Shown one piece after another: positions 1 to 64,000 of a stretch of 64,000 nucleotides of DNA. The DNA is taken from assembly GCA_034780895.1 (NCBI GenBank), contig JAUZTB010000076.1:90501038-90565037 (forward strand), read 5' to 3'. The notes beneath the pieces were generated by a model. The model was given only the letters and a program-made list of their open reading frames with translations. It searched no databases and was not told the origin of the DNA. Source of the stretch: Rhynchobatus australiae (Eukaryota). Both the position numbers and the translations under genes were made by a program. Every line of letters starts with the position of its first letter. Position 1 is the stretch's first letter.

Positions 1-689
1 GGCACACTGCTAGTTACTGGATTCCATTCTGAGAAACAGCTTTCAAACCACCACCCCTCTACTTCCTACCTCCAAGCCAATTTGAGTCCTGTTTATGGAG
101 TATTTAAAAATCATAGTTTTCAAATTGATGTGGGGAATCAGAGGAAATCGACAAAATAAACGTCGATTGGAATAAGTTTAAACATCCTCTTTATCAATAA
201 AAGACCCAAGTTGTTTTTATCTTGCAATAAAAGCAACTGATACTAGCAAGTTTGTCTTCAGCTGAAAATTCCAAAATATTTATACAGAATGTTCTCCAGA
301 TAAATGTAGCAATTTCAAAAATGCTGATCAAAGTAGTTTGGAGCATTTACAGTTTTGCTGTGCTCATCAGTCAAATGTCAGGAAGCGGTACTTTGGGTTT
401 GAGATACCAAAACGCCAATTGAATATCGTATGGAGGCACAGAATCCAAAAACAAGCATTGCTTTGTTAATGTACAGAACAACTACAGTATTGTCCTTTTA
501 ATACACAAAACCATAGAGAAACTGGGATAGCCAATACCTCTTAATCCTCCTCAGCTATGCATTAAGATCATGGCTGATGCTCTTTCCTCAAGTTCACTTT
601 TGCTACTTTTACACACAAATCCTCAAAGGACCTCCACAATCCTTTGTGCTGTGGATTTCTGTGGTCTTTCTCCTTTAAAATAGACTTAT

Positions 690-1990
690 CATTCCTTCCA
701 ATATAGATCACGTCATCTCACATTAAACTCCATTTGCCACCCACTCTCTCACACAGTTGTTAGTACTCTCCCAGACAGCTATTAGTATTCTCCTCACCAC
801 TTGCCTTCCCACTCTCGTTTTATCTGCAAATCTGGCTATAGTTCATTTGCTTCTTTCCTCTGAATCAATTATAAGGTANNNNNNNNCAGTCCCATTACAG
901 AATCCCTCCGCTGGTTACAAGCCAGCAATTTGAAAGTGGCTCCCTTATCCCCATTTGCTGCTTTCCACTAATTAAATACTCTATCCATGCTAATATTTTT
1001 GCCTTTATAGTTTTGTGTTGGCTCCAATACCACAAGTTTTTACCTTGCAAAATAACTTTTTGGGTGGTACCTTCTGTGAATATCTTCTGAAAATCCAAAT
1101 ACTTGACATCTATTGATTCCCCTCCATCCAATGTGGTTGAAACATCCTCAAAGAATTCTAATTTGTCAAACATGACTTGTCCTTCATGAAACGATACTGA
1201 CAATGCTTAGTCAGATTGTTCTGCTATTACTTAATAATTGATTCTAATATTATTCCAAGAATGGATGTTAGAACAGCCTATATTTATCCATTTTTGAATA
1301 AAGGTATTCCAGTAACAATTTTCCAATCTTCTAGTACTTCTCCAAAATAAAAGGACTTTTTTTTTTGCAAGATTACAACAACCTTTAGGATCCTAGGACA
1401 CACACCATCATGTCCTGGGGACTTAGTAGCCTTTATCCTCATTAGCTTGTCTTATGTTTAATCCCTCATTTTTTCATATTAGTAGGACGGCTGTACTACC
1501 TTTGCCCTTAACAAATCTGTGTTGGCTTGCCCTAATTAATGACATTATTCCAGATTATTAATCCCAAATCAATGATTGTTAAAGCCTTCCTGCTACTGAG
1601 GTTAAACCAACATGCCTGCAATCGCTAGGCTTGTCCCAACTCCTTTTTCCAAAGGTAGTAACATTCCTCACTCTCCAATACTCTGGCACCAACCCTGCAT
1701 CCAAAGATGCATTGAAAGAATGTTGTCAGTGGCCCTACAGTTTCCTTCCAGACTTCTGAGTTTAAGAATCATTTTAGCCCTGTTGACTTACCTACTTCAC
1801 ATTCAGCCAATAACTCTTAACTATCTTTTCCTTAAACATTGCTTTGGATGCACCTCTTCCTTTAAAACAGATGCAAAGTACTCTTTTACATCTTAAAACT
1901 GTTGGCATCCATGTGCAAATTTCCATTTTTGTCCTCAATAGACCACACTTCTCCATATACTACCTTTTCCTTACTTATATACTTATTTAA
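690..1990 (-). mobile_element. Decayed CR1 LINE fragments
   Basis: LEFFEDV..LDGGESIDVKYLDFQK..ILAWIE..VTSG, a degenerate CR1 reverse-transcriptase core. Confidence 0.75.
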
Positions 1991-4638
1991 CCAAAAAATT
2001 GAATTGAAAATGGTATTGACAGTAGTCTTAATTGGCGACAATAAAATTAGATTTCAACTCAGGGATGCCATAGGAAAAGCTTAATAACTGCAGTATTTTT
2101 TCTAAAATCTTCTGACTGCTATAACTCAAAGATGCACATGAAATGTCTGATCTTGGAATGCAAGCAAATTGAATTTTTTTTTAAACCAGTCAACCTTTCA
2201 AACATCTCCAAAGACTGTCATCTAGCTGCATGGGATTGCCTTAGCTTGGTTCTGTGACATAATATTTCTGGATCAGTGCCAATTCATCCTTGTGCATCTT
2301 TTCTTCATTTACTGACTACTCCATAGCAATCTTTTCTGCAACATTGGGATTGGGCTTCCTCACATCAGCTAAACAATATTTTCTCTAATATTTCAACTCC
2401 ATCTGTTAGATTGTTGAAATGACAAACCAATTCCTTCCAACTAAAGATCAAAACCNNNNNNNNNNNNNNNNNNNNNNNNNNNNNNNNNNNNNNNNNNNNN
2501 NNNNNNNNNNNNNNNNNNNNNNNNNNNNNNNNNNNNNNNNNNNNNNNNNNNNNNNNNNNNNNNNNNNNNNNNNNNNNNNNNNNNNNNNNNNNNNNNNNNN
2601 NNNNNNNNNNNNNNNNNNNNNNNNNNNNNNNNNNNNNNNNNNNNNNNNNNNNNNNNNNNNNNNNNNNNNNNNNNNNNNNNNNNNNNNNNNNNNNNNNNNN
2701 NNNNNNNNNNNNNNNNNNNNNNNNNNNNNNNNNNNNNNNNNNNNNNNNNNNNNNNNNNNNNNNNNNNNNNNNNNNNNNNNNNNNNNNNNNNNNNNNNNNN
2801 NNNNNNNNNNNNNNNNNNNNNNNNNNNNNNNNNNNNNNNNNNNNNNNNNNNNNNNNNNNNNNNNNNNNNNNNNNNNNNNNNNNNNNNNNNNNNNNNNNNN
2901 NNNNNNNNNNNNNNNNNNNNNNNNNNNNNNNNNNNNNNNNNNNNNNNNNNNNNNNNNNNNNNNNNNNNNNNNNNNNNNNNNNNNNNNNNNNNNNNNNNNN
3001 NNNNNNNNNNNNNNNNNNNNNNNNNNNNNNNNNNNNNNNNNNNNNNNNNNNNNNNNNNNNNGTATTACAACTTTTGTCCCCCCTTACAGCTTTGATTTGA
3101 GTACTCTTATGCAAAGTGGTGTTTGATAAAATTAAGCCATTATCATTGAACAATTTCAGGATTAAAGTGCAGAATATTCAGCTTCTAAAATCTCGCTCAT
3201 GGTAGCATTATAAATAGTGCACCCTTCAAATTTTTTCTCAAAACTGGGATGAAGTACACTACTACTTAACAATGGGAACTTTGAAGTCACACAAGCTGCC
3301 CACACAATTCAAAACAAAATGTAGATCCTGATAATCAGAAACAAAATTCTTTAAGCTTAACCCTATTGGAGTCTTTCCTGCCCATATAGTCATCTATTCT
3401 CCAACAAATCAGTTCTGATGAAAAAGGTCATCAAATAAAAATGTTAATTGTTTTGCTTCACAGATGCTGCACTATAGTTCTCCAGTCAAACCTCCACCTC
3501 ATTATTTTGGGGAGTTCTAAATGAACCAAGTACTTATCACAAAGATGGCAAAGCTGGGTAGTTAATGACCAAAAAAGTTAACAACCATAGAAAAGGTATT
3601 CAACTAACTTTCTACAGGTGATGTTAAGGGCACAATGGTGTATCATAAAATGGTGAGGTAGAAAAGAGTTAAATTAAAATTAACTAGACAAACAATTAAA
3701 GATTACCCTTTAAAGTAATAGGATTATAGGACGGTAGAGGCTTTAGAACTCATCCTCACTGCATTTACAAAGCACATTGATATGCACTTGAAATACCATG
3801 ATCTAGATGACAATTGACAAAGAACGCTTTAAGCAGCATACTTGATTGGCACTCCATCCACCACCCTAAAGATTCAATCCCTCTGCCACCATGCAGTGGT
3901 TGCAAAGTATACTTAAGGTTAAAGATACTCCCATAGTACTGTTGGAGAGACTACTGCAGGATTTAGACCCAGCAATACGTTTCCAAGTTATGATGGTATG
4001 TGAAGTGGATGGGAACCTGTAGTGGGGATGTTCTCATCCACCAGCTGCCCTGGTCCTCCTTGGTGACAGAGGTATTAGGTTGGGGAAGTGCTTGGAGTCT
4101 GTGTGAGTAACTGCATTTCAGGAGACAATGATTGCAAGGTACACCATCTCCAAAATACAATCCTCACTCAGACTCCAAATGCACTTCTGTGACTGCTATC
4201 AACAAGATGGACAAGGGTACTACTGCACCACAACACCACCACCTGCAGGTTCTAATCCAAGTCACACACCATCCTAACCCAGAAACATAACTGGCTCTTC
4301 AATGCTGCTCAGTCTAAATCATAGAATACTCTATCCAATGGTACTACGGGAACATTTTTATTGAAGGACTGCAGCAGTCCAAGGCTGCAGCTCACCATCT
4401 TCAAGGACAATTTGGAAAAAAGGTAGCATATTTACTGTGCCAGCAACACCCAGAATACAGAAAATGTATTGAATTGGAAGGTGGAACTTAGCTGGATAGT
4501 AGATACCACAAAAATAACGTAAACTTGATTTGATGATGTTCCCCTCTCTTCCTCAACTAACTAGGAAACACAATTACCCACGAGGAAGTACAGATATCCC
4601 TTATATTACAGCATAAACAAAAGGTAGCTTATTATTAC

Positions 4639-4770
4639 CCGACTTTGATCACATGCAGAAGTGCTCATCTCAGAGGCCGAAACACTTGCAGTTGGAGTCT
4701 GACCTATTGAAGCTATCTTCTCCGCAGCAGATATTGGTTTGACTGGTTCTTTGGTGGGTTCTAACATGCC
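4639..4770 (-). CDS. AFTPH: Aftiphilin coding exon (GMLEPTKEPVKPISAAEKIASIGQ...DQSR)
   Basis: 132 nt, tttgttttag acceptor and gtaata donor. Matches the recalled GMLEPTKEPLKPLSAAEKIASIGQ. Confidence 0.92.
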
Positions 4771-6013
4771 CTAAAACAAACAAGAACAATTTAAAGCATA
4801 CCCTAAAAATACAATTTATATGCTTGTGGCATAAAGGCAGTAGGAATGAGCGAGAACTTAGTTCTATAGTGAAAGTATTGGTGCAGCCAACATTTGATAA
4901 TCCAATTCAGCAATATCTCATAAAACTTACCTTTTACATTTTTAAACAAATGAATAAAAAAAAAATCAATCATTGGTAACAAATGCAAATTGCACAAAAA
5001 CACTGAAAATGCTGGGAATACCAAGCAGGTCAGACCGAATTAATTAAGATAAAAACAGTTAACCTTTCAGGTAAATGCATTTTCATTAGAACTAAAATGA
5101 CGTGTTACTGGAATCAAGAGTTTTAATGGATAACTTCACAAAAATTTGCACCATGAAGCAATTCACCTCAGGTGATAGTCATTTTTTTTTAAAATGTTTT
5201 CTTAATTTACAACAAATGTATTAGAGTGTTACATTGAATGTTTTCACATTGGTGCCTACACCCAGTAAATGAAATGCATTACTTCAACAATAGTGGTCAG
5301 GATTTTGTAACTGTTTGGTGCTCAGTTTAAATCTGATACCTTCTACAAGAATGTGACATGTTCAAGAATAGGGAAGGCAGTAGGCATACTTGTGATCTGA
5401 GCAAAAATTTGCAAGCACAAAACAGGAAGAAAATAGGCAAGAACATAAATCACATTAAAGTAAAAAACAGACAGGACACAAACATCAGAAAAGCATATCA
5501 CAACAAAAATATAATATTTTACCGAACAACTGTTTGCTGGAGACCCAACACTTGCAAAATGTGTTTTACAAGACTAGAGTATTGAGCTGCAATAACCTAC
5601 CACATGTTTAAAAACCTCATCGTTCCTGATTGAAAGGTCCACTTTGACGTTGCTTTACAATGTGGGAATTTTGTGTAAATAGTTTAAGTGCACAATGCAA
5701 ACATAAATGACCATTGCTGTCCTTGCATTTCTAATGCTAATACATATGCAAAGACTGCAATTATAAATACATTGTTTAGAGGAACATGGTATCACTGATA
5801 GCAACTTATGTATTTCCATATTTCACAGCCCATATGCACACCTGAAGTAGCTGGTAGTTTATTAAAAGTGCTTACAGTCCCGCCATTAATAAAATGTTCT
5901 CAATGTTTGCCAAAAATTACTGTCAAAATCAAAATTACACAACACCAACTTTGACTAATACAGGCAAAGCTTATATATCAGTGACCCAAATGCTTTTAAA
6001 AATGTGAACTTAC

Positions 6014-6070
6014 CAAACCAGATGCATAAGCAGGAACTATAACAGGCTGTTTCCTTTGCCCAGTAAACAA
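6014..6070 (-). CDS. AFTPH: Aftiphilin coding exon (LFTGQRKQPVIVPAYASGL)
   Basis: 57 nt, ttctaaag acceptor and gtaagt donor, phase 0-0. Matches the recalled LFTGNKKQPVIVPMYAAGL. Confidence 0.92.
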
Positions 6071-6732
6071 CTTTAGAAACAAAATAAACGTATACATCGT
6101 TAAGTATAACACTGAAGCAACACAGGATAATCATAAATCTAATACTGATGAATTAGCTTACAAATTCTATACAAGTTCCATAATGTACAGAAAGCAGGTA
6201 TTTTATAACTAGCAAGTGTCACACAAATTGCTAATTTACAATTAGCACCTAGTCCCATCAGTTGAACTCAATATTGGCAATTTGCTGCCCAATACATTGG
6301 GCTCATACCAAGGATTGAGATCGTAATCCAAATTGAAACTTCAGAGAAGTACCTTGAACTACCATACTCCCAAAAGTGTCAAAAGCTAAACGGGCATTTA
6401 ATTTGCTGGGTAATTGCCTGTTCTAGTGGTTAATTCAACATATGGGCAGGGGAGTTCTCCTCTTAAAAATGAAATGATTGTTCTTCTCATCATTGTTAAT
6501 GGGACATTGCTGCTGTATAATGACTCATTTGATTATACTAACTGTCACTGAAGAAAGTGAACATTAAAAATGCAATTGTTTGTGAACAAAAGGAGCTGCA
6601 CACACAGAACTCATTTTTCTTCATCTAATATATGCTGTTTGCCTATGACAAAAACAATAGATCCCAAGCAATCCATAGCACAAGCCATGCATAATAAACA
6701 AGTGAACTAAAACCACAAAGACCAGGACTTAC

Positions 6733-6859
6733 TATGTTTCGGGTATCAATTCCCAGGGAAATCAGAAGCTTTTTGTTGCTGTGGGAACCACCCCACTGGT
6801 ACCTCAGGCCATGAGCATCTTCCACATCTTGTAGCTCAGTCCACACAGCCAACAACTCC
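6733..6859 (-). CDS. AFTPH: Aftiphilin coding exon (ELLAVWTELQDVEDAHGLRYQWGGSHSNKKLLISLGIDTRNI)
   Basis: Conserved aftiphilin C-terminal domain with the YQW motif. ttgtgcag acceptor and gtaagt donor; 127 nt, phase consistent with the neighbouring exons. Confidence 0.95.
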
Positions 6860-7165
6860 CTGCACAACCAAAAGGAATCATAAGACTGATCGACATAATG
6901 TGACTCAGTACACTAACTGTTGCTTTTCTTTACATCATTTATAAATTGATTTCTTTCACAGCTTACAACATAAATAGGTTTTAGCATATAGAATTATTAC
7001 ATAATTCAAAGCAGAGTACATTTGGCAAAACAAAATTTTGGTTGTCACATACAACTCTGAAATTNNNNNNNNNNNNNNNNAGCCTCCATTAATAAAATGA
7101 ATCACCTTCAAAACCAACTTTAAATGAACTTAATCTTCCACCTTGTGTACTGTCTGCAGCCTTAC

Positions 7166-7311
7166 CCATTGTTTGCCTGGACCTCCTCTCCTTCCCCAAA
7201 TCCAGACTGCAAAAGCTGTCTCAGAGAAGAGACTTCTCCTTCATTTATCTTTAGTACTGGCACAGGAGGAAAACACGTTTGGAATATGCGACCCAGGCGG
7301 TTTAGAAGGAC
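7166..7311 (-). CDS. AFTPH: Aftiphilin coding exon (VLLNRLGRIFQTCFPP...QANNG)
   Basis: tttaatgcag acceptor and gtaagg donor; 146 nt, phase 0 to 2. Resembles the recalled aftiphilin LLNRLERIFEACFP. Not shown in the ORF track. Confidence 0.9.
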
Positions 7312-9134
7312 CTGCATTAAACAGGCAACAACATGTAATAGTTTAACTATTTTTTTCCAATTCTAACCACTACAAAAAAAAGTCAAATTTAATGAGAACA
7401 CATAACAGAATGGCAGCCTTGCAGGACCAAAAGCTTTAATGGATCATTACTACAACCTGCTAGTTTTTTAAAAGGTTTGTTCACACTTTGCTCCTTTCTA
7501 ATAAGGATCTATCCCTCCTACTCAGTGTTCCCTCCACTAACAATGGGAGGACAAGTTCAACAGGTGAAGACCAGCTCAGGTGTCCCCGGTCAACATTATC
7601 CACAAAAGAGAAACATCACACAGAAGTAGTCAAGGGAGGGAGCACAGAGTGATGAGATATTTTCAAGAATCCAAAACAGGACCAAAGGATTGAAACCACC
7701 TGTAAAGCTTTGCCTTAGCATGCAACACCAGCACTGAAATCATATCAAAAGAATAGCTTTGCCTCCAAAGTGGAGAAAATATGAATTCAGCTAGTTAGGC
7801 TCTACTATATTCATTTTCCCCCAATCGTTGTATTCTGAGCAAACAGGCTTAGATTTTGTAGTCAGTAGCAAAGACATGTTTACCACATATCTGAAAGGAA
7901 GCAGCCCACAAAAGTCTAGTGACCTCTATGCTGTCATTCTTCTGAGATCTGCTGTTGCTGACTCTAATTCAGTGGGATCTCTGGCATTCAGCAACTATGA
8001 GGTCAGAAAGCAGCCAGCTGTAATAAAAATTGTTCTCTGACAGCAAACCAGGAAAAGGGCAAAGCATAACTTAAGCAATATTTTAACCATTTTACACAGT
8101 GCAAATGAAAGATTGAAAGATGCATTAAGCTGAAACATCCAGCTTTTTAAATTAATTTGGAATCCAATGAATTTTGAAATATGTATGAGAGAGATTTACA
8201 ATCCATATACACTTTTTAAAAAGGGGTCCGGAGTCTGCCAATTAGTATTAACAATTTTGTATTCCATTAAAAGTTCTCACAGCACAAAGTGCAACATTTC
8301 TATGGTGCATTACAGTAAAAAAAGTTTGGAAATCTCAGGTTTTGGTCAATCAACTAATTTCAGGANNNNNNNNNNNNNNNNNNNNNNNNNNNNNNNNNNN
8401 NNNNNNNNNNNNNNNNNNNNNNNNNNNNNNNNNNNNNNNNNNNNNNNNNNNNNNNNNNNNNNNNNCAACTAATTTCAGGAGCAGTGAGCCATAACATCAT
8501 TTCACTGTATACATGCATATAGCAGAAACTCATCGATTTCACAGTATAATGACAATGAACGATGGCACATGTGCAGTCACCGCAAATACAAAATCAAAGG
8601 CATTATTTAAAGATATATTAGAGGACTTGCACAGATCTGGCTGTTTCACAGCATTCATTAAAAAGAACACATAGCAATTAAATATGGAATCAGCATGAAA
8701 AATGAAATGAGCAAATACCAACAGGCAAATGCCGATGCAAGCTAGTTGCCCAACAATCGCTACATTAAAGCAGAAAAGCCTCAGTGAAGCCTGTGGGGCG
8801 CCACAAGGAATATAATCAAATAACGTGGGTGGGCAAGACTACACAAAAAGTGATCATAAGCACTTCAGATGGCAAAGCCAGAGACAATCTTGCATCAATT
8901 TTGACATGACAACTAATGGCAAAAGTACTCAGTCTTGTTAAATTTGCTGAGGTTTCCTCACAAACACCTGGGGAGGTGTCACATAGATCAGTTCAGCAAC
9001 AGCCCAAAAGAGCTCCACCCCCAAAAGTACACCAGGCAGATAACATAACAGCCTTCACAATCCCTTGGTATGTCCTGTCCCATGGACAAGAAGGAGGTGG
9101 CACCGAGTAGCCCTTGCACTTAAGATTTAAGCAT

Positions 9135-9525
9135 GGACTGGTAGCGTAGCAGTTAGCATGACGCTATTACAGCGCCAGTGATCAGGGTTCGATTCCCACT
9201 GTCTGTAAGGAGTTTGTAAGTTCTCCCGTGTCTGCGTGGGTTTCCTCTGGGTGCTCCGNNNNNNNNNNNNNNNNNNNNNNNNNNNNNNNNNNNNNNNNNN
9301 NNNNNNNNNNNNNNNNNNNNNNNNNNNNNNNNNNNNNNNNNNNNNNNNNNNNNNNNNNCTGTAAGGAGTTTGTAAGTTCTCCCGTGTCTGCGTGGGTTTC
9401 CTCTGGGTGCTCCGGTTTCCTCCCACATTCTAAAAGATGTACAGGTAGGTTAATAGGGGGTTTAAAATGGGCAGCGCAGACTCGTTGGGCTGGAAGGGCC
9501 TGTTACTATGCTGTAAATAAAATTT
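9135..9525 (+). mobile_element. tRNA-derived V-SINE
   Basis: A/B-box-like head (ggtagcgtagcagttagc..ggttcgattccc) and V domain gtctgcgtgggtttcctctgggtgctccggtttcctcccaca. Confidence 0.85.
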
Positions 9526-9549
9526 AAAGTCTCATGACATCAGATCCAA

Positions 9550-11880
9550 TAGGGCAAGGAAACCATAGTCCATGACAATCTATTACTCTTCCTCAGTTAA
9601 TGAATCAGTGCTCCTCCATGTCGAGCAGCACCTGGCAGAAGCATTGAAAGAGCACACAATGTTCTGCATGGGAAGGAGGGAGAGGGTTTTGATATCTATC
9701 AACAGGAGTTGCCTCAAACTGAGTTAGCTGCAGATGGTAAGCAAAGTGACAAGGAATAAATCTCCAACCTTATTCTCACCAATCTACCTGTGGTAGGTCA
9801 TTTGTCCACAAATGGAAGTGACCAGCACAGATTTTATACCAAGAACACCAGTCATCGTGTACATGGCATTATAATTCTGCTAATTAAGAGACTCAGAACA
9901 AATCTGGCAGTTCAAAATTGGGCATCCATGAGGCACTGTGGACCATTAAGAGTAGCAGCAGTAATGTAGAGTGGCAAACTGTAACCTCATGGTTAGCATA
10001 TTCCTCAATCCACCATTACTTTCAAGTCATGGGATCAACACTGGTTAATTAGTACAGAAGAGCAGGCCGGGGGCAAAACCAGGGATATCTCAATAAAAAA
10101 AGGACAACTTGGAGAAGCTGCAATACATTTCAAATTGTGCTTACAACACAAACAGCATTGAATAGACAGATGATCCCACAATCAAACAGATCAAAGCTCT
10201 GCAGTCCTGCCACATCTCATCTTGATTGGTGGTGGTCAATTCTGAAAAAAAAATGGAGCAGGCTCCAAGAACATCTCCATCCTCAATACTGGCACTGTCT
10301 AGCACACATGCTAAAGACTCAAACATTGGCAATCATGCTCAGCTAGAGGTGCCAAATAGATGATCTCTCTCNNNNNNNNNNNNNNNNNNNNNNNNNNNNN
10401 NNNNNNNNNNNNNNNNNNNNNNNNNNNNNNNNNNNNNNNNNNNNNNNNNNNNNNNNNNNNNNNNNNNNNNNNNNNNNNNNNNNNNNNNNNNNNNNNNNNN
10501 NNNNNNNNNNNNNNNNNNNNNNNNNNNNNNNNNNNNNNNNNNNNNNNNNNNNNNNNNNNNNNNNNNNNNNNNNNNNNNNNNNNNNNNNNNNNNNNNNNNN
10601 NNNNNNNNNNNNNNNNNNNNNNNNNNNNNNNNNNNNNNNNNNNNNNNNNNNNNNNNNNNNNNNNNNNNNNNNNNNNNNNNNNNNNNNNNNNNNNNNNNNN
10701 NNNNNNNNNNNNNNNNNNNNNNNNNNNNNNNNNNNNNNNNNNNNNNNNNNNNNNNNNNNNNNNNNNNNNNNNNNNNNNNNNNNNNNNNNNNACCATTCTT
10801 AACACAAAGGAATATTTGACAAAGGGTGGCAACAAGGATCCCTGGTAAAACTGAAGCCAATAGGCAAAGAGAAACTACTCAGCAACATAATAATTCTGAG
10901 TAGACCATTGAGCTCCTCGTACCTGCTGTCATTCATCACCATGGCAGACCTTTTACCTCAGTGCTAGTTTGCTGCACTAACCCTATATCCCTCAATTCCC
11001 TTAATATTTAAATTTTATCTCATTGGATATATTGGTATCATAACTTGCACAAAGATGCTTCTGTGTTTTGTAGGTCCATCACCCCAGCTCCAGGATTTGA
11101 CTGCAGGAGTTAAGTGCAACCACCTTTAATTGCTCCAATGATCTTCCTTCCACGATAAGAGCAAGTGGGACTACAAGAGACTGCAGATGCTGGAGGAACT
11201 CAGATCAGGCAGCATCTATGGAGCAAAATGGACAGCTAACATTTCAGGTCAAGACCCTTCATCCAAACTGACAGAGGGGAGATAGCCAATATAAAAAGGA
11301 GGAGGGAAGGGCTGAAGCAAGAGGTGGCAGGTGATAGGTGGATCCAGGTGAGGGGAGTGATAGGCAGATGAGAGAGGCAGTGGTGTGGGAATGATATCAG
11401 AAGCTGGGAAGCAATAGGTGGAAATGACAAAGGTCTAAAGACCACTGACCAGAAACTTAACTGGACAGGTCACAAGAATAAGGTGGCAACAAGAGCAGAT
11501 CAAAGGCTAGAAATCCTGCAGCAAGCAAGTCAGCTCCTCAAGCACTAACCATCTGCAGAGAAGTGAGGAGAGTGATTGAATAGTTTCCACTTGCTTGAAC
11601 GAGTCCAGCTCCATCAAAATTCAAGTTCTACGCTGGGAACAAAGCAGCCACCTTGACTGTCACCCTGTTCATCATTCTAAACATTCATTCCCTTCACCAC
11701 AGGTGCAGTGTACTGCAGTTATCATCTGGGATATTACAGAAATCATGATCTCTACCAACAAGGTGGTCAGGTGTAGCAGGTATGTGGAAACACCATCTGC
11801 ATGCCCAAATCACACATTACTGTAACTTGGAAATATACTGCTATTACTTCATCCTCAATGGGTCAAAATCCCTGCAACCG
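9550..11880 (+). mobile_element. Heavily decayed non-LTR retrotransposon fragments
   Basis: Tail motif (aaagcagcc..ttgac..cacc..aaacattcattccct..accac) is shared with 3830-4450 and 18400-18480. The family could not be assigned. Confidence 0.45.
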
Positions 11881-12939
11881 TTTCTAAATTCTAAACTTTG
11901 TACAACAAGAATGAAGGCTTAACTGTACACTCAGTCCTTGTAGTGAATTGAAAACAAGTTGCCATAAAGGGATCAAAGACAGTGGAATATAGGATTCAAC
12001 ATTTTTATTTAGTCATGTCGGTGGTAAATCCTTAAATTTTGCAAGGCTTCAATCAGTATCTGAGTTTGCTGTCCGTTAATAATTCAGTGGTAATGGAAAA
12101 CTACGCTTACTGCTCAACAAAAAGGGTCAGGTAGCAAAGAGACAAAGACATATAATACGTTGTATGAGCAACTTAGTATCCAAATATTCCATTCTTCAAT
12201 ACTATATGCCATTTCAATTAATAACAGACATATACACAGATTACAAATTTTGCTCTAACATACAAATCAAGTTTCACCCACTTTAGAGATCATACGAAAT
12301 AGGTTATTAACCATTGATATAGAGACAGCCTCTCAAATTTGATGTGAAAAAAGGACTTTACCCATTTGATCAAAAATTCAGTATATTTAAGAGGATACTG
12401 CTCAAATTGGGAATATCACTGATCTTCTGGTGTTGACCTAGGTCAAACACAATCTAGGTCGAGGATACCCAAATCCTATGGTTAATTGATGAAAATTCAC
12501 AATGCAATTATTTTATTATTATTGGATACCAACTTATGTTTCCTAAATTACAAAAATAAACTTGAAAAGCAAAACATTTTAAACCACTGCAGCAGTGGAT
12601 CACAAACTGACACTGTGCATTTAAGAAATCTTCAACACAGGATAATATAGGCCAGCAAAAAAAAAAATCCCACCAGCTGCAAGGACAGGTAGGAGGTTCT
12701 AAGACAGCAAAATGTCATACTGTACAGAACAAAGGCTGTACTCTCAGTGATGCCAAGTTTTGGCTGAGACATTAAGTCCCAAATGCCAGTTAATTTAGAT
12801 CCAAACAATACCACAATATTATTCGAAGTGGGTACTCCTGTCCTGAACAATTACACATACACCAGGAATGTTAAGAAACAATAGTGCCAAGAGGGCAAGA
12901 AATTTTAACGCACAATTCTTGTTAAGTCACATTCAGCAC

Positions 12940-13240
12940 CTTGAGTACAAAAAATTGGGATTCATTCTTTAGTACAGGGAGTACTGGATTCCTGGAGGTG
13001 CCATCTTTCAAATAAAACATTAAACAGAGGCTCCCTGCAGTCTTCTCAAGTAGATGCAAAAGATCCAACAGCACTATTTTCAGGAGCAGGGAGTGATGAC
13101 CAGATCAAAAACAAAAAAATCCTTAATCAGCACCACAAATCAACACATCATTCTTATTCAGGGGAGATGGGTGTGCATAGATTGGCTACTCTACTTTCTA
13201 CATACAAAGTAATTCTACTTGAAGTACTTGATTAGTTATA
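12940..13240 (+). mobile_element. Deu-domain SINE (SacSINE/AmnSINE-like)
   Basis: ggaggtgccatcttt..aacattaaacagaggc..aaaagatcc..gcactattt..gagcaggg. Related copies lie near 50080-50240 (-), 51680-51930, 57615-57860 and 60480-60710 (-). Confidence 0.7.
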
Positions 13241-14009
13241 AAAACACAATTTTTTAAAAAGTAATTTGTTACTAAGCCAGAGATGATAAAGCTTTGGGGC
13301 CCATCTTAAAAGGAGGAAGAGTTAAGAGGCAGAGGGGTTTGGGGAGAAGTCTTTGGCAGCTGAAAGCACATGGCGATTTAATTTGGGAAAGTTCAAGAGA
13401 CCAAAAATTGGAAAAGTATTCATCTCCGAGGGTTGTATGGTTCAATGAAACAGGAAGCAAATGGAGGGGAAGAGACAATGGAGGAACTTAAGCAGTGTAA
13501 TTTATTAATTATTTAACCGACACCAGCATGAGACTTGTGTACAATGTAGGGCAACATTTACAATGAATAGACTGAGAAGTGGATTGGAATAATCAAGTCT
13601 TGAGTTAAAGAGATGAAAGAATATTGCAGCAGATCAGTTAAGAGTTGCAAGGTCAAGCTATGTTACAGAAATGGAAGTAGGCAATCTTAGTGCTGACAAG
13701 TTTCAAAGTCTGGTTCAGCCATATAATTACAAGATAGAGGGATAGTGATGAAAAGTAATGGAGACAACAGCTACATTCTACCAAATACATTGTTGGAAAA
13801 TATTTCCATACATCCATTACTCAACAACCAAAACATTCAAGATAATTTCGGGAAAATGAAGGTGTGGAGAAGGGCAGTGTTGTTGAGGTTCAGTACTATC
13901 AAAGGAGAAGAGTAATACTATTTCCCAATGTCATTAAAAGAGCATCAGAATAGGCAATGCAGATGTGGAAAGAAAAGCCAGTGCATGTGATTCTTTTTCT
14001 CTCTTTTTC

Positions 14010-14390
14010 AATCTTTTTTTAATTAGTTTTCAAATCAATACAAATTGGTATATAGCATCAAAGTTCATACGTGTATTACAGAGATCTGGATATCACTCAA
14101 GTCTTAGATAATCATACAGAATATAAAAAACAAGGTCCAACGATCTCTTAGTTAATGAATAGAGTATAAAAAGGAAAGAAAAAGATTTATTATAAATATA
14201 AAAAAAGAAAAAGAAACCCAAAATCAATATAAAATATTAGAAACAATGTAAACTGAACTAAGCAAACAAAAATAAAAAGGAAGAAAAACTGGGCAAAATT
14301 TCTCAATAGAAACAGAGCAATATTAAGTCGTCAACTCCATTCCTCTAAATTAAAAGGTTATTGAAGGGGGATCTACATCATGTGAAGTGA
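14010..14390 (-). mobile_element. Probable L1-like LINE 3' fragment
   Basis: Composition resembles the 28.6 kb L1-like tail (T-rich start, A-rich body). Confidence 0.45.
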
Positions 14391-14769
14391 TTCTATCGAC
14401 AACTGGCTAAAGAAATGCAACCAGATGAGAGGAATCCATCCAACTGGACAACAATGGAGAAGTACAAGAAATTTGTTATTGTTGCTGTATCAAAGCTTGC
14501 ACAAATGTTTAAAAAAGTTTACCTTACTCATTGACGCAGATGTCTCCTGTGTCTGTGATAAGCTGCTGCTCTGGAAGAGTGGAAATCTGACTGTAGTAAT
14601 TTAAATATGGAATGAGGGAGAATGAGGTGGATCTCATGGACAAGATGAATAAGGACAGGGCATAAGAGGAGATAGGAGGCAAGTTCAGGCTTTCAGCAAA
14701 GGAGGAAGTTTTACCTGATGGACTCTAGAGAAAAACAGATTGATTAGATGGTTAGAATATCAGCAAGAA

Positions 14770-15600
14770 AGTCATATTCCTCCCCTGGTCAGGCAGATGA
14801 ACTCAAAACATGGATAGGTACATGGTACTGGGATATTACAAAAACATGGTTGAAGGATGGACAGGACCAGGAGCTTAATGTTCAAGTACAGATGCTACAA
14901 GAGTGATAGAAGTGGAGGTGAGAGAGGAGAGGGAGTTGCATTTTTGATTTGGGAGAACATCATAGCAATACTTAGAGAGAATATTCCTGGAGGATTAACC
15001 AGTGAGGATATATAGGTGGAACTTAGAAATAAAGAGGTGTGATCACTTTGATGGGATTGTACTGAAGATCCTCTCAATAGCTAGTGGGAAAAAATATGTA
15101 GGGATATGGTAGATAGCTGCAAGAATAATTATAGGTGACTTTAACTTCCCTAATATTGAATGTGACTGCCATAGTGCTAAGAGCTTGGATGGGAAGGAAT
15201 TTGTTAAATAATATGTCCAGGAAAGTTTTCTTAACCAGTATGCAGATGGCCCTGCTAGAGGAGGGACAATACCTCCTGTTGGGAATTGAGGCTGGGCAGG
15301 TGACAAGTGCCAGTGGGGGAGCACTTCAGGACCAATAACCATAATTCTATTAGTTTTTAAGAAGGTTACATAAAAAAGATAGGCTGATGCACAAATTAAA
15401 TTCCTAAAGTGGGGCAAGGCAAATTTTGGTAGTATTAGAAAGGAACTTGCAAAGTTTGATTGGGAGAAGCTGTTTGCAGGTAACGGGCGCCTGGCAAGTG
15501 GAAGGGTTTTAAAGAGAGAGTCATGGAGGGTTGTTACAGGAAAGGGCAAGTGAAAATATTTGCACTACATGGGTAAACAATAGAGAACAAGAAACTTAAA
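14770..15600 (+). mobile_element. Decayed CR1 LINE, endonuclease region
   Basis: Degenerate ITxTWLxxGQD, RGEGVAFLI, IIGDFNFPNI and DHNSI.F motifs; runs into a gap. Confidence 0.8.
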
Positions 15601-18600
15601 NNNNNNNNNNNNNNNNNNNNNNNNNNNNNNNNNNNNNNNNNNNNNNNNNNNNNNNNNNNNNNNNNNNNNNNNNNNNNNNNNNNNNNNNNNNNNNNNNNNN
15701 NNNNNNNNNNNNNNNNNNNNNNNNNNNNNNNNNNNNNNNNNNNNNNNNNNNNNNNNNNNNNNNNNNNNNNNNNNNNNNNNNNNNNNNNNNNNNNNNNNNN
15801 NNNNNNNNNNNNNNNNNNNNNNNNNNNNNNNNNNNNNNNNNNNNNNNNNNNNNNNNNNNNNNNNNNNNNNNNNNNNNNNNNNNNNNNNNNNNNNNNNNNN
15901 NNNNNNNNNNNNNNNNNNNNNNNNNNNNNNNNNNNNNNNNNNNNNNNNNNNNNNNNNNNNNNNNNNNNNNNNNNNNNNNNNNNNNNNNNNNNNNNNNNNN
16001 NNNNNNNNNNNNNNNNNNNNNNNNNNNNNNNNNNNNNNNNNNNNNNNNNNNNNNNNNNNNNNNNNNNNNNNNNNNNNNNNNNNNNNNNNNNNNNNNNNNN
16101 NNNNNNNNNNNNNNNNNNNNNNNNNNNNNNNNNNCATAAGGGGCAGAAATGAAGAGGTTTAACAGGAGGGGAACTATTTAAAGTAGACAATGAAGTGGTA
16201 AAAACATGGAAATAACAAATGATAAACTTGGGTCAAACTGCCAATTAAAAACACATGCAAATGAACACAAAACAAATTACATGGGCCTAATTGCTCAGCC
16301 ATCATTTGGATATTTGTATTCTGGTATGTGCAGACTACTGCATGAGCAAATATTTACTAGATCAAAAGTCTGTACATTTTACAAATATATATCTATAACA
16401 TTAACAGCAGCCTGAGTACAAAGATGAGAAACAGTAGGTACTGCCATTAACCCAACATGATAACCTGGAATCAAGACTGCATTTCAATTTCGAACACAAT
16501 TAAAATTACATTTTCCAATAAAAATCAATAATGAGAATTGCCAAATGACACAGTTAGTATTACTGATCCACTGCCTTACATTAAGTTTTTAAATTAAAAG
16601 CAAAAGTTAAAAGGAATAATCCGAAAGTAGTGGACAAGCTAAAACTGGGTAAAAAGAAAATAGAAGCTCAATGCAGATGTGCAGCAAAATAGTGGAATTT
16701 GAAAAAAACAAAGCCAATTATCCAAGGTAACCAGCATCAGGTAGTGGGAGAAACAACCAAGACTAATCAAACACTTCAGTGAACTATACAAATCAATTGA
16801 AAGAGATCCATCTCATCAAGCCACAAGTTTTAAGCTTCTTTATTTAGCTATAGTTTGCTGTTGCCTTGCTCCATTGTGCAAAAGATCCCACAACTTGCTC
16901 ACTTAAAAATGTGGGTCCCATTGTGTAGTGAAAAAGATTCTGCTTCTCTCTATTTCCTTGACGAATAAGGTTCAACTACCCTTTTAGCATTTATTAATCC
17001 TCCCCCTCCCACATAGTAAAATGAACATGAAAGTTTTTGGGTGCATGGCTGAATAAGATTTTAGCAGCTAACCAGAACTGGTGAAAATCCCAGCATTCAA
17101 AAAACCTTTAATGTGAAATACAGAACTAATCCAAGTGCTTCCTCCACACCCAACTAGTGATGAAATAGCAAACTGCTGTACACCACCAGCCCCTTCTCCC
17201 CTCGTAGAACTGCTGGATCTGTCCCTCTAGCTTCTTGTGTGATAATTCAAAAACAACCAAGGCAATGGACTCAAATGCAAGCACCTAACACAAATATACA
17301 AATCAGCATTAAAAAACATTGTGAATTTTAGACTGCTACTTTACAATAAGCATTTTCTTTGCTGCAACTTTAAAACCATGAGCTTTGTAGAATCCATCTT
17401 AGGCAATGACAAAGGCATGCCAATTATTCTGCTTTTCAAATACGCCACTGAGAGCCTGAGTAAAAGAAATTAATGGAAATGAGGAAGAAAGTTCACCCAT
17501 ATCCAAACTGACATCTGGCACAAAGTATGTCGGTTATATTTGTGGGAGGTCAATCACCTCAATTCATGGATTGCTCAATCTAGCCCCCAAATACCTTCTG
17601 CAGTTTCTATTGTTTTCCTTCCATCAGCATCAAAAGTAGGGCTCTTTGGAGATTAAGTACTCAGTCCATCCACAAATCCTCAGATAGGGTACTCCATGTA
17701 CACATGCAAAAAGACCTTAATAACATCCAAGTTTGGGCTGTAACATCTATATCACAGGAGCCAACCACCTCCAAAAGAGCATTTAATTACCCCTCCCCAA
17801 CAGTACCTTTGCAGAAGCCTTCAATCTTCAACCATCCTAATGGTCATTACTCCAATAAACAAAATGCTTGGGGATTCAGTGGTGAGATTTTCCAGACAAA
17901 TGAATGTTATTTGTATTAATACCACAACACACTTTAAATTCATTTTTTAAAGAAATGTTACACAGTTTCATAGGAGTGCAAACCCTAGTGCCCAGCAAGT
18001 TTCAGGGAGGTGTGAGAACTTTGGCCACTACTAAGTTCTTATCAGAGTTCTACTGTACTGGCAATTCACACAAAATTGACTGGATACACTAATTCAATGG
18101 GTAACTAGTGGAAGTCAGCGGTTGATTAAATTCTGGTGAGCACTTGNNNNNNNNNNNNNNNNNNNNNNNNNNNNNNNNNNNNNNNNNNNNNNNNNNNNNN
18201 NNNNNNNNNNNNNNNNNNNNNNNNNNNNNNNNNNNNNNNNNNNNNNNNNNNNNNNNNNNNNNNNNNNNNNNNNNNNNNNNNNNNNNNNNNNNNNNNNNNN
18301 NNNNNNNNNNNNNNNNNNNNNNNNNNNNNNNNNNNNNNNNNNNNNNNNNNNNNNNNNNNNCTAAGTGTGATACCAAGTTCATTACTTGTCTGGATGGATG
18401 CAGCTGCACTGAGCAAGCAGGACAAAGCTATCACACAGTCAGCCCTTCATCTTATGCCCCAACCATCTATTCTCTTCAAGAATGAATTTTAATAAATACT
18501 ACAGCAACAAAATACTTTTTTATAATTCTAAGGGTCTGAAGCTGCTGTCAATGTTTATTGCCAAAACTTAATTGCCCTTAAAGATAGCCAATCGCTTGAC

Positions 18601-18604
18601 TTTA

Positions 18605-19040
18605 GAGTCATAGAGGACTACACACAGAAACTGACCCTTTGGCCCATCTAGTCCATGCTGACCTGATCTTCCACCTAATCCCATCTACCTGCACTCAGAC
18701 CATATCCCTCCAAACCCCTCCCATCCATGTACCTATCTAAACCTCTCAAACGTTACAATTGAACCTGCATTTACCATTTCCACTGGCAGCTCATTCCATG
18801 CTCACACCACCCTCTGAGTGAATAAGTTTCCCCTCAGATTCCCCTTGTATATTTCACCCTAAACCCATGTCCTCCAGTTCTAGTGTCACCCAACTTCAGT
18901 GGAAAAAGCCTGCATATGCATTCACCCTATCTAGACCACTGAATTTTGTATACTTTTATAAGATCTCCCCTCTTTCTCCTGCGCTTCAGGGAATAAAGTC
19001 CTAACCTATTCAACCTTTCCCTATAACACAGGTCCTCTGC
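18605..19040 (-). mobile_element. CR1 LINE 3' end
   Basis: Typical shark CR1 tail (gacccttTggcccatctagtcc, ctcaccaccctctgagtg, aagtcctaacctattcaacct). Confidence 0.7.
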
Positions 19041-19939
19041 AGTTCCTGTGGTAAAGGTGGTCCCACAGTGCTAATGGGAAGAGTATTCAATATCCAACCT
19101 GGCAACAATGAAGAAATGGCAGTACATTCCATTTAGAAATTTTGCCACATTTATGCTGCTTACATCCTTCAAGATTATGCATATCCAGGGTTTGGTAATG
19201 TGGTCAATGTCACTTCCCAGAGTTAACTACAGTACATATTGCAAATTGAATAACCATGATCCACATATAGTGGAGGGTATGAACATTTAGGAAGGAAGAC
19301 AGTCTGCTAATGTAGTGGCTACTTTTTCTTGAATGGCATCAAGCTTTCCAAACACTGAGTATCCCAATACATCCCAAAGTGTGCCTTGCAGATGGTGAAT
19401 CTGCTTTGGGAGTCAGGAGTGAGATACTCACTGCCATCTTCCTAGCCTGTCATGCTGTTGCAATTAAGTTTTTGTTCATTGCTGGGGTACTCAGCAATGG
19501 CTACAAGCAGGTAGGAAGGTAAATGGCATGTCCTCTATGGCTAAAGGATTTGAGTACAAGATTGTTTCATCTATCTAAAGCCCTGGCAAGACTCAGCGAA
19601 TGCTGTAGAAAGACTGGTTTCACTACTCAAGGAAAAAGAGACACTTATGATGGAGAGAGTGCAAAGATTCACCAAATTGATTCATAGGATGGCAGGTTTG
19701 TCCTAATAAGGAGAGATTACAATTGTTAGGTATTAAAATGACACAGGGACATGGGGTTACTACAGGAAATTGGCACCAAGTTAAAAGATCAGCTGTGATC
19801 TTATTGTGCAGCCAAGGAGGTACAAGGTGCTGAAGGGTCTACTGCTGCTATTTCTGATATTTTTAAGATATCAGTGTCAGGCATTTGCAAGATGCACATG
19901 TTATTTACCACTTAGCCCATGAAATTCAAAAAAATTGCA

Positions 19940-21000
19940 GGTGCTAGAAAGTCTGCAATAAAAACAAAATTCTGTAAATAGTAGATTAGGCAACATTTAT
20001 GGAAAGAGAAACAGGTACAAAATCCTTTGTCAGAAGGGAGGAGTGGATAGAATAAAGGGAATCTCTCTGAAAGGATGAGGCCAGGGTTTACGTCAGGATA
20101 AGCTGTACTGGTCATGCAGGCCATGGGTTAACAGGCATTTGGAGAGAGAAATGAACAATATGAAAATTGGGTAGCTGGAGAAAAATACAAATAAGTGTAA
20201 AAACTCAAAATGCAAAGTTGACAGACATGCCCAGCAGGTACAGCTGTGCTATTGCAAAGAGAAACTGAACCAATATCACAGATGGCTGAATTACAGCAGA
20301 AGCAGCAGGTTCTGATGCAGACAGAAAAAGTTGGCCTAGTTGATAACCGTGCAGTAGGCCACAGACCAATATATTAGAGTGGGAGTAGGATGAAGAATTA
20401 AAGTGACAGGTAACCCCGAGTCACCTCTGCAGACTAAACACAGGTCCCCCAGCAAAGCAGTCACCCAATCTGTGTTTGATTTGTCCAATGTGGAGACTAA
20501 CACATGGTGACCACCAAATGCAATTCTTTAGGACTACAATATGTGCAAGTGGGCCACTGCATCATCTGGAAGGACTGTTCAGGTCCCTGGATGATGGGAA
20601 AGGAAGAGGTAGTTTTTCATCTCCTGCTGTTGCATGGGAATATGCCATTAAGGAAGTGGTTGATGGGAACAGAAGAATACATCAGGAGTCACTAAGGATG
20701 CAGTTCCTTCAAAATGCTGAAGGCAAAGCAAAAGGAATGTGTCTGGTGGAGGAACCCAGTTGAAATTGGTGGAAAGTACAGAGGATGACCCAGTGAATGC
20801 AGATGGATGGAAACTAAGGACCAGCAGAATTCTATCCTTGCTCTGTGAAAGGGGGTGAAAACAAAGGTGCAGGAAATAAATGAGGTGAAGCTATGGTAGA
20901 AGGGAAGCTATGGTTCGGGAAGACAGACATCTGAATCATCTGTGTGATAAGCCTCATTACTGGAGCAAATTGAGTGGAGACTGGAACTAGGAGAACAGAA
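19940..21000 (-). mobile_element. Decayed Penelope-like element (GIY-YIG region)
   Basis: Minus strand reads QGPEQSFQM....TCT, followed by a frameshifted remnant of the C..C..HIGQ.K.RLGD.FA motif of Penelope endonucleases. Confidence 0.65.
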
Positions 21001-21465
21001 TGGTCCTTGGAGGCAGGAAAGGAGAGAGAGTTGAGATATCACGTTGTCCAGGTTTTGCTGCAAGCAGATACAGACTCTGCTTACACATGGAATAGAACAT
21101 TTGCTATCACCAGCAAACAGCCCATATTTGGCTTTGTTATGAAGGAAGGTCAATGAAACTAATTCAACTAAGGCAAATCACTTCAATACTTGACTCCAAC
21201 TCAGAGACCAGGAAGCATCTACCCTAAACACATCTGCCTGCTTTTTCAAATGTTTACTTCATTCTTTCTTAACTGAGTTCAACTTCATAGCTACTTGGGA
21301 TAAAGCACTTTAACATCCTTATTTTGTTTTCAGTATCAAAATACATATCCCCTTGTTGGCAATTTGTAAGCAGAACTAACTTTTCTATTTATTGTCATAA
21401 ATGCTCAATTTTTAAACTCTCCAGCTTCACATAATCTTTTCCACTCCAATGAGTACAGCCTTATG

Positions 21466-23004
21466 CAGTGGCATGCAAAAGTTTGGGCACCCTGGTCAAA
21501 ATTTGTTACCATGAATAGTTGAGTAGAAGATGAACGGATCTCCAAAAGTCAAAGTTACAGATGAAACATTCTTTTCAACATTTTAAGCAAGACTAGTGTA
21601 TTATTTTGGTTTTGTGCAATTTTAGAGTGAAAAAAAAAGGAAAGGAGCACCATGCAAAAGTTTGGGCACCCCAAGAGATTTGACTCTCAGATAATTTTTA
21701 CCAAGGTCTCAGACCTTCATTAGCTTGTTAGGGCTATGGCTTGTGTTCACAGTCATTGTTAGGAAAGACCAGGTGATGCAAATTTCAAAGTTTTAAATAC
21801 CCTGACTCCTCAAACCTTGTCTCAACAGTCAGCAGCCATGGGCTCCTCTAAGCAGCTGCTTGCACTCTGAAAATTAAAATAAATGATGCCCACAAAGCAG
21901 AAGGCGGCTATGAGATAGCAAAGCGCTTTCAGGTAGCTGTTTCCTCAGTTCATAATGCAATTAAGTTAACAGGAACAGTGGATGTCAAGTTGAGGTCTAG
22001 AAGACCAAGAAAAACTTTGAGAGAACTGCTTGTGGGATTGCTAGAAAGACAAATCAAAACCCCCATTCAGGAAGATTTAGCAGACTCTGGAGTGGTGGTG
22101 CACTGTTCTACTGTGCAGCAACACCTGCACAAATATGACCTTCATGGAAGAGTCATCAGAAGAAAACCTTTCCTGTGTCTTCACTACAAGATTCAGCGTC
22201 AGAAGTTTGCGAAGGAATCTAAACAAGCCTGATGCACTTTGGAAACAAGTCCTGTGGACTGATGAAATTAAAATAGAATTTTTTGGCTGCAATGAGCAAA
22301 GGTATGTTTGGAGAAAAAAAGATGCAGAGTTTCATGAAAAGAACACCTCTTCAACTGTTAAGCACGGGGGTGGATCAATCACGCTTTGGGCTTATGTTGC
22401 AGCCAGTGGTACGGGGAACATTTCACTGGTAGAGGGAAGAATGAATTCAATTAAATACTAGCAAATTCTGGAAGCAAACACCACATTGTCTTTTAAAAAA
22501 AAAGCTGAAGAAGAAAAGAGGATGGCTTCTACAACAGGATAATGATCCTAAACTCATCTCAAAATCCACAACAGGCACAAGCTGAAGGTTTTGCCATGGC
22601 CCTCACAATCCCCCAACCCAAACATCATCGAAAATCTGTGGACAGACCTCAAAAGAGCAGTGCATGCAATACAGCCCAAGAATCTCACAGAACTAGAAGC
22701 CTTTTGAAAGGAAGAATGGGGGAAAATCCTCCAAACAAGAATTGAAAGACTCTTAGTTAGCTACAGCAAGCGTTTACAGGCTGTGATACTTGCCAAAGGG
22801 GGTGTTACTAAGTACTGACCGTGCAGGGTGCCCAAACTTTTGCTTTGGGCCCTTTTTCTTTTTTGTTATTTAGAAACTGTAAAAGATGGAAATAAAAAGT
22901 AACCTTGCTTAAAATATTAAAGAGATGCGTCATCTTTTACTCACTTAGCTATTCACAGTACCAGAGATTTTGACCAGGGGTGCCCAAACCTTTGTATGCC
23001 ACTG
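21466..23004 (+). mobile_element. Tc1-family DNA transposon (IR/DR, DD34E), near full length, transposase disrupted (copy 1)
   Basis: Termini CAGTGGCATGCAAAAGTTTGGGCACCC ... GGGTGCCCAAACCTTTGTATGCCACTG|TA. Internal direct repeats near 21652 and 22826. Transposase motifs RPRK, LWTDE, KHGGGSI, QQDNDPK and IENLW, from ATG 21838 to TGA 22818, with frameshifts and stops. Confidence 0.95.
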
Positions 23005-23840
23005 TAGCTGGATACTGAATGACAGGAGCATGTGTGGGTAACCCCTGGATTACTGATCTTTTTCTGACTTAAGGTAAATAAAGGGATTCAGATATTTTGT
23101 AATCTACAATCATTCAAAACTAAATGCATAGATGTGTTGACAACGGATCTGCACACCAAAGCCCCGTAAGTTCTAATTCTTCAAAACTTGTTGGGGCCTT
23201 TCTGAGCACTAATCAATGCCTTTAAAGGCCCTAGTGGGTGTATGGAATAGCTGTGTGTGTCAAGTTGCCTCAATACCACATGATAGTTTATCCACAAATT
23301 CAACACTTTTAGGGTGATGAAGACGAAGATTAAAACTTGCCAATGATTCTGGATGAGAAACCACTGAGTCTAGAACCAAAATGTTTCGGTCCTTACTGTA
23401 TGTTCAGTTAGGTGATCACATCAGAGCAGTAGGTGGATGCTACTGCAAGATGGGGAAGGAAAGAAATATTCAGGGCTCCTACTCAACAACCACAAAAAAT
23501 GCTTGTGGTGTTAGTGGCATTCACTGTGTAGGCTCACACGGAAGTGACCAACTGGTTGGGGTACCAAGGCTTGTGCAAACACACATCAGAATGTTACAAA
23601 ATTTTACCAACACAACTCATATAGTATGACCACGTCAAGTATAAACTTACAAATGCATTGTGGCAGGTAAGGAAATACAGTAAATGAGAATACTCCACAT
23701 TTATTTTATATTGCTGAAAATTCAGTAAAACACTAAATGCGATTTGATTTGTTGAAATAGTTCTCAACACTTTCCAAAACCATTTGTTCCACAACATCAG
23801 TAAGGAGGGAGGGAGAGACATAGTTAGTGGACCAGTACAC

Positions 23841-23957
23841 CTGCCTGTTGCTCCTTCGATGACATCTGCTTTGCTCCCACAAGAGCCACCTTGCTTGCTC
23901 TCTTACTTCGTGCTTTTTATGCCGCAAAGCAAATGCTTCATCTGAAGTGTCCTCTAA
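23841..23957 (-). other. KANSL1L: Isolated exon-like segment resembling the KANSL1L (NSL complex) PEHE domain
   Basis: Translates LEDTSDEAFALRHKKHEVREQARWLLWEQSRCHRRSNR(Q), close to the recalled KANSL1L EDLSDEVFSLRHKKYEEREQARWSLWEQSKWHRRNSR. Preceded by the acceptor cctgtcttgcag and followed by AG|gcaggt or CAG|gtgtac donors. Confidence 0.75.
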
Positions 23958-24244
23958 CTGCAAGACAGGCAATGACCAACAGAAGTTAGTATCTTGTTCC
24001 CAATTAGGTCCTATTAAAACACTTCTAGAAATCCACCAAGAGAAAAGTTTTTGAAGACTAAAGATACAGAAAATGCTGTCTATATCCAAAGCCCGTGAAA
24101 AGAGTGCAATAGCTTAAGAACATGCAGTGGATGGGGAAGAGAGGNNNNNNNNNNNNNNNNNNNNNNNNNNNNNNNNNNNNNNNNNNNNNNNNNNNNNNNN
24201 NNNNNNNNNNNNNNNNNNNNNNNNNNNNNNNNNNNNNNNNNNNN

Positions 24245-24764
24245 AACAGGATAATGATCCTAAACACACCTCAAAATCCACAATGGACTACCTCAAGAGG
24301 CACAAGCTGAAGGTTTTGCCACAGCCCTCACAGTGCCCTGACCTAAACATCATTGAAAATCTGTGGATAGACCTCAAAAGAGCAGAGAGCAGTGCACGCA
24401 AGATGGCCCAAGTATCCCACAGAACTAGAAGCCTTTTGCAAGGAAGAATGGGCGAAGGTCCCCCAGAACTGAAAGACTCTTAGCTGGCTATAGAAAGCGT
24501 TTACAAGCTGTGAAACTCCCCAAAAGGGAGGTGTTACTAACTACTGACCATGCAGGGTGCCCAAACTTTTGCTTTGGGCCCTTTTCCTTTGTTATTTTGA
24601 AACTGTAAAAGATAGGAATAAAAAAGTAATCTTGCTTAAAATATTAAAGGAACATGTCATCTTTAACTTGATGCCTTTTGGAAATCAGGTCAACTTTTAC
24701 TCGCTTAGCTATTCACAGTAACAGAAATTTTGACCAGGGATGCCCAAACATTTGCATGCCACTG
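24245..24764 (+). mobile_element. Tc1 right-hand fragment (copy 2), begins at a 100-N gap
   Basis: [34 protein letters not shown] (D-34-E), followed by the right terminal repeat ending GCATGCCACTG. Confidence 0.92.
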
Positions 24765-25909
24765 AACTTGTCTCTTACAACTATATCCCAAACCCTTATG
24801 CAATTTTAGTGAAACTATATTGCACTGTAATATGGCTAAAATGTTTATAATTTAGAGCCAATAACTCAAAAGCAGATTATTTTACAACATTCTCCTTTTA
24901 CTTCTAGCCTCCATCCCCATTTACAAAGTTGTAGAATCATGTGTCCTTTTTTCACCTGGCATTTGCATTGGTTGCAGTCCTTAAGCAAAGTTTCAATGCA
25001 ACCTGAATTTGTAATTAGAGATCAACTTATTGCTACAAAGTGAAACTTCTTGATTAATGGACTTCAATTTACTCAGAAATGCGCACTAGCAATTCTGAAG
25101 GAATGTTATCCGAATCCTTATTTACAGAATTCTACTGCTACCTGCACAAACTATATAGGTCTGACCTGTTGGTCTGATTACAAAGGCATTACAGACCATT
25201 CAATGCAACTGCTCTATGCAAACAATTATGCTCTTGACAATGCTCCTTATTTCCCACTCTACTTTTTCTAGTTTGTACTAGTCTAGCCTTCCCAATCGCA
25301 TGCACCTGGACATGGTGCAAATTCCACAAACTAACCATACTCAGCACAAAGAAGTTTCTTAATTCCTTATTGCATTTAGGAACCAGAGTTGTGGTTTTTC
25401 TTTCCACATACATGAACTTCTTTTCAATATCTAGCCTATTAAACCCTATATAATTTTACAAAAGTCTCATTAGGCAATTGATCTCTATTTACAATATCAT
25501 AGGAGATTATACAGAAGTGTTTTCAATATAAAAGCCAATCAGGTTCCACTTTTATGCAACTACTTATGTTATATTTTATAAATTATAACCCACAGACAAG
25601 ATCACAAAACAGCAATATGCCATGCATTGAAAAATCAAGAGAGATTTCCATTACAAATTGAGTACATTCTAAACAGGAAGCTCATTAGCAGTTCACAGCT
25701 CAAAAACTTAAGACAGAAACTTCAGCAGTTCAATTTATAGATGGAACTCATCGGTGCTCCATTACAGGGTTCCACTCAAAAGCAGACTGACTTAAGATAT
25801 TAATACTTCTATGATGCATGACTTAAAATTTGAAACTAAATCAGCACACATTAGATGGATTTAATCTTTNNNNTTTAATGTACCAATGTGCAATGTCAGC
25901 AACACTTAC

Positions 25910-28016
25910 TTGTGTCATAGTTACTTCACATGGAGTTGTTCTCGTCATTTCATCAATAGGCCGAAAGGAGGTACTGTCCATCTTGTCAGTCGACTGTGTA
26001 CTACTGCTAAGGGCAGGTTCTGTCCTGTTGCATTCACTAATTTCTTCTTTGCATTCACCAGACTGCTCTTCACCAAAAGCTGCCCATGATGTACTTTCAG
26101 GCACTGAATCCCCAAAAGCATTCCACTCAGCATCTTGCCCATCAAGTGAAAAGTCTTCTTCATTATTGAATCCTGCAAATTCAGAATCATTTTTAACTTG
26201 AGTGGACCCAAATTCTCCAAAATCATCAGTCTTTGTAACAGTGGTAGCAGCTTCATGCTCATCAAACGCTAAATCAGCAGCTTCGGATAGTGCTCCCTTT
26301 TCTGGAGGATATTCTGGAAAACTGGCAAATGTTGATACACAGTCATTGTTTGTGGTATCAAAGTCACCAAATTCATCTTTTACTCCAGCTTCCTGAAATG
26401 TAGCAAATTCTTCAGTTGTCAATTTTGAGATATTCTTGCCACCAGAGTCTACAGGTTGCACATCAGAACTAAAAACATCCTCTGTAGCACTGGTATGTAT
26501 TCCTGGTGTAAAAGCAGAAAAGTCACCTTCTAGTGAACATTTGCTTCTTGAAATTCCAAAACCATCAGACTCTTTTTCTTCTGTCCTTTNNNNNNNNNNN
26601 NNNNNNNNNNNNNNNNNNNNNNNNNNNNNNNNNNNNNNNNNNNNNNNNNNNNNNNNNNNNNNNNNNNNNNNNNNNNNNNNNNNNNNNNNCTATGTTAGTT
26701 GCCGGAAGTTCTTCAATTACTACATTGTCTTGTCCAACCACCAACTCATTACACACAATACACTGTGAATAAATACCAAGTGTTTCTTCATCATGGTTGC
26801 AAGTTTCCAAATCAGACTTGTGTATGTCCTCTATTTTATTTACTGAGGGAGAAGTTTCTGATTGGACCACTGTGGAAGTGGTTTCTTTTACTGTGCCCAA
26901 AGATTCATGAACTGCCTGCCAAGTATTTTGATCCCTGATTTCAATGTGTTCCATCGATTCTGATGAATTCTGAATGCCATTAGGAATTCCTGTATCGACT
27001 GTAGTATTAAGCTCAGAGTGGCCACTCTGAATATAGTCTACTACAATTGTACCTTTCACATTTTTACAATCTGATGTAGCAAATGCACCCTTTGTTTGTT
27101 CTTGCACCACTTTCAGTTCATCACTATCAACTGCAAGGTCCAAACTGACCTGAGCAACAGGCAGTTTCCCTAAAGCTGAAGGATTGCCAGAGTCATGCTC
27201 TTGTATCAGTGGTATTTTTCCAATGGTAGATAAAGAACCTCTTGTTTTTTCTTCTGTTAAATTGGCAGACATTACTGCATTTTCTGACATTGNNNNNNNN
27301 NNGCTTCCCATCTGAACAGAGTTCAGAAATGTGAACATTTACAGCCATTTGGTCATTTGTGTTGATCATATTTTCTATTCCCTGAGAGTGTATTGAATCT
27401 ATTGTTGAGTAACCATTTGTTAGAACTTCTGGGTTGGTCTTACTATCATTGTAACACTGTTCTTGCTCTTCCCGTTTTAAATCTATTGCAATGACATCCT
27501 TGGTCAGGATGGCAGGCTGAGCATTTACTTCAGTTTGTTCCAAAGATTCAACGGTTGTACATTCAAAAACATTCCTTGAAGATTTGGATTGAGTTGCATC
27601 TTTATCAATAGATATAGCCATGTCATTTGACATAGGCTTCGAGAAGTCTGAAACAAAGTCTTTGCCATCACATGNNNNNNNNNNNNNNNNNNNNNNNNNN
27701 NNNNNNNNNNNNNNNNNNNNNNNNNNNNNNNNNNNNNNNNNNNNNNNNNNNNNNNNNNNNNNNNNNNNNNNNNNCCTGCTGAATGAAAGTCAGCAAACCC
27801 ATGCGTATCACCGGAGTATTCGTGGCCAGGCACAAAATGGTTCTGGGACATAAAATTTTCATGGGGATCTTCCAAATCAAAGTCATTATACCCAAGGGTA
27901 GAAGTACCAACTCCTGAGAAACCACCAAATTCACCAAACTCATCTTCATCAAATTCAGTCCCATCATCTAATGGTGGTGGTGAAGAAGAATACATTCTAA
28001 TAACATCTGGTTCCAT
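25910..28016 (-). CDS. AFTPH: Aftiphilin, large first coding exon (exon spans 28041-25910; interrupted by three N gaps)
   Basis: Starts MEPDVIRMYSSSPPPLDDG..DEDEFGEFGGF, the aftiphilin N-terminus. Acidic region contains DEFGDF, DDFGEF, EWNAF and SWAAF adaptor-binding motifs. Acceptor ctttttcccctctag|GTTTAA at 28041 and donor ACACAA|gtaagt at 25910. Frame changes coincide with the N gaps. Confidence 0.95.
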
Positions 28017-28579
28017 GATGTTTCCTCTTAGATGGTTAAACCTAGAGGGGAAAAAGAGAGATTAACTCAAGAGCCACCAGACCACAAATTCACATTGCTT
28101 GTAAACTTGGCCAGTAATCATTGCTAATGAGACAAGTATCAAATTTCATGAAAACATTGTGATAAATAATTGCAATTGTGCCCAATACAAAATCCTCATG
28201 AAGACATTTTCAATTTCCACTTACTCCATAACTACTTTATTTTCAAAAAAGTACAAATATTGCATACTAAACGTTGTATATTTTTAATTGATCCATAATT
28301 CTTGGTTGAAGGCAAAGGAGGCAAGATAAATAGGCCAAGGCCTGCAAACACAACTGTTTTGTGCTATTTGTTTTTAGTAATATTTTGAACACAATGTAAT
28401 GAACATGTTACAGGGAAAAACAATCAAACTAAAAGAAAACTTGAACTAATTCTGCTTAAAGTAGAAATCTGCAAATTGCAGCCAAACTAATGAAAACCTT
28501 CAGTTTCACAAACGCACAATATTGGAACTTAAATATTCACACATTCATGGATTTGCAATTCTGCGGTTGCTTGCAACTG

Positions 28580-29620
28580 ATGATTCTCTTTACAATATTT
28601 TTATTAAGTCCATGAAAAAAAGAGTACATGCATCAAAAGAGAGTAAAAATACTACTGAATACGTTGTGTTAAATCATACCTAGGATCACAATACTCTAAA
28701 TTAATAATCACATGTAATAGTTAATAAAAGAAAATTGGAATATTATAAAAAATCTACTCTACCAAAAACTGAAGCTGTTTGATTAAAAAGAAACAAGGAA
28801 AAACCCTTGAAACGTAACAATGTCAGCCAATGTCTGTACTTCAGTAACCAAATCAAAGATTGAAAATAATTCAAAAAAGGTCCCCACAGAGTTTGAAAGT
28901 CTAAGTTAGATTCAAAAACTGAACAACAAATCTTCTCTAGATTCATGCATGACATAACATCCTGTAACCATTGAGCACGAGTAGGTGGAGTAACTTCCTC
29001 ACATTTAAGCAACACAGCTCTCCTGGCTGTAAGAGAAATAAAAGCCAGAATGTGTAAATCAGAAGCCTTCAAAGTTATATCTTTTTCTCCAACAATCCCA
29101 AATAATGCAATCAAAGGATTAAGTTTAAAATTTATTTTGAAAAGTACAGAAGTTTGAAAGACCTCTGTCCAATATTTAAGACTGACACGTCCAGAACACA
29201 TGAATTAAAGACGTCACTCCGTTATTGCATTTGTCACAATAAGGAGATACATNNNNNNNNNNNNNNNNNNNNNNNNNNNNNNNNNNNNNNNNNNNNNNNN
29301 NNNNNNNNNNNNNNNNNNNNNNNNNNNNNNNNNNNNNNNNNNNNNNNNNNNNCACTCCGTTATTGCATTTGTCACAATAAGGAGATACATTGGAATAAAA
29401 AAATGGGATAGTTTAATCTTTAGATAAGTGAGCTCTGTGGACCACTTTAAATTGAAGGAGAGAATGATGGGCGCATAATGACAAAGTATTAACCAATTTA
29501 AAAATTTCATTTTAAGTTTCCTCAGAAATTGACATCTGCAAATCTTGTTCCCAAATGTCTTTAAATTTTATCTAGTGGCACCTTACTCATTCCTGGTAAC
29601 CTGTCATAAATATTAGATAT
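28580..29620 (-). mobile_element. L1/Tx1-type LINE, ORF2 C-terminus and 3' end
   Basis: YWTEVFQT..LNPLIALFG..ARRAVLLK..PPT..WL..LEKI..W.PF, typical of the fish L1-like ORF2 tail. A T-rich end near 28600 is consistent with a poly-A tail on the minus strand. Confidence 0.8.
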
Positions 29621-32600
29621 TGAACCATGCAACTGATGATTCAAACCAAGATGTTTTGGTGGAGAACTTTGATTTAAAAAGTTGTTTTATCTTATGGAAA
29701 AAACTCCACAATGATCAATCCTACTACACAAGCACACTTACAATTGACTATATGCAGCACAATACAGGTAGCAGCATTCATGGAAACCATCTGAAAGGTC
29801 AGTCATTGCCAATGTTCTGCTAAAAAATATCTAATTTAAAACATCTAAACAAAATCAAAACCTAAAGTGATGTCAAATATAAATAAACAGCACATTGATT
29901 CTTGGTTGCAAGAAGATATTCAATAGCATTACTGGAACTGAGATTAAACTCACCTGTAAAGCCTCTAAGCAAATTTCATGAAACTTCAAATACAATAAAA
30001 CTTAAGGATCAGGCTTTTTTTTGTTTAACTGGCAGCAATTAAAATATGGCAGATAGAACAACGTTGGACAACTGTTCAATAGATAAAATAAATTCTAGAG
30101 CATATTAAATTCCACCACCCACAGTACTTTAATACGAAATAAAAACAGAACATGTTGAAAACACTCAGCAAGTCAGGCAGACCTGTAGAAAGACAACCAT
30201 ATTTCAGGTCAAAAACCTTCGTCAGGACCTTAAAAAAAGAGAATAGTTAGTTTTAGGTTGCAGAGAACGTGGTAAGGGAAGGAAGGACAAAAGGGAATAT
30301 ATCCAATTCCTTCCTTTCACTTTTAAATGAAGTTAATTTTCTCTGTCATAATGACTTTGCCATTTGGATGCAACAAATTTATTGTTTGAAGATGAAACAA
30401 TTTTACAAAAATACTAACTACCAAGTGAACAATGCAAATTGAGCACTACATGAAAAAAAGTCAACCAGAACAGTTTAAACAACACTATCCAATGGTCAAG
30501 AATAGAGGACTAGTAAGAAAGCAATAATATGCCAGAGGATAGAGATGATTTGTGGACTTCAGCAAGGCTATTTATAAAAACGTATTGACTCTGGTGCTAC
30601 TCCATTTAGAACAGTGGNNNNNNNNNNNNNNNNNNNNNNNNNNNNNNNNNNNNNNNNNNNNNNNNNNNNNNNNNNNNNNNNNNNNCAAAGACCAATTTCT
30701 CTTTGTGAGGTCTGATAAATAGGGGACATAAATTTAAAGTAATTAGTATAAAGATTAAATCTCTTTTGGGCCACAGGGAGTTGGGTTTTGGAACTCACTG
30801 CTCAAGAAGGTGGCAGTTAGAACTTTCATCACATTTAACATTAGCTGGATGAGCCATTACCTATAGGGCTAAAACTCAAAGATTAAACTGCATCGTTTCT
30901 TTTGAGCATTACTTAAGATTAAGATTCAAATCATTTGCAGTTTTTGATGCAAGACTTTTACTGTATTTTACAATGTTGCAACTGAAAATGCTACACCACT
31001 GAATCTGACAGCACTTCTATTGTTGTTTAATGTATACTAGAAATAAATTGTTCTCCATTATGCAAATCCGATACTTGCAAGACTAGTTCAGTCAATATTG
31101 CCAAATTCATATTTATATGAATAAACAATTGTGATCCATGTATAATCCATTTCATACACCAAAATGCTGATTTGAGAAATTAAAAACTTTATTGCAATAA
31201 GGTAGATGAATTAAACCTTGATATAATCCTTGAAGTTCAATACATTTTTTGTTGGCTAAAACTTTAGAGCAACTGCATCAACAACTGATGAGACAGTGAC
31301 AAGTATCTGGCAAATAGCAGTGGAAAAACTATTGATGCAACATGCACCATGAAGTTGCTTTGGCTCCCTTGTGCATTATTGATTTTGGTGTTAGATGTCT
31401 CAATTAAAAAAACTTGGCACATTTAATATTTCTTTTCTTTAAGTACAGAATTGTTATTTTCCTCCAATTTCTCAAATAAACGATTCCCTAGTATGAAAAG
31501 ATGGACTCTCGACTTCATGATCTACCTTGTTATGACCTTGCACCTTATTGTCTACCTGTACTCTCTATAGCTGTTGCACTTTATTCTGCTTTTGTTTTAC
31601 CTTGTACTATCTTGATGTACTGTGTAATGAATTGATCTGTATGAACAGTATGCAAGACAACTTTTTCCACTGTGCCTCGCTACACGTGGCAATAACAAAC
31701 CAATTTCAATAAATGTGGTTGAGGGTGCAAGTATACAGGACATTTCTAGGCTCCAAAGTCCTTCATTATTAAAAAATACTGCTATGCATTTCAATGGCAT
31801 CACCTGATTTTCCCACAAACTTCCCAGAAAGCTTTTGCAAATAATCCCTCCTATCTGTAGAGAAACTGAACCAGTTTCAACATACCAAGTCAGAAATAAT
31901 AGTTATACAGGAGCAGGTCATTCAGCCTAGTGTGCCTATGCTGACTATCAAATACATATCTATATTAATCCATTTATTATTTGGTCTGTAACCTTCCAAG
32001 CTTCCCTTGTCACCTGTTCAAATCAACAAGAGCTTTCCTTTGACTCAACTCACTTCACAAATAAAATGCTGGGACTATGTAAAACTATACCATAAACTAA
32101 AACAAGTACAGATAAAAACACATGCTCTTCCAAATACAGTTTCAGAAAAAAATTCTAGAGTTACAGAACACAAGCCAATTGTAAGTAAACATAATTTGCA
32201 TCATACAAAAAGGCTCATTACTTTAAACATTATTGATTTCTGCAAAACCTATTGGAAGGATTAAAGGGGAATCATCTGAAATAAGTTTAAACATTGTAAC
32301 AAGAATATTGAAGTTTCAGGTAATTTGAACTGAAACATCACATCTTGGAGGTAGGTTTCAACAGGATTTATGAACATTGAAACAAAGAACGGTTTACAAA
32401 AGAACATCTTCTGGTTAATGTGACTGTATCCGAGTAGATTTACCTACTTTTAATACATTCAAACACAACAAATTGCAGAGAATCATTGATAACTAATAAT
32501 ATTGACAAAGGAATAAATTTAGGGGGTATTATATATCAGTGATAAAACTAATGAGTGGCAAAACAAGTCCATATCCTTACTCCCAAATATTTATGAATAT

Positions 32601-32849
32601 ATCCTGGATATTCCAGCAGTGTACATCATTAATAATGTGTTGAGCCAAGATCACAAAATGGATTAGAGATAAAGGTAGTAACTGTAAACTTATTGAATGA
32701 GGTACAATTGACAATATGCAGTAAAATTATATACATATTGTGCAGAAAGTATGCATTTTAGAAGTTCTTGAGCAAATCCAGCTTAAATTATTTTTCCTGA
32801 CAAATGCAGAGCTCCCTGGATGATGAAAGAGATCCAAAGGAAGCAAAAG

Positions 32850-33277
32850 CAAAACAAAAAAAGGCTGCTTATATGCAAGGTAGGTCATACTAGCAAGAAC
32901 CAGGCTGATTACAAAGGAATCACAGGGAAAGTGAAAGTTAAAATAAGAGGCAAAGAGAGCACGAGAAAACATCAGCTGGCAACCTAAATTAGTATCTAGG
33001 TGTTCTTTAGGTGTAAAAGAACAATGTATCAAAAATAGGGTCACAGTTAAGGATTTCTACACAATGGTGGAAAGAGATAGTTGAGACTCTGAATATATTA
33101 AAAATTGATAGCCCAAAGCTATTAGAAAAGTTAAGTGGACATGAAATAGATAAATCTCCAGAACTAGATGGGATGTCTATTAGGAAATAGAGGGAAATAC
33201 AAGAGGAGATGCCAGAAATAGTGACCATAATCTTCCAATGACTTTTGGATACTTGAGTGGAGCCAGAGGAGCAGATA
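32850..33277 (+). mobile_element. CR1 LINE, 5' part, interrupted by Tc1
   Basis: Degenerate DKSPxxDG...EEM...TIIFQ..LDTxVxPE immediately before the Tc1 TA site. Confidence 0.75.
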
Positions 33278-34873
33278 CAGAGGCATGCAGAAGTTTGGGC
33301 ACCCCTGGTCAAAATTTCTGTTACTGTGAATAGTTAAACGAGTAAAAGATGACCTGATTTCCAAAACGCATCAAGTTAAAGATGACACGTTCCTTTAATA
33401 TTTTAAGCAAGATTACTTTATTTCCATCTTTTACAGTTTCAAAATAACAAAAAAGGAAAAGAGCCCAAAGCAAAAGTTTGGGCACCCTGCATGGTCAGTA
33501 CTTAGTAACACCCCCTTTGGGTAGTTTCGCAGCTTGTAAACGCTTTCTATAGCCAGAAAAGTGTCTTTCAGTTCTGGGGGATTTTCACCCATTCTTCCTT
33601 ACAAAAGGCTTCTAGTTCTGTGAGATTCTTGGGCCATCTTGCGTGCACTGCTCTTTTGATATCTATCCACAGATTTTCAATGATGCTTAGGTCAGGGCAC
33701 TGTGAGGGCCATGGCAAAATCTTCAGCTTGTGCCTCTTGAGGTGGTCCATTGTGGAATCTGAGGTGAGTTTAGGATCATGATCCTGTTGTAGAAGCCATC
33801 CTCTTTTCATCTTCAGCTTTTTTTTGTTACAGACAGTGTGATGTTTCCTTCCAGAATTTGCTGGTATTTAATTGAATTCATTCTTCCCACTACCAGCAAA
33901 ATGTTCCCCTTGCCACTGGCTGCAACACAAGCCCAAAGCATGATCGATCCACCCCCGTGCTTAACAATTGGAGAGGTGTTCTCTTCTGCACCCTCTTTTC
34001 TCCAAACATACCTTTTCTCATTGCGGCCAAAAAGTTTTATTTTAACCTCATCAGTCCATAGGACTTGTTTCCAAAATGCATCAGGCTTGTTTAGATATTC
34101 CTTTGCAAACTTCTGACGCTGAATTTTGTGGTGAGGACGCAGGAAAGGTTTTCTTCTGATGACTCTTCCATGAAGGTCATGTTTGTGCAGGTGTCGCTGC
34201 ACAGTGGAACAGTGCACCACCACCACTCCAGAGTCCGTTAAATCTTCCTGAAGGTTTTTTGCAGTCAAACGGGGGTTTTGATTTGCCTTTCTAGCAATCC
34301 TACGAGCAGTTCTCTCAGAAAGTTTTCTTGGCCTTCCAGACCTCAACTTGACCTCCACCATTCCTGTTAACTGCCATTTCTTAATTACATTACGAACTGA
34401 GGAAACAGCTACCTGAAAACTTTGTTATCCTCTTACAGCCTTCTCCTGCTTTGTGGGCATTATTTAGTTTTCAGAGTGCAAGGCAGCTGCTGAGAGGAGC
34501 CCATGGCTGCTGATTGTTGGGACACGGTTTGAGAAGTCAGGGTATTTCTAAAGCTTTGAAATTTGCATCACCTGGTCTTTCCTAGTGATGACTGAACAAG
34601 CCATAGCCCTAACAAGCTAACGAAGGTCTGAGACCTTGGTAAGAGTTATCTGAGAGCTCAAGTCTCTGGGGGGGCCCAAACTTTTGCATGGTGCTCCTTT
34701 CCTCCCCCCCCCACTCAAATTGTACAGAACAAAAATAATACACTAATCTTGCTTAAAATGTTGAAAAGAATGTTTAACTTTGACTTTTGTAGATCAGTTC
34801 ATCTTCTACTCACTTAACTATTTACAGTAACAGAAATTTTGACTAGGGGTACCCAAACTTTTGCATGCTACTA
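33278..34873 (-). mobile_element. Tc1-family transposon, near full length, frameshifted transposase (copy 3)
   Basis: ORFs 34361-33813 (SGRPRKLS..LWTDE..KHGGGSIMLW) and 33810-33568 (QQDHDPK..IENLW). TA|CAGAGGCATGCAGAAGTTTGGGCACCC terminus at 33278 and the matching opposite end. Confidence 0.95.
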
Positions 34874-35610
34874 TGTATTGAAACCAGGACAATGCTAACT
34901 TGCTTTGATAAAGCAGGAACTGCAACTATTAGAGAATTTTCTTTGCCTATACATATATATGGAAAAAAATACCTTGTACATGACCTTTGCAAAACAGTGC
35001 AGCATTAGCTTTATGGAATGCAAATACAACTGATCTGTCTCTACTCAAGTGTACAGAACTAGGGGACAGTGATCTCAGTTTCTGGCTACCCTGCCTGACC
35101 AACTTGCCCAATTACTCTGGACAAGTGAGTAATTTGGGCTTGAGCACAGTCTGTTTAAAATGCACACGGTTGCCAACTGTTAGCATTAAGTATAAGCTGT
35201 AATTTGTAAATTAATGCTTCAAAACACATGGAGGGGAGGTGGTGTAACCAACTTAAGCAATTGCATCAAAACCAGCAAATTAAATGGCAGCACAGCACCA
35301 TTTATTAGTCAAATGCAGAATTAAGATAATTCAGTGAACAGAGCCCATTACCCTCCCCCACCTGGTTCCAACTGCCCACCACTCTCACACTTAATCCACT
35401 GGGTCTTCCACCCCAACCTAGTCCAATCTGCCCACCATCCCAGCCTTATCTGGCTCCACTCGCCACCTTCCTTATCAGATTCTGGAATCTGCAGCCTTTT
35501 GAGTCTCCACNNNNNNNNNNNNNNNNNNNNNNNNNNNNNNNNNNNNNNNNNNNNNNNNNNNNNNNNNNNNNNNNNNNNNNNNNNNNNNNNNNNNNNNNNN
35601 NNNNNNNNNN

Positions 35611-36057
35611 GCTTTGTGGGCATCATTTATTTTAATTTTCAGAGTGCTAGGCAGCTGCTTAGAGGAGCCCATGGCTGCTGATTGTTGAGACAAGGTTTGA
35701 GTCGTCAGAGTATTTATAAAGCTTTGAAATTTGCATCACCTGGCCTTTTCTAACAATGACTGAACAAGCCAAAGCCCTAACAAGCTAATGAAGGTTTGAG
35801 ACCTTGATAAAAGTTATCCGAGAGTCAAATCTCTTGGGGTGCCCAAACTTTTGTATGGTGCTCCTTTACTTTTTTTTCCCCCTCCACTCTAAAATTGTAC
35901 AAAACCAAAATAATACACTAATCTTGCTTAAAATGTCAAAAAGAATGCTTCATCTTTAACTGTACGACTTTTGGAGATCAGTTCATCTTCTACTCACTTA
36001 ACCATTCACAGTAACAGAAATTTTGACCAGGGGTGCCCAAACTTCTGCATACGACTG
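35611..36057 (-). mobile_element. Tc1 left-hand fragment (copy 4), ends at a 100-N gap
   Basis: Transposase start MGSSKQLPSTLKIKINDAHK plus the left terminal repeat ending ...GCATACGACTG|TA. Confidence 0.92.
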
Positions 36058-37295
36058 TAGTTACAAATGTTGTTCCCCAACTCAAAAGGGAGTAAAAGGT
36101 AAGCCAATAAATCACTGTCAGTTTACCACAGCAGTGGACAAAATTTTGGATCTAGAGTATGACTGATAATCACCTGATGGTAAATTGATTAAGGCAAGCC
36201 AGCTCAGGCCTGTTTAGGACAGACCATATTTAATCAGCTTGATAGAATTTTTTGATGAGGTTATGCAGATGATATAATGTATAGAGACTTAAGAATTTTG
36301 ATAACGTGTCACATAACAGGTTTAACAAAGTTGCAGCACACAGGATTAAATGAATCATAGATAGCATAGACAGTTGGATAAGTAAGACTGAAGGGTTGCA
36401 GTGAATGATTGTTTCTTGGACCGAAAGACTGTTCCTCAGGGATTTGTATTAGAGCAATTGCAGTTTTGATCTATAACAATAGGCTAAACTTGCGGCTATA
36501 AGCAACAATTTCTAAATATGCAGGTAACAAAAATTGGCAGTAGTAAGAACTCCAAAAAGGATAGTGACAAACTGCAGCAGGATACAAAACTGGTGGAACA
36601 GGCAGATCACGCTTAATGCAGAAAAATGCAAGACAATGCATTTTGGAAGAATGAAGGACAATAATGGAATAATAACTGTTCTACAAGGGATGCAAGAGCA
36701 GAAGGATCTGGGGGTATGGGTGCACAAATCATTGAAAGTGACAAGCAGGTTGAGAAAATAGTCAATAAAACATGCAACATTCTGTGCTTTGTCAATATGG
36801 AGAAAACAGAGGAAAATAATGCCTAATCTATACAAACCACTGGTCTCACCTCAACCAGAGTACGATGTTCAATTCTGGTTGGGTCATTATAGGAAGGGTG
36901 GAAACACTGGAGTAACTACAGTTACCAAGATNNNNNNNNNGGAAATTTTTTTTTTTTTTTTTACACATAATGAGAAGTCATATGGACAGTGGGGATAGTG
37001 GAAGCTGCTCCCTTTGGAGGGATCAAGGATATGGGATCATTGGTATAAAATAAAGGGGTACAGAATTAAGAGTGACAAGGCAAAATATTTTATGCAGCAC
37101 TGGTATGAAACTGGAATGCACTGCCTGTAGATATGGTGGAAGCAGGTTCCGCCATGGTCTTCAAGGGTTAAATGTGCCAGAGAAAAATTTGCAAGACTAC
37201 AGAGAAAGGGACTATTCAGTTGAATTAAACAATTCCTTAGGTACAGGGCCAGGACATTCACAACAGGTCAAATAGCCTCCTGTGCTGTAACCATT
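36058..37295 (+). mobile_element. CR1 LINE, continuation to 3' end
   Basis: Resumes with xNVVP..K..VSL...VDKIL, then LIEFFDEV, NAEKCKTMHFGR, EQKDLGV and LYKPLVSPQPEYDVQFW, followed by a CR1 tail. Confidence 0.85.
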
Positions 37296-40269
37296 TCATG
37301 ATATGGTTTAAAACTACATTAATTCTTTAGAAGTTATCCACTGATTATGGTCATAACTTTTAAGCCATTTCCTAATCTACTATTGCTTCATGCCTTTGTA
37401 GTTTATTCAGATTGAAGAATAAAATAAATCCCTTTAGTATTTACATAAAATTCTCTCATTATGATCACTGATCCCAAAAGATTCCCTATCTACAATATCA
37501 ACCAACTTTTCATTACACAGTACTAGATCCAAAATGGTCTGCTTCATCAATGGGCTCTCAGCACAGTGATTTCACACAGTCCATGCTATTCCTTTGTCAC
37601 TGGGTGCCATCCTGGAACTTTCTCCCTCAACAGCAGCAAAGATGTGAAGGGCTGCACATCAAGGCGGCAGCTCACCAACACCTTCAAGTGCAGTTGGGAA
37701 TAGGCAATAAATGCAGGTGTTGCCAGTGACACCAAGATCCTAAAAAAATATATATTTCAAGACTGGACTTTGCTGAAAAATTGTTATGTTTTGTAATTCG
37801 GTCTCACAAAACCCAAGGCAATGTAGCATTTGATAACAGAGGGATTCAAAGCTCTCCAGTTTAAGTACTTATTTCCAAAATTTGGCATCTTGTAACTTCT
37901 GTTCTCAATTTCTTGTTTAACTATCTTTTAAACTCACACTTTCCCAACATCTTCCCTACATCAAGTTAATCCACTTGATTTCTAAGATGTTTCCCCTTGG
38001 TTTGCTGTCCANNNNNNNNNNNNNNNNNNNNNNNNNNNNNNNNNNNNNNNNNNNNNNNNNNNNNNNNNNNNNNNNNNNNNNNNNNNNNNNNNNNNNNNNN
38101 NNNNNNNNNNNNNNNNNNNNNNNNNNNNNNNNNNNNNNNNNNNNNNNNNNNNNNNNNNNNNNNNNNNNNNNNNNNNNNNNNNNNNNNNNNNNNNNNNNNN
38201 NNNNNNNNNNNNNNNNNCCCTGGAAAACTAATTCTAAATACTACTTCTTCAGTTCAATTTAGATCAAAGACAACATTCACTTTCAAAACTATCACCTGGA
38301 AAATAAATCACTCAAATATACAGTTGTGAAATGTGCACATAGTGATTTCATTCCAATATACAAGGAAAATGTATTATTCCTGCAAATGTTTCCTTAATAT
38401 CTGCATGAATAAAAATTTACAATCAAATATCCACATGATCTTAAAAAATAACTTGCTTAAAAAGTTGAACTGCAAGCCCAACATTTCAATACAGGCAACA
38501 CAAGTGTTTCTTCTATAAATGCTAATTGAATCATTTCCATCATGTCATTTCATCTCCATGAAGCCAATTAACCCCCTTACTCAGAAATCATTATTTTCAT
38601 TTTAAAAGCCATTTTTAAATCAAAGGCAAAGTGGCCACATGACAAACTTGAAATTCACAGACTGTCATTATAAATAGCACACCCTGTCAATGATTTGCCC
38701 ACCAATAAACACATCAGCTGAAAATCAATAGTAAAAACATTGTTTCTTGTTTTTTTCTTAATCAGCTGCACAAACAGTTTAGGGATATAAAATAAAGCCA
38801 AAAAAATTATCAACACCACTTCTTACACACATTCCTCTCCAGATACAAGCTCACAGATACCTGGAACTTTACCTATAGTAATCACCCAAAGCCTATTCAA
38901 CTCCAAATAACCAAATTCTTTATTGAAACCAAAATGAAGATGCACAAAAATGAGACTATCCTCCACAGTTCTAAGCACTATAATAAAAAGATATTGTCAT
39001 AGAACATGCAGCTTGCACCAAACCACATAATTAGAAGCTAGCACGGAAGAATCGAGTGAAAAGTTAAAGAAAACATTATTAATAAAAAAAATGTCAAAAT
39101 TTCAAATCCATTATCCATTTAGTTTTTCTTTGAAAACACAAAAGGTTTGAATTATTTCTGCACCCAGTATACCATTTGCATTGTACACAATTTCCCTGGA
39201 TATTGTACAGAGTGTCTATGACAGCAAGACTTTACAAATTACTGATCATGCCTCTATAATAAAAACAGATGCTGGAAACACTTAGCAATCCAGACAGCAT
39301 CCATGGAAAGAGAAAAAGAGTTAACATACACTCTTCTTTAGAATAAAGAATCTGACAAAACATTGTGCATCCAAAATAGTTTCTCTTTCCACAGATGCCA
39401 GTGATGTGCTAAGTATTCCCAGCATTTTCTGTTTATATTTCAGATTTCAAATCTTGTCTCTATGACATCCATAGCTTTAAGAGTAAATTGACTGAATCAG
39501 GAACTCACGCATGTTTGCTCTGTTATAAACCAAGACCATTTTTGTTCAAAAATTTAATTAAAAAGCTAATTATAAAACTTTTAAATTAAATAAAATGAGG
39601 TAGCAGTAAAAACAAAGTTGCCACCCTCACCACACAATGTTTAATGGTCATTGTTGATCATTTGTATAAAGGAATATTTGCTCTATTTCCTACTTAGTCT
39701 CTTGATTATGCTTAAACATTGAGTTTATTTTATCAAAATAGAAATCCAAAATGTAACCATAGAATAAAAATCCTGTAGTTATTTTAAATGGACATTCAGA
39801 AGACACCTACAAGTTAGACGATAGCCACGTTGAAATAACTGAATTTCAAGGTTACATCAATCATTTTCTTACAGACCAGAGTCAGTTTATGGGGATTATG
39901 CTATCTAAACTTTGTTAATTTAAATACTTGAATCTTACGGTTGGATATTATCACATACTAAATGGAAGATTTACGATATTAAACACTGCAAACGTCACCT
40001 TTGGCTGGCAGCTAAGAGGCACACCTGAATGGACAAGTCTTCGAGTTAACTATTCTATTTATATAAACAATAGTTGAATCCAACAAGGTATTATGAACAA
40101 AACCAGCGAAGGAATGGGTGACAGGGTACGAAAGGCAGGTTAGAGACATGAAGGTAAAAGCAGCTCACAGTAAGCAGCTAGGCCAGAGCTCCCAAATCCA
40201 ATTTGCTCACGGGATGTTGACCTTAAGCAGCTTCCAAACTCTTTCTATTTGGTAGGTGAATGATTACGG

Positions 40270-41000
40270 AGAAGCCGGAAGGGCGCTGCTCTCGCCCGCT
40301 GCTTCTTGGTGGCTCTGATAGGTTGGGCTAAGCTTGGAAGAACTAGGCCTCAGAAATTAAATTGACAACCATCACTCTCTGCAACTGGGAAGCAGACTAC
40401 GGCAGCAGCACGGCACTGGACGGGGACGGAAGCAACATTAGGCCGCACTCACTCCACAGCCCTGCTCCAGCCGAGGCCGAGCCGCGGGCCCGACACTTCC
40501 TCACAGTCCAGCCAACTTCAAGCCTCGCACCGCAGGCCTCACCTCGGGATCCCGCAGCCCACAAGCCGGCCTCACATGGCTGTACTGTATGTTACACGGG
40601 AGAAGGGAGGGTTATCTCAGCAACCGAGCTCCCATTTTCTTTCCTGAAACCGTTCCCTCAGTTTCATCCAGTCGGCGCAGCTCCGCCCCGTGCACCTTCT
40701 TTCCCACAGCCCGACGTCATGGCATAGCCCCGCCCATGACGCGCGCAGCGGACCGCCCACCGTTACGTCACACTCCAGCCCCGCCTCCCACACACCCACC
40801 AGTGGCGTCGTGCCGCGTCCCCGAGCAATACTCCCCCCCCCCCCGCTGCATGTGACGTCACGAAAACCGCCCGCCCAGAGCGCGGACAACTCCGCCCTGC
40901 CCTTCATTCTGAGCAGCCCCGTTCCCCTTCCAACGGCTGTCGACGCGCCCTCATCCCACTAAGTGGAGGTTTTCGGCTTTCCAGGAATGGGCCTGAAGTC
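40270..41000 (-). promoter_or_regulatory. CpG-island promoter of AFTPH with GC boxes and CRE/ATF sites
   Basis: Sharp rise in GC and CpG against a CpG-depleted background. Several CCGCCC boxes, palindromic GTGACGTCAC at 40852-40861, TTACGTCA at 40763-40770 and CGACGTCA at 40712-40719. Confidence 0.85.
40543..40720 (-). other. AFTPH: Probable non-coding first exon (5' UTR) of AFTPH
   Basis: Lies in the only CpG island, with a good donor CCCGAG|gtgagg at 40543. The coding exon begins with an acceptor 25 nt before its ATG, so an upstream exon is required. The 5' boundary is approximate. Confidence 0.65.
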
Positions 41001-42674
41001 TCCAAGATATTAGGCAGAGAAATGCTGTTTATTTCTGCCATCCAACGCAAACGAGAAAGTCAGAACAGGCGACGCAAGAGGTTCTGCAGATGCTGGAATC
41101 TGGAGCAACACGCATCAAGTGCTGGAGGAACTCAGCAGGTCAGGCAGCATCTGTGCAGGGAAATGAGCAGTCGTCGTTTCGGGTCGAGAACCTTCATCAA
41201 AATAGTTTGTTTACTGTGATGCCTTCTGAATCAAACTTCTTAATTCTTTAAGTGATGAGAATTCCAGCAGACTGGCAGACAGAGGGGAACCATTTCCTTT
41301 GTTGGTTGTGTTCACTAAAAGTGGACATAACCTTAAAATTTAGTACTAAACAGTTTGGGACTATTGTGAGGAAACCCACTAGTGCGCAAGAGTCATGGAA
41401 ATCTGGAAGTCTCACTCCCTAACAACTGTTAAGACTGGGTAGTCAGACAGTTTGATACCAATGTAGAGGGCTATGGAATGAAGTTTGAGATGGGCCACAA
41501 TCTAACTGAATGGCAGAAGAGTCAGGAGGAGATGAATGGCTTACTCCTCCTCCCCATGTTCTGCCTTCATTCTTATGCTTTCTCACAAGCCAGCAGTATA
41601 TTCATTGAATTGCACCAAAGACTGAGAATGGAACAGTGTGGAAAACTGCCCATCATGTTTGAGTGACTGAACTGATCGAGATCTCCAGAACATTAGATAA
41701 CACTAAATATAATGTAAGGGTTGCAGTAAAGTCACTGTGTACCTAGTGGTTCAGCTTGAACCCAAGGCAAATAATCTGCTTCATTTGAATACATTCAAGC
41801 ACTTAGACAGAAGAAGAAGAAGAAGAATGAGAAAATGGTGTTTACGAGGAGATCCATCTTCTTCTCACAGAATATGCCACGGATGGAAGAAACAAATACT
41901 TATACCTCCCCTTGTCCAAAAGTGGAATAATATCAATTTTGATCAGGAACCAAGTCGCTTTAATCCAGCAGACAAATGAAGAAAAGCACCCAACCTTATA
42001 GTAACAAAATAAAATTATTATAAATGGCCAAATCAAGGAGGAGAGATCATTAGTATAGGACACTCACAACAGTGAAGGAAGATGAGAGAAAGTATTGCTT
42101 GATTGAAAAGAAAAAAAACGCAGCAAAATCACCAAGGATTGACATAGAGTAAAAGGGTTGACAAACAAAGTTTGCAGATTTTAGCATTTAGCAAAAGAAC
42201 AAGAGGAAAACCGAGAAGAATACGTTCATCTGAATTTTACACTACACGTCGTTCCTCATGTAAACTTGGCTGATGTTCCCAGAGTGACAGAATCATGGAA
42301 CAATTACAATGGTGAAGGAAGCCATTCGCTCATCAAGCCCATGCCAGCTGTCTGTAGAAGCAATCTAGTCAATCTTAATACCCAGCTTGTTCCCCTGGAA
42401 TTATTTGTCTCTCAAGTATCTATACAAAGCCCTTGTGAACAACTGAAGATAAATCCTTAAATCCTCTTCCACCTCTATTTCAGGCAATAAATGCCAAATC
42501 ATGATTACATGCTGTGTGTAAAAAAAAAAACAGTTCTGACCCATAGTTCTTTTGCCGGTCATCTAAAATCTGTGTCCTTGTATTTGTGATACTTCACTTG
42601 GTCTAGCTACTTAATGGTTTTGAACACTTAAATCAAATTGCTTTTCATTGTCCTCTTCTCCAAGGAGACCATTG

Positions 42675-42985
42675 GGGAGGCACTGCGGCACAGCTGGTAG
42701 AGCTTGCTGCCTAACAGTTCCTCAAATCCCATTTCAATCCTGACCTCCGGTGTCACCTGCGTGGAGTTTGCATATTTTCCTTGTGACTGAGCGGGTTGGA
42801 AAGTAATTGGCTCCTGTAAATTACCCCTTATAAGTAGGTGAGAGGTAGAATCTGGGAAGGAGTTGATGGGAATATGGTGAAAATAAAATGGGTTAGTGTT
42901 GGATTTGTGTAAAAATGGATGGTTGATGGTAGGCACAGACTCTGCGGGCCGAAGGGCCTATTTTCATGCTATAACTCTATAACTA
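42675..42985 (+). mobile_element. V-SINE-type element with CR1-like tail
   Basis: tRNA-like head, gtggagtttgca, tgtaaattacccct and gggccgaagggcct tail. Confidence 0.7.
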
Positions 42986-43559
42986 TAGAACAGTCCCTAT
43001 TTCTCCAGGGAGGCAGTAATCAGAGGAATGCTATATTCAGTATTCAAAGGAATAAAACTTTACAGATAGGAAGCAATGAACTGTGATGTAAGGTATTAAT
43101 ATGTAGATTGGACTGTTGATGTGTGTCTATGAAGATGATATTAAAATTATTTTAAATGCTCTTCACAGCATTTGAGGTAATATTTATAGAGCTTGTTCTT
43201 CAATAGATTAAGGCCAAGTTAGTTTTGAGAAAGTTAGCACAAGGTCTGTTATAAAACTAATGATGATATTTGCAAGTTATATGAAAACAAATGCAGAAAC
43301 TTTCATTTTATTCAATTCTTAGATGCAATAAAATCAAACTTTTTGTTTTTAAATCAGCCTCCACCCCTTCCTTGCTACAACAATCCAGGACTCCCTCAGT
43401 AAAGTACCAGTGACAAGGCTGCACTTCCTCTTGACTGAAACTCCAGCAGGGTAGAGTTCCTTTAGCCAAAAATAAACAGCTGGAATAACTCAATAGGTAG
43501 TTGAGTTCCTCCGGTAGTCTACTTTTTGCTGTGGATTCCAGCATCTGCAGTCTCTAGAA

Positions 43560-44100
43560 TTCCTTAAGTACTGCCTCTCCAAGTCCTTGCACAGTACTGC
43601 ACATCCAACATGCAGCACTAATCAGTACAGCCCTCCAATATATCAAAATAGTCAATGTTTAATATGTTGGTTTGTTTAAAATCCCATTTAGGTATTAGAT
43701 TGCAGTTATCAAACAATTCTGACACCAAGCCTCACAAAGGTATTTGAACCCAGATCCAAAAGCCTATTAGGCGGGGCAGTCCTGTACTGTCTATCCAACA
43801 GTAGAGAGCTCCCTGAGTCNNNNNNNNCCAACTGTATGTTGTAACCGCAGTACAATATCTCGAAAAATGCAATACTTCCTCAGGACAAAGCCTCCAACAG
43901 TGCAGAGCTCCCTCATTACTAACCCTGTAATAGTGCAGCCCTCCTTCAGTAAATAATCTGCAAAATGCAACTTTAGTCAGTATTACATCTCCCACAATAC
44001 GACACTCCCTCTGTACTAAAGCTTTGAAAATACAATACAATGCAGCAGTCTCTGAATACTGCCTCCCTGACAGTACATTGCTTTCTCTGCATTGCTGCTA
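43560..44100. repeat. Degenerate minisatellite (cagtgcagcactccctcagtact-like unit)
   Basis: Recurrent acagtgcag/ctccct/cagtac units; a similar tract lies at 50250-50440. Confidence 0.55.
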
Positions 44101-44744
44101 CAACAGAACAAGTTAGGGTGCTAGTATATAAATATTAAATTGAGCTTTAGTGTAAGAATTGTAATTGATTAAAAACTTTATTGAAGGCATTAAAATCAAC
44201 AATGAATAACATTTTGATTGTTTTAGATCAGTCTTTTTTTTTGACCTCAGCCTTCAGATGCCTTTGGTGCTGCTGCTTTTCCCTTGTGGTATGGTGGAGT
44301 TGCCAAACTGTAAATATTTGTGGTTAATTAGTTTGTGGATTTCTTGGTCAACTCCAAGACAACAGGAGACACAGAATTTTCACAGTAAAAAGGAAACTGC
44401 TGGATCAATGCACGGTAGTGTAGCAGTTAGCATAACACTATTACATCGCCAGCAACCCAGGTTCAGTTCTGCAGCTGTCTGTAAGGAATCTGTATGTTCT
44501 CACCATGTCTGCATAGGTTTCCTCCCACATTCCAAAGACATACTGGTTAGGAGCTCTTCACACCTGCTACTATTAGGGAGACTCTTCACACCTGCTAATT
44601 ATTAGGGAGTCAGGACAGTCCAGAGGCTGTGAAATCTCTTCCAGGATATGGTCCTGATGCAGGGTTTCACACGAAATGTCAACTATTCCTTTGCCTCCAC
44701 AGATGCTGCTTGACCCATTGATATATAAGATATTAATATATTTA

Positions 44745-45030
44745 TTTATTAGTCACACGTGCATCGAAACACGCAGTGAAATGCATCTTTTTGCGTTACT
44801 GAGAATGTGCTGGGGGCAGCCCATAAGTGTTGCCACTCTTCCAGCACCAATATAGCTTGCCTACATCTCCTAATCCGTACGTCTTTGGAATGTGGTAGGA
44901 AACCGGAACACCTGGAGGAAACCCATGCAGACATGGTAAGAACTTACAAACTCCTTACAGACAGCTGCAGAATTGAACCCGGGTTGCTTGCACTGTAACA
45001 GCGTTATGCTAACTGCTACGCTACCATGCA
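44745..45030 (-). mobile_element. V-SINE
   Basis: Reverse-complement V domain (gtggtaggaaaccggaacacctggaggaaacccatgcagac) and tRNA-like head. Confidence 0.85.
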
Positions 45031-45334
45031 TTGACACAGCAGATTCCTTTTTACTGTGAAAATTCTGTGTCTTCTGTTGTCTTGGAGTTGTCGGGTCATC
45101 TGTGAGGGAGACGCAAGAGACTGCAGATGCTCAAAACTGTAGCACAAACAATCTGCTGGAGGAACAGCGGGTTAAGCAGCAGCTGTGGTGGGGAGGAATA
45201 TGTTTCTGGTCAAAACCCTGCATCAGTATTCTATTCCATTCAAATAGAGCTACCTTTGCACGGTCCTTGAGATCCTCAACATTGATTTTCTTATGACGTT
45301 TCAGCTGCCACCATACTTTTGGGGTTGGGTTTGG

Positions 45335-45660
45335 GTGACATGGTAGTGCAGCAATTATTGCTGCTTCCACACAGCTCCAGCAACTTGGGTTTGATCCTGA
45401 CTTCCAGTACTGCCTGTGTGAAGTTTGTGCTTTCTCCCTGAGACTGAGTGGGTTTCCCTTGGTCCTTCAGTTTCCTCCCACATCCCGTAGATTAGTGGGT
45501 TGATAGGTTAATACCCCACTGTAAATTGTCCCTAGTGCATTGGTAAGTGGTGGAATTTGGGGGGCAGTTGATGTGAATGTGGGGAGAATGGGTTACTGGG
45601 AAAATGGTGGGGGGTTGGGATATAAACTGGCATAGACTCAATGGGCCAGAATGACTGAAA
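45335..45660 (+). mobile_element. V-SINE-type element
   Basis: Head ggtagtgcagc..gggtttgatcctg, degenerate V domain and tgtaaattgtccctagtg. Confidence 0.7.
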
Positions 45661-46789
45661 ATAAGGAGGTAACAGGTGAATTAGACTATGGCCAAACCAA
45701 CTGTCTTTATTACCTATGGTGGCACAAGTGATGTGGACATCTTTACAATCTCTCATTCTGATAATGATATAATCTAAGAGGATCAAGTTATTGCCACTCT
45801 GCCTTGACAGGGCTTTGATGAGACCTCACCTGGATGTGGTTTATTGGGGTATAAATAGTTTATTTCATCCAATTGGTTATTGGATGAGGGTGAAAGAGTT
45901 GAATGGAGGAAAGTTGATTCAACCATGATATCATTGAATGGCAGAGCAGGCTCGAGGGGGCCTTGGTCTTTTCCTGTTCTTATAATGATCTTGCTGTCTT
46001 CAAAATCTATGTGAACTTTCTGGTATAACTTCTGATACATTGTTCGATAAGCCACTGTTAGTTGGGTATTGTTAGCCTTCAAAAAAGATTTGGCAGAAAC
46101 TCAATCCTGTTTACTCACATAACTAAACAGCANNNNNNNNNNNNNNNNNNNNNNNNNNNNNNNNNNNNNNNNNNNNNNNNNNNNNNNNNNNNNNNNNNNN
46201 NNNNNNNNNNNNNNNNNNNNNNNNNNNNNNNNCTGTTTACTCACATAACTAAACAGCAATTGGAGAAGAACCAGAAGACACGACATTGGCAAGATAAAGT
46301 CCAAGTGAAAGAAGAATGAGATTGTCTATACAATAATGGCCGGTGATGGATGTAGAAGATATATTGGTAAACTTGAAAAGTAGGAGAGGTTTGAGCAGTT
46401 TGCTCTGTGCTTGGATTGGATTGAGGTGTGCCTGAGAGCAAAGTACATAGTTGACCTCCCAGAGAACAAAGCAACCCTTTCACTATGTGAAAATAGTAGT
46501 ATTAATACTGGTAAATGGCTGGAAATGTACAAGACACTGTTGGTTTATTAGATTCATGAACTACATGGAAATTGAGAGAATTTTAATAAGACATTTTAAT
46601 CCAGAGTGCAAACGGGGACTAGGAGAGACATTGGGAGAATATATCATATTGAAGGTATAAGCTAAAAGATGCAATTTTCAGACTCTGTTAGATTAACTGC
46701 CGTGGTCTCATTTGAGGAGCAGGTTGTCAGAAGAAAGAATTGCATGAGAGCAGATGTCAGCCTTTTGGCTCCTCAATCCTGTTTTGTCA

Positions 46790-47530
46790 TTAAACAAATG
46801 TGTGGCGATGTTGCTATTTCAACACCATTTTCCTGCCTTATCCCTACATCTCTCGATTCCTCTAATAGCCAGAAATCTATCACATCTGAGTTTTGAATTA
46901 TATCAATGACAGACCCTCCACCTCTCTCCCATGTAAAGAATTCCAAAGATTTACCACACTTATAAGTAAAGGAATTTCAATAACTACCTTACCCCATTGA
47001 TATTGACCACTAGTTCACTTCTCCTCAGCCAGAGAAAACATACTTCCTGTATCTAGTTGGTCGAGCCCTCTAAGAATTTTGTACATTTTAATTAGATCAC
47101 CTCTCATTCATCTAAACTCTGAAGAATATAGGCCTCATCTACTGAATCTCTCCTCATGACAGACCTGCCATCCCACCACTCCCTCTATTGAAAGTATATC
47201 CTTTTCTTAGGTAAAGAGAACAAAACTATACACAATATTTGCTGGTGTGGATTCACAAGGCTCTATAATTGTGAGAAAATATGTTTACTCTTGAACTCAA
47301 ATCCTCTTGCAATAAAGACCAGCATACCATTTGCCTTCCTAACACCCTGCTGCATGTGTATATTAGCTTTCAGTGACTTGTGTACAATTACACCCCAATC
47401 CCTTTGAACATCATTGCTTCCCAATCTCTCACCATTACAAACATACTCACTATTTGTTTTTACTACAAAAGCGGATAACCTCATATTTTACAACATTATA
47501 CCTTATCTACCTGCAGTTGCCCACTCACCC
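46790..47530 (-). mobile_element. CR1 LINE 3' portion
   Basis: DVQRDWGVIVHKSLKAN..QQGVRKANGMLVFIARGFEFKSK motif. Confidence 0.85.
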
Positions 47531-50500
47531 AGTTGACGTTGGTGAGCAGGACATTGATGAGGGAATGTTTGACAATCATGAAGTCATGAGGGAAGAATTT
47601 GATACAATTGCAGATTTTGTGATCAGTCTTGATTTGGGGAGGAGAGTCAGATGGAATTATAGTGAAGGATCGATCCGGGTGGTTGTAATAAAATGAAGAA
47701 AGCAGAGGAAGTTTGTGATGGTCAAAGAGAAAGTGGAAAATAGATCATTCAATTAGCAAATACCCAAATTAGCTTTTTAAATTCTATCAATACTGCAAAA
47801 TAACTTTGCACCTCTGACCATGCGATAATCTGTGACCGAAAAAGATTTTATCCTGCATTGAGACTGAAGTGTAAATTCTTTGTTTAAAGTTTGAATTTGA
47901 TTCAAATGATGTTAATATTTTTGATATCACTGTTAATATGCATATGTTTTTTCTATGTTGTGAATGAAATGTTGTATTTGATTCTGTGTTTGGTGACCAA
48001 TAGCGCAAACCTGGGCCCAATTCATTCTCAGATTGAAAATAAAAAATGAGGCCCCCTTTGATGTCTTGGTGAATAAATGCAATGAGCTTTTTGTCAGTGC
48101 ACCTCACAGTTCGCAAAAGCCAAGTGTGTGAAATCTCTGGTGCATGTAAGGGCGGGGATGGAAGTGCTGCTAGGTCTCAAAGTATCTTATTGTCATGGTT
48201 CTGAGTTCTGGCCCTCAATTTGGCTCCGTTAATGCCTTGTTGTCCAGTACATGGATTCCATGCCGGACTGATTACATAACAATACACACCTGAGCCTCAT
48301 CAGGGGCCTAGCATAAGTACCTGTGTTTCTCTGGCACTAGTTGCCAGAGTATTGGTCTACCTTTGGCTCCTAGTNNNNNNNNNNNNNNNNNNNNNNNNNN
48401 NNNNNNNNNNNNNNNNNNNNNNNNNNNNNNNNNNNNNNNNNNNNNNNNNNNNNNNNNNNNNNNNNNNNNNNNNNNNNNNNNNNNNNNNNNNNNNNNNNNN
48501 NNNNNNNNNNNNNNNNNNNNNNNNNNNNNNCAATGAGAAATTTGGAATCTGCGAGATTTTGTTGTGACTCAGTGTAGCACCCAGGTGAGCTGGGTTCTTG
48601 TGTATTTATTTTATCATCTGTATTTTGTTTTAATTAACACTTTTTCCTTCTATGTGACCCATGCCGTGCATAATTCTCTGAGTAATAGCACAGGAATGTT
48701 ATCATAACTGCAAAACCTACATTTTCCCCAAATAATTTTATTTTGTTGCCATAAATCTCTTCCTCTTTCTGCTCCTTTAAGGTTCCCTTAAAATCTCTCA
48801 CCTGTTCTAATATCGCTACATGTTTCAGTAATAATTTTTGTTTATTAACCTCCTGTGTAGTACCTTGGGACATTTTACTGTGCTACAGGTGATGTGTAGG
48901 TTTCTGTCATTGATTATTCAGCAATTAAAAAATCAGTAACCCTGCAGATTCTATACCATTGCACAATCTTTCACATTAGGAAGGGTTATAAGTTGCCAGG
49001 GTTTCCATGGTGAAGTCACAGGAGACAGGAAAGAAGGATCTTAGTATTAGGATGGCATTCTGCCTAGCAGAAGGCAACATAAGAAGTAGGAGCAGGAGCC
49101 TACTCATTCATAAGTTCAATGTTGATCTTAAATCTCATCACTGCTCCTCATTTTCCCTGTTTCTCTAAGTGATCAAAAGTTTTAATGATCTAAGTCTTGA
49201 ACATACTCATGGACTGAGGACCTATAAGCCGCACTGTATGTAAGAAAAAAATACTCATTTCAGTCCAAAGTGGCTGACCCCTATATTGAGGCTTCTTGTC
49301 CAAACATTTTCAAAGCTGCAAGCTTAGTCACTTCTAAAATCTGTAGGAATCTAACACTTGCCACATGAAATAACTGTCCAACAAACATCGGGAACACTTG
49401 CCCAGTGAGTAGATAATTAAAGGTGCAATTACTTGATGTTTTATGGGAATAATGGAGGAAGTTTCCCAGAATAGCAGTTTGTTCTTTGTTTCTTAAACTG
49501 ATCTAGGGAGATAGGGATATTGGTGGTCATCTTGATACTACTCAGTGGTTGGATAAACCAGAATAGGTGCCCCATGAACAACTTTCATTCAGCTAAATTG
49601 GTTGGAATCTATGGGGAAAGTAGTGTAGGTGGTAGAGAACTGTGAGTTAACTCAGTGTAGGTGGGCAACGATATACAACATGCATACCAATTTCTTTGCA
49701 ATTCAGCAAGCAATTCAAACAGTTCTATAGAATGGAGACCAAGAAATTACTGATGCCATTCTGTACAGTTCATAGCGGAAATAAAATACTGCTGCACTAA
49801 ATAATTTACATACTATGGAACAGTGGAGCACCTTCTTCTCTGAGTATCTCATCTGTCACCATGATAATCGCAAATTTACATTAGTCAAAGAGTGCAAAAC
49901 AAAACAAACTCTGCCACAGCACAAAGTAAAGAGACATTCTGTTCTGAATGGCACAATATGAAACCAAAAAGCAACTGTTGTCGTAGACATTGTTTCATTG
50001 CAATTTGTCGATTATACACTAAAGATAAATAAGGGAGTTGCATTTTTATACCACCCTACATGACTCATAATGTTTCTTAGTGCTTTGCAAACAATGAAGT
50101 ACTTTTGAACTGTTGAAATAATTGTAGCACCCTATCTGTACACAGCAAGCATGGAGGAATAAATATTGGTCAGGACACCAGGAAGAATAACCCTACTGAT
50201 CTTCAAAATAGTGCTATTCAATCTTTACATTAGCCTGAGAAAAAAAGTGTAGTGATCCCTCTGCCAGTTTCTTGCTTCTCGAAAAGTGAAGAATTCCTTC
50301 TGTGGACCCTCTTTGGTAGGGCAGCACTTCCTCTGTACTGACCTTCCAACTGTGCAGTGCTCCATTAGCACTGCTCCTCAGACAGTCTGGGTTTCCCTCA
50401 GTTCTCTTGATCCAATAACACAGCATTCCCTCAGCATTGTCACAGAGTAGTAGCTTGGGGGACAAATGGAAAAAGCCATACAACTTCCCAGAAACTATCC

Positions 50501-51429
50501 AACAATATCTCACCTTCATGAATGTCATTGCCAGCCAGGAATTTCTCAAGGCTTTGGTGATTCCATGGAGCTGCAGATCCAATGGTCACATTTTCCAGTG
50601 GAGGTATCAGTAGATTTATGCTAGCTGAGGGCATTAAGTCATATGGGATCCCAGAGAAGTGGATGGAGTTAGGTTACAGATCACCTAATAGACCATTATA
50701 GGCTGAAAGGGCTGCATGGCCTCCTTCTGTTCTTATGTTTATTAAGCCTCTTTTTTGTTGTCAAGATCTTTTGTTGTCAAGACCCTGATTTCACTCCTTC
50801 TTATAAAGCTCTTGACCCATTTTGTGCAGGGCTCCTAGCAAACTTTCCATGGCCATCAGGCACCAATTTTTCCTCAGAACCTCTTGCCTCGAGTGGGTGG
50901 GAAGCAAAACCCATGGTGTCCATCAGTTTCTAAGAGTAAAAGCTAAAGTTTCAGCTTAATAAGTGCTTTAATTAATTTATTTTAAATATCTGTACATTAT
51001 TGCTTAAGGTGAAGAGATTTTTCTTTTCCCACACCTTGCTTTTTACCATGTCTTACCCTCACAGACCTCTTCAGCTCCACTGGAATACTCACCCAAATTC
51101 TGGAAGTGTCAGCAGACATGGCAGAACAGGACTTACAACAATTCCCACTCTCATTTCCTCCAAAACCACCTGCACACAAAGGCCATGGAACATTATGGAA
51201 AATGTGGGCTTGAAGATCTGCATGGAAACAAAATATATTTGAAAAATGGACTGATTGGGAACCAGTGGGAACATCCCCGTTGTACTGAGATGTAATTATT
51301 CACAGAAAATGTACTCTATCCTGAATGTATCCTTGCCAAAACTTCATTTACTTATCCATCAATCTACAGAAGTAGGCAGAGTAGGTTTCCTCAAAGTGCA
51401 GACAATAATGAATTAGAGACTTCCTGACT

Positions 51430-51670
51430 CAAGAGCTTCTGCAGATACTGGGATCTGGAGAAACACACACAAAATGCTTGAGGAACTCAGCAGGTCAGGC
51501 AGCATCTACAGAGGGAAATAAACAGTTGATGTTTTGGGTCAAGACCCTTCATCAGGACTAGAAAGGAAGAGGGCAGAAGCCAGAATAAGAAGGTTGGGGG
51601 AAGGGGAGGAGCACAGGCTGGCAGGTGATCGGTGAGTCCAGTTGAGAGGGGGAAGGGTGGTAGGTGGATG
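51430..51670 (+). repeat. Short interspersed 'ctgcagatgctgga...gaggaactcagcaggtcaggcagcatc' family
   Basis: The same motif recurs at about 11175, 30150, 39265, 41080, 43480-43555, 45115 and 59100. Confidence 0.75.
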
Positions 51671-52399
51671 GGTCTCACCCTGATATTAAATCAAGGCTGC
51701 TTCGGCTCTCTCAAGGAGACATAAAAGATCCTTTGCCACTACTATGAAGAACAATAGGTGGATTTTTCCTTGGGCCCTGGTCAATATTTATCCCCCAGCC
51801 AACATCACTGAATTATGATCTTGCTGGATACAAATTGACTGCTGCATTTTCTGCAGTACAGAAGGAAATGTACTTTAAAAAGAGTTTGTCATTTAAGTGC
51901 TTGTGAAAGATGGTGTATAAGTTCAACTCTTTCTAAAAGGTAAGGGTGGGATTTGAGTGGTGGGGGCATGGAGATGATAGTTAATGCAACAATCAAGTGT
52001 GGAAGCCTGGGCAACAGGGTCCAGGTTATTTCACTGGAGCCCAATTCTTCACCTCAATAATCTAAAAATTGCCTTTTCAGGGGTTGCTCAGCTGTACCAC
52101 CAGTCAACCATCACTCAAGCGCTGGAGATGATGCAGAGATTTACACAAGCATTGAAGAAGATGCAGCTGCATACTCGGTGAGTGGAGTTGATGTAGCAAG
52201 ATACTCAAGCAATGGAGGTGATCAGAGATAAAAGCAAGGAATGAAGGTGATGCAAAGTAGAGTTATGATTCATTTTATAATGCCAAAGATTTCAGTCACA
52301 AACCAAGTGAGCAGATGAATAGAAAAATAGGTCAGGTGAATGCATGTTTGAAGGGATGGTGCAGGAGGATGGTCTTGAGGTTCCTGGAACCCTGGATGT

Positions 52400-54250
52400 T
52401 GAGGAATACTGAGGGTTGGATAAGGAGAAAAAGGGAAGCATGCGACAGGTATAGGGAACTAATGATGGGGGAAGGCCTGTTAAGAGTATAAAAAGTATAG
52501 GGAGGTGCTTGAGAAGGAAATCAGAAAGGCAAAGAGGGGACTCAAGAAATAACTGGCAGACAGAATTAAGGTAAATCCGAAGGCATTCTACAAGTATATT
52601 AAGAGCAAAAGAGTAACCATGGAAAAGGTAGGGCCCATTAGGGACAACAGGGGTAATCTGTGCATGGAGCCAGAAAGTATAGTTGAAGTCCTAAATGAAT
52701 ACTTTTCATCGGTATTCACAAAGAGAACAGACTTTGTAGTTGGAGAGTTCAGTAAAAGGGTTAGTGAAAGTCTAGTGCATGTCTTCATAAAGAAAGAGGA
52801 GGTTCGTGATGCCTTGGTAGACTTAAAGGTGGATAAATCGCTAGGACCAGATGGGATTTATCCAAGGCTGCTGCAGGAGACAATGGAAGAGATTGCTGGN
52901 NNNNNNNNNNNNNNNNNNNNNNNNNNNNNNNNAGTGAGATACCAGATAACTAAAGGACATGATCTCCTTTTTCAAGAATGGCAGCAAGGAAAAGCCTGGT
53001 AACTATAGACCTGTGAGCCTAACATCAGTGGTAGGGAAGATGCTGGAAAAAATTCTGAGGGAGAGGGATGTGTCTGCGTGGGTCTCCTCCAGGTACTCCG
53101 GTTTCCTCCCACATTCCAAAAGACATACAGGTTGGGATTTGTGGGCATGCTATGTTGGCGCCGGAAAAGTGGCTGCCCCCAGCATATTCCCAGTAATGCA
53201 TAAAGATGCATATCGCTGTGTTTCAATGTACATGTGACTAATAAATAAATATCTTGTATCTTATCTTAATGATCACTTGGAAAGGCAGGGAGCAATCAGA
53301 ATGGCTCACATTGCTTTGTCAACAGCAGACCCTGTCTGACCAATTCAATTGAATTCTTTAAAGAGGTAACAAAGTATATCAATGAGGGCAAGATAGTAGA
53401 TGTGATTTACATGGACCTTAGTAAAGCCTTTGACAAGGTCCCACATAGGAGACTGGTTCAAAAGGGTTAGGGCCCAAGGGATCCTAGGCAAGTTGGCAAA
53501 CTGAATCCAAAATTGGCTTAGCAATAGGAGACAGAGGGTGATTGCAGAGGGCTGTTTTTATGATTAGATGCCTCTGACTAGTGGTGTCCCACAAGGGTTG
53601 GTGCTGGGACCCTTACTGTTTATAACATTTATCAATGACTTGGATGTGGATATGGGAGGCATGATCAGTAAGGTTGCAAATGACACGAAGATTGGCTGAG
53701 TTGTTGATATTGAGGAAGGTAGTCCTTGGCTGCACAGAGATATCGATGTTTTGGTGAAATGGGCTGAAGAATGGTCAGATGGGAGTTTAATCCAGACAAA
53801 TGTGAGGTTATGCATTTTGGGAGCACTAATGAGGCTAGGACATATACTGTACCATGAATGGTAGGGTCTTAAGGAACATTGAGGAACAGAGGGACCACTG
53901 ATTACAAGTTTATAAATCTGAGAAGGTAGACAACCTGGTTAGGAAGGCATACGGGTTATTGGCCTTCATCAATCAGGGCATTGAATACTTAAGTAGGGAG
54001 GTTATGCTACAACCTTATAAAACCTTGGTCAGACCTCAGCTGGAGTACTGTGGGCAGTTCTGGTCACCAAAGTATAGGAAGGATGTGATAGTGTGGAAAG
54101 GGTACGGAGGAGATTCACCAGGATGTTGCCTGAGGTGGAACACTTCAGTTATGAGGAGAGACTGAAGAAGCCAGGTCTGTTCTTCCTGGAGCAGAGGTGG
54201 TTAAGAGGGGACATGGTTGACTATATAAAATTATGAGGGGTATAGATGAT
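52400..54250 (+). mobile_element. CR1 LINE ORF2 remnant with a V-SINE inserted
   Basis: NPKAFYKYI, VLNEYFSSVFT, DKSLGPDGIYPRLL, PGNYRPVSLTSVVGKMLEKIL, YMDLSKAFDKVPH, SGVPQG and YKTLVRPQLEYC motifs. Confidence 0.92.
53068..53265 (+). mobile_element. 5'-truncated V-SINE nested in CR1
   Basis: The V domain and tail (catgtgactaataaataaa) interrupt the CR1 frame right after LEKILRE. Confidence 0.8.
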
Positions 54251-55469
54251 GATGGGTATAGTGATGCCGCAGTTAAATTATTGGAGTAATAATCTGAAGG
54301 CTTGGACTGACAATCCTGAGACTCAGGTTCAAATCCCACCATTGGAATTTGAATTTGATTAATGATCTGGAGTGTCGGGGGAAAATAAACAGTCTTTAGG
54401 AATAATGACCACAAAACTATCCAAATAAATCCTTACCTGGTCTATGTATGATCTTAGACCCCTGATTTGAATGGCCATTTAGTTGTACCGTAATTGTGAC
54501 ACGAGGCACTGAATTGAGACCAGTCGCTATCAATTTTGCAAAGTCCTCCTCACAAATATCTAGAGATTGATATCTAAATTTGGAGAGCTGTATCACAGAC
54601 TAGTCAAGCAACAGTGCAACATAATCAAACTCACAGAACACCTTACAGGCATCATGCTAGATTCCTGGGTGTTGTGGTTAAAAGTGCCATTTGAGGTTTC
54701 CATTTGTAAATGTAACATGTTTTTATTCAGCACAAGCAGACAGGCAGGGGAGATCTGCTGGAGGAGTCCCCCTAGACTTGAGGCATGTCAAACTTTTATA
54801 AAAGATAATAGCAGATGATCAAATACAGTTGTAATTGTTACAATNNNNNCTTCAGTATTTTGGATGTGAACAAATGATTCTGTCAAGTTATAGATTTACA
54901 AAGAGAACACCTCTTAACCAACAAAACTAATTGAATGTTCAAACAGCTTTTATGAGACAGGTGGTTCACATTGACATTCGAAAGCTTTTGAGGACAAAAA
55001 CCAGACATTCTAAACGTCCTTTTTTACCACCATGTTGTGAACAGTGGTTCTTTGGATACACAAACATCCCAAGTATTGATTGACAGAATAAATATGGCTG
55101 TGTGGTAAAATAGCCAGTCTGGAATCCTTTTATCTAGGTCCCAATGGTGTAAAATATCTTAGCTTAAGGTGCCTGAAGCCTTGTTTGATGTTGTCCAATT
55201 AAGGTTGTCCTTCTGTCTGTACATTTGGCCAATATGTTGAAGAATCACTTAAATTTCCAAAGTATATCTCTCAAGTGGCTCCTGCTGTGAACCAGTAATC
55301 TCCCCCTTCACATACAGCATTGATTGTTTTCAAAAACAATTACTGCTTGTAGGTTATATTTGAAAGCAGTTTGAAGGCTGGTTCTTGTTTGTATTAGTGG
55401 CTACAATACCTTAGGCTTTTAAACTCTCTGGAAATGGCTGTGATTCCTTCACACAGGGTATTTCTTTTC

Positions 55470-55832
55470 CCACTGTCACTCCACTCTTTAAAAAGGGAGG
55501 CAAAAGAAAGGAAATTATAGGCCAGTTAGCCTGACTTCAGTGGTTGGTAAGATGTTAGAGTTCATGATGAAGGATGAGTTTTCAGGGTACTTGGAAGCAC
55601 CTGATAAAATAGGCTGAAGTCAGCATGGTTTCCTTAAGGGGAGATAATGCCTGATTAATCTGTTGGAATTCTTTGAGGAAGTAACAAGCAGGACAGACAA
55701 TGGAGAGTCAGTGGATGTTGTTTATTTGCATTTTCAGAAGGCTTTTGACAAGGTGCCACATATGAAGCTGCTAAACAAGATAGGAGCCCATGGTATTAAA
55801 GGAAAGGTACTAGCATGGATAGAAGATTGGCT
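55470..55832 (+). mobile_element. CR1 reverse-transcriptase fragment
   Basis: NYRPVSLTSVVGKMLE and LEFFEEVT..VDVVYLHFQKAFDKVPH..LAWIEDWL motifs. Confidence 0.9.
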
Positions 55833-58124
55833 GTACACCGTCAGGAATGGGCCTTTTGGGCCTGTTCTATTGCTCCATAAGAGAATACTGATTCTCCATC
55901 TTGGCTTCACTTTTTGCCTGATCCCCATGTCCCTTGATTTCATTTGCACACAAAACTTTATTGATCTGTCTTGAATATTTGCATAAAGAGAGGATTTACA
56001 GCCAATTGGTTTAGACATTTCCCAAGATTCACATGCTTCTGAGTGAAGGGATTTCTCCTCATCTCATTCCAACATTTAGAGACATTACCTTTGAATTTCA
56101 AGATTAGCTAACCAGGAGAAACAGCCTCTCAGCATTGGCTCTCCCATCTTATAAGTTTTTTTTTGTTTCAACGGCATCACCTCTCATTCTTCTTAACTCC
56201 AAGATTAAAGGTCCATCCGACTCAATCTGTTCACACAGAGCAGCTTTCTCCTTCCAGGAACCAATTTTATCTAGCAAACAGAGGAATTGAGAAGTAGTTT
56301 GCTGTTTTCAAACCAACAAAAGACTTTCATCCACGCTTTTGTGCCTGGGCCACCCTCTCCACTGAGGTCGAGGTCACTTTTACTCTCAACTTCCTAGCTT
56401 CAGGATCTTTCCAAGAAGTAGCAGCAAATCTCAGCCATGTCCCTAAACATGCAGCTAATTGTTAATCACAAAAGGAATTTTGTCATTGGAAAGGATTCTT
56501 TCATGCTGAGGTGGGACACACATCCAAACATTTTCAGTGACTCGCAATTCCCAGAGGGAAGGATCCTGGGACCAACTGATATCGTCTTTTTGTGACTATT
56601 CTCACCAGCTCAATGCTCAACCACAGAGCAATGTATGCAAAGCCCATGGTGATACCTCACTTGTCTGCTGCATGCTGCAGACCAAAGACAGCAGCAGAGG
56701 GCCATGAAGTGGAGTCTGGAGGGTAGTGGGTGCAAGAGGACCAAAAGGAAGAGGGCAGCTGGTAGGGCACTGTCCCAGTTCAGCATTCACAGCCTCATTC
56801 CTCAGCGGAGTGGAGGGAAGCACTGTCAGTGAAATCATTGTCACATGCAAGTCAAGTGACCCTCGCCACACTTCAGTCAGCACCACCAACATAACTAGCT
56901 GGGGGAGCCCAGGTGATACAAAAATTCTCACTTCCTGCTTTGCAGATCCACCTGTCCCTCTTATAATATTTGACTGAATTAATCCCTGCTGCAGTTACTT
57001 AAATGCTCTTGTCCGAATATCTCTGTATTTCCTGATGGGAGGTGACTTGCTTAAAGAAATCAGACCTCTGCATCAAAAGCATTTCTTCATGAGCATTTTG
57101 CAGATATAACTGATGAAGTTCAGATTACCATGACATACATTGTGAGGACATGAAACTTGTTTCACATTGCTCAATTGTGTGTGAATTGTCATATCTGAAG
57201 GAGACTACTGAGATCACCTGTGGCCTGGCTGTTCTTATGGTGGATCTGGCATGTCTCCTGGTTCCCTTTACATATTGGATCTGTTCCATGGCCTTTATGA
57301 TTTTGAACAAGATTTGCATGTTCCTTTGTGCAAAAATGGTATTTGCCTCCCCCACTGCAGCCATATTATGTGTTGAGTATTACTGCTGTACCTTTTAAGT
57401 CTGGCACCCTTCTGGTTCACAGCAGCAGTGTCAGAAAACATTCCAAATTGAGTGAGGTCACATTGGAAATAATACAGGTCCTATTTAAGCATGTGTTCCT
57501 AGGTGTAAATCATCCTAATGCCATTTCACACTGGATGTTAGGGGGAAGTAAGTTAGAGTTAGCCCACCAAAAATAGGTGAAATCTAATTTCTGGGCATAG
57601 GAGTCTGGGCCAATAGTTGGAGGTGCTGCCTTTTTGATGAGGTATTAAACAAAGAAACATCTGCCTTCTCTAGATGTTAAAGTTCCCATGGCTGTTGTTT
57701 TCAAGAGTGGGGGAATTATCACCAGTGTGCTTGCCAATGTTTATCCCTCAATCAGCAGTTCTCATAAAGATTAACCAATCATTAATACGTTGCTTGGGAG
57801 TTTAATCTGCATAAATTGGCTGCTGGATTTTACATTACATTACAGTAGTAAATGTACTTCAACAGTACTGTACTTNNNNNNNNNNNNNNNNNNNNNNNNN
57901 NGTATAAGTACTAGTTTTTTTTCTTTTTCCAAGTCTTAGTTCCATTATAAATGAGTATCCTGAGTCATGAGGTAATGGTGTCAAAGTCCCCTCCAGAATA
58001 GGAGAAAATGATTTGACTTTGCCATGGAATATTGTGGGGGTGTCATATTTTAGATGAGACATTAACTCAATGCTCTGTTTGCCTGTTCAATTCGATGTAA
58101 AATATTTAAAGATTTTTAAGATAT

Positions 58125-58388
58125 TCTTTATTAAGTCACATGTACATTGAAACACACACAGTGAAATGCAGATTTTTCGTAGCGTGTTCTGGGGGCAGCC
58201 CGCAAGTGTTGCCACGCTTCTGGCGCCAACATAGCATGCCCACGACTTCCTAACCCATACCTCTTTGGAATGCAGGAGGAGACCTAAGCAGACATGGGGA
58301 GAACGTACAAACTCCTTACAGACAGCGGCCGGAATTGAGCCCGGGTCACTGGCGCTGTAATAGCGTTATGCTAACTGCTACACTACTA
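58125..58388 (-). mobile_element. V-SINE nested in a Deu-domain SINE
   Basis: Same family as 44745-45030. Deu-domain sequence breaks at gatgtaaaa (about 58100) and resumes at gcactactt..aagaagaatagggcagttct. Confidence 0.8.
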
Positions 58389-60999
58389 ATTGCACTACTT
58401 AAGAAGAATAGGGCAGTTCTCTAGTGTCCTGGACAATATTTATTCGTTCATTAAAAAGTAAATTCATTGATCATTTAACTTGTTTGCCATTTTGAGACAT
58501 TGTTGGTTGGTGTCTGTCTACTTAACGAAGTGGTAACACTTCAAAATAATTCATTAGATATAAAAGCTTATCATTATCCCAAGGTACTAAATATTCTTAT
58601 TGAATTGTCCAGGAGCAATAAGTTCCTCATTACAGAATTAGTAATGATGATAATCAGTGCAGAATTAAGCAATGCAGACCAGCTGACTCCCAGCTGTTGA
58701 AGCAGCTGATCCAGGATAGCACGGCAAAATATTCTATGGATGGGCTTAAGATCTTGTGCCGGCCCTGTATTCTAGGTTGGGAGCTACCAAAGCTCATGCT
58801 TACATTCACACCTTGTTTGGCCACATGGTACATGGTTATGCTCAGTATAAACATGCAAAGGGTGTCCAGTAAGGGCAAGATCAGATTAAGCTTGGTTAGG
58901 GCCAACCCTGTCCCCATAACTTCCCCCATCCCTCAAAAATCTGTCAAATATTCTGCTGAAACTGTCTAAGATGAATCCTGAGGAAAGATTGTGAATAGTG
59001 TCCAAGAATCCTTAATGAAGAAGAGTGGAGTGATTCCCTTTCCCATCTTAAGAGTCAAAGAACAAGACTTTCAAGGCCTTTCTGTTGAAAGGACTTTTAC
59101 CTGTTTCTCTCTCCACAGATGCTGCCCACCCTGCTGAGTGTTTCCTGAATTTTCTTTTTATTTCATATTTCTGGTATCTGCATCATTTTGCTATTAAGAT
59201 CTACTGTACACCACTTGAAGTTTTCGTAAAACATATACAATTGGAATGTTTCCTAGCCTGGTGATAATTGAAAGATAATGCTAGCAGCACCGCCCACCTA
59301 ATGCATCTTTATCATGTTTGTTTCTTCCTTCATGGCATAAAGACAATTGGCATTGGTTGGGAGGAGGTGGAGACACATCACTTAAAAAGCATGCTAACAT
59401 AATTTGTGCTGCACAAAGCAACAATCAACCAAGAAATGAAAATTTAATGAACTGATAATTATTTTGTTGAAGAACATTGTTTATATGTTACACTATGATT
59501 GTTGCGCCATAAACTGAATTCTGCAATCGCAACTAAACATTAACTATCTGCTTTTATGTAGTGCTTTGAATGCAGTATAATGTGCCAAGGTGGTTCACAG
59601 TGGGATTACTAAACAGCAAACCATGCATTGGGGCTGAAAGATGTTTTTAAGAGAAGGGAGTATGGAGACCAAGTGAGAAAATCCAGAGTTTATGGCTTTG
59701 GCAGTCAAAAGCAGGATAATTAAAACGGGAGCATGCCCAACTCTTGTTCTTACTATGGTCGGTCCTATTCAATTTTTTTAAAAACAAATTATATCAACTT
59801 AGAAAATGACATTAATACTAAAAAAGTTAATCTTACATGGGAGTAGAAATTTGTTTTTGTGACCTGGTGCTAACTAGATGCCGGAGTATCAGCTACCTGT
59901 TGTACTCTCCCCATCAATTCATTCCACTGAAATGAAAGGGGGTGGAGCAGTCAACAATATAATAGCAGAGCTTAGTACTGGTCTTCAAAATTGTACTACA
60001 TTGATAGTCTTGAAGCTGACAAGTGGATATAAATATTGAACACATTCTACCAAGGGCTGTGATACTCAGCATTATCCAGAGATTACTTCTATCACCTCTG
60101 ACCTCTATCACCACTGTTTAGGTGCCTATGGGTTTCCATTATGAGTCTTTGTAGCTCCACGTTACTGTCACGTTGGGAATTGTTCTTATTTCTTGCTCAC
60201 CAGAAAAATATGAATAGGAGCATAGCTCCTTGAATTATATTTTTCCTTGTTCTTTCTTAAATCTCATGATTTAAATCAATAATTCACTGTGGAGAATCTT
60301 AGGTTCAAACCCACAACCCTTCACTCTGAGAGGTAGTATGTTGAATATTCCAGAAAATAATCTCTGAGGAACATAGATTGTGATTCTCGGCAGTTACATT
60401 GGCAGTTTAATTAAACACCAAACCATGTTTTAGGACAGCAGAAATATATGTTTTAAGAAACAAAAGAATACAGGGAGACCAAGCAAGAATCAGATAATCT
60501 ATTTTAGTGATACTGACTCAGGGATATGTTTTGCCCAAAGACATCAGGGAAAGCATTCCTGTTCTTGGAAACAATGGTCATGGAATCCTATACAGGGAGC
60601 AGATCAGCCTCAGTTTAATGTCTCATCCGAGACTTCCAGTAATGCAACAGATTCTCAGTAGTGTCAACCTAAATGTCGTGTTCAGACTGGGTCTCCAAAC
60701 TACAGTCTGAATTCACAACCTTAACATTGACCAAAACTGGCATATTCAGAGGTGGGTTATCACTACCGTTAATGAAAGATTAGTGATGACATTGCCCTCA
60801 GCTGCATCTTCCATTATGAATAAAGCCATTTGAAGGTGAGTTATTTTTTAAAGCTCTGCTGAAGCATCATTCAACCTGAGTTTGTGGACGTATTAACCAC
60901 GACTTTCCCCAGCACTCCCCATCTGGAGGACTACATTGAAAAAAGGAAAGAAAATGAAGGGGAAGGATGGGGGGGAAAAAAGACAAAGTATGGGGAAAT

Positions 61000-62739
61000 T
61001 ACAAATATTTATTCTTAATTGTGCTATCAATTGATCTTAACAAAATTAAGGGCACAATATTCATGACAGCATTACATTTCAAAAGGCATCTTTGATAAAT
61101 TATAGTGAGTTATGTCTCCATACATTGATATAACTTCTAAAGTACCCACCAATACATTGCAGTGTTAGAGAAGTAGAAAAAAAGCAAAGAGGCATTGGAT
61201 AATGCCACAATTAAGTTAAACTCTACCCTCATATAAAGGTGGAAAAATAATTAGGATGAGATATTAAGACAGGGATTCCATAATATTGATATTTCTAATA
61301 ATATGTTTCATTAATGACTTCCTGAATTCAATGTGTGCTTTTGCACATAAGCCAAATATACAGATGTACAGTCAATTATACAGTAGAATTTGGGGAAAAT
61401 GTATTTTAACAAATACAGGAAAACATTAAAAATTAGTGAATAATACCAAAGTATTTATTCTAAACACAGAACATGTAAATATCTGGAAAGCAACTTTCAT
61501 AATATTAATTTGCCATCTTCTGGCATAATTTCTATAATCAACATTCTGACCTAAAATATTTGGTCATAAAACATCCCACTGATCTCTCCAATTAGCTCTA
61601 CCAGTCTGTTTGATTTATGTATTCATCTGTATTGCTAAATGATAGCAGCTGATAACAAACTCAGTTTACCCAAGCCAGTCAGTTTACATATAAATGAAAA
61701 CATGTAAAATATCAGATATTCTAGTCTTCCTTTCAATTTAGTATTCTTTTACACTTAAAAAATTTTATTTAGTGAAATATTATTTTAGTTACAATACAAC
61801 TCATTGCAGTGATAGTGTTTACCTCCATTCCAATTACAGTTTAATTTAGCAGAATTAATCCAAAGCATATTGAAGCATAAATTAACATATATTTCTAGAA
61901 AGTTAATTATATGAATAGCATCATGTATTGTATTTTTATGTGATTTTTAAAACTCCATTACAGGGATACCTACATTTATTGCTTGTAATCTATAAAATTA
62001 TTATTAACCTAGGAATTTCTAGAAATATACTTCTCATTTACAGGAACATTCTAAACATCTGGTACATTCATTTGTTAACATACTCTACAGTTGATGGTTA
62101 ATAATTCATTAAGACTAAAAGGCAAGNNNNNNNNNNNNNNNNNNNNNNNNNNNNNNNNNNNNNNNNNNNNNNNNNNNNNNNNNNNNNNNNNNNNNNNNNN
62201 NNNNNNNNNNNNNNNNNNNNNNNNNNAGATAATTATAAATACATGGTATTACATAGCACAAAATACACCATCCATGTTACAGTACACAAAGCATGTCATT
62301 TACAATCTAAACAACACCCTGACTGTTCATTCTTTCTTTAAAATATATATTTGTTAATTATTTGTGCTGTCAGTTCAGTGCGGAAACACATAACGAAGTG
62401 CAAGGTGTAAACAACCCAAAAATACTGTGTTCACTGCCCTGCTACCCTCCCCCTCCCATGTATTTGAATTAATGTTCTGGACATGTGAAGCCGCAACTAG
62501 GATGTATCCTCCTTGCAGCTCAGAACCGTTATTAACTGTATTTTATTGACTGCCACAAGCATTTCCCCTAATTGCTCCCAATGGCAAAGAACAATTTGAT
62601 TCTCCTTTTCACACAACAGACAATGGAGACCAACACTGAGACAGCTTAGACCCAGCTGGTACTGCCTCACATGCACGATGACGAGTCTTTGACCTAACAG
62701 CAGATAGTTCGTGTTTCTTCCTGACAATCCCAGCAACCC
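61000..62739 (-). other. LGALSL: Probable LGALSL 3' UTR
   Basis: Repeat-poor AT-rich sequence after the stop codon, with several minus-strand AATAAA (near 62542, 61975, 61453, 61008). The true end is unknown. Confidence 0.5.
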
Positions 62740-62910
<171 letters not shown>

Positions 62911-64000
62911 TTACAGTGTAATTATCAACACAACTACAATATAATACATTTATGTAGAATATTAAGTACATAAAATATTGGATCCTACTCCTTGAAAGAC
63001 AGGAATGACCATTTTTAAAAATTCATTTATGAGAACCGGATCTCACTAGCAAGATCAGCATATATTGGCCATCCTTAAGAAAGTGGGGAGCTGCCTTTCA
63101 GAATGGCTTTAGTCCATCAAAAGAAAATAACTCCCACTGTGTTTCTTGGAGGCAGCCACCTGAGATTGTTCTGCCAAATATTCAATGAGATCATGACAGA
63201 TCTATGACCAGGCTGCATAGTTAATAGTTTTGTCCTATATGCCTTAAGGTCAAAAACAAAAATCTTNNNNNNNNNNTTAATTATCAAAAATTTAACAATC
63301 ACATTTATTTAAGTTAATCATTAACCCAACACCAATCACTGCTTGTAGGAGGTAGCAACCACAACCCCACCTCTTACAAAACCTGCCTGAGATCCAACAC
63401 CTGCTTGCAAATGCACTTGGTGGTTGTGACCTGCTGACTTCAGACAGCAATAAACTGGATGCTGGAGATCCTGCAAGGCTTTGCCAGGAAAAGCTTGGAG
63501 TGGTGGGGATTCTGTGGGGTCTGCAAGAGGCTGCAAGCCTTGCATAGCAGGACAAGCAGCTCCAGTGAGAACAGCAGCAGTGGGGGAAAGGTGGGAGTAA
63601 AGGGACAGAGACCTCACCAAAAAAAATGTTCATTTATTAGCACAGTGGATGACTGCAATGATGAGCGTGCTGCTTTTCCTTCCTGAATAGCAACATACTT
63701 AAAATTGTTAGCTCATGTCTCATACTGAAAAAATGTGCAGGTTAGTTTATAAAGAATAAGAATGACATCAGAAACAGAAATGAAAAATGGCGTAAATTTG
63801 CACAAATGACTGGNNNNNNNNNNNNNNNNNNNNNNNNNNNNNNNNNNNNNNNNNNNNNNNNNNNNNNNNNNNNNNNNNNNNNNNNNNNNNNNNNNNNNNN
63901 NNNNNNNNNNNNNNNNNNNNNNNNNNNNNNNNNNNNNNNNNNNNNNNNNNNNNNNNNNNNNNNNNNNNNNNNNNNNNNNNNNNNNNNNNNNNNNNNNTTT

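What the first reader, a model, noticed from the sequence alone, without database searches (positions are those of the whole stretch)
23005..24144. KANSL1L-like PEHE exon with intronic flanks stranded between Tc1 ends inside an AFTPH intron
Seen: a stop-free 38-39 codon segment (LEDTSDEAFALRHKKHEVREQARWLLWEQSRCHRRSNR) bounded by a polypyrimidine-cag acceptor and a donor. It sits in 1.1 kb that starts at the TA after Tc1 copy 1 and ends at the gap before Tc1 copy 2. Knowledge: as I recall, this matches the PEHE (MOF/KAT8-binding) domain of KANSL1L, which is not an AFTPH neighbour in mammals. Retained splice signals argue against a retrocopy. Inference: DNA-level capture of a host exon by a composite or Pack-type Tc1, or an assembly chimera that crossed from one Tc1 copy into the flank of another at the KANSL1L locus.
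Basis: partly seen in the sequence, partly recalled or inferred. Interest (0 to 1): 0.8.

Follow-up and report, generated by a model that had tools for sequence, protein, structure and literature searches.

The report
Misassembled KANSL1L exon beside a transposon
A real exon of one gene (KANSL1L) appears inside an intron of another gene (aftiphilin) in a ray-like fish genome, most likely because the assembly crossed from one transposon copy into the neighbourhood of another, so it is probably an ordinary assembly error rather than gene capture.

Summary
Window 23845-23957 (minus) is a 113-nt KANSL1L PEHE-domain exon: Pfam PEHE E=3e-13; 38 of 38 residues identical to sawfish (Pristis) KANSL1L; homology starts at the acceptor and ends at a GC donor. 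It lies in intron 2 of an aftiphilin gene, between a complete decayed Tc1 and a 100-N gap followed by the last third of another Tc1. The capture reading is weak: the insert is outside copy 1's own right end, the outer target sites are TG and AA (not TA), all transposases are broken, yet the exon is pristine. The same layout (whole Tc1, unique stretch, 100-N gap, Tc1 end) recurs 11 kb away, and 6 of the 7 other 100-N gaps have a true size of 2 bases or less (4 are overlaps). Best reading (0.83): one intronic Tc1, with the left contig overshooting through the repeat into the flank of a Tc1 at the native KANSL1L locus. A chimera test on the Tc1 copies was inconclusive. A recent ectopic repair event (DDSA type) stays possible (about 0.09). 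Reads and the native locus could not be checked.

The parts
21466..23004 (+). Tc1 copy 1, full length (both inverted ends), transposase broken by 6 frameshifts and 2 stops; TG before its left end, TA after its right end; presumed crossing point of the assembly lies somewhere inside it
23005..24144 (.). 1,140-bp insert, single copy in the window: TA plus intronic flank of the KANSL1L exon (inferred to be native KANSL1L locus sequence)
   Evidence: no other blastn hit in the window at E<=1e-3
23845..23957 (-). KANSL1L exon, 113 nt, phase 0 to phase 2, encoding part of the PEHE domain; CAG acceptor, GC donor
24145..24244 (.). 100-N gap, a class that in this window marks zero or negative distance; hides the decisive junction
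24245..24764 (+). Tc1 copy 2: distal third only (transposase residues 243-340 plus right end), 11% different from copy 1, followed by AA
25910..28016 (-). Aftiphilin(-like) coding exon 2 (host gene, upstream of the insert)
7165..7311 (-). Aftiphilin(-like) exon 3 (host gene, downstream of the insert); further exons at 6721-6858, 6014-6070, about 4639-4770
33278..36057 (-). Second case of the same layout: whole Tc1 copy 3 (33278-34873), 637 bp non-Tc1 (34874-35510), 100-N gap (35511-35610), Tc1 end copy 4 (35611-36057)

Best explanation
Assembly overshoot through a repeat. In the real genome aftiphilin intron 2 holds one old Tc1, whose left part is the start of copy 1 and whose right part is copy 2. 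The contig coming from the left entered that Tc1, continued on reads from other members of the family and left it through the right end of a different member, which sits about 840 bp downstream of the PEHE exon in the native KANSL1L gene; it ran 1.1 kb into that flank and stopped. The contig from the right reaches only 520 bp into the true element. The two overlap by about 1.6 kb, cannot be merged, and are joined by a placeholder gap of 100 N. Shown: the anatomy, the exon identity, the behaviour of 100-N gaps, the second case. Inferred: the crossing inside copy 1, the Tc1 at the native locus, the software step.
For: (1) The only non-homologous junction is hidden in a gap. (2) Of the 9 gaps of exactly 100 N, 2 are the Tc1 cases; of the other 7, 4 have exact overlaps of 15, 56, 38 and 26 bases, 2 inside aftiphilin exon 2 have best-fitting sizes of 0 and 2 bases against the Pristis protein, 1 is undetermined; a whole second Tc1 would need about +1,120 bases in the gap, overshoot gives about -1,612. 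(3) The same four-part layout occurs at 33278-36057; both Tc1 fragments (520 and 447 bp) start exactly at the gap. (4) The exon is 38/38 identical to Pristis KANSL1L with splice sites intact, whereas aftiphilin exon 2 is about 90-98% identical to Pristis by segment and the Tc1 copies differ by 7-12% with broken frames. (5) KANSL1L and this aftiphilin are on contigs of different length in 6 of 7 comparable sharks and rays, including Pristis. (6) Every link from aftiphilin exon 3 to the left end of copy 1 is a sized gap or an exact overlap. (7) Distances fit two single elements split at the gaps: copy 1 5' vs copy 4 7.2%, copy 2 vs copy 3 3' 7.1%. (8) Exons of one gene falsely placed in another, with gaps beside them, are a described error class (PMC9516828, passages); in one benchmark 20 of 2,417 partial gap extensions by GapCloser were validated (PMC6551238, passages).
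Against: No reads or second assembly were available, so the error is not shown. The chimera test is not decisive: the asymmetry in private substitutions (copy 1: 11/409 at the 5' end, 34/462 at the 3' end; interaction p=0.0005) is equally explained by two subfamilies without any chimera, and copies 2 and 3 do share derived states; a change-point test along the transposase gave p=0.49; deletion clustering in copy 1 was marginal and post hoc (13 of 17 in the 5' half, p=0.049; KS p=0.08). No switch point was located. If copy 1-left and copy 2 are one element, both its target-site TAs have mutated, expected in only 0.4-1.8% of copies at 3-7% divergence. In Narcine the two genes are on a contig of the same length. 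The PEHE exon is well conserved anyway (35-37 of 38 between Pristis and four other rays).
Confidence: 0.83

Rival explanations
1. Real, recent ectopic repair (duplication-dependent strand annealing, DDSA). A break in the intronic Tc1 was repaired from a Tc1 at the KANSL1L locus; synthesis ran through that copy's end into 1.1 kb or more of flank and then re-joined the broken element. This gives the same anatomy as the artefact.
For: The anatomy matches DDSA as described in PMC3276153 (passages): a break in a repeat repaired from an ectopic copy of that repeat. It needs no transposase and no fresh target site, and a recent date explains the unchanged exon.
Against: It would have to occur twice in 15 kb with the non-homologous junction falling in a 100-N gap each time. 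Family members differ by 7-12%, which disfavours ectopic pairing (general knowledge). The exon is in sense to aftiphilin with intact splice sites, and inclusion with the GC donor gives a stop at codon 41, so a cost is expected (inference). Donor and host are on different chromosomes in the closest relative, while single-copy captures in animals are mostly in cis (PMC8277862, section 8).
Confidence: 0.09
2. Mis-scaffolded contig: the whole contig 18361-24144 (left flank, copy 1, exon) is a true piece of the KANSL1L gene placed here by repeat-derived links. Also an artefact, but without a crossing inside copy 1.
For: No aftiphilin exon anchors 18361-21465 (no Pfam hit above cut-off in 29 frames there). 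Copy 1 was not shown to be a chimera.
Against: The left link is a sized gap of 214 N, not the 100-N class; no other Tc1 left end is present to partner copy 2; no further KANSL1L exon is in the window.
Confidence: 0.04
3. Composite or Pack-type Tc1 transposition: two Tc1 copies flanking the exon (or one element bypassing its end) were moved as a unit by transposase into the aftiphilin intron.
For: The exon lies between a left Tc1 end and a right Tc1 end in the same orientation. End bypass is known for P elements (PMC8277862, passages). An intact 340-aa relative, 90% identical to copy 3, exists in the protein set.
Against: A recent move must leave TA on both outer sides; they read TG and AA. An old move must have let the exon decay: chance of no amino-acid change is 0.11, 0.057, 0.015 and 0.002 at 2.7, 3.5, 5 and 7.4% divergence, before counting indels, splice sites and the distance to Pristis. 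A whole copy 2 does not fit a gap class of 2 bases or less. The insert is outside copy 1's right end, unlike a Pack-TIR.
Confidence: 0.03

Closest known systems
False chimeric gain (type 3 false duplication) of Ko et al. 2022, PMC9516828 (passages read)
   Same: An exon of one gene sits inside another gene next to an assembly gap.
   Different: Their example (ALDH2 exons in ACAD10) involves adjacent genes and haplotype duplication; here the donor is probably on another chromosome and the route is a dispersed Tc1 repeat. Their read-depth and discordant-pair criteria could not be tested.
Pack-TIRs of animals, Tan et al. 2021, PMC8277862 (abstract, sections 8 and 14 and passages read)
   Same: Host sequence of 100-5,000 bp with an exon and intronic flanks, TIR-element sequence on both sides.
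   Different: A Pack-TIR interrupts one element with only a small part of it missing (median 4.6%) and its parent is not linked to a TE; here copy 1 is complete, 472 bp of element is present twice in 11%-divergent form, and one junction is a gap.
Duplication-dependent strand annealing (DDSA), as described in PMC3276153 (passages read; the original 2007 paper not read)
   Same: Predicts repeat, flank of the ectopic repeat, then rest of the broken repeat: the anatomy seen.
   Different: The junction signature cannot be seen (gap), and the layout recurs at a second gap.
KANSL1L PEHE exon of sharks and rays (Pristis pectinata, P0002 residues 893-930)
   Same: 38 of 38 residues identical, boundaries at the splice sites.
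   Different: Alone: no other KANSL1L exon in 64 kb; covers 41 of 127 PEHE profile positions.
Tc1 elements with long IR/DR ends (Sleeping Beauty-like; label from Pfam HTH_SB PF25787 on relatives; IR/DR term recalled)
   Same: About 1.6 kb, ends of about 210 bp with an outer and inner repeat, 340-aa transposase in relatives, TA target.
   Different: All copies here are broken; 75% identity to the named Monopterus albus protein over the 203-aa query; no family name could be assigned.

Membership tests
KANSL1L PEHE exon | Pfam PEHE match above curated cut-off | tested here: met
   50.7 bits vs 34
KANSL1L PEHE exon | Best relatives are KANSL1L and homology ends at splice sites | tested here: met
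   14 of 16 hits named KANSL1L; 0 differences to Pristis; match limited to the 38 residues
Pack-TIR (Tan et al. 2021) | Captured sequence lies inside one element, between its 5' and 3' parts | tested here: not met
   Copy 1 has its own right end and TA before the insert
Pack-TIR (Tan et al. 2021) | Internal sequence 100-5,000 bp | tested here: met
   1,140 bp visible
Pack-TIR (Tan et al. 2021) | Unique parental copy with no TE within 100 bp | not testable with these tools
   No eukaryotic genome collection; the anatomy predicts a Tc1 at the parent, which would fail the criterion
Pack-TIR (Tan et al. 2021) | Microhomology at a breakpoint | tested here: inconclusive
   One border is an element end plus TA, the other is in the gap
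Composite Tc1 / end-bypass transposition | TA target-site duplication on both outer sides | tested here: not met
   TG on the left, AA on the right
Composite Tc1 / end-bypass transposition | Age of cargo matches age of the element ends | tested here: inconclusive
   No amino-acid change in cargo; probability 0.11 to 0.002 under neutral decay at the copies' divergence: against, but not decisive at the lowest rate
DDSA duplication | Repeat at the breakpoint, shared with donor locus | tested here: inconclusive
   Repeat present here; donor locus not available
DDSA duplication | Real junction and two copies of the segment in the genome | not testable with these tools
   Junction is in a gap; no reads
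False chimeric gain (assembly error) | Foreign exon inside another gene, beside an assembly gap | tested here: met
False chimeric gain (assembly error) | Depth gap, discordant pairs, absence from a long-read assembly | not testable with these tools
   No reads or alternative assembly
False chimeric gain (assembly error) | Repeat at the crossing is a mosaic of copies | tested here: inconclusive
Retrocopy | Several exons joined, introns lost | tested here: not met
   Single exon with acceptor, donor and intronic flanks

The most novel reading that the evidence does not exclude
A recent, transposase-independent, inter-chromosomal repair event between two dead Tc1 copies dropped an intact KANSL1L PEHE exon, in sense, into a phase-0 intron of aftiphilin in a ray. 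The native GC donor would shift the frame, but a GT four bases downstream gives a 117-nt in-frame cassette that reads through exon 3: exon shuffling caught before decay. The second case at 33278-36057 would then mean that this Tc1 family is a hotspot for such templated insertions.
Probability: 0.09. Interest if true: 0.6.

Novelty: not a real feature. Interest (0 to 1): 0.1.

Why it matters
As an artefact it matters only as a warning: in this assembly a whole Tc1 followed by unique sequence, a 100-N gap and a Tc1 end should be treated as overshoot, and the KANSL1L gene model may be missing or duplicating this exon. It also predicts a testable fact, a Tc1 about 840 bp downstream of this exon at the native locus. 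If real, it would be a rare dated example of repeat-templated exon insertion between chromosomes in a slowly evolving vertebrate, with an in-frame route to a chimeric protein.

Tried and rejected
Retrocopy: rejected, single exon with intronic flanks. Native neighbour or nested gene: rejected, no other KANSL1L exon in the window with 10 KANSL1L queries, and different contigs in 6 of 7 species (left out: Chiloscyllium punctatum, different assemblies; Pristiophorus, no contig length; Scyliorhinus, different species). Recent tandem or haplotype duplication of the Tc1: rejected, copies 1 and 2 differ at 51 of 464 aligned bases and copy 2 is closer to copy 3. Chimera test by triplets: first looked strong (p=0.0005) but is confounded by subfamily structure; change-point scan p=0.49; comparison of the six element ends gave no consistent diagnostic. 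Search for foreign exons in the second insert, the left flank and the rest of the first insert: 45 frames, 0 above a Pfam cut-off, one weak PP2 hit (E 0.002, below cut-off) taken as chance (frames chosen by length). PDB sequence search with the exon peptide: 0 hits. Looking for a repeat at the insert ends that might have stopped extension: none for insert 1, weak hits only (E>=0.01) for insert 2. The cluster-member look-up, meant to see whether the same species has a KANSL1L lacking this exon, could not be made. Paper searches: 'KANSL1L'+'AFTPH' 1 paper, unrelated by listing; Tc1/elasmobranch/gene capture 48 papers, 12 listed, none on such a case by listing; 'GapCloser'+'misassembly'+'negative gap' 0 papers. 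No folding or complex prediction was run: not informative here.

Full report
1. Observation. The region is as described. Reading the plus strand: a Tc1 element from 21466 to 23004, TA at 23005-23006, unique sequence to 24144, 100 N, then the distal part of another Tc1 from 24245 to 24764. On the minus strand 23957-23845 is an exon behind the acceptor CCTGTCTTGCAG. Its frame matches Pfam PEHE at 50.7 bits, cut-off 34, E 3.3e-13. A search with a 41-residue query returned 16 proteins among 16 candidates, all with PF15275, all from cartilaginous fishes, 14 named KANSL1L. The 38 residues differ at 0 positions from Pristis pectinata, 1 from Narcine, 2 from Rhinoraja, 3 from stingray and devil rays (the counts of 8 for the two Scyliorhinus rows are inflated by an ungapped comparison). 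Similarity begins at the acceptor and ends at the last arginine; homologues go on with L, S or I, not Q, so the donor is AG|GC (113 nt, phase 0 to 2) and not the GT four bases on. That PEHE binds the KAT8/MOF acetyltransferase is recalled, not tested; the exon covers only profile positions 23-63 of 127.

2. Surroundings. The host gene is an aftiphilin ('aftiphilin-like' in the 11 named shark and ray hits; best Pristis, 87%), on the minus strand: exon 2 at 28016-25910, exon 3 from 7311, more exons to about 4640. The insert is in the intron between exons 2 and 3, in sense. The organism is thus a ray close to sawfish; it was not identified further. Ten KANSL1L proteins find no other exon in the window (all other hits E>=0.005). 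By the contig lengths listed with the hits, KANSL1L and this aftiphilin lie on different sequences in Pristis, Hemitrygon, Mobula hypostoma, Heptranchias, Carcharodon and Mustelus, and on one of the same length in Narcine: 6 of 7 comparable species (this is indirect, no coordinates were seen).

3. The gap. The window has 27 gaps, 9 of exactly 100 N. Four of these have exact sequence overlaps across them (15, 56, 38, 26 bases); two lie inside aftiphilin exon 2 and fit the Pristis protein best with 0 and 2 missing bases; one cannot be sized; the last two are the Tc1 cases. So in 6 of 7 controls, 100 N stands for 'about zero or negative'. That 100 N is a common placeholder for unknown or negative gaps is recalled. 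If copy 2 were a whole element, about 1,120 bases would be missing; if the left contig overshot, the true distance is about -1,612. Only the second fits, unless copy 2 is really truncated exactly at the contig break.

4. The second case. At 33278-36057 the layout repeats in the other orientation: whole Tc1, 637 bp of non-Tc1 sequence, 100 N, 447 bp of Tc1 ending in TA. In both cases the extra sequence is on the left contig and the fragment is on the right, of similar length (520, 447 bp). All four Tc1 pieces in the window take part in these two structures. The second insert has no recognisable coding sequence, so its foreign origin is not shown.

5. The elements. Copies differ by 7-12%. Against a 340-residue relative (P0031, unnamed; same picture with the named Monopterus albus protein P0033) copy 1 has 6 frameshifts and 2 stops, copy 2 has 3 frameshifts, copy 3 has 4. 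The outer dinucleotides of the supposed composite are TG and AA. A recent transposition should leave TA twice; an old one should have degraded the exon (chance of no amino-acid change 0.11 at 2.7% to 0.002 at 7.4%, 37 codons simulated). Neither timing fits well.

6. Is copy 1 a mosaic? Overshoot predicts that copy 1-left plus copy 2 are one element and copy 3's 3' part plus copy 4 another. Observed: private substitutions 11/409 (copy 1, 5') vs 13/462 (copy 2), and 16/409 (copy 4) vs 16/462 (copy 3, 3'); the parts next to the inserts are higher (34/462 and 26/409); interaction p=0.0005; distances between the two supposed elements are 7.2% and 7.1% at the two ends. But a tree of two subfamilies, (1,4) and (2,3), gives the same numbers without any mosaic, and copies 2 and 3 do share derived states (6 codon positions, three of them around a shared 5-base deletion). 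A change-point scan along the transposase was not significant (p=0.49); deletion clustering was marginal. The test is compatible with overshoot and does not prove it. One point runs against it: both target-site TAs of the presumed single element are changed, which has a chance of 0.4-1.8%.

7. Mechanism. Most likely (0.83): a contig or gap extension entered the intronic Tc1, switched to other family members, exited into the flank of a copy in the KANSL1L gene and stopped; the scaffold link then had negative distance. Shown are anatomy, exon identity, gap class and recurrence; inferred are the switch, the donor copy and the software. Rivals: a real recent DDSA-type repair (0.09), which gives the same anatomy but must have happened twice with the junction in a gap each time; a mis-scaffolded KANSL1L contig (0.04), disfavoured since the links to the left are sized or overlapping; composite or Pack-type transposition (0.03).

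8. Known systems. Ko et al. (PMC9516828; passages) name this error class false chimeric gain and note gaps and incorrect gap filling beside such errors. In PMC6551238 (passages) only 20 of 2,417 partial extensions by GapCloser were validated in one genome; which software made this assembly is unknown. Pack-TIRs (PMC8277862; abstract, sections 8 and 14, passages) interrupt a single element, are mostly captured in cis and exclude parents next to a TE; the present case fails the first feature, so it is not filed there. DDSA is cited from PMC3276153 (passages). Supplements of these papers were not read. Searches (listings only) showed no report of an AFTPH-KANSL1L fusion or of Tc1 exon capture in elasmobranchs; the library lacks most subscription papers.

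9. Unchecked. Reads, the native KANSL1L locus and any long-read ray assembly were out of reach; the cluster look-up could not be made.

10. Verdict. Real exon, wrong place: most likely not a real feature of the genome. Interest 0.1. If reads show the junction, it is a recent exon insertion with an in-frame option (117 nt via the downstream GT reads through exon 3; 113 nt stops at codon 41), and would deserve about 0.6.

Noticed in passing
window 33278-36057: Second 'whole Tc1 + 637 bp unique + 100-N gap + Tc1 end' structure; used as internal evidence for a systematic assembly error. Origin of the 637 bp unknown.
   Followed up: yes
window 23845/23844 (minus): The KANSL1L exon appears to use a GC donor (AG|GCAGGT); homologue sequences support the boundary, conservation of the GC in other species not checked.
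   Followed up: partly
window 26590-26689 and 27675-27774: Two 100-N gaps inside aftiphilin exon 2 have true sizes of about 0 and 2 bases, so they break the reading frame of an intact gene and will mislead annotation.
   Followed up: yes
window 8366-8465, 9259-9358, 29253-29352, 46133-46232: Exact duplications of 15, 56, 38 and 26 bases across 100-N gaps (unmerged overlaps).
   Followed up: yes
window 24245-24764 and 33278-33790: Tc1 copies 2 and 3 share a 5-base deletion and a few substitutions in the transposase tail, pointing to a defective sublineage that spread in trans.
   Followed up: partly
window 33813-34424 (minus): 203-codon stop-free transposase stretch, 90% identical to an intact 340-aa protein (P0031) and 75% to a Monopterus albus protein; family not named, horizontal transfer not examined.
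   Followed up: partly
window 21464-21465 and 24765-24766: Both outer target-site dinucleotides are non-TA (TG, AA); a little unexpected even for an old single element.
   Followed up: partly
window 25910-28016: The host gene's relatives are all named 'aftiphilin-like'; whether this is the orthologue of mammalian AFTPH or a paralogue was not tested.
   Followed up: no
window 40001-41000: G+C rises to 57%; possibly the promoter and first exon of the aftiphilin gene.
   Followed up: no
window 44349-44525 and 44914-45090: 177-base inverted repeat, 90% complementary, 388 bases apart, related to a short interspersed repeat also at 9139-9449, 53070-53264 and 58116-58386.
   Followed up: no
window 52553-53237, 53564-54165, 55648-55974: Reading frames that look by eye like decayed LINE reverse-transcriptase fragments, one interrupted by the short repeat at about 53070 (label recalled, not searched).
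   Followed up: no
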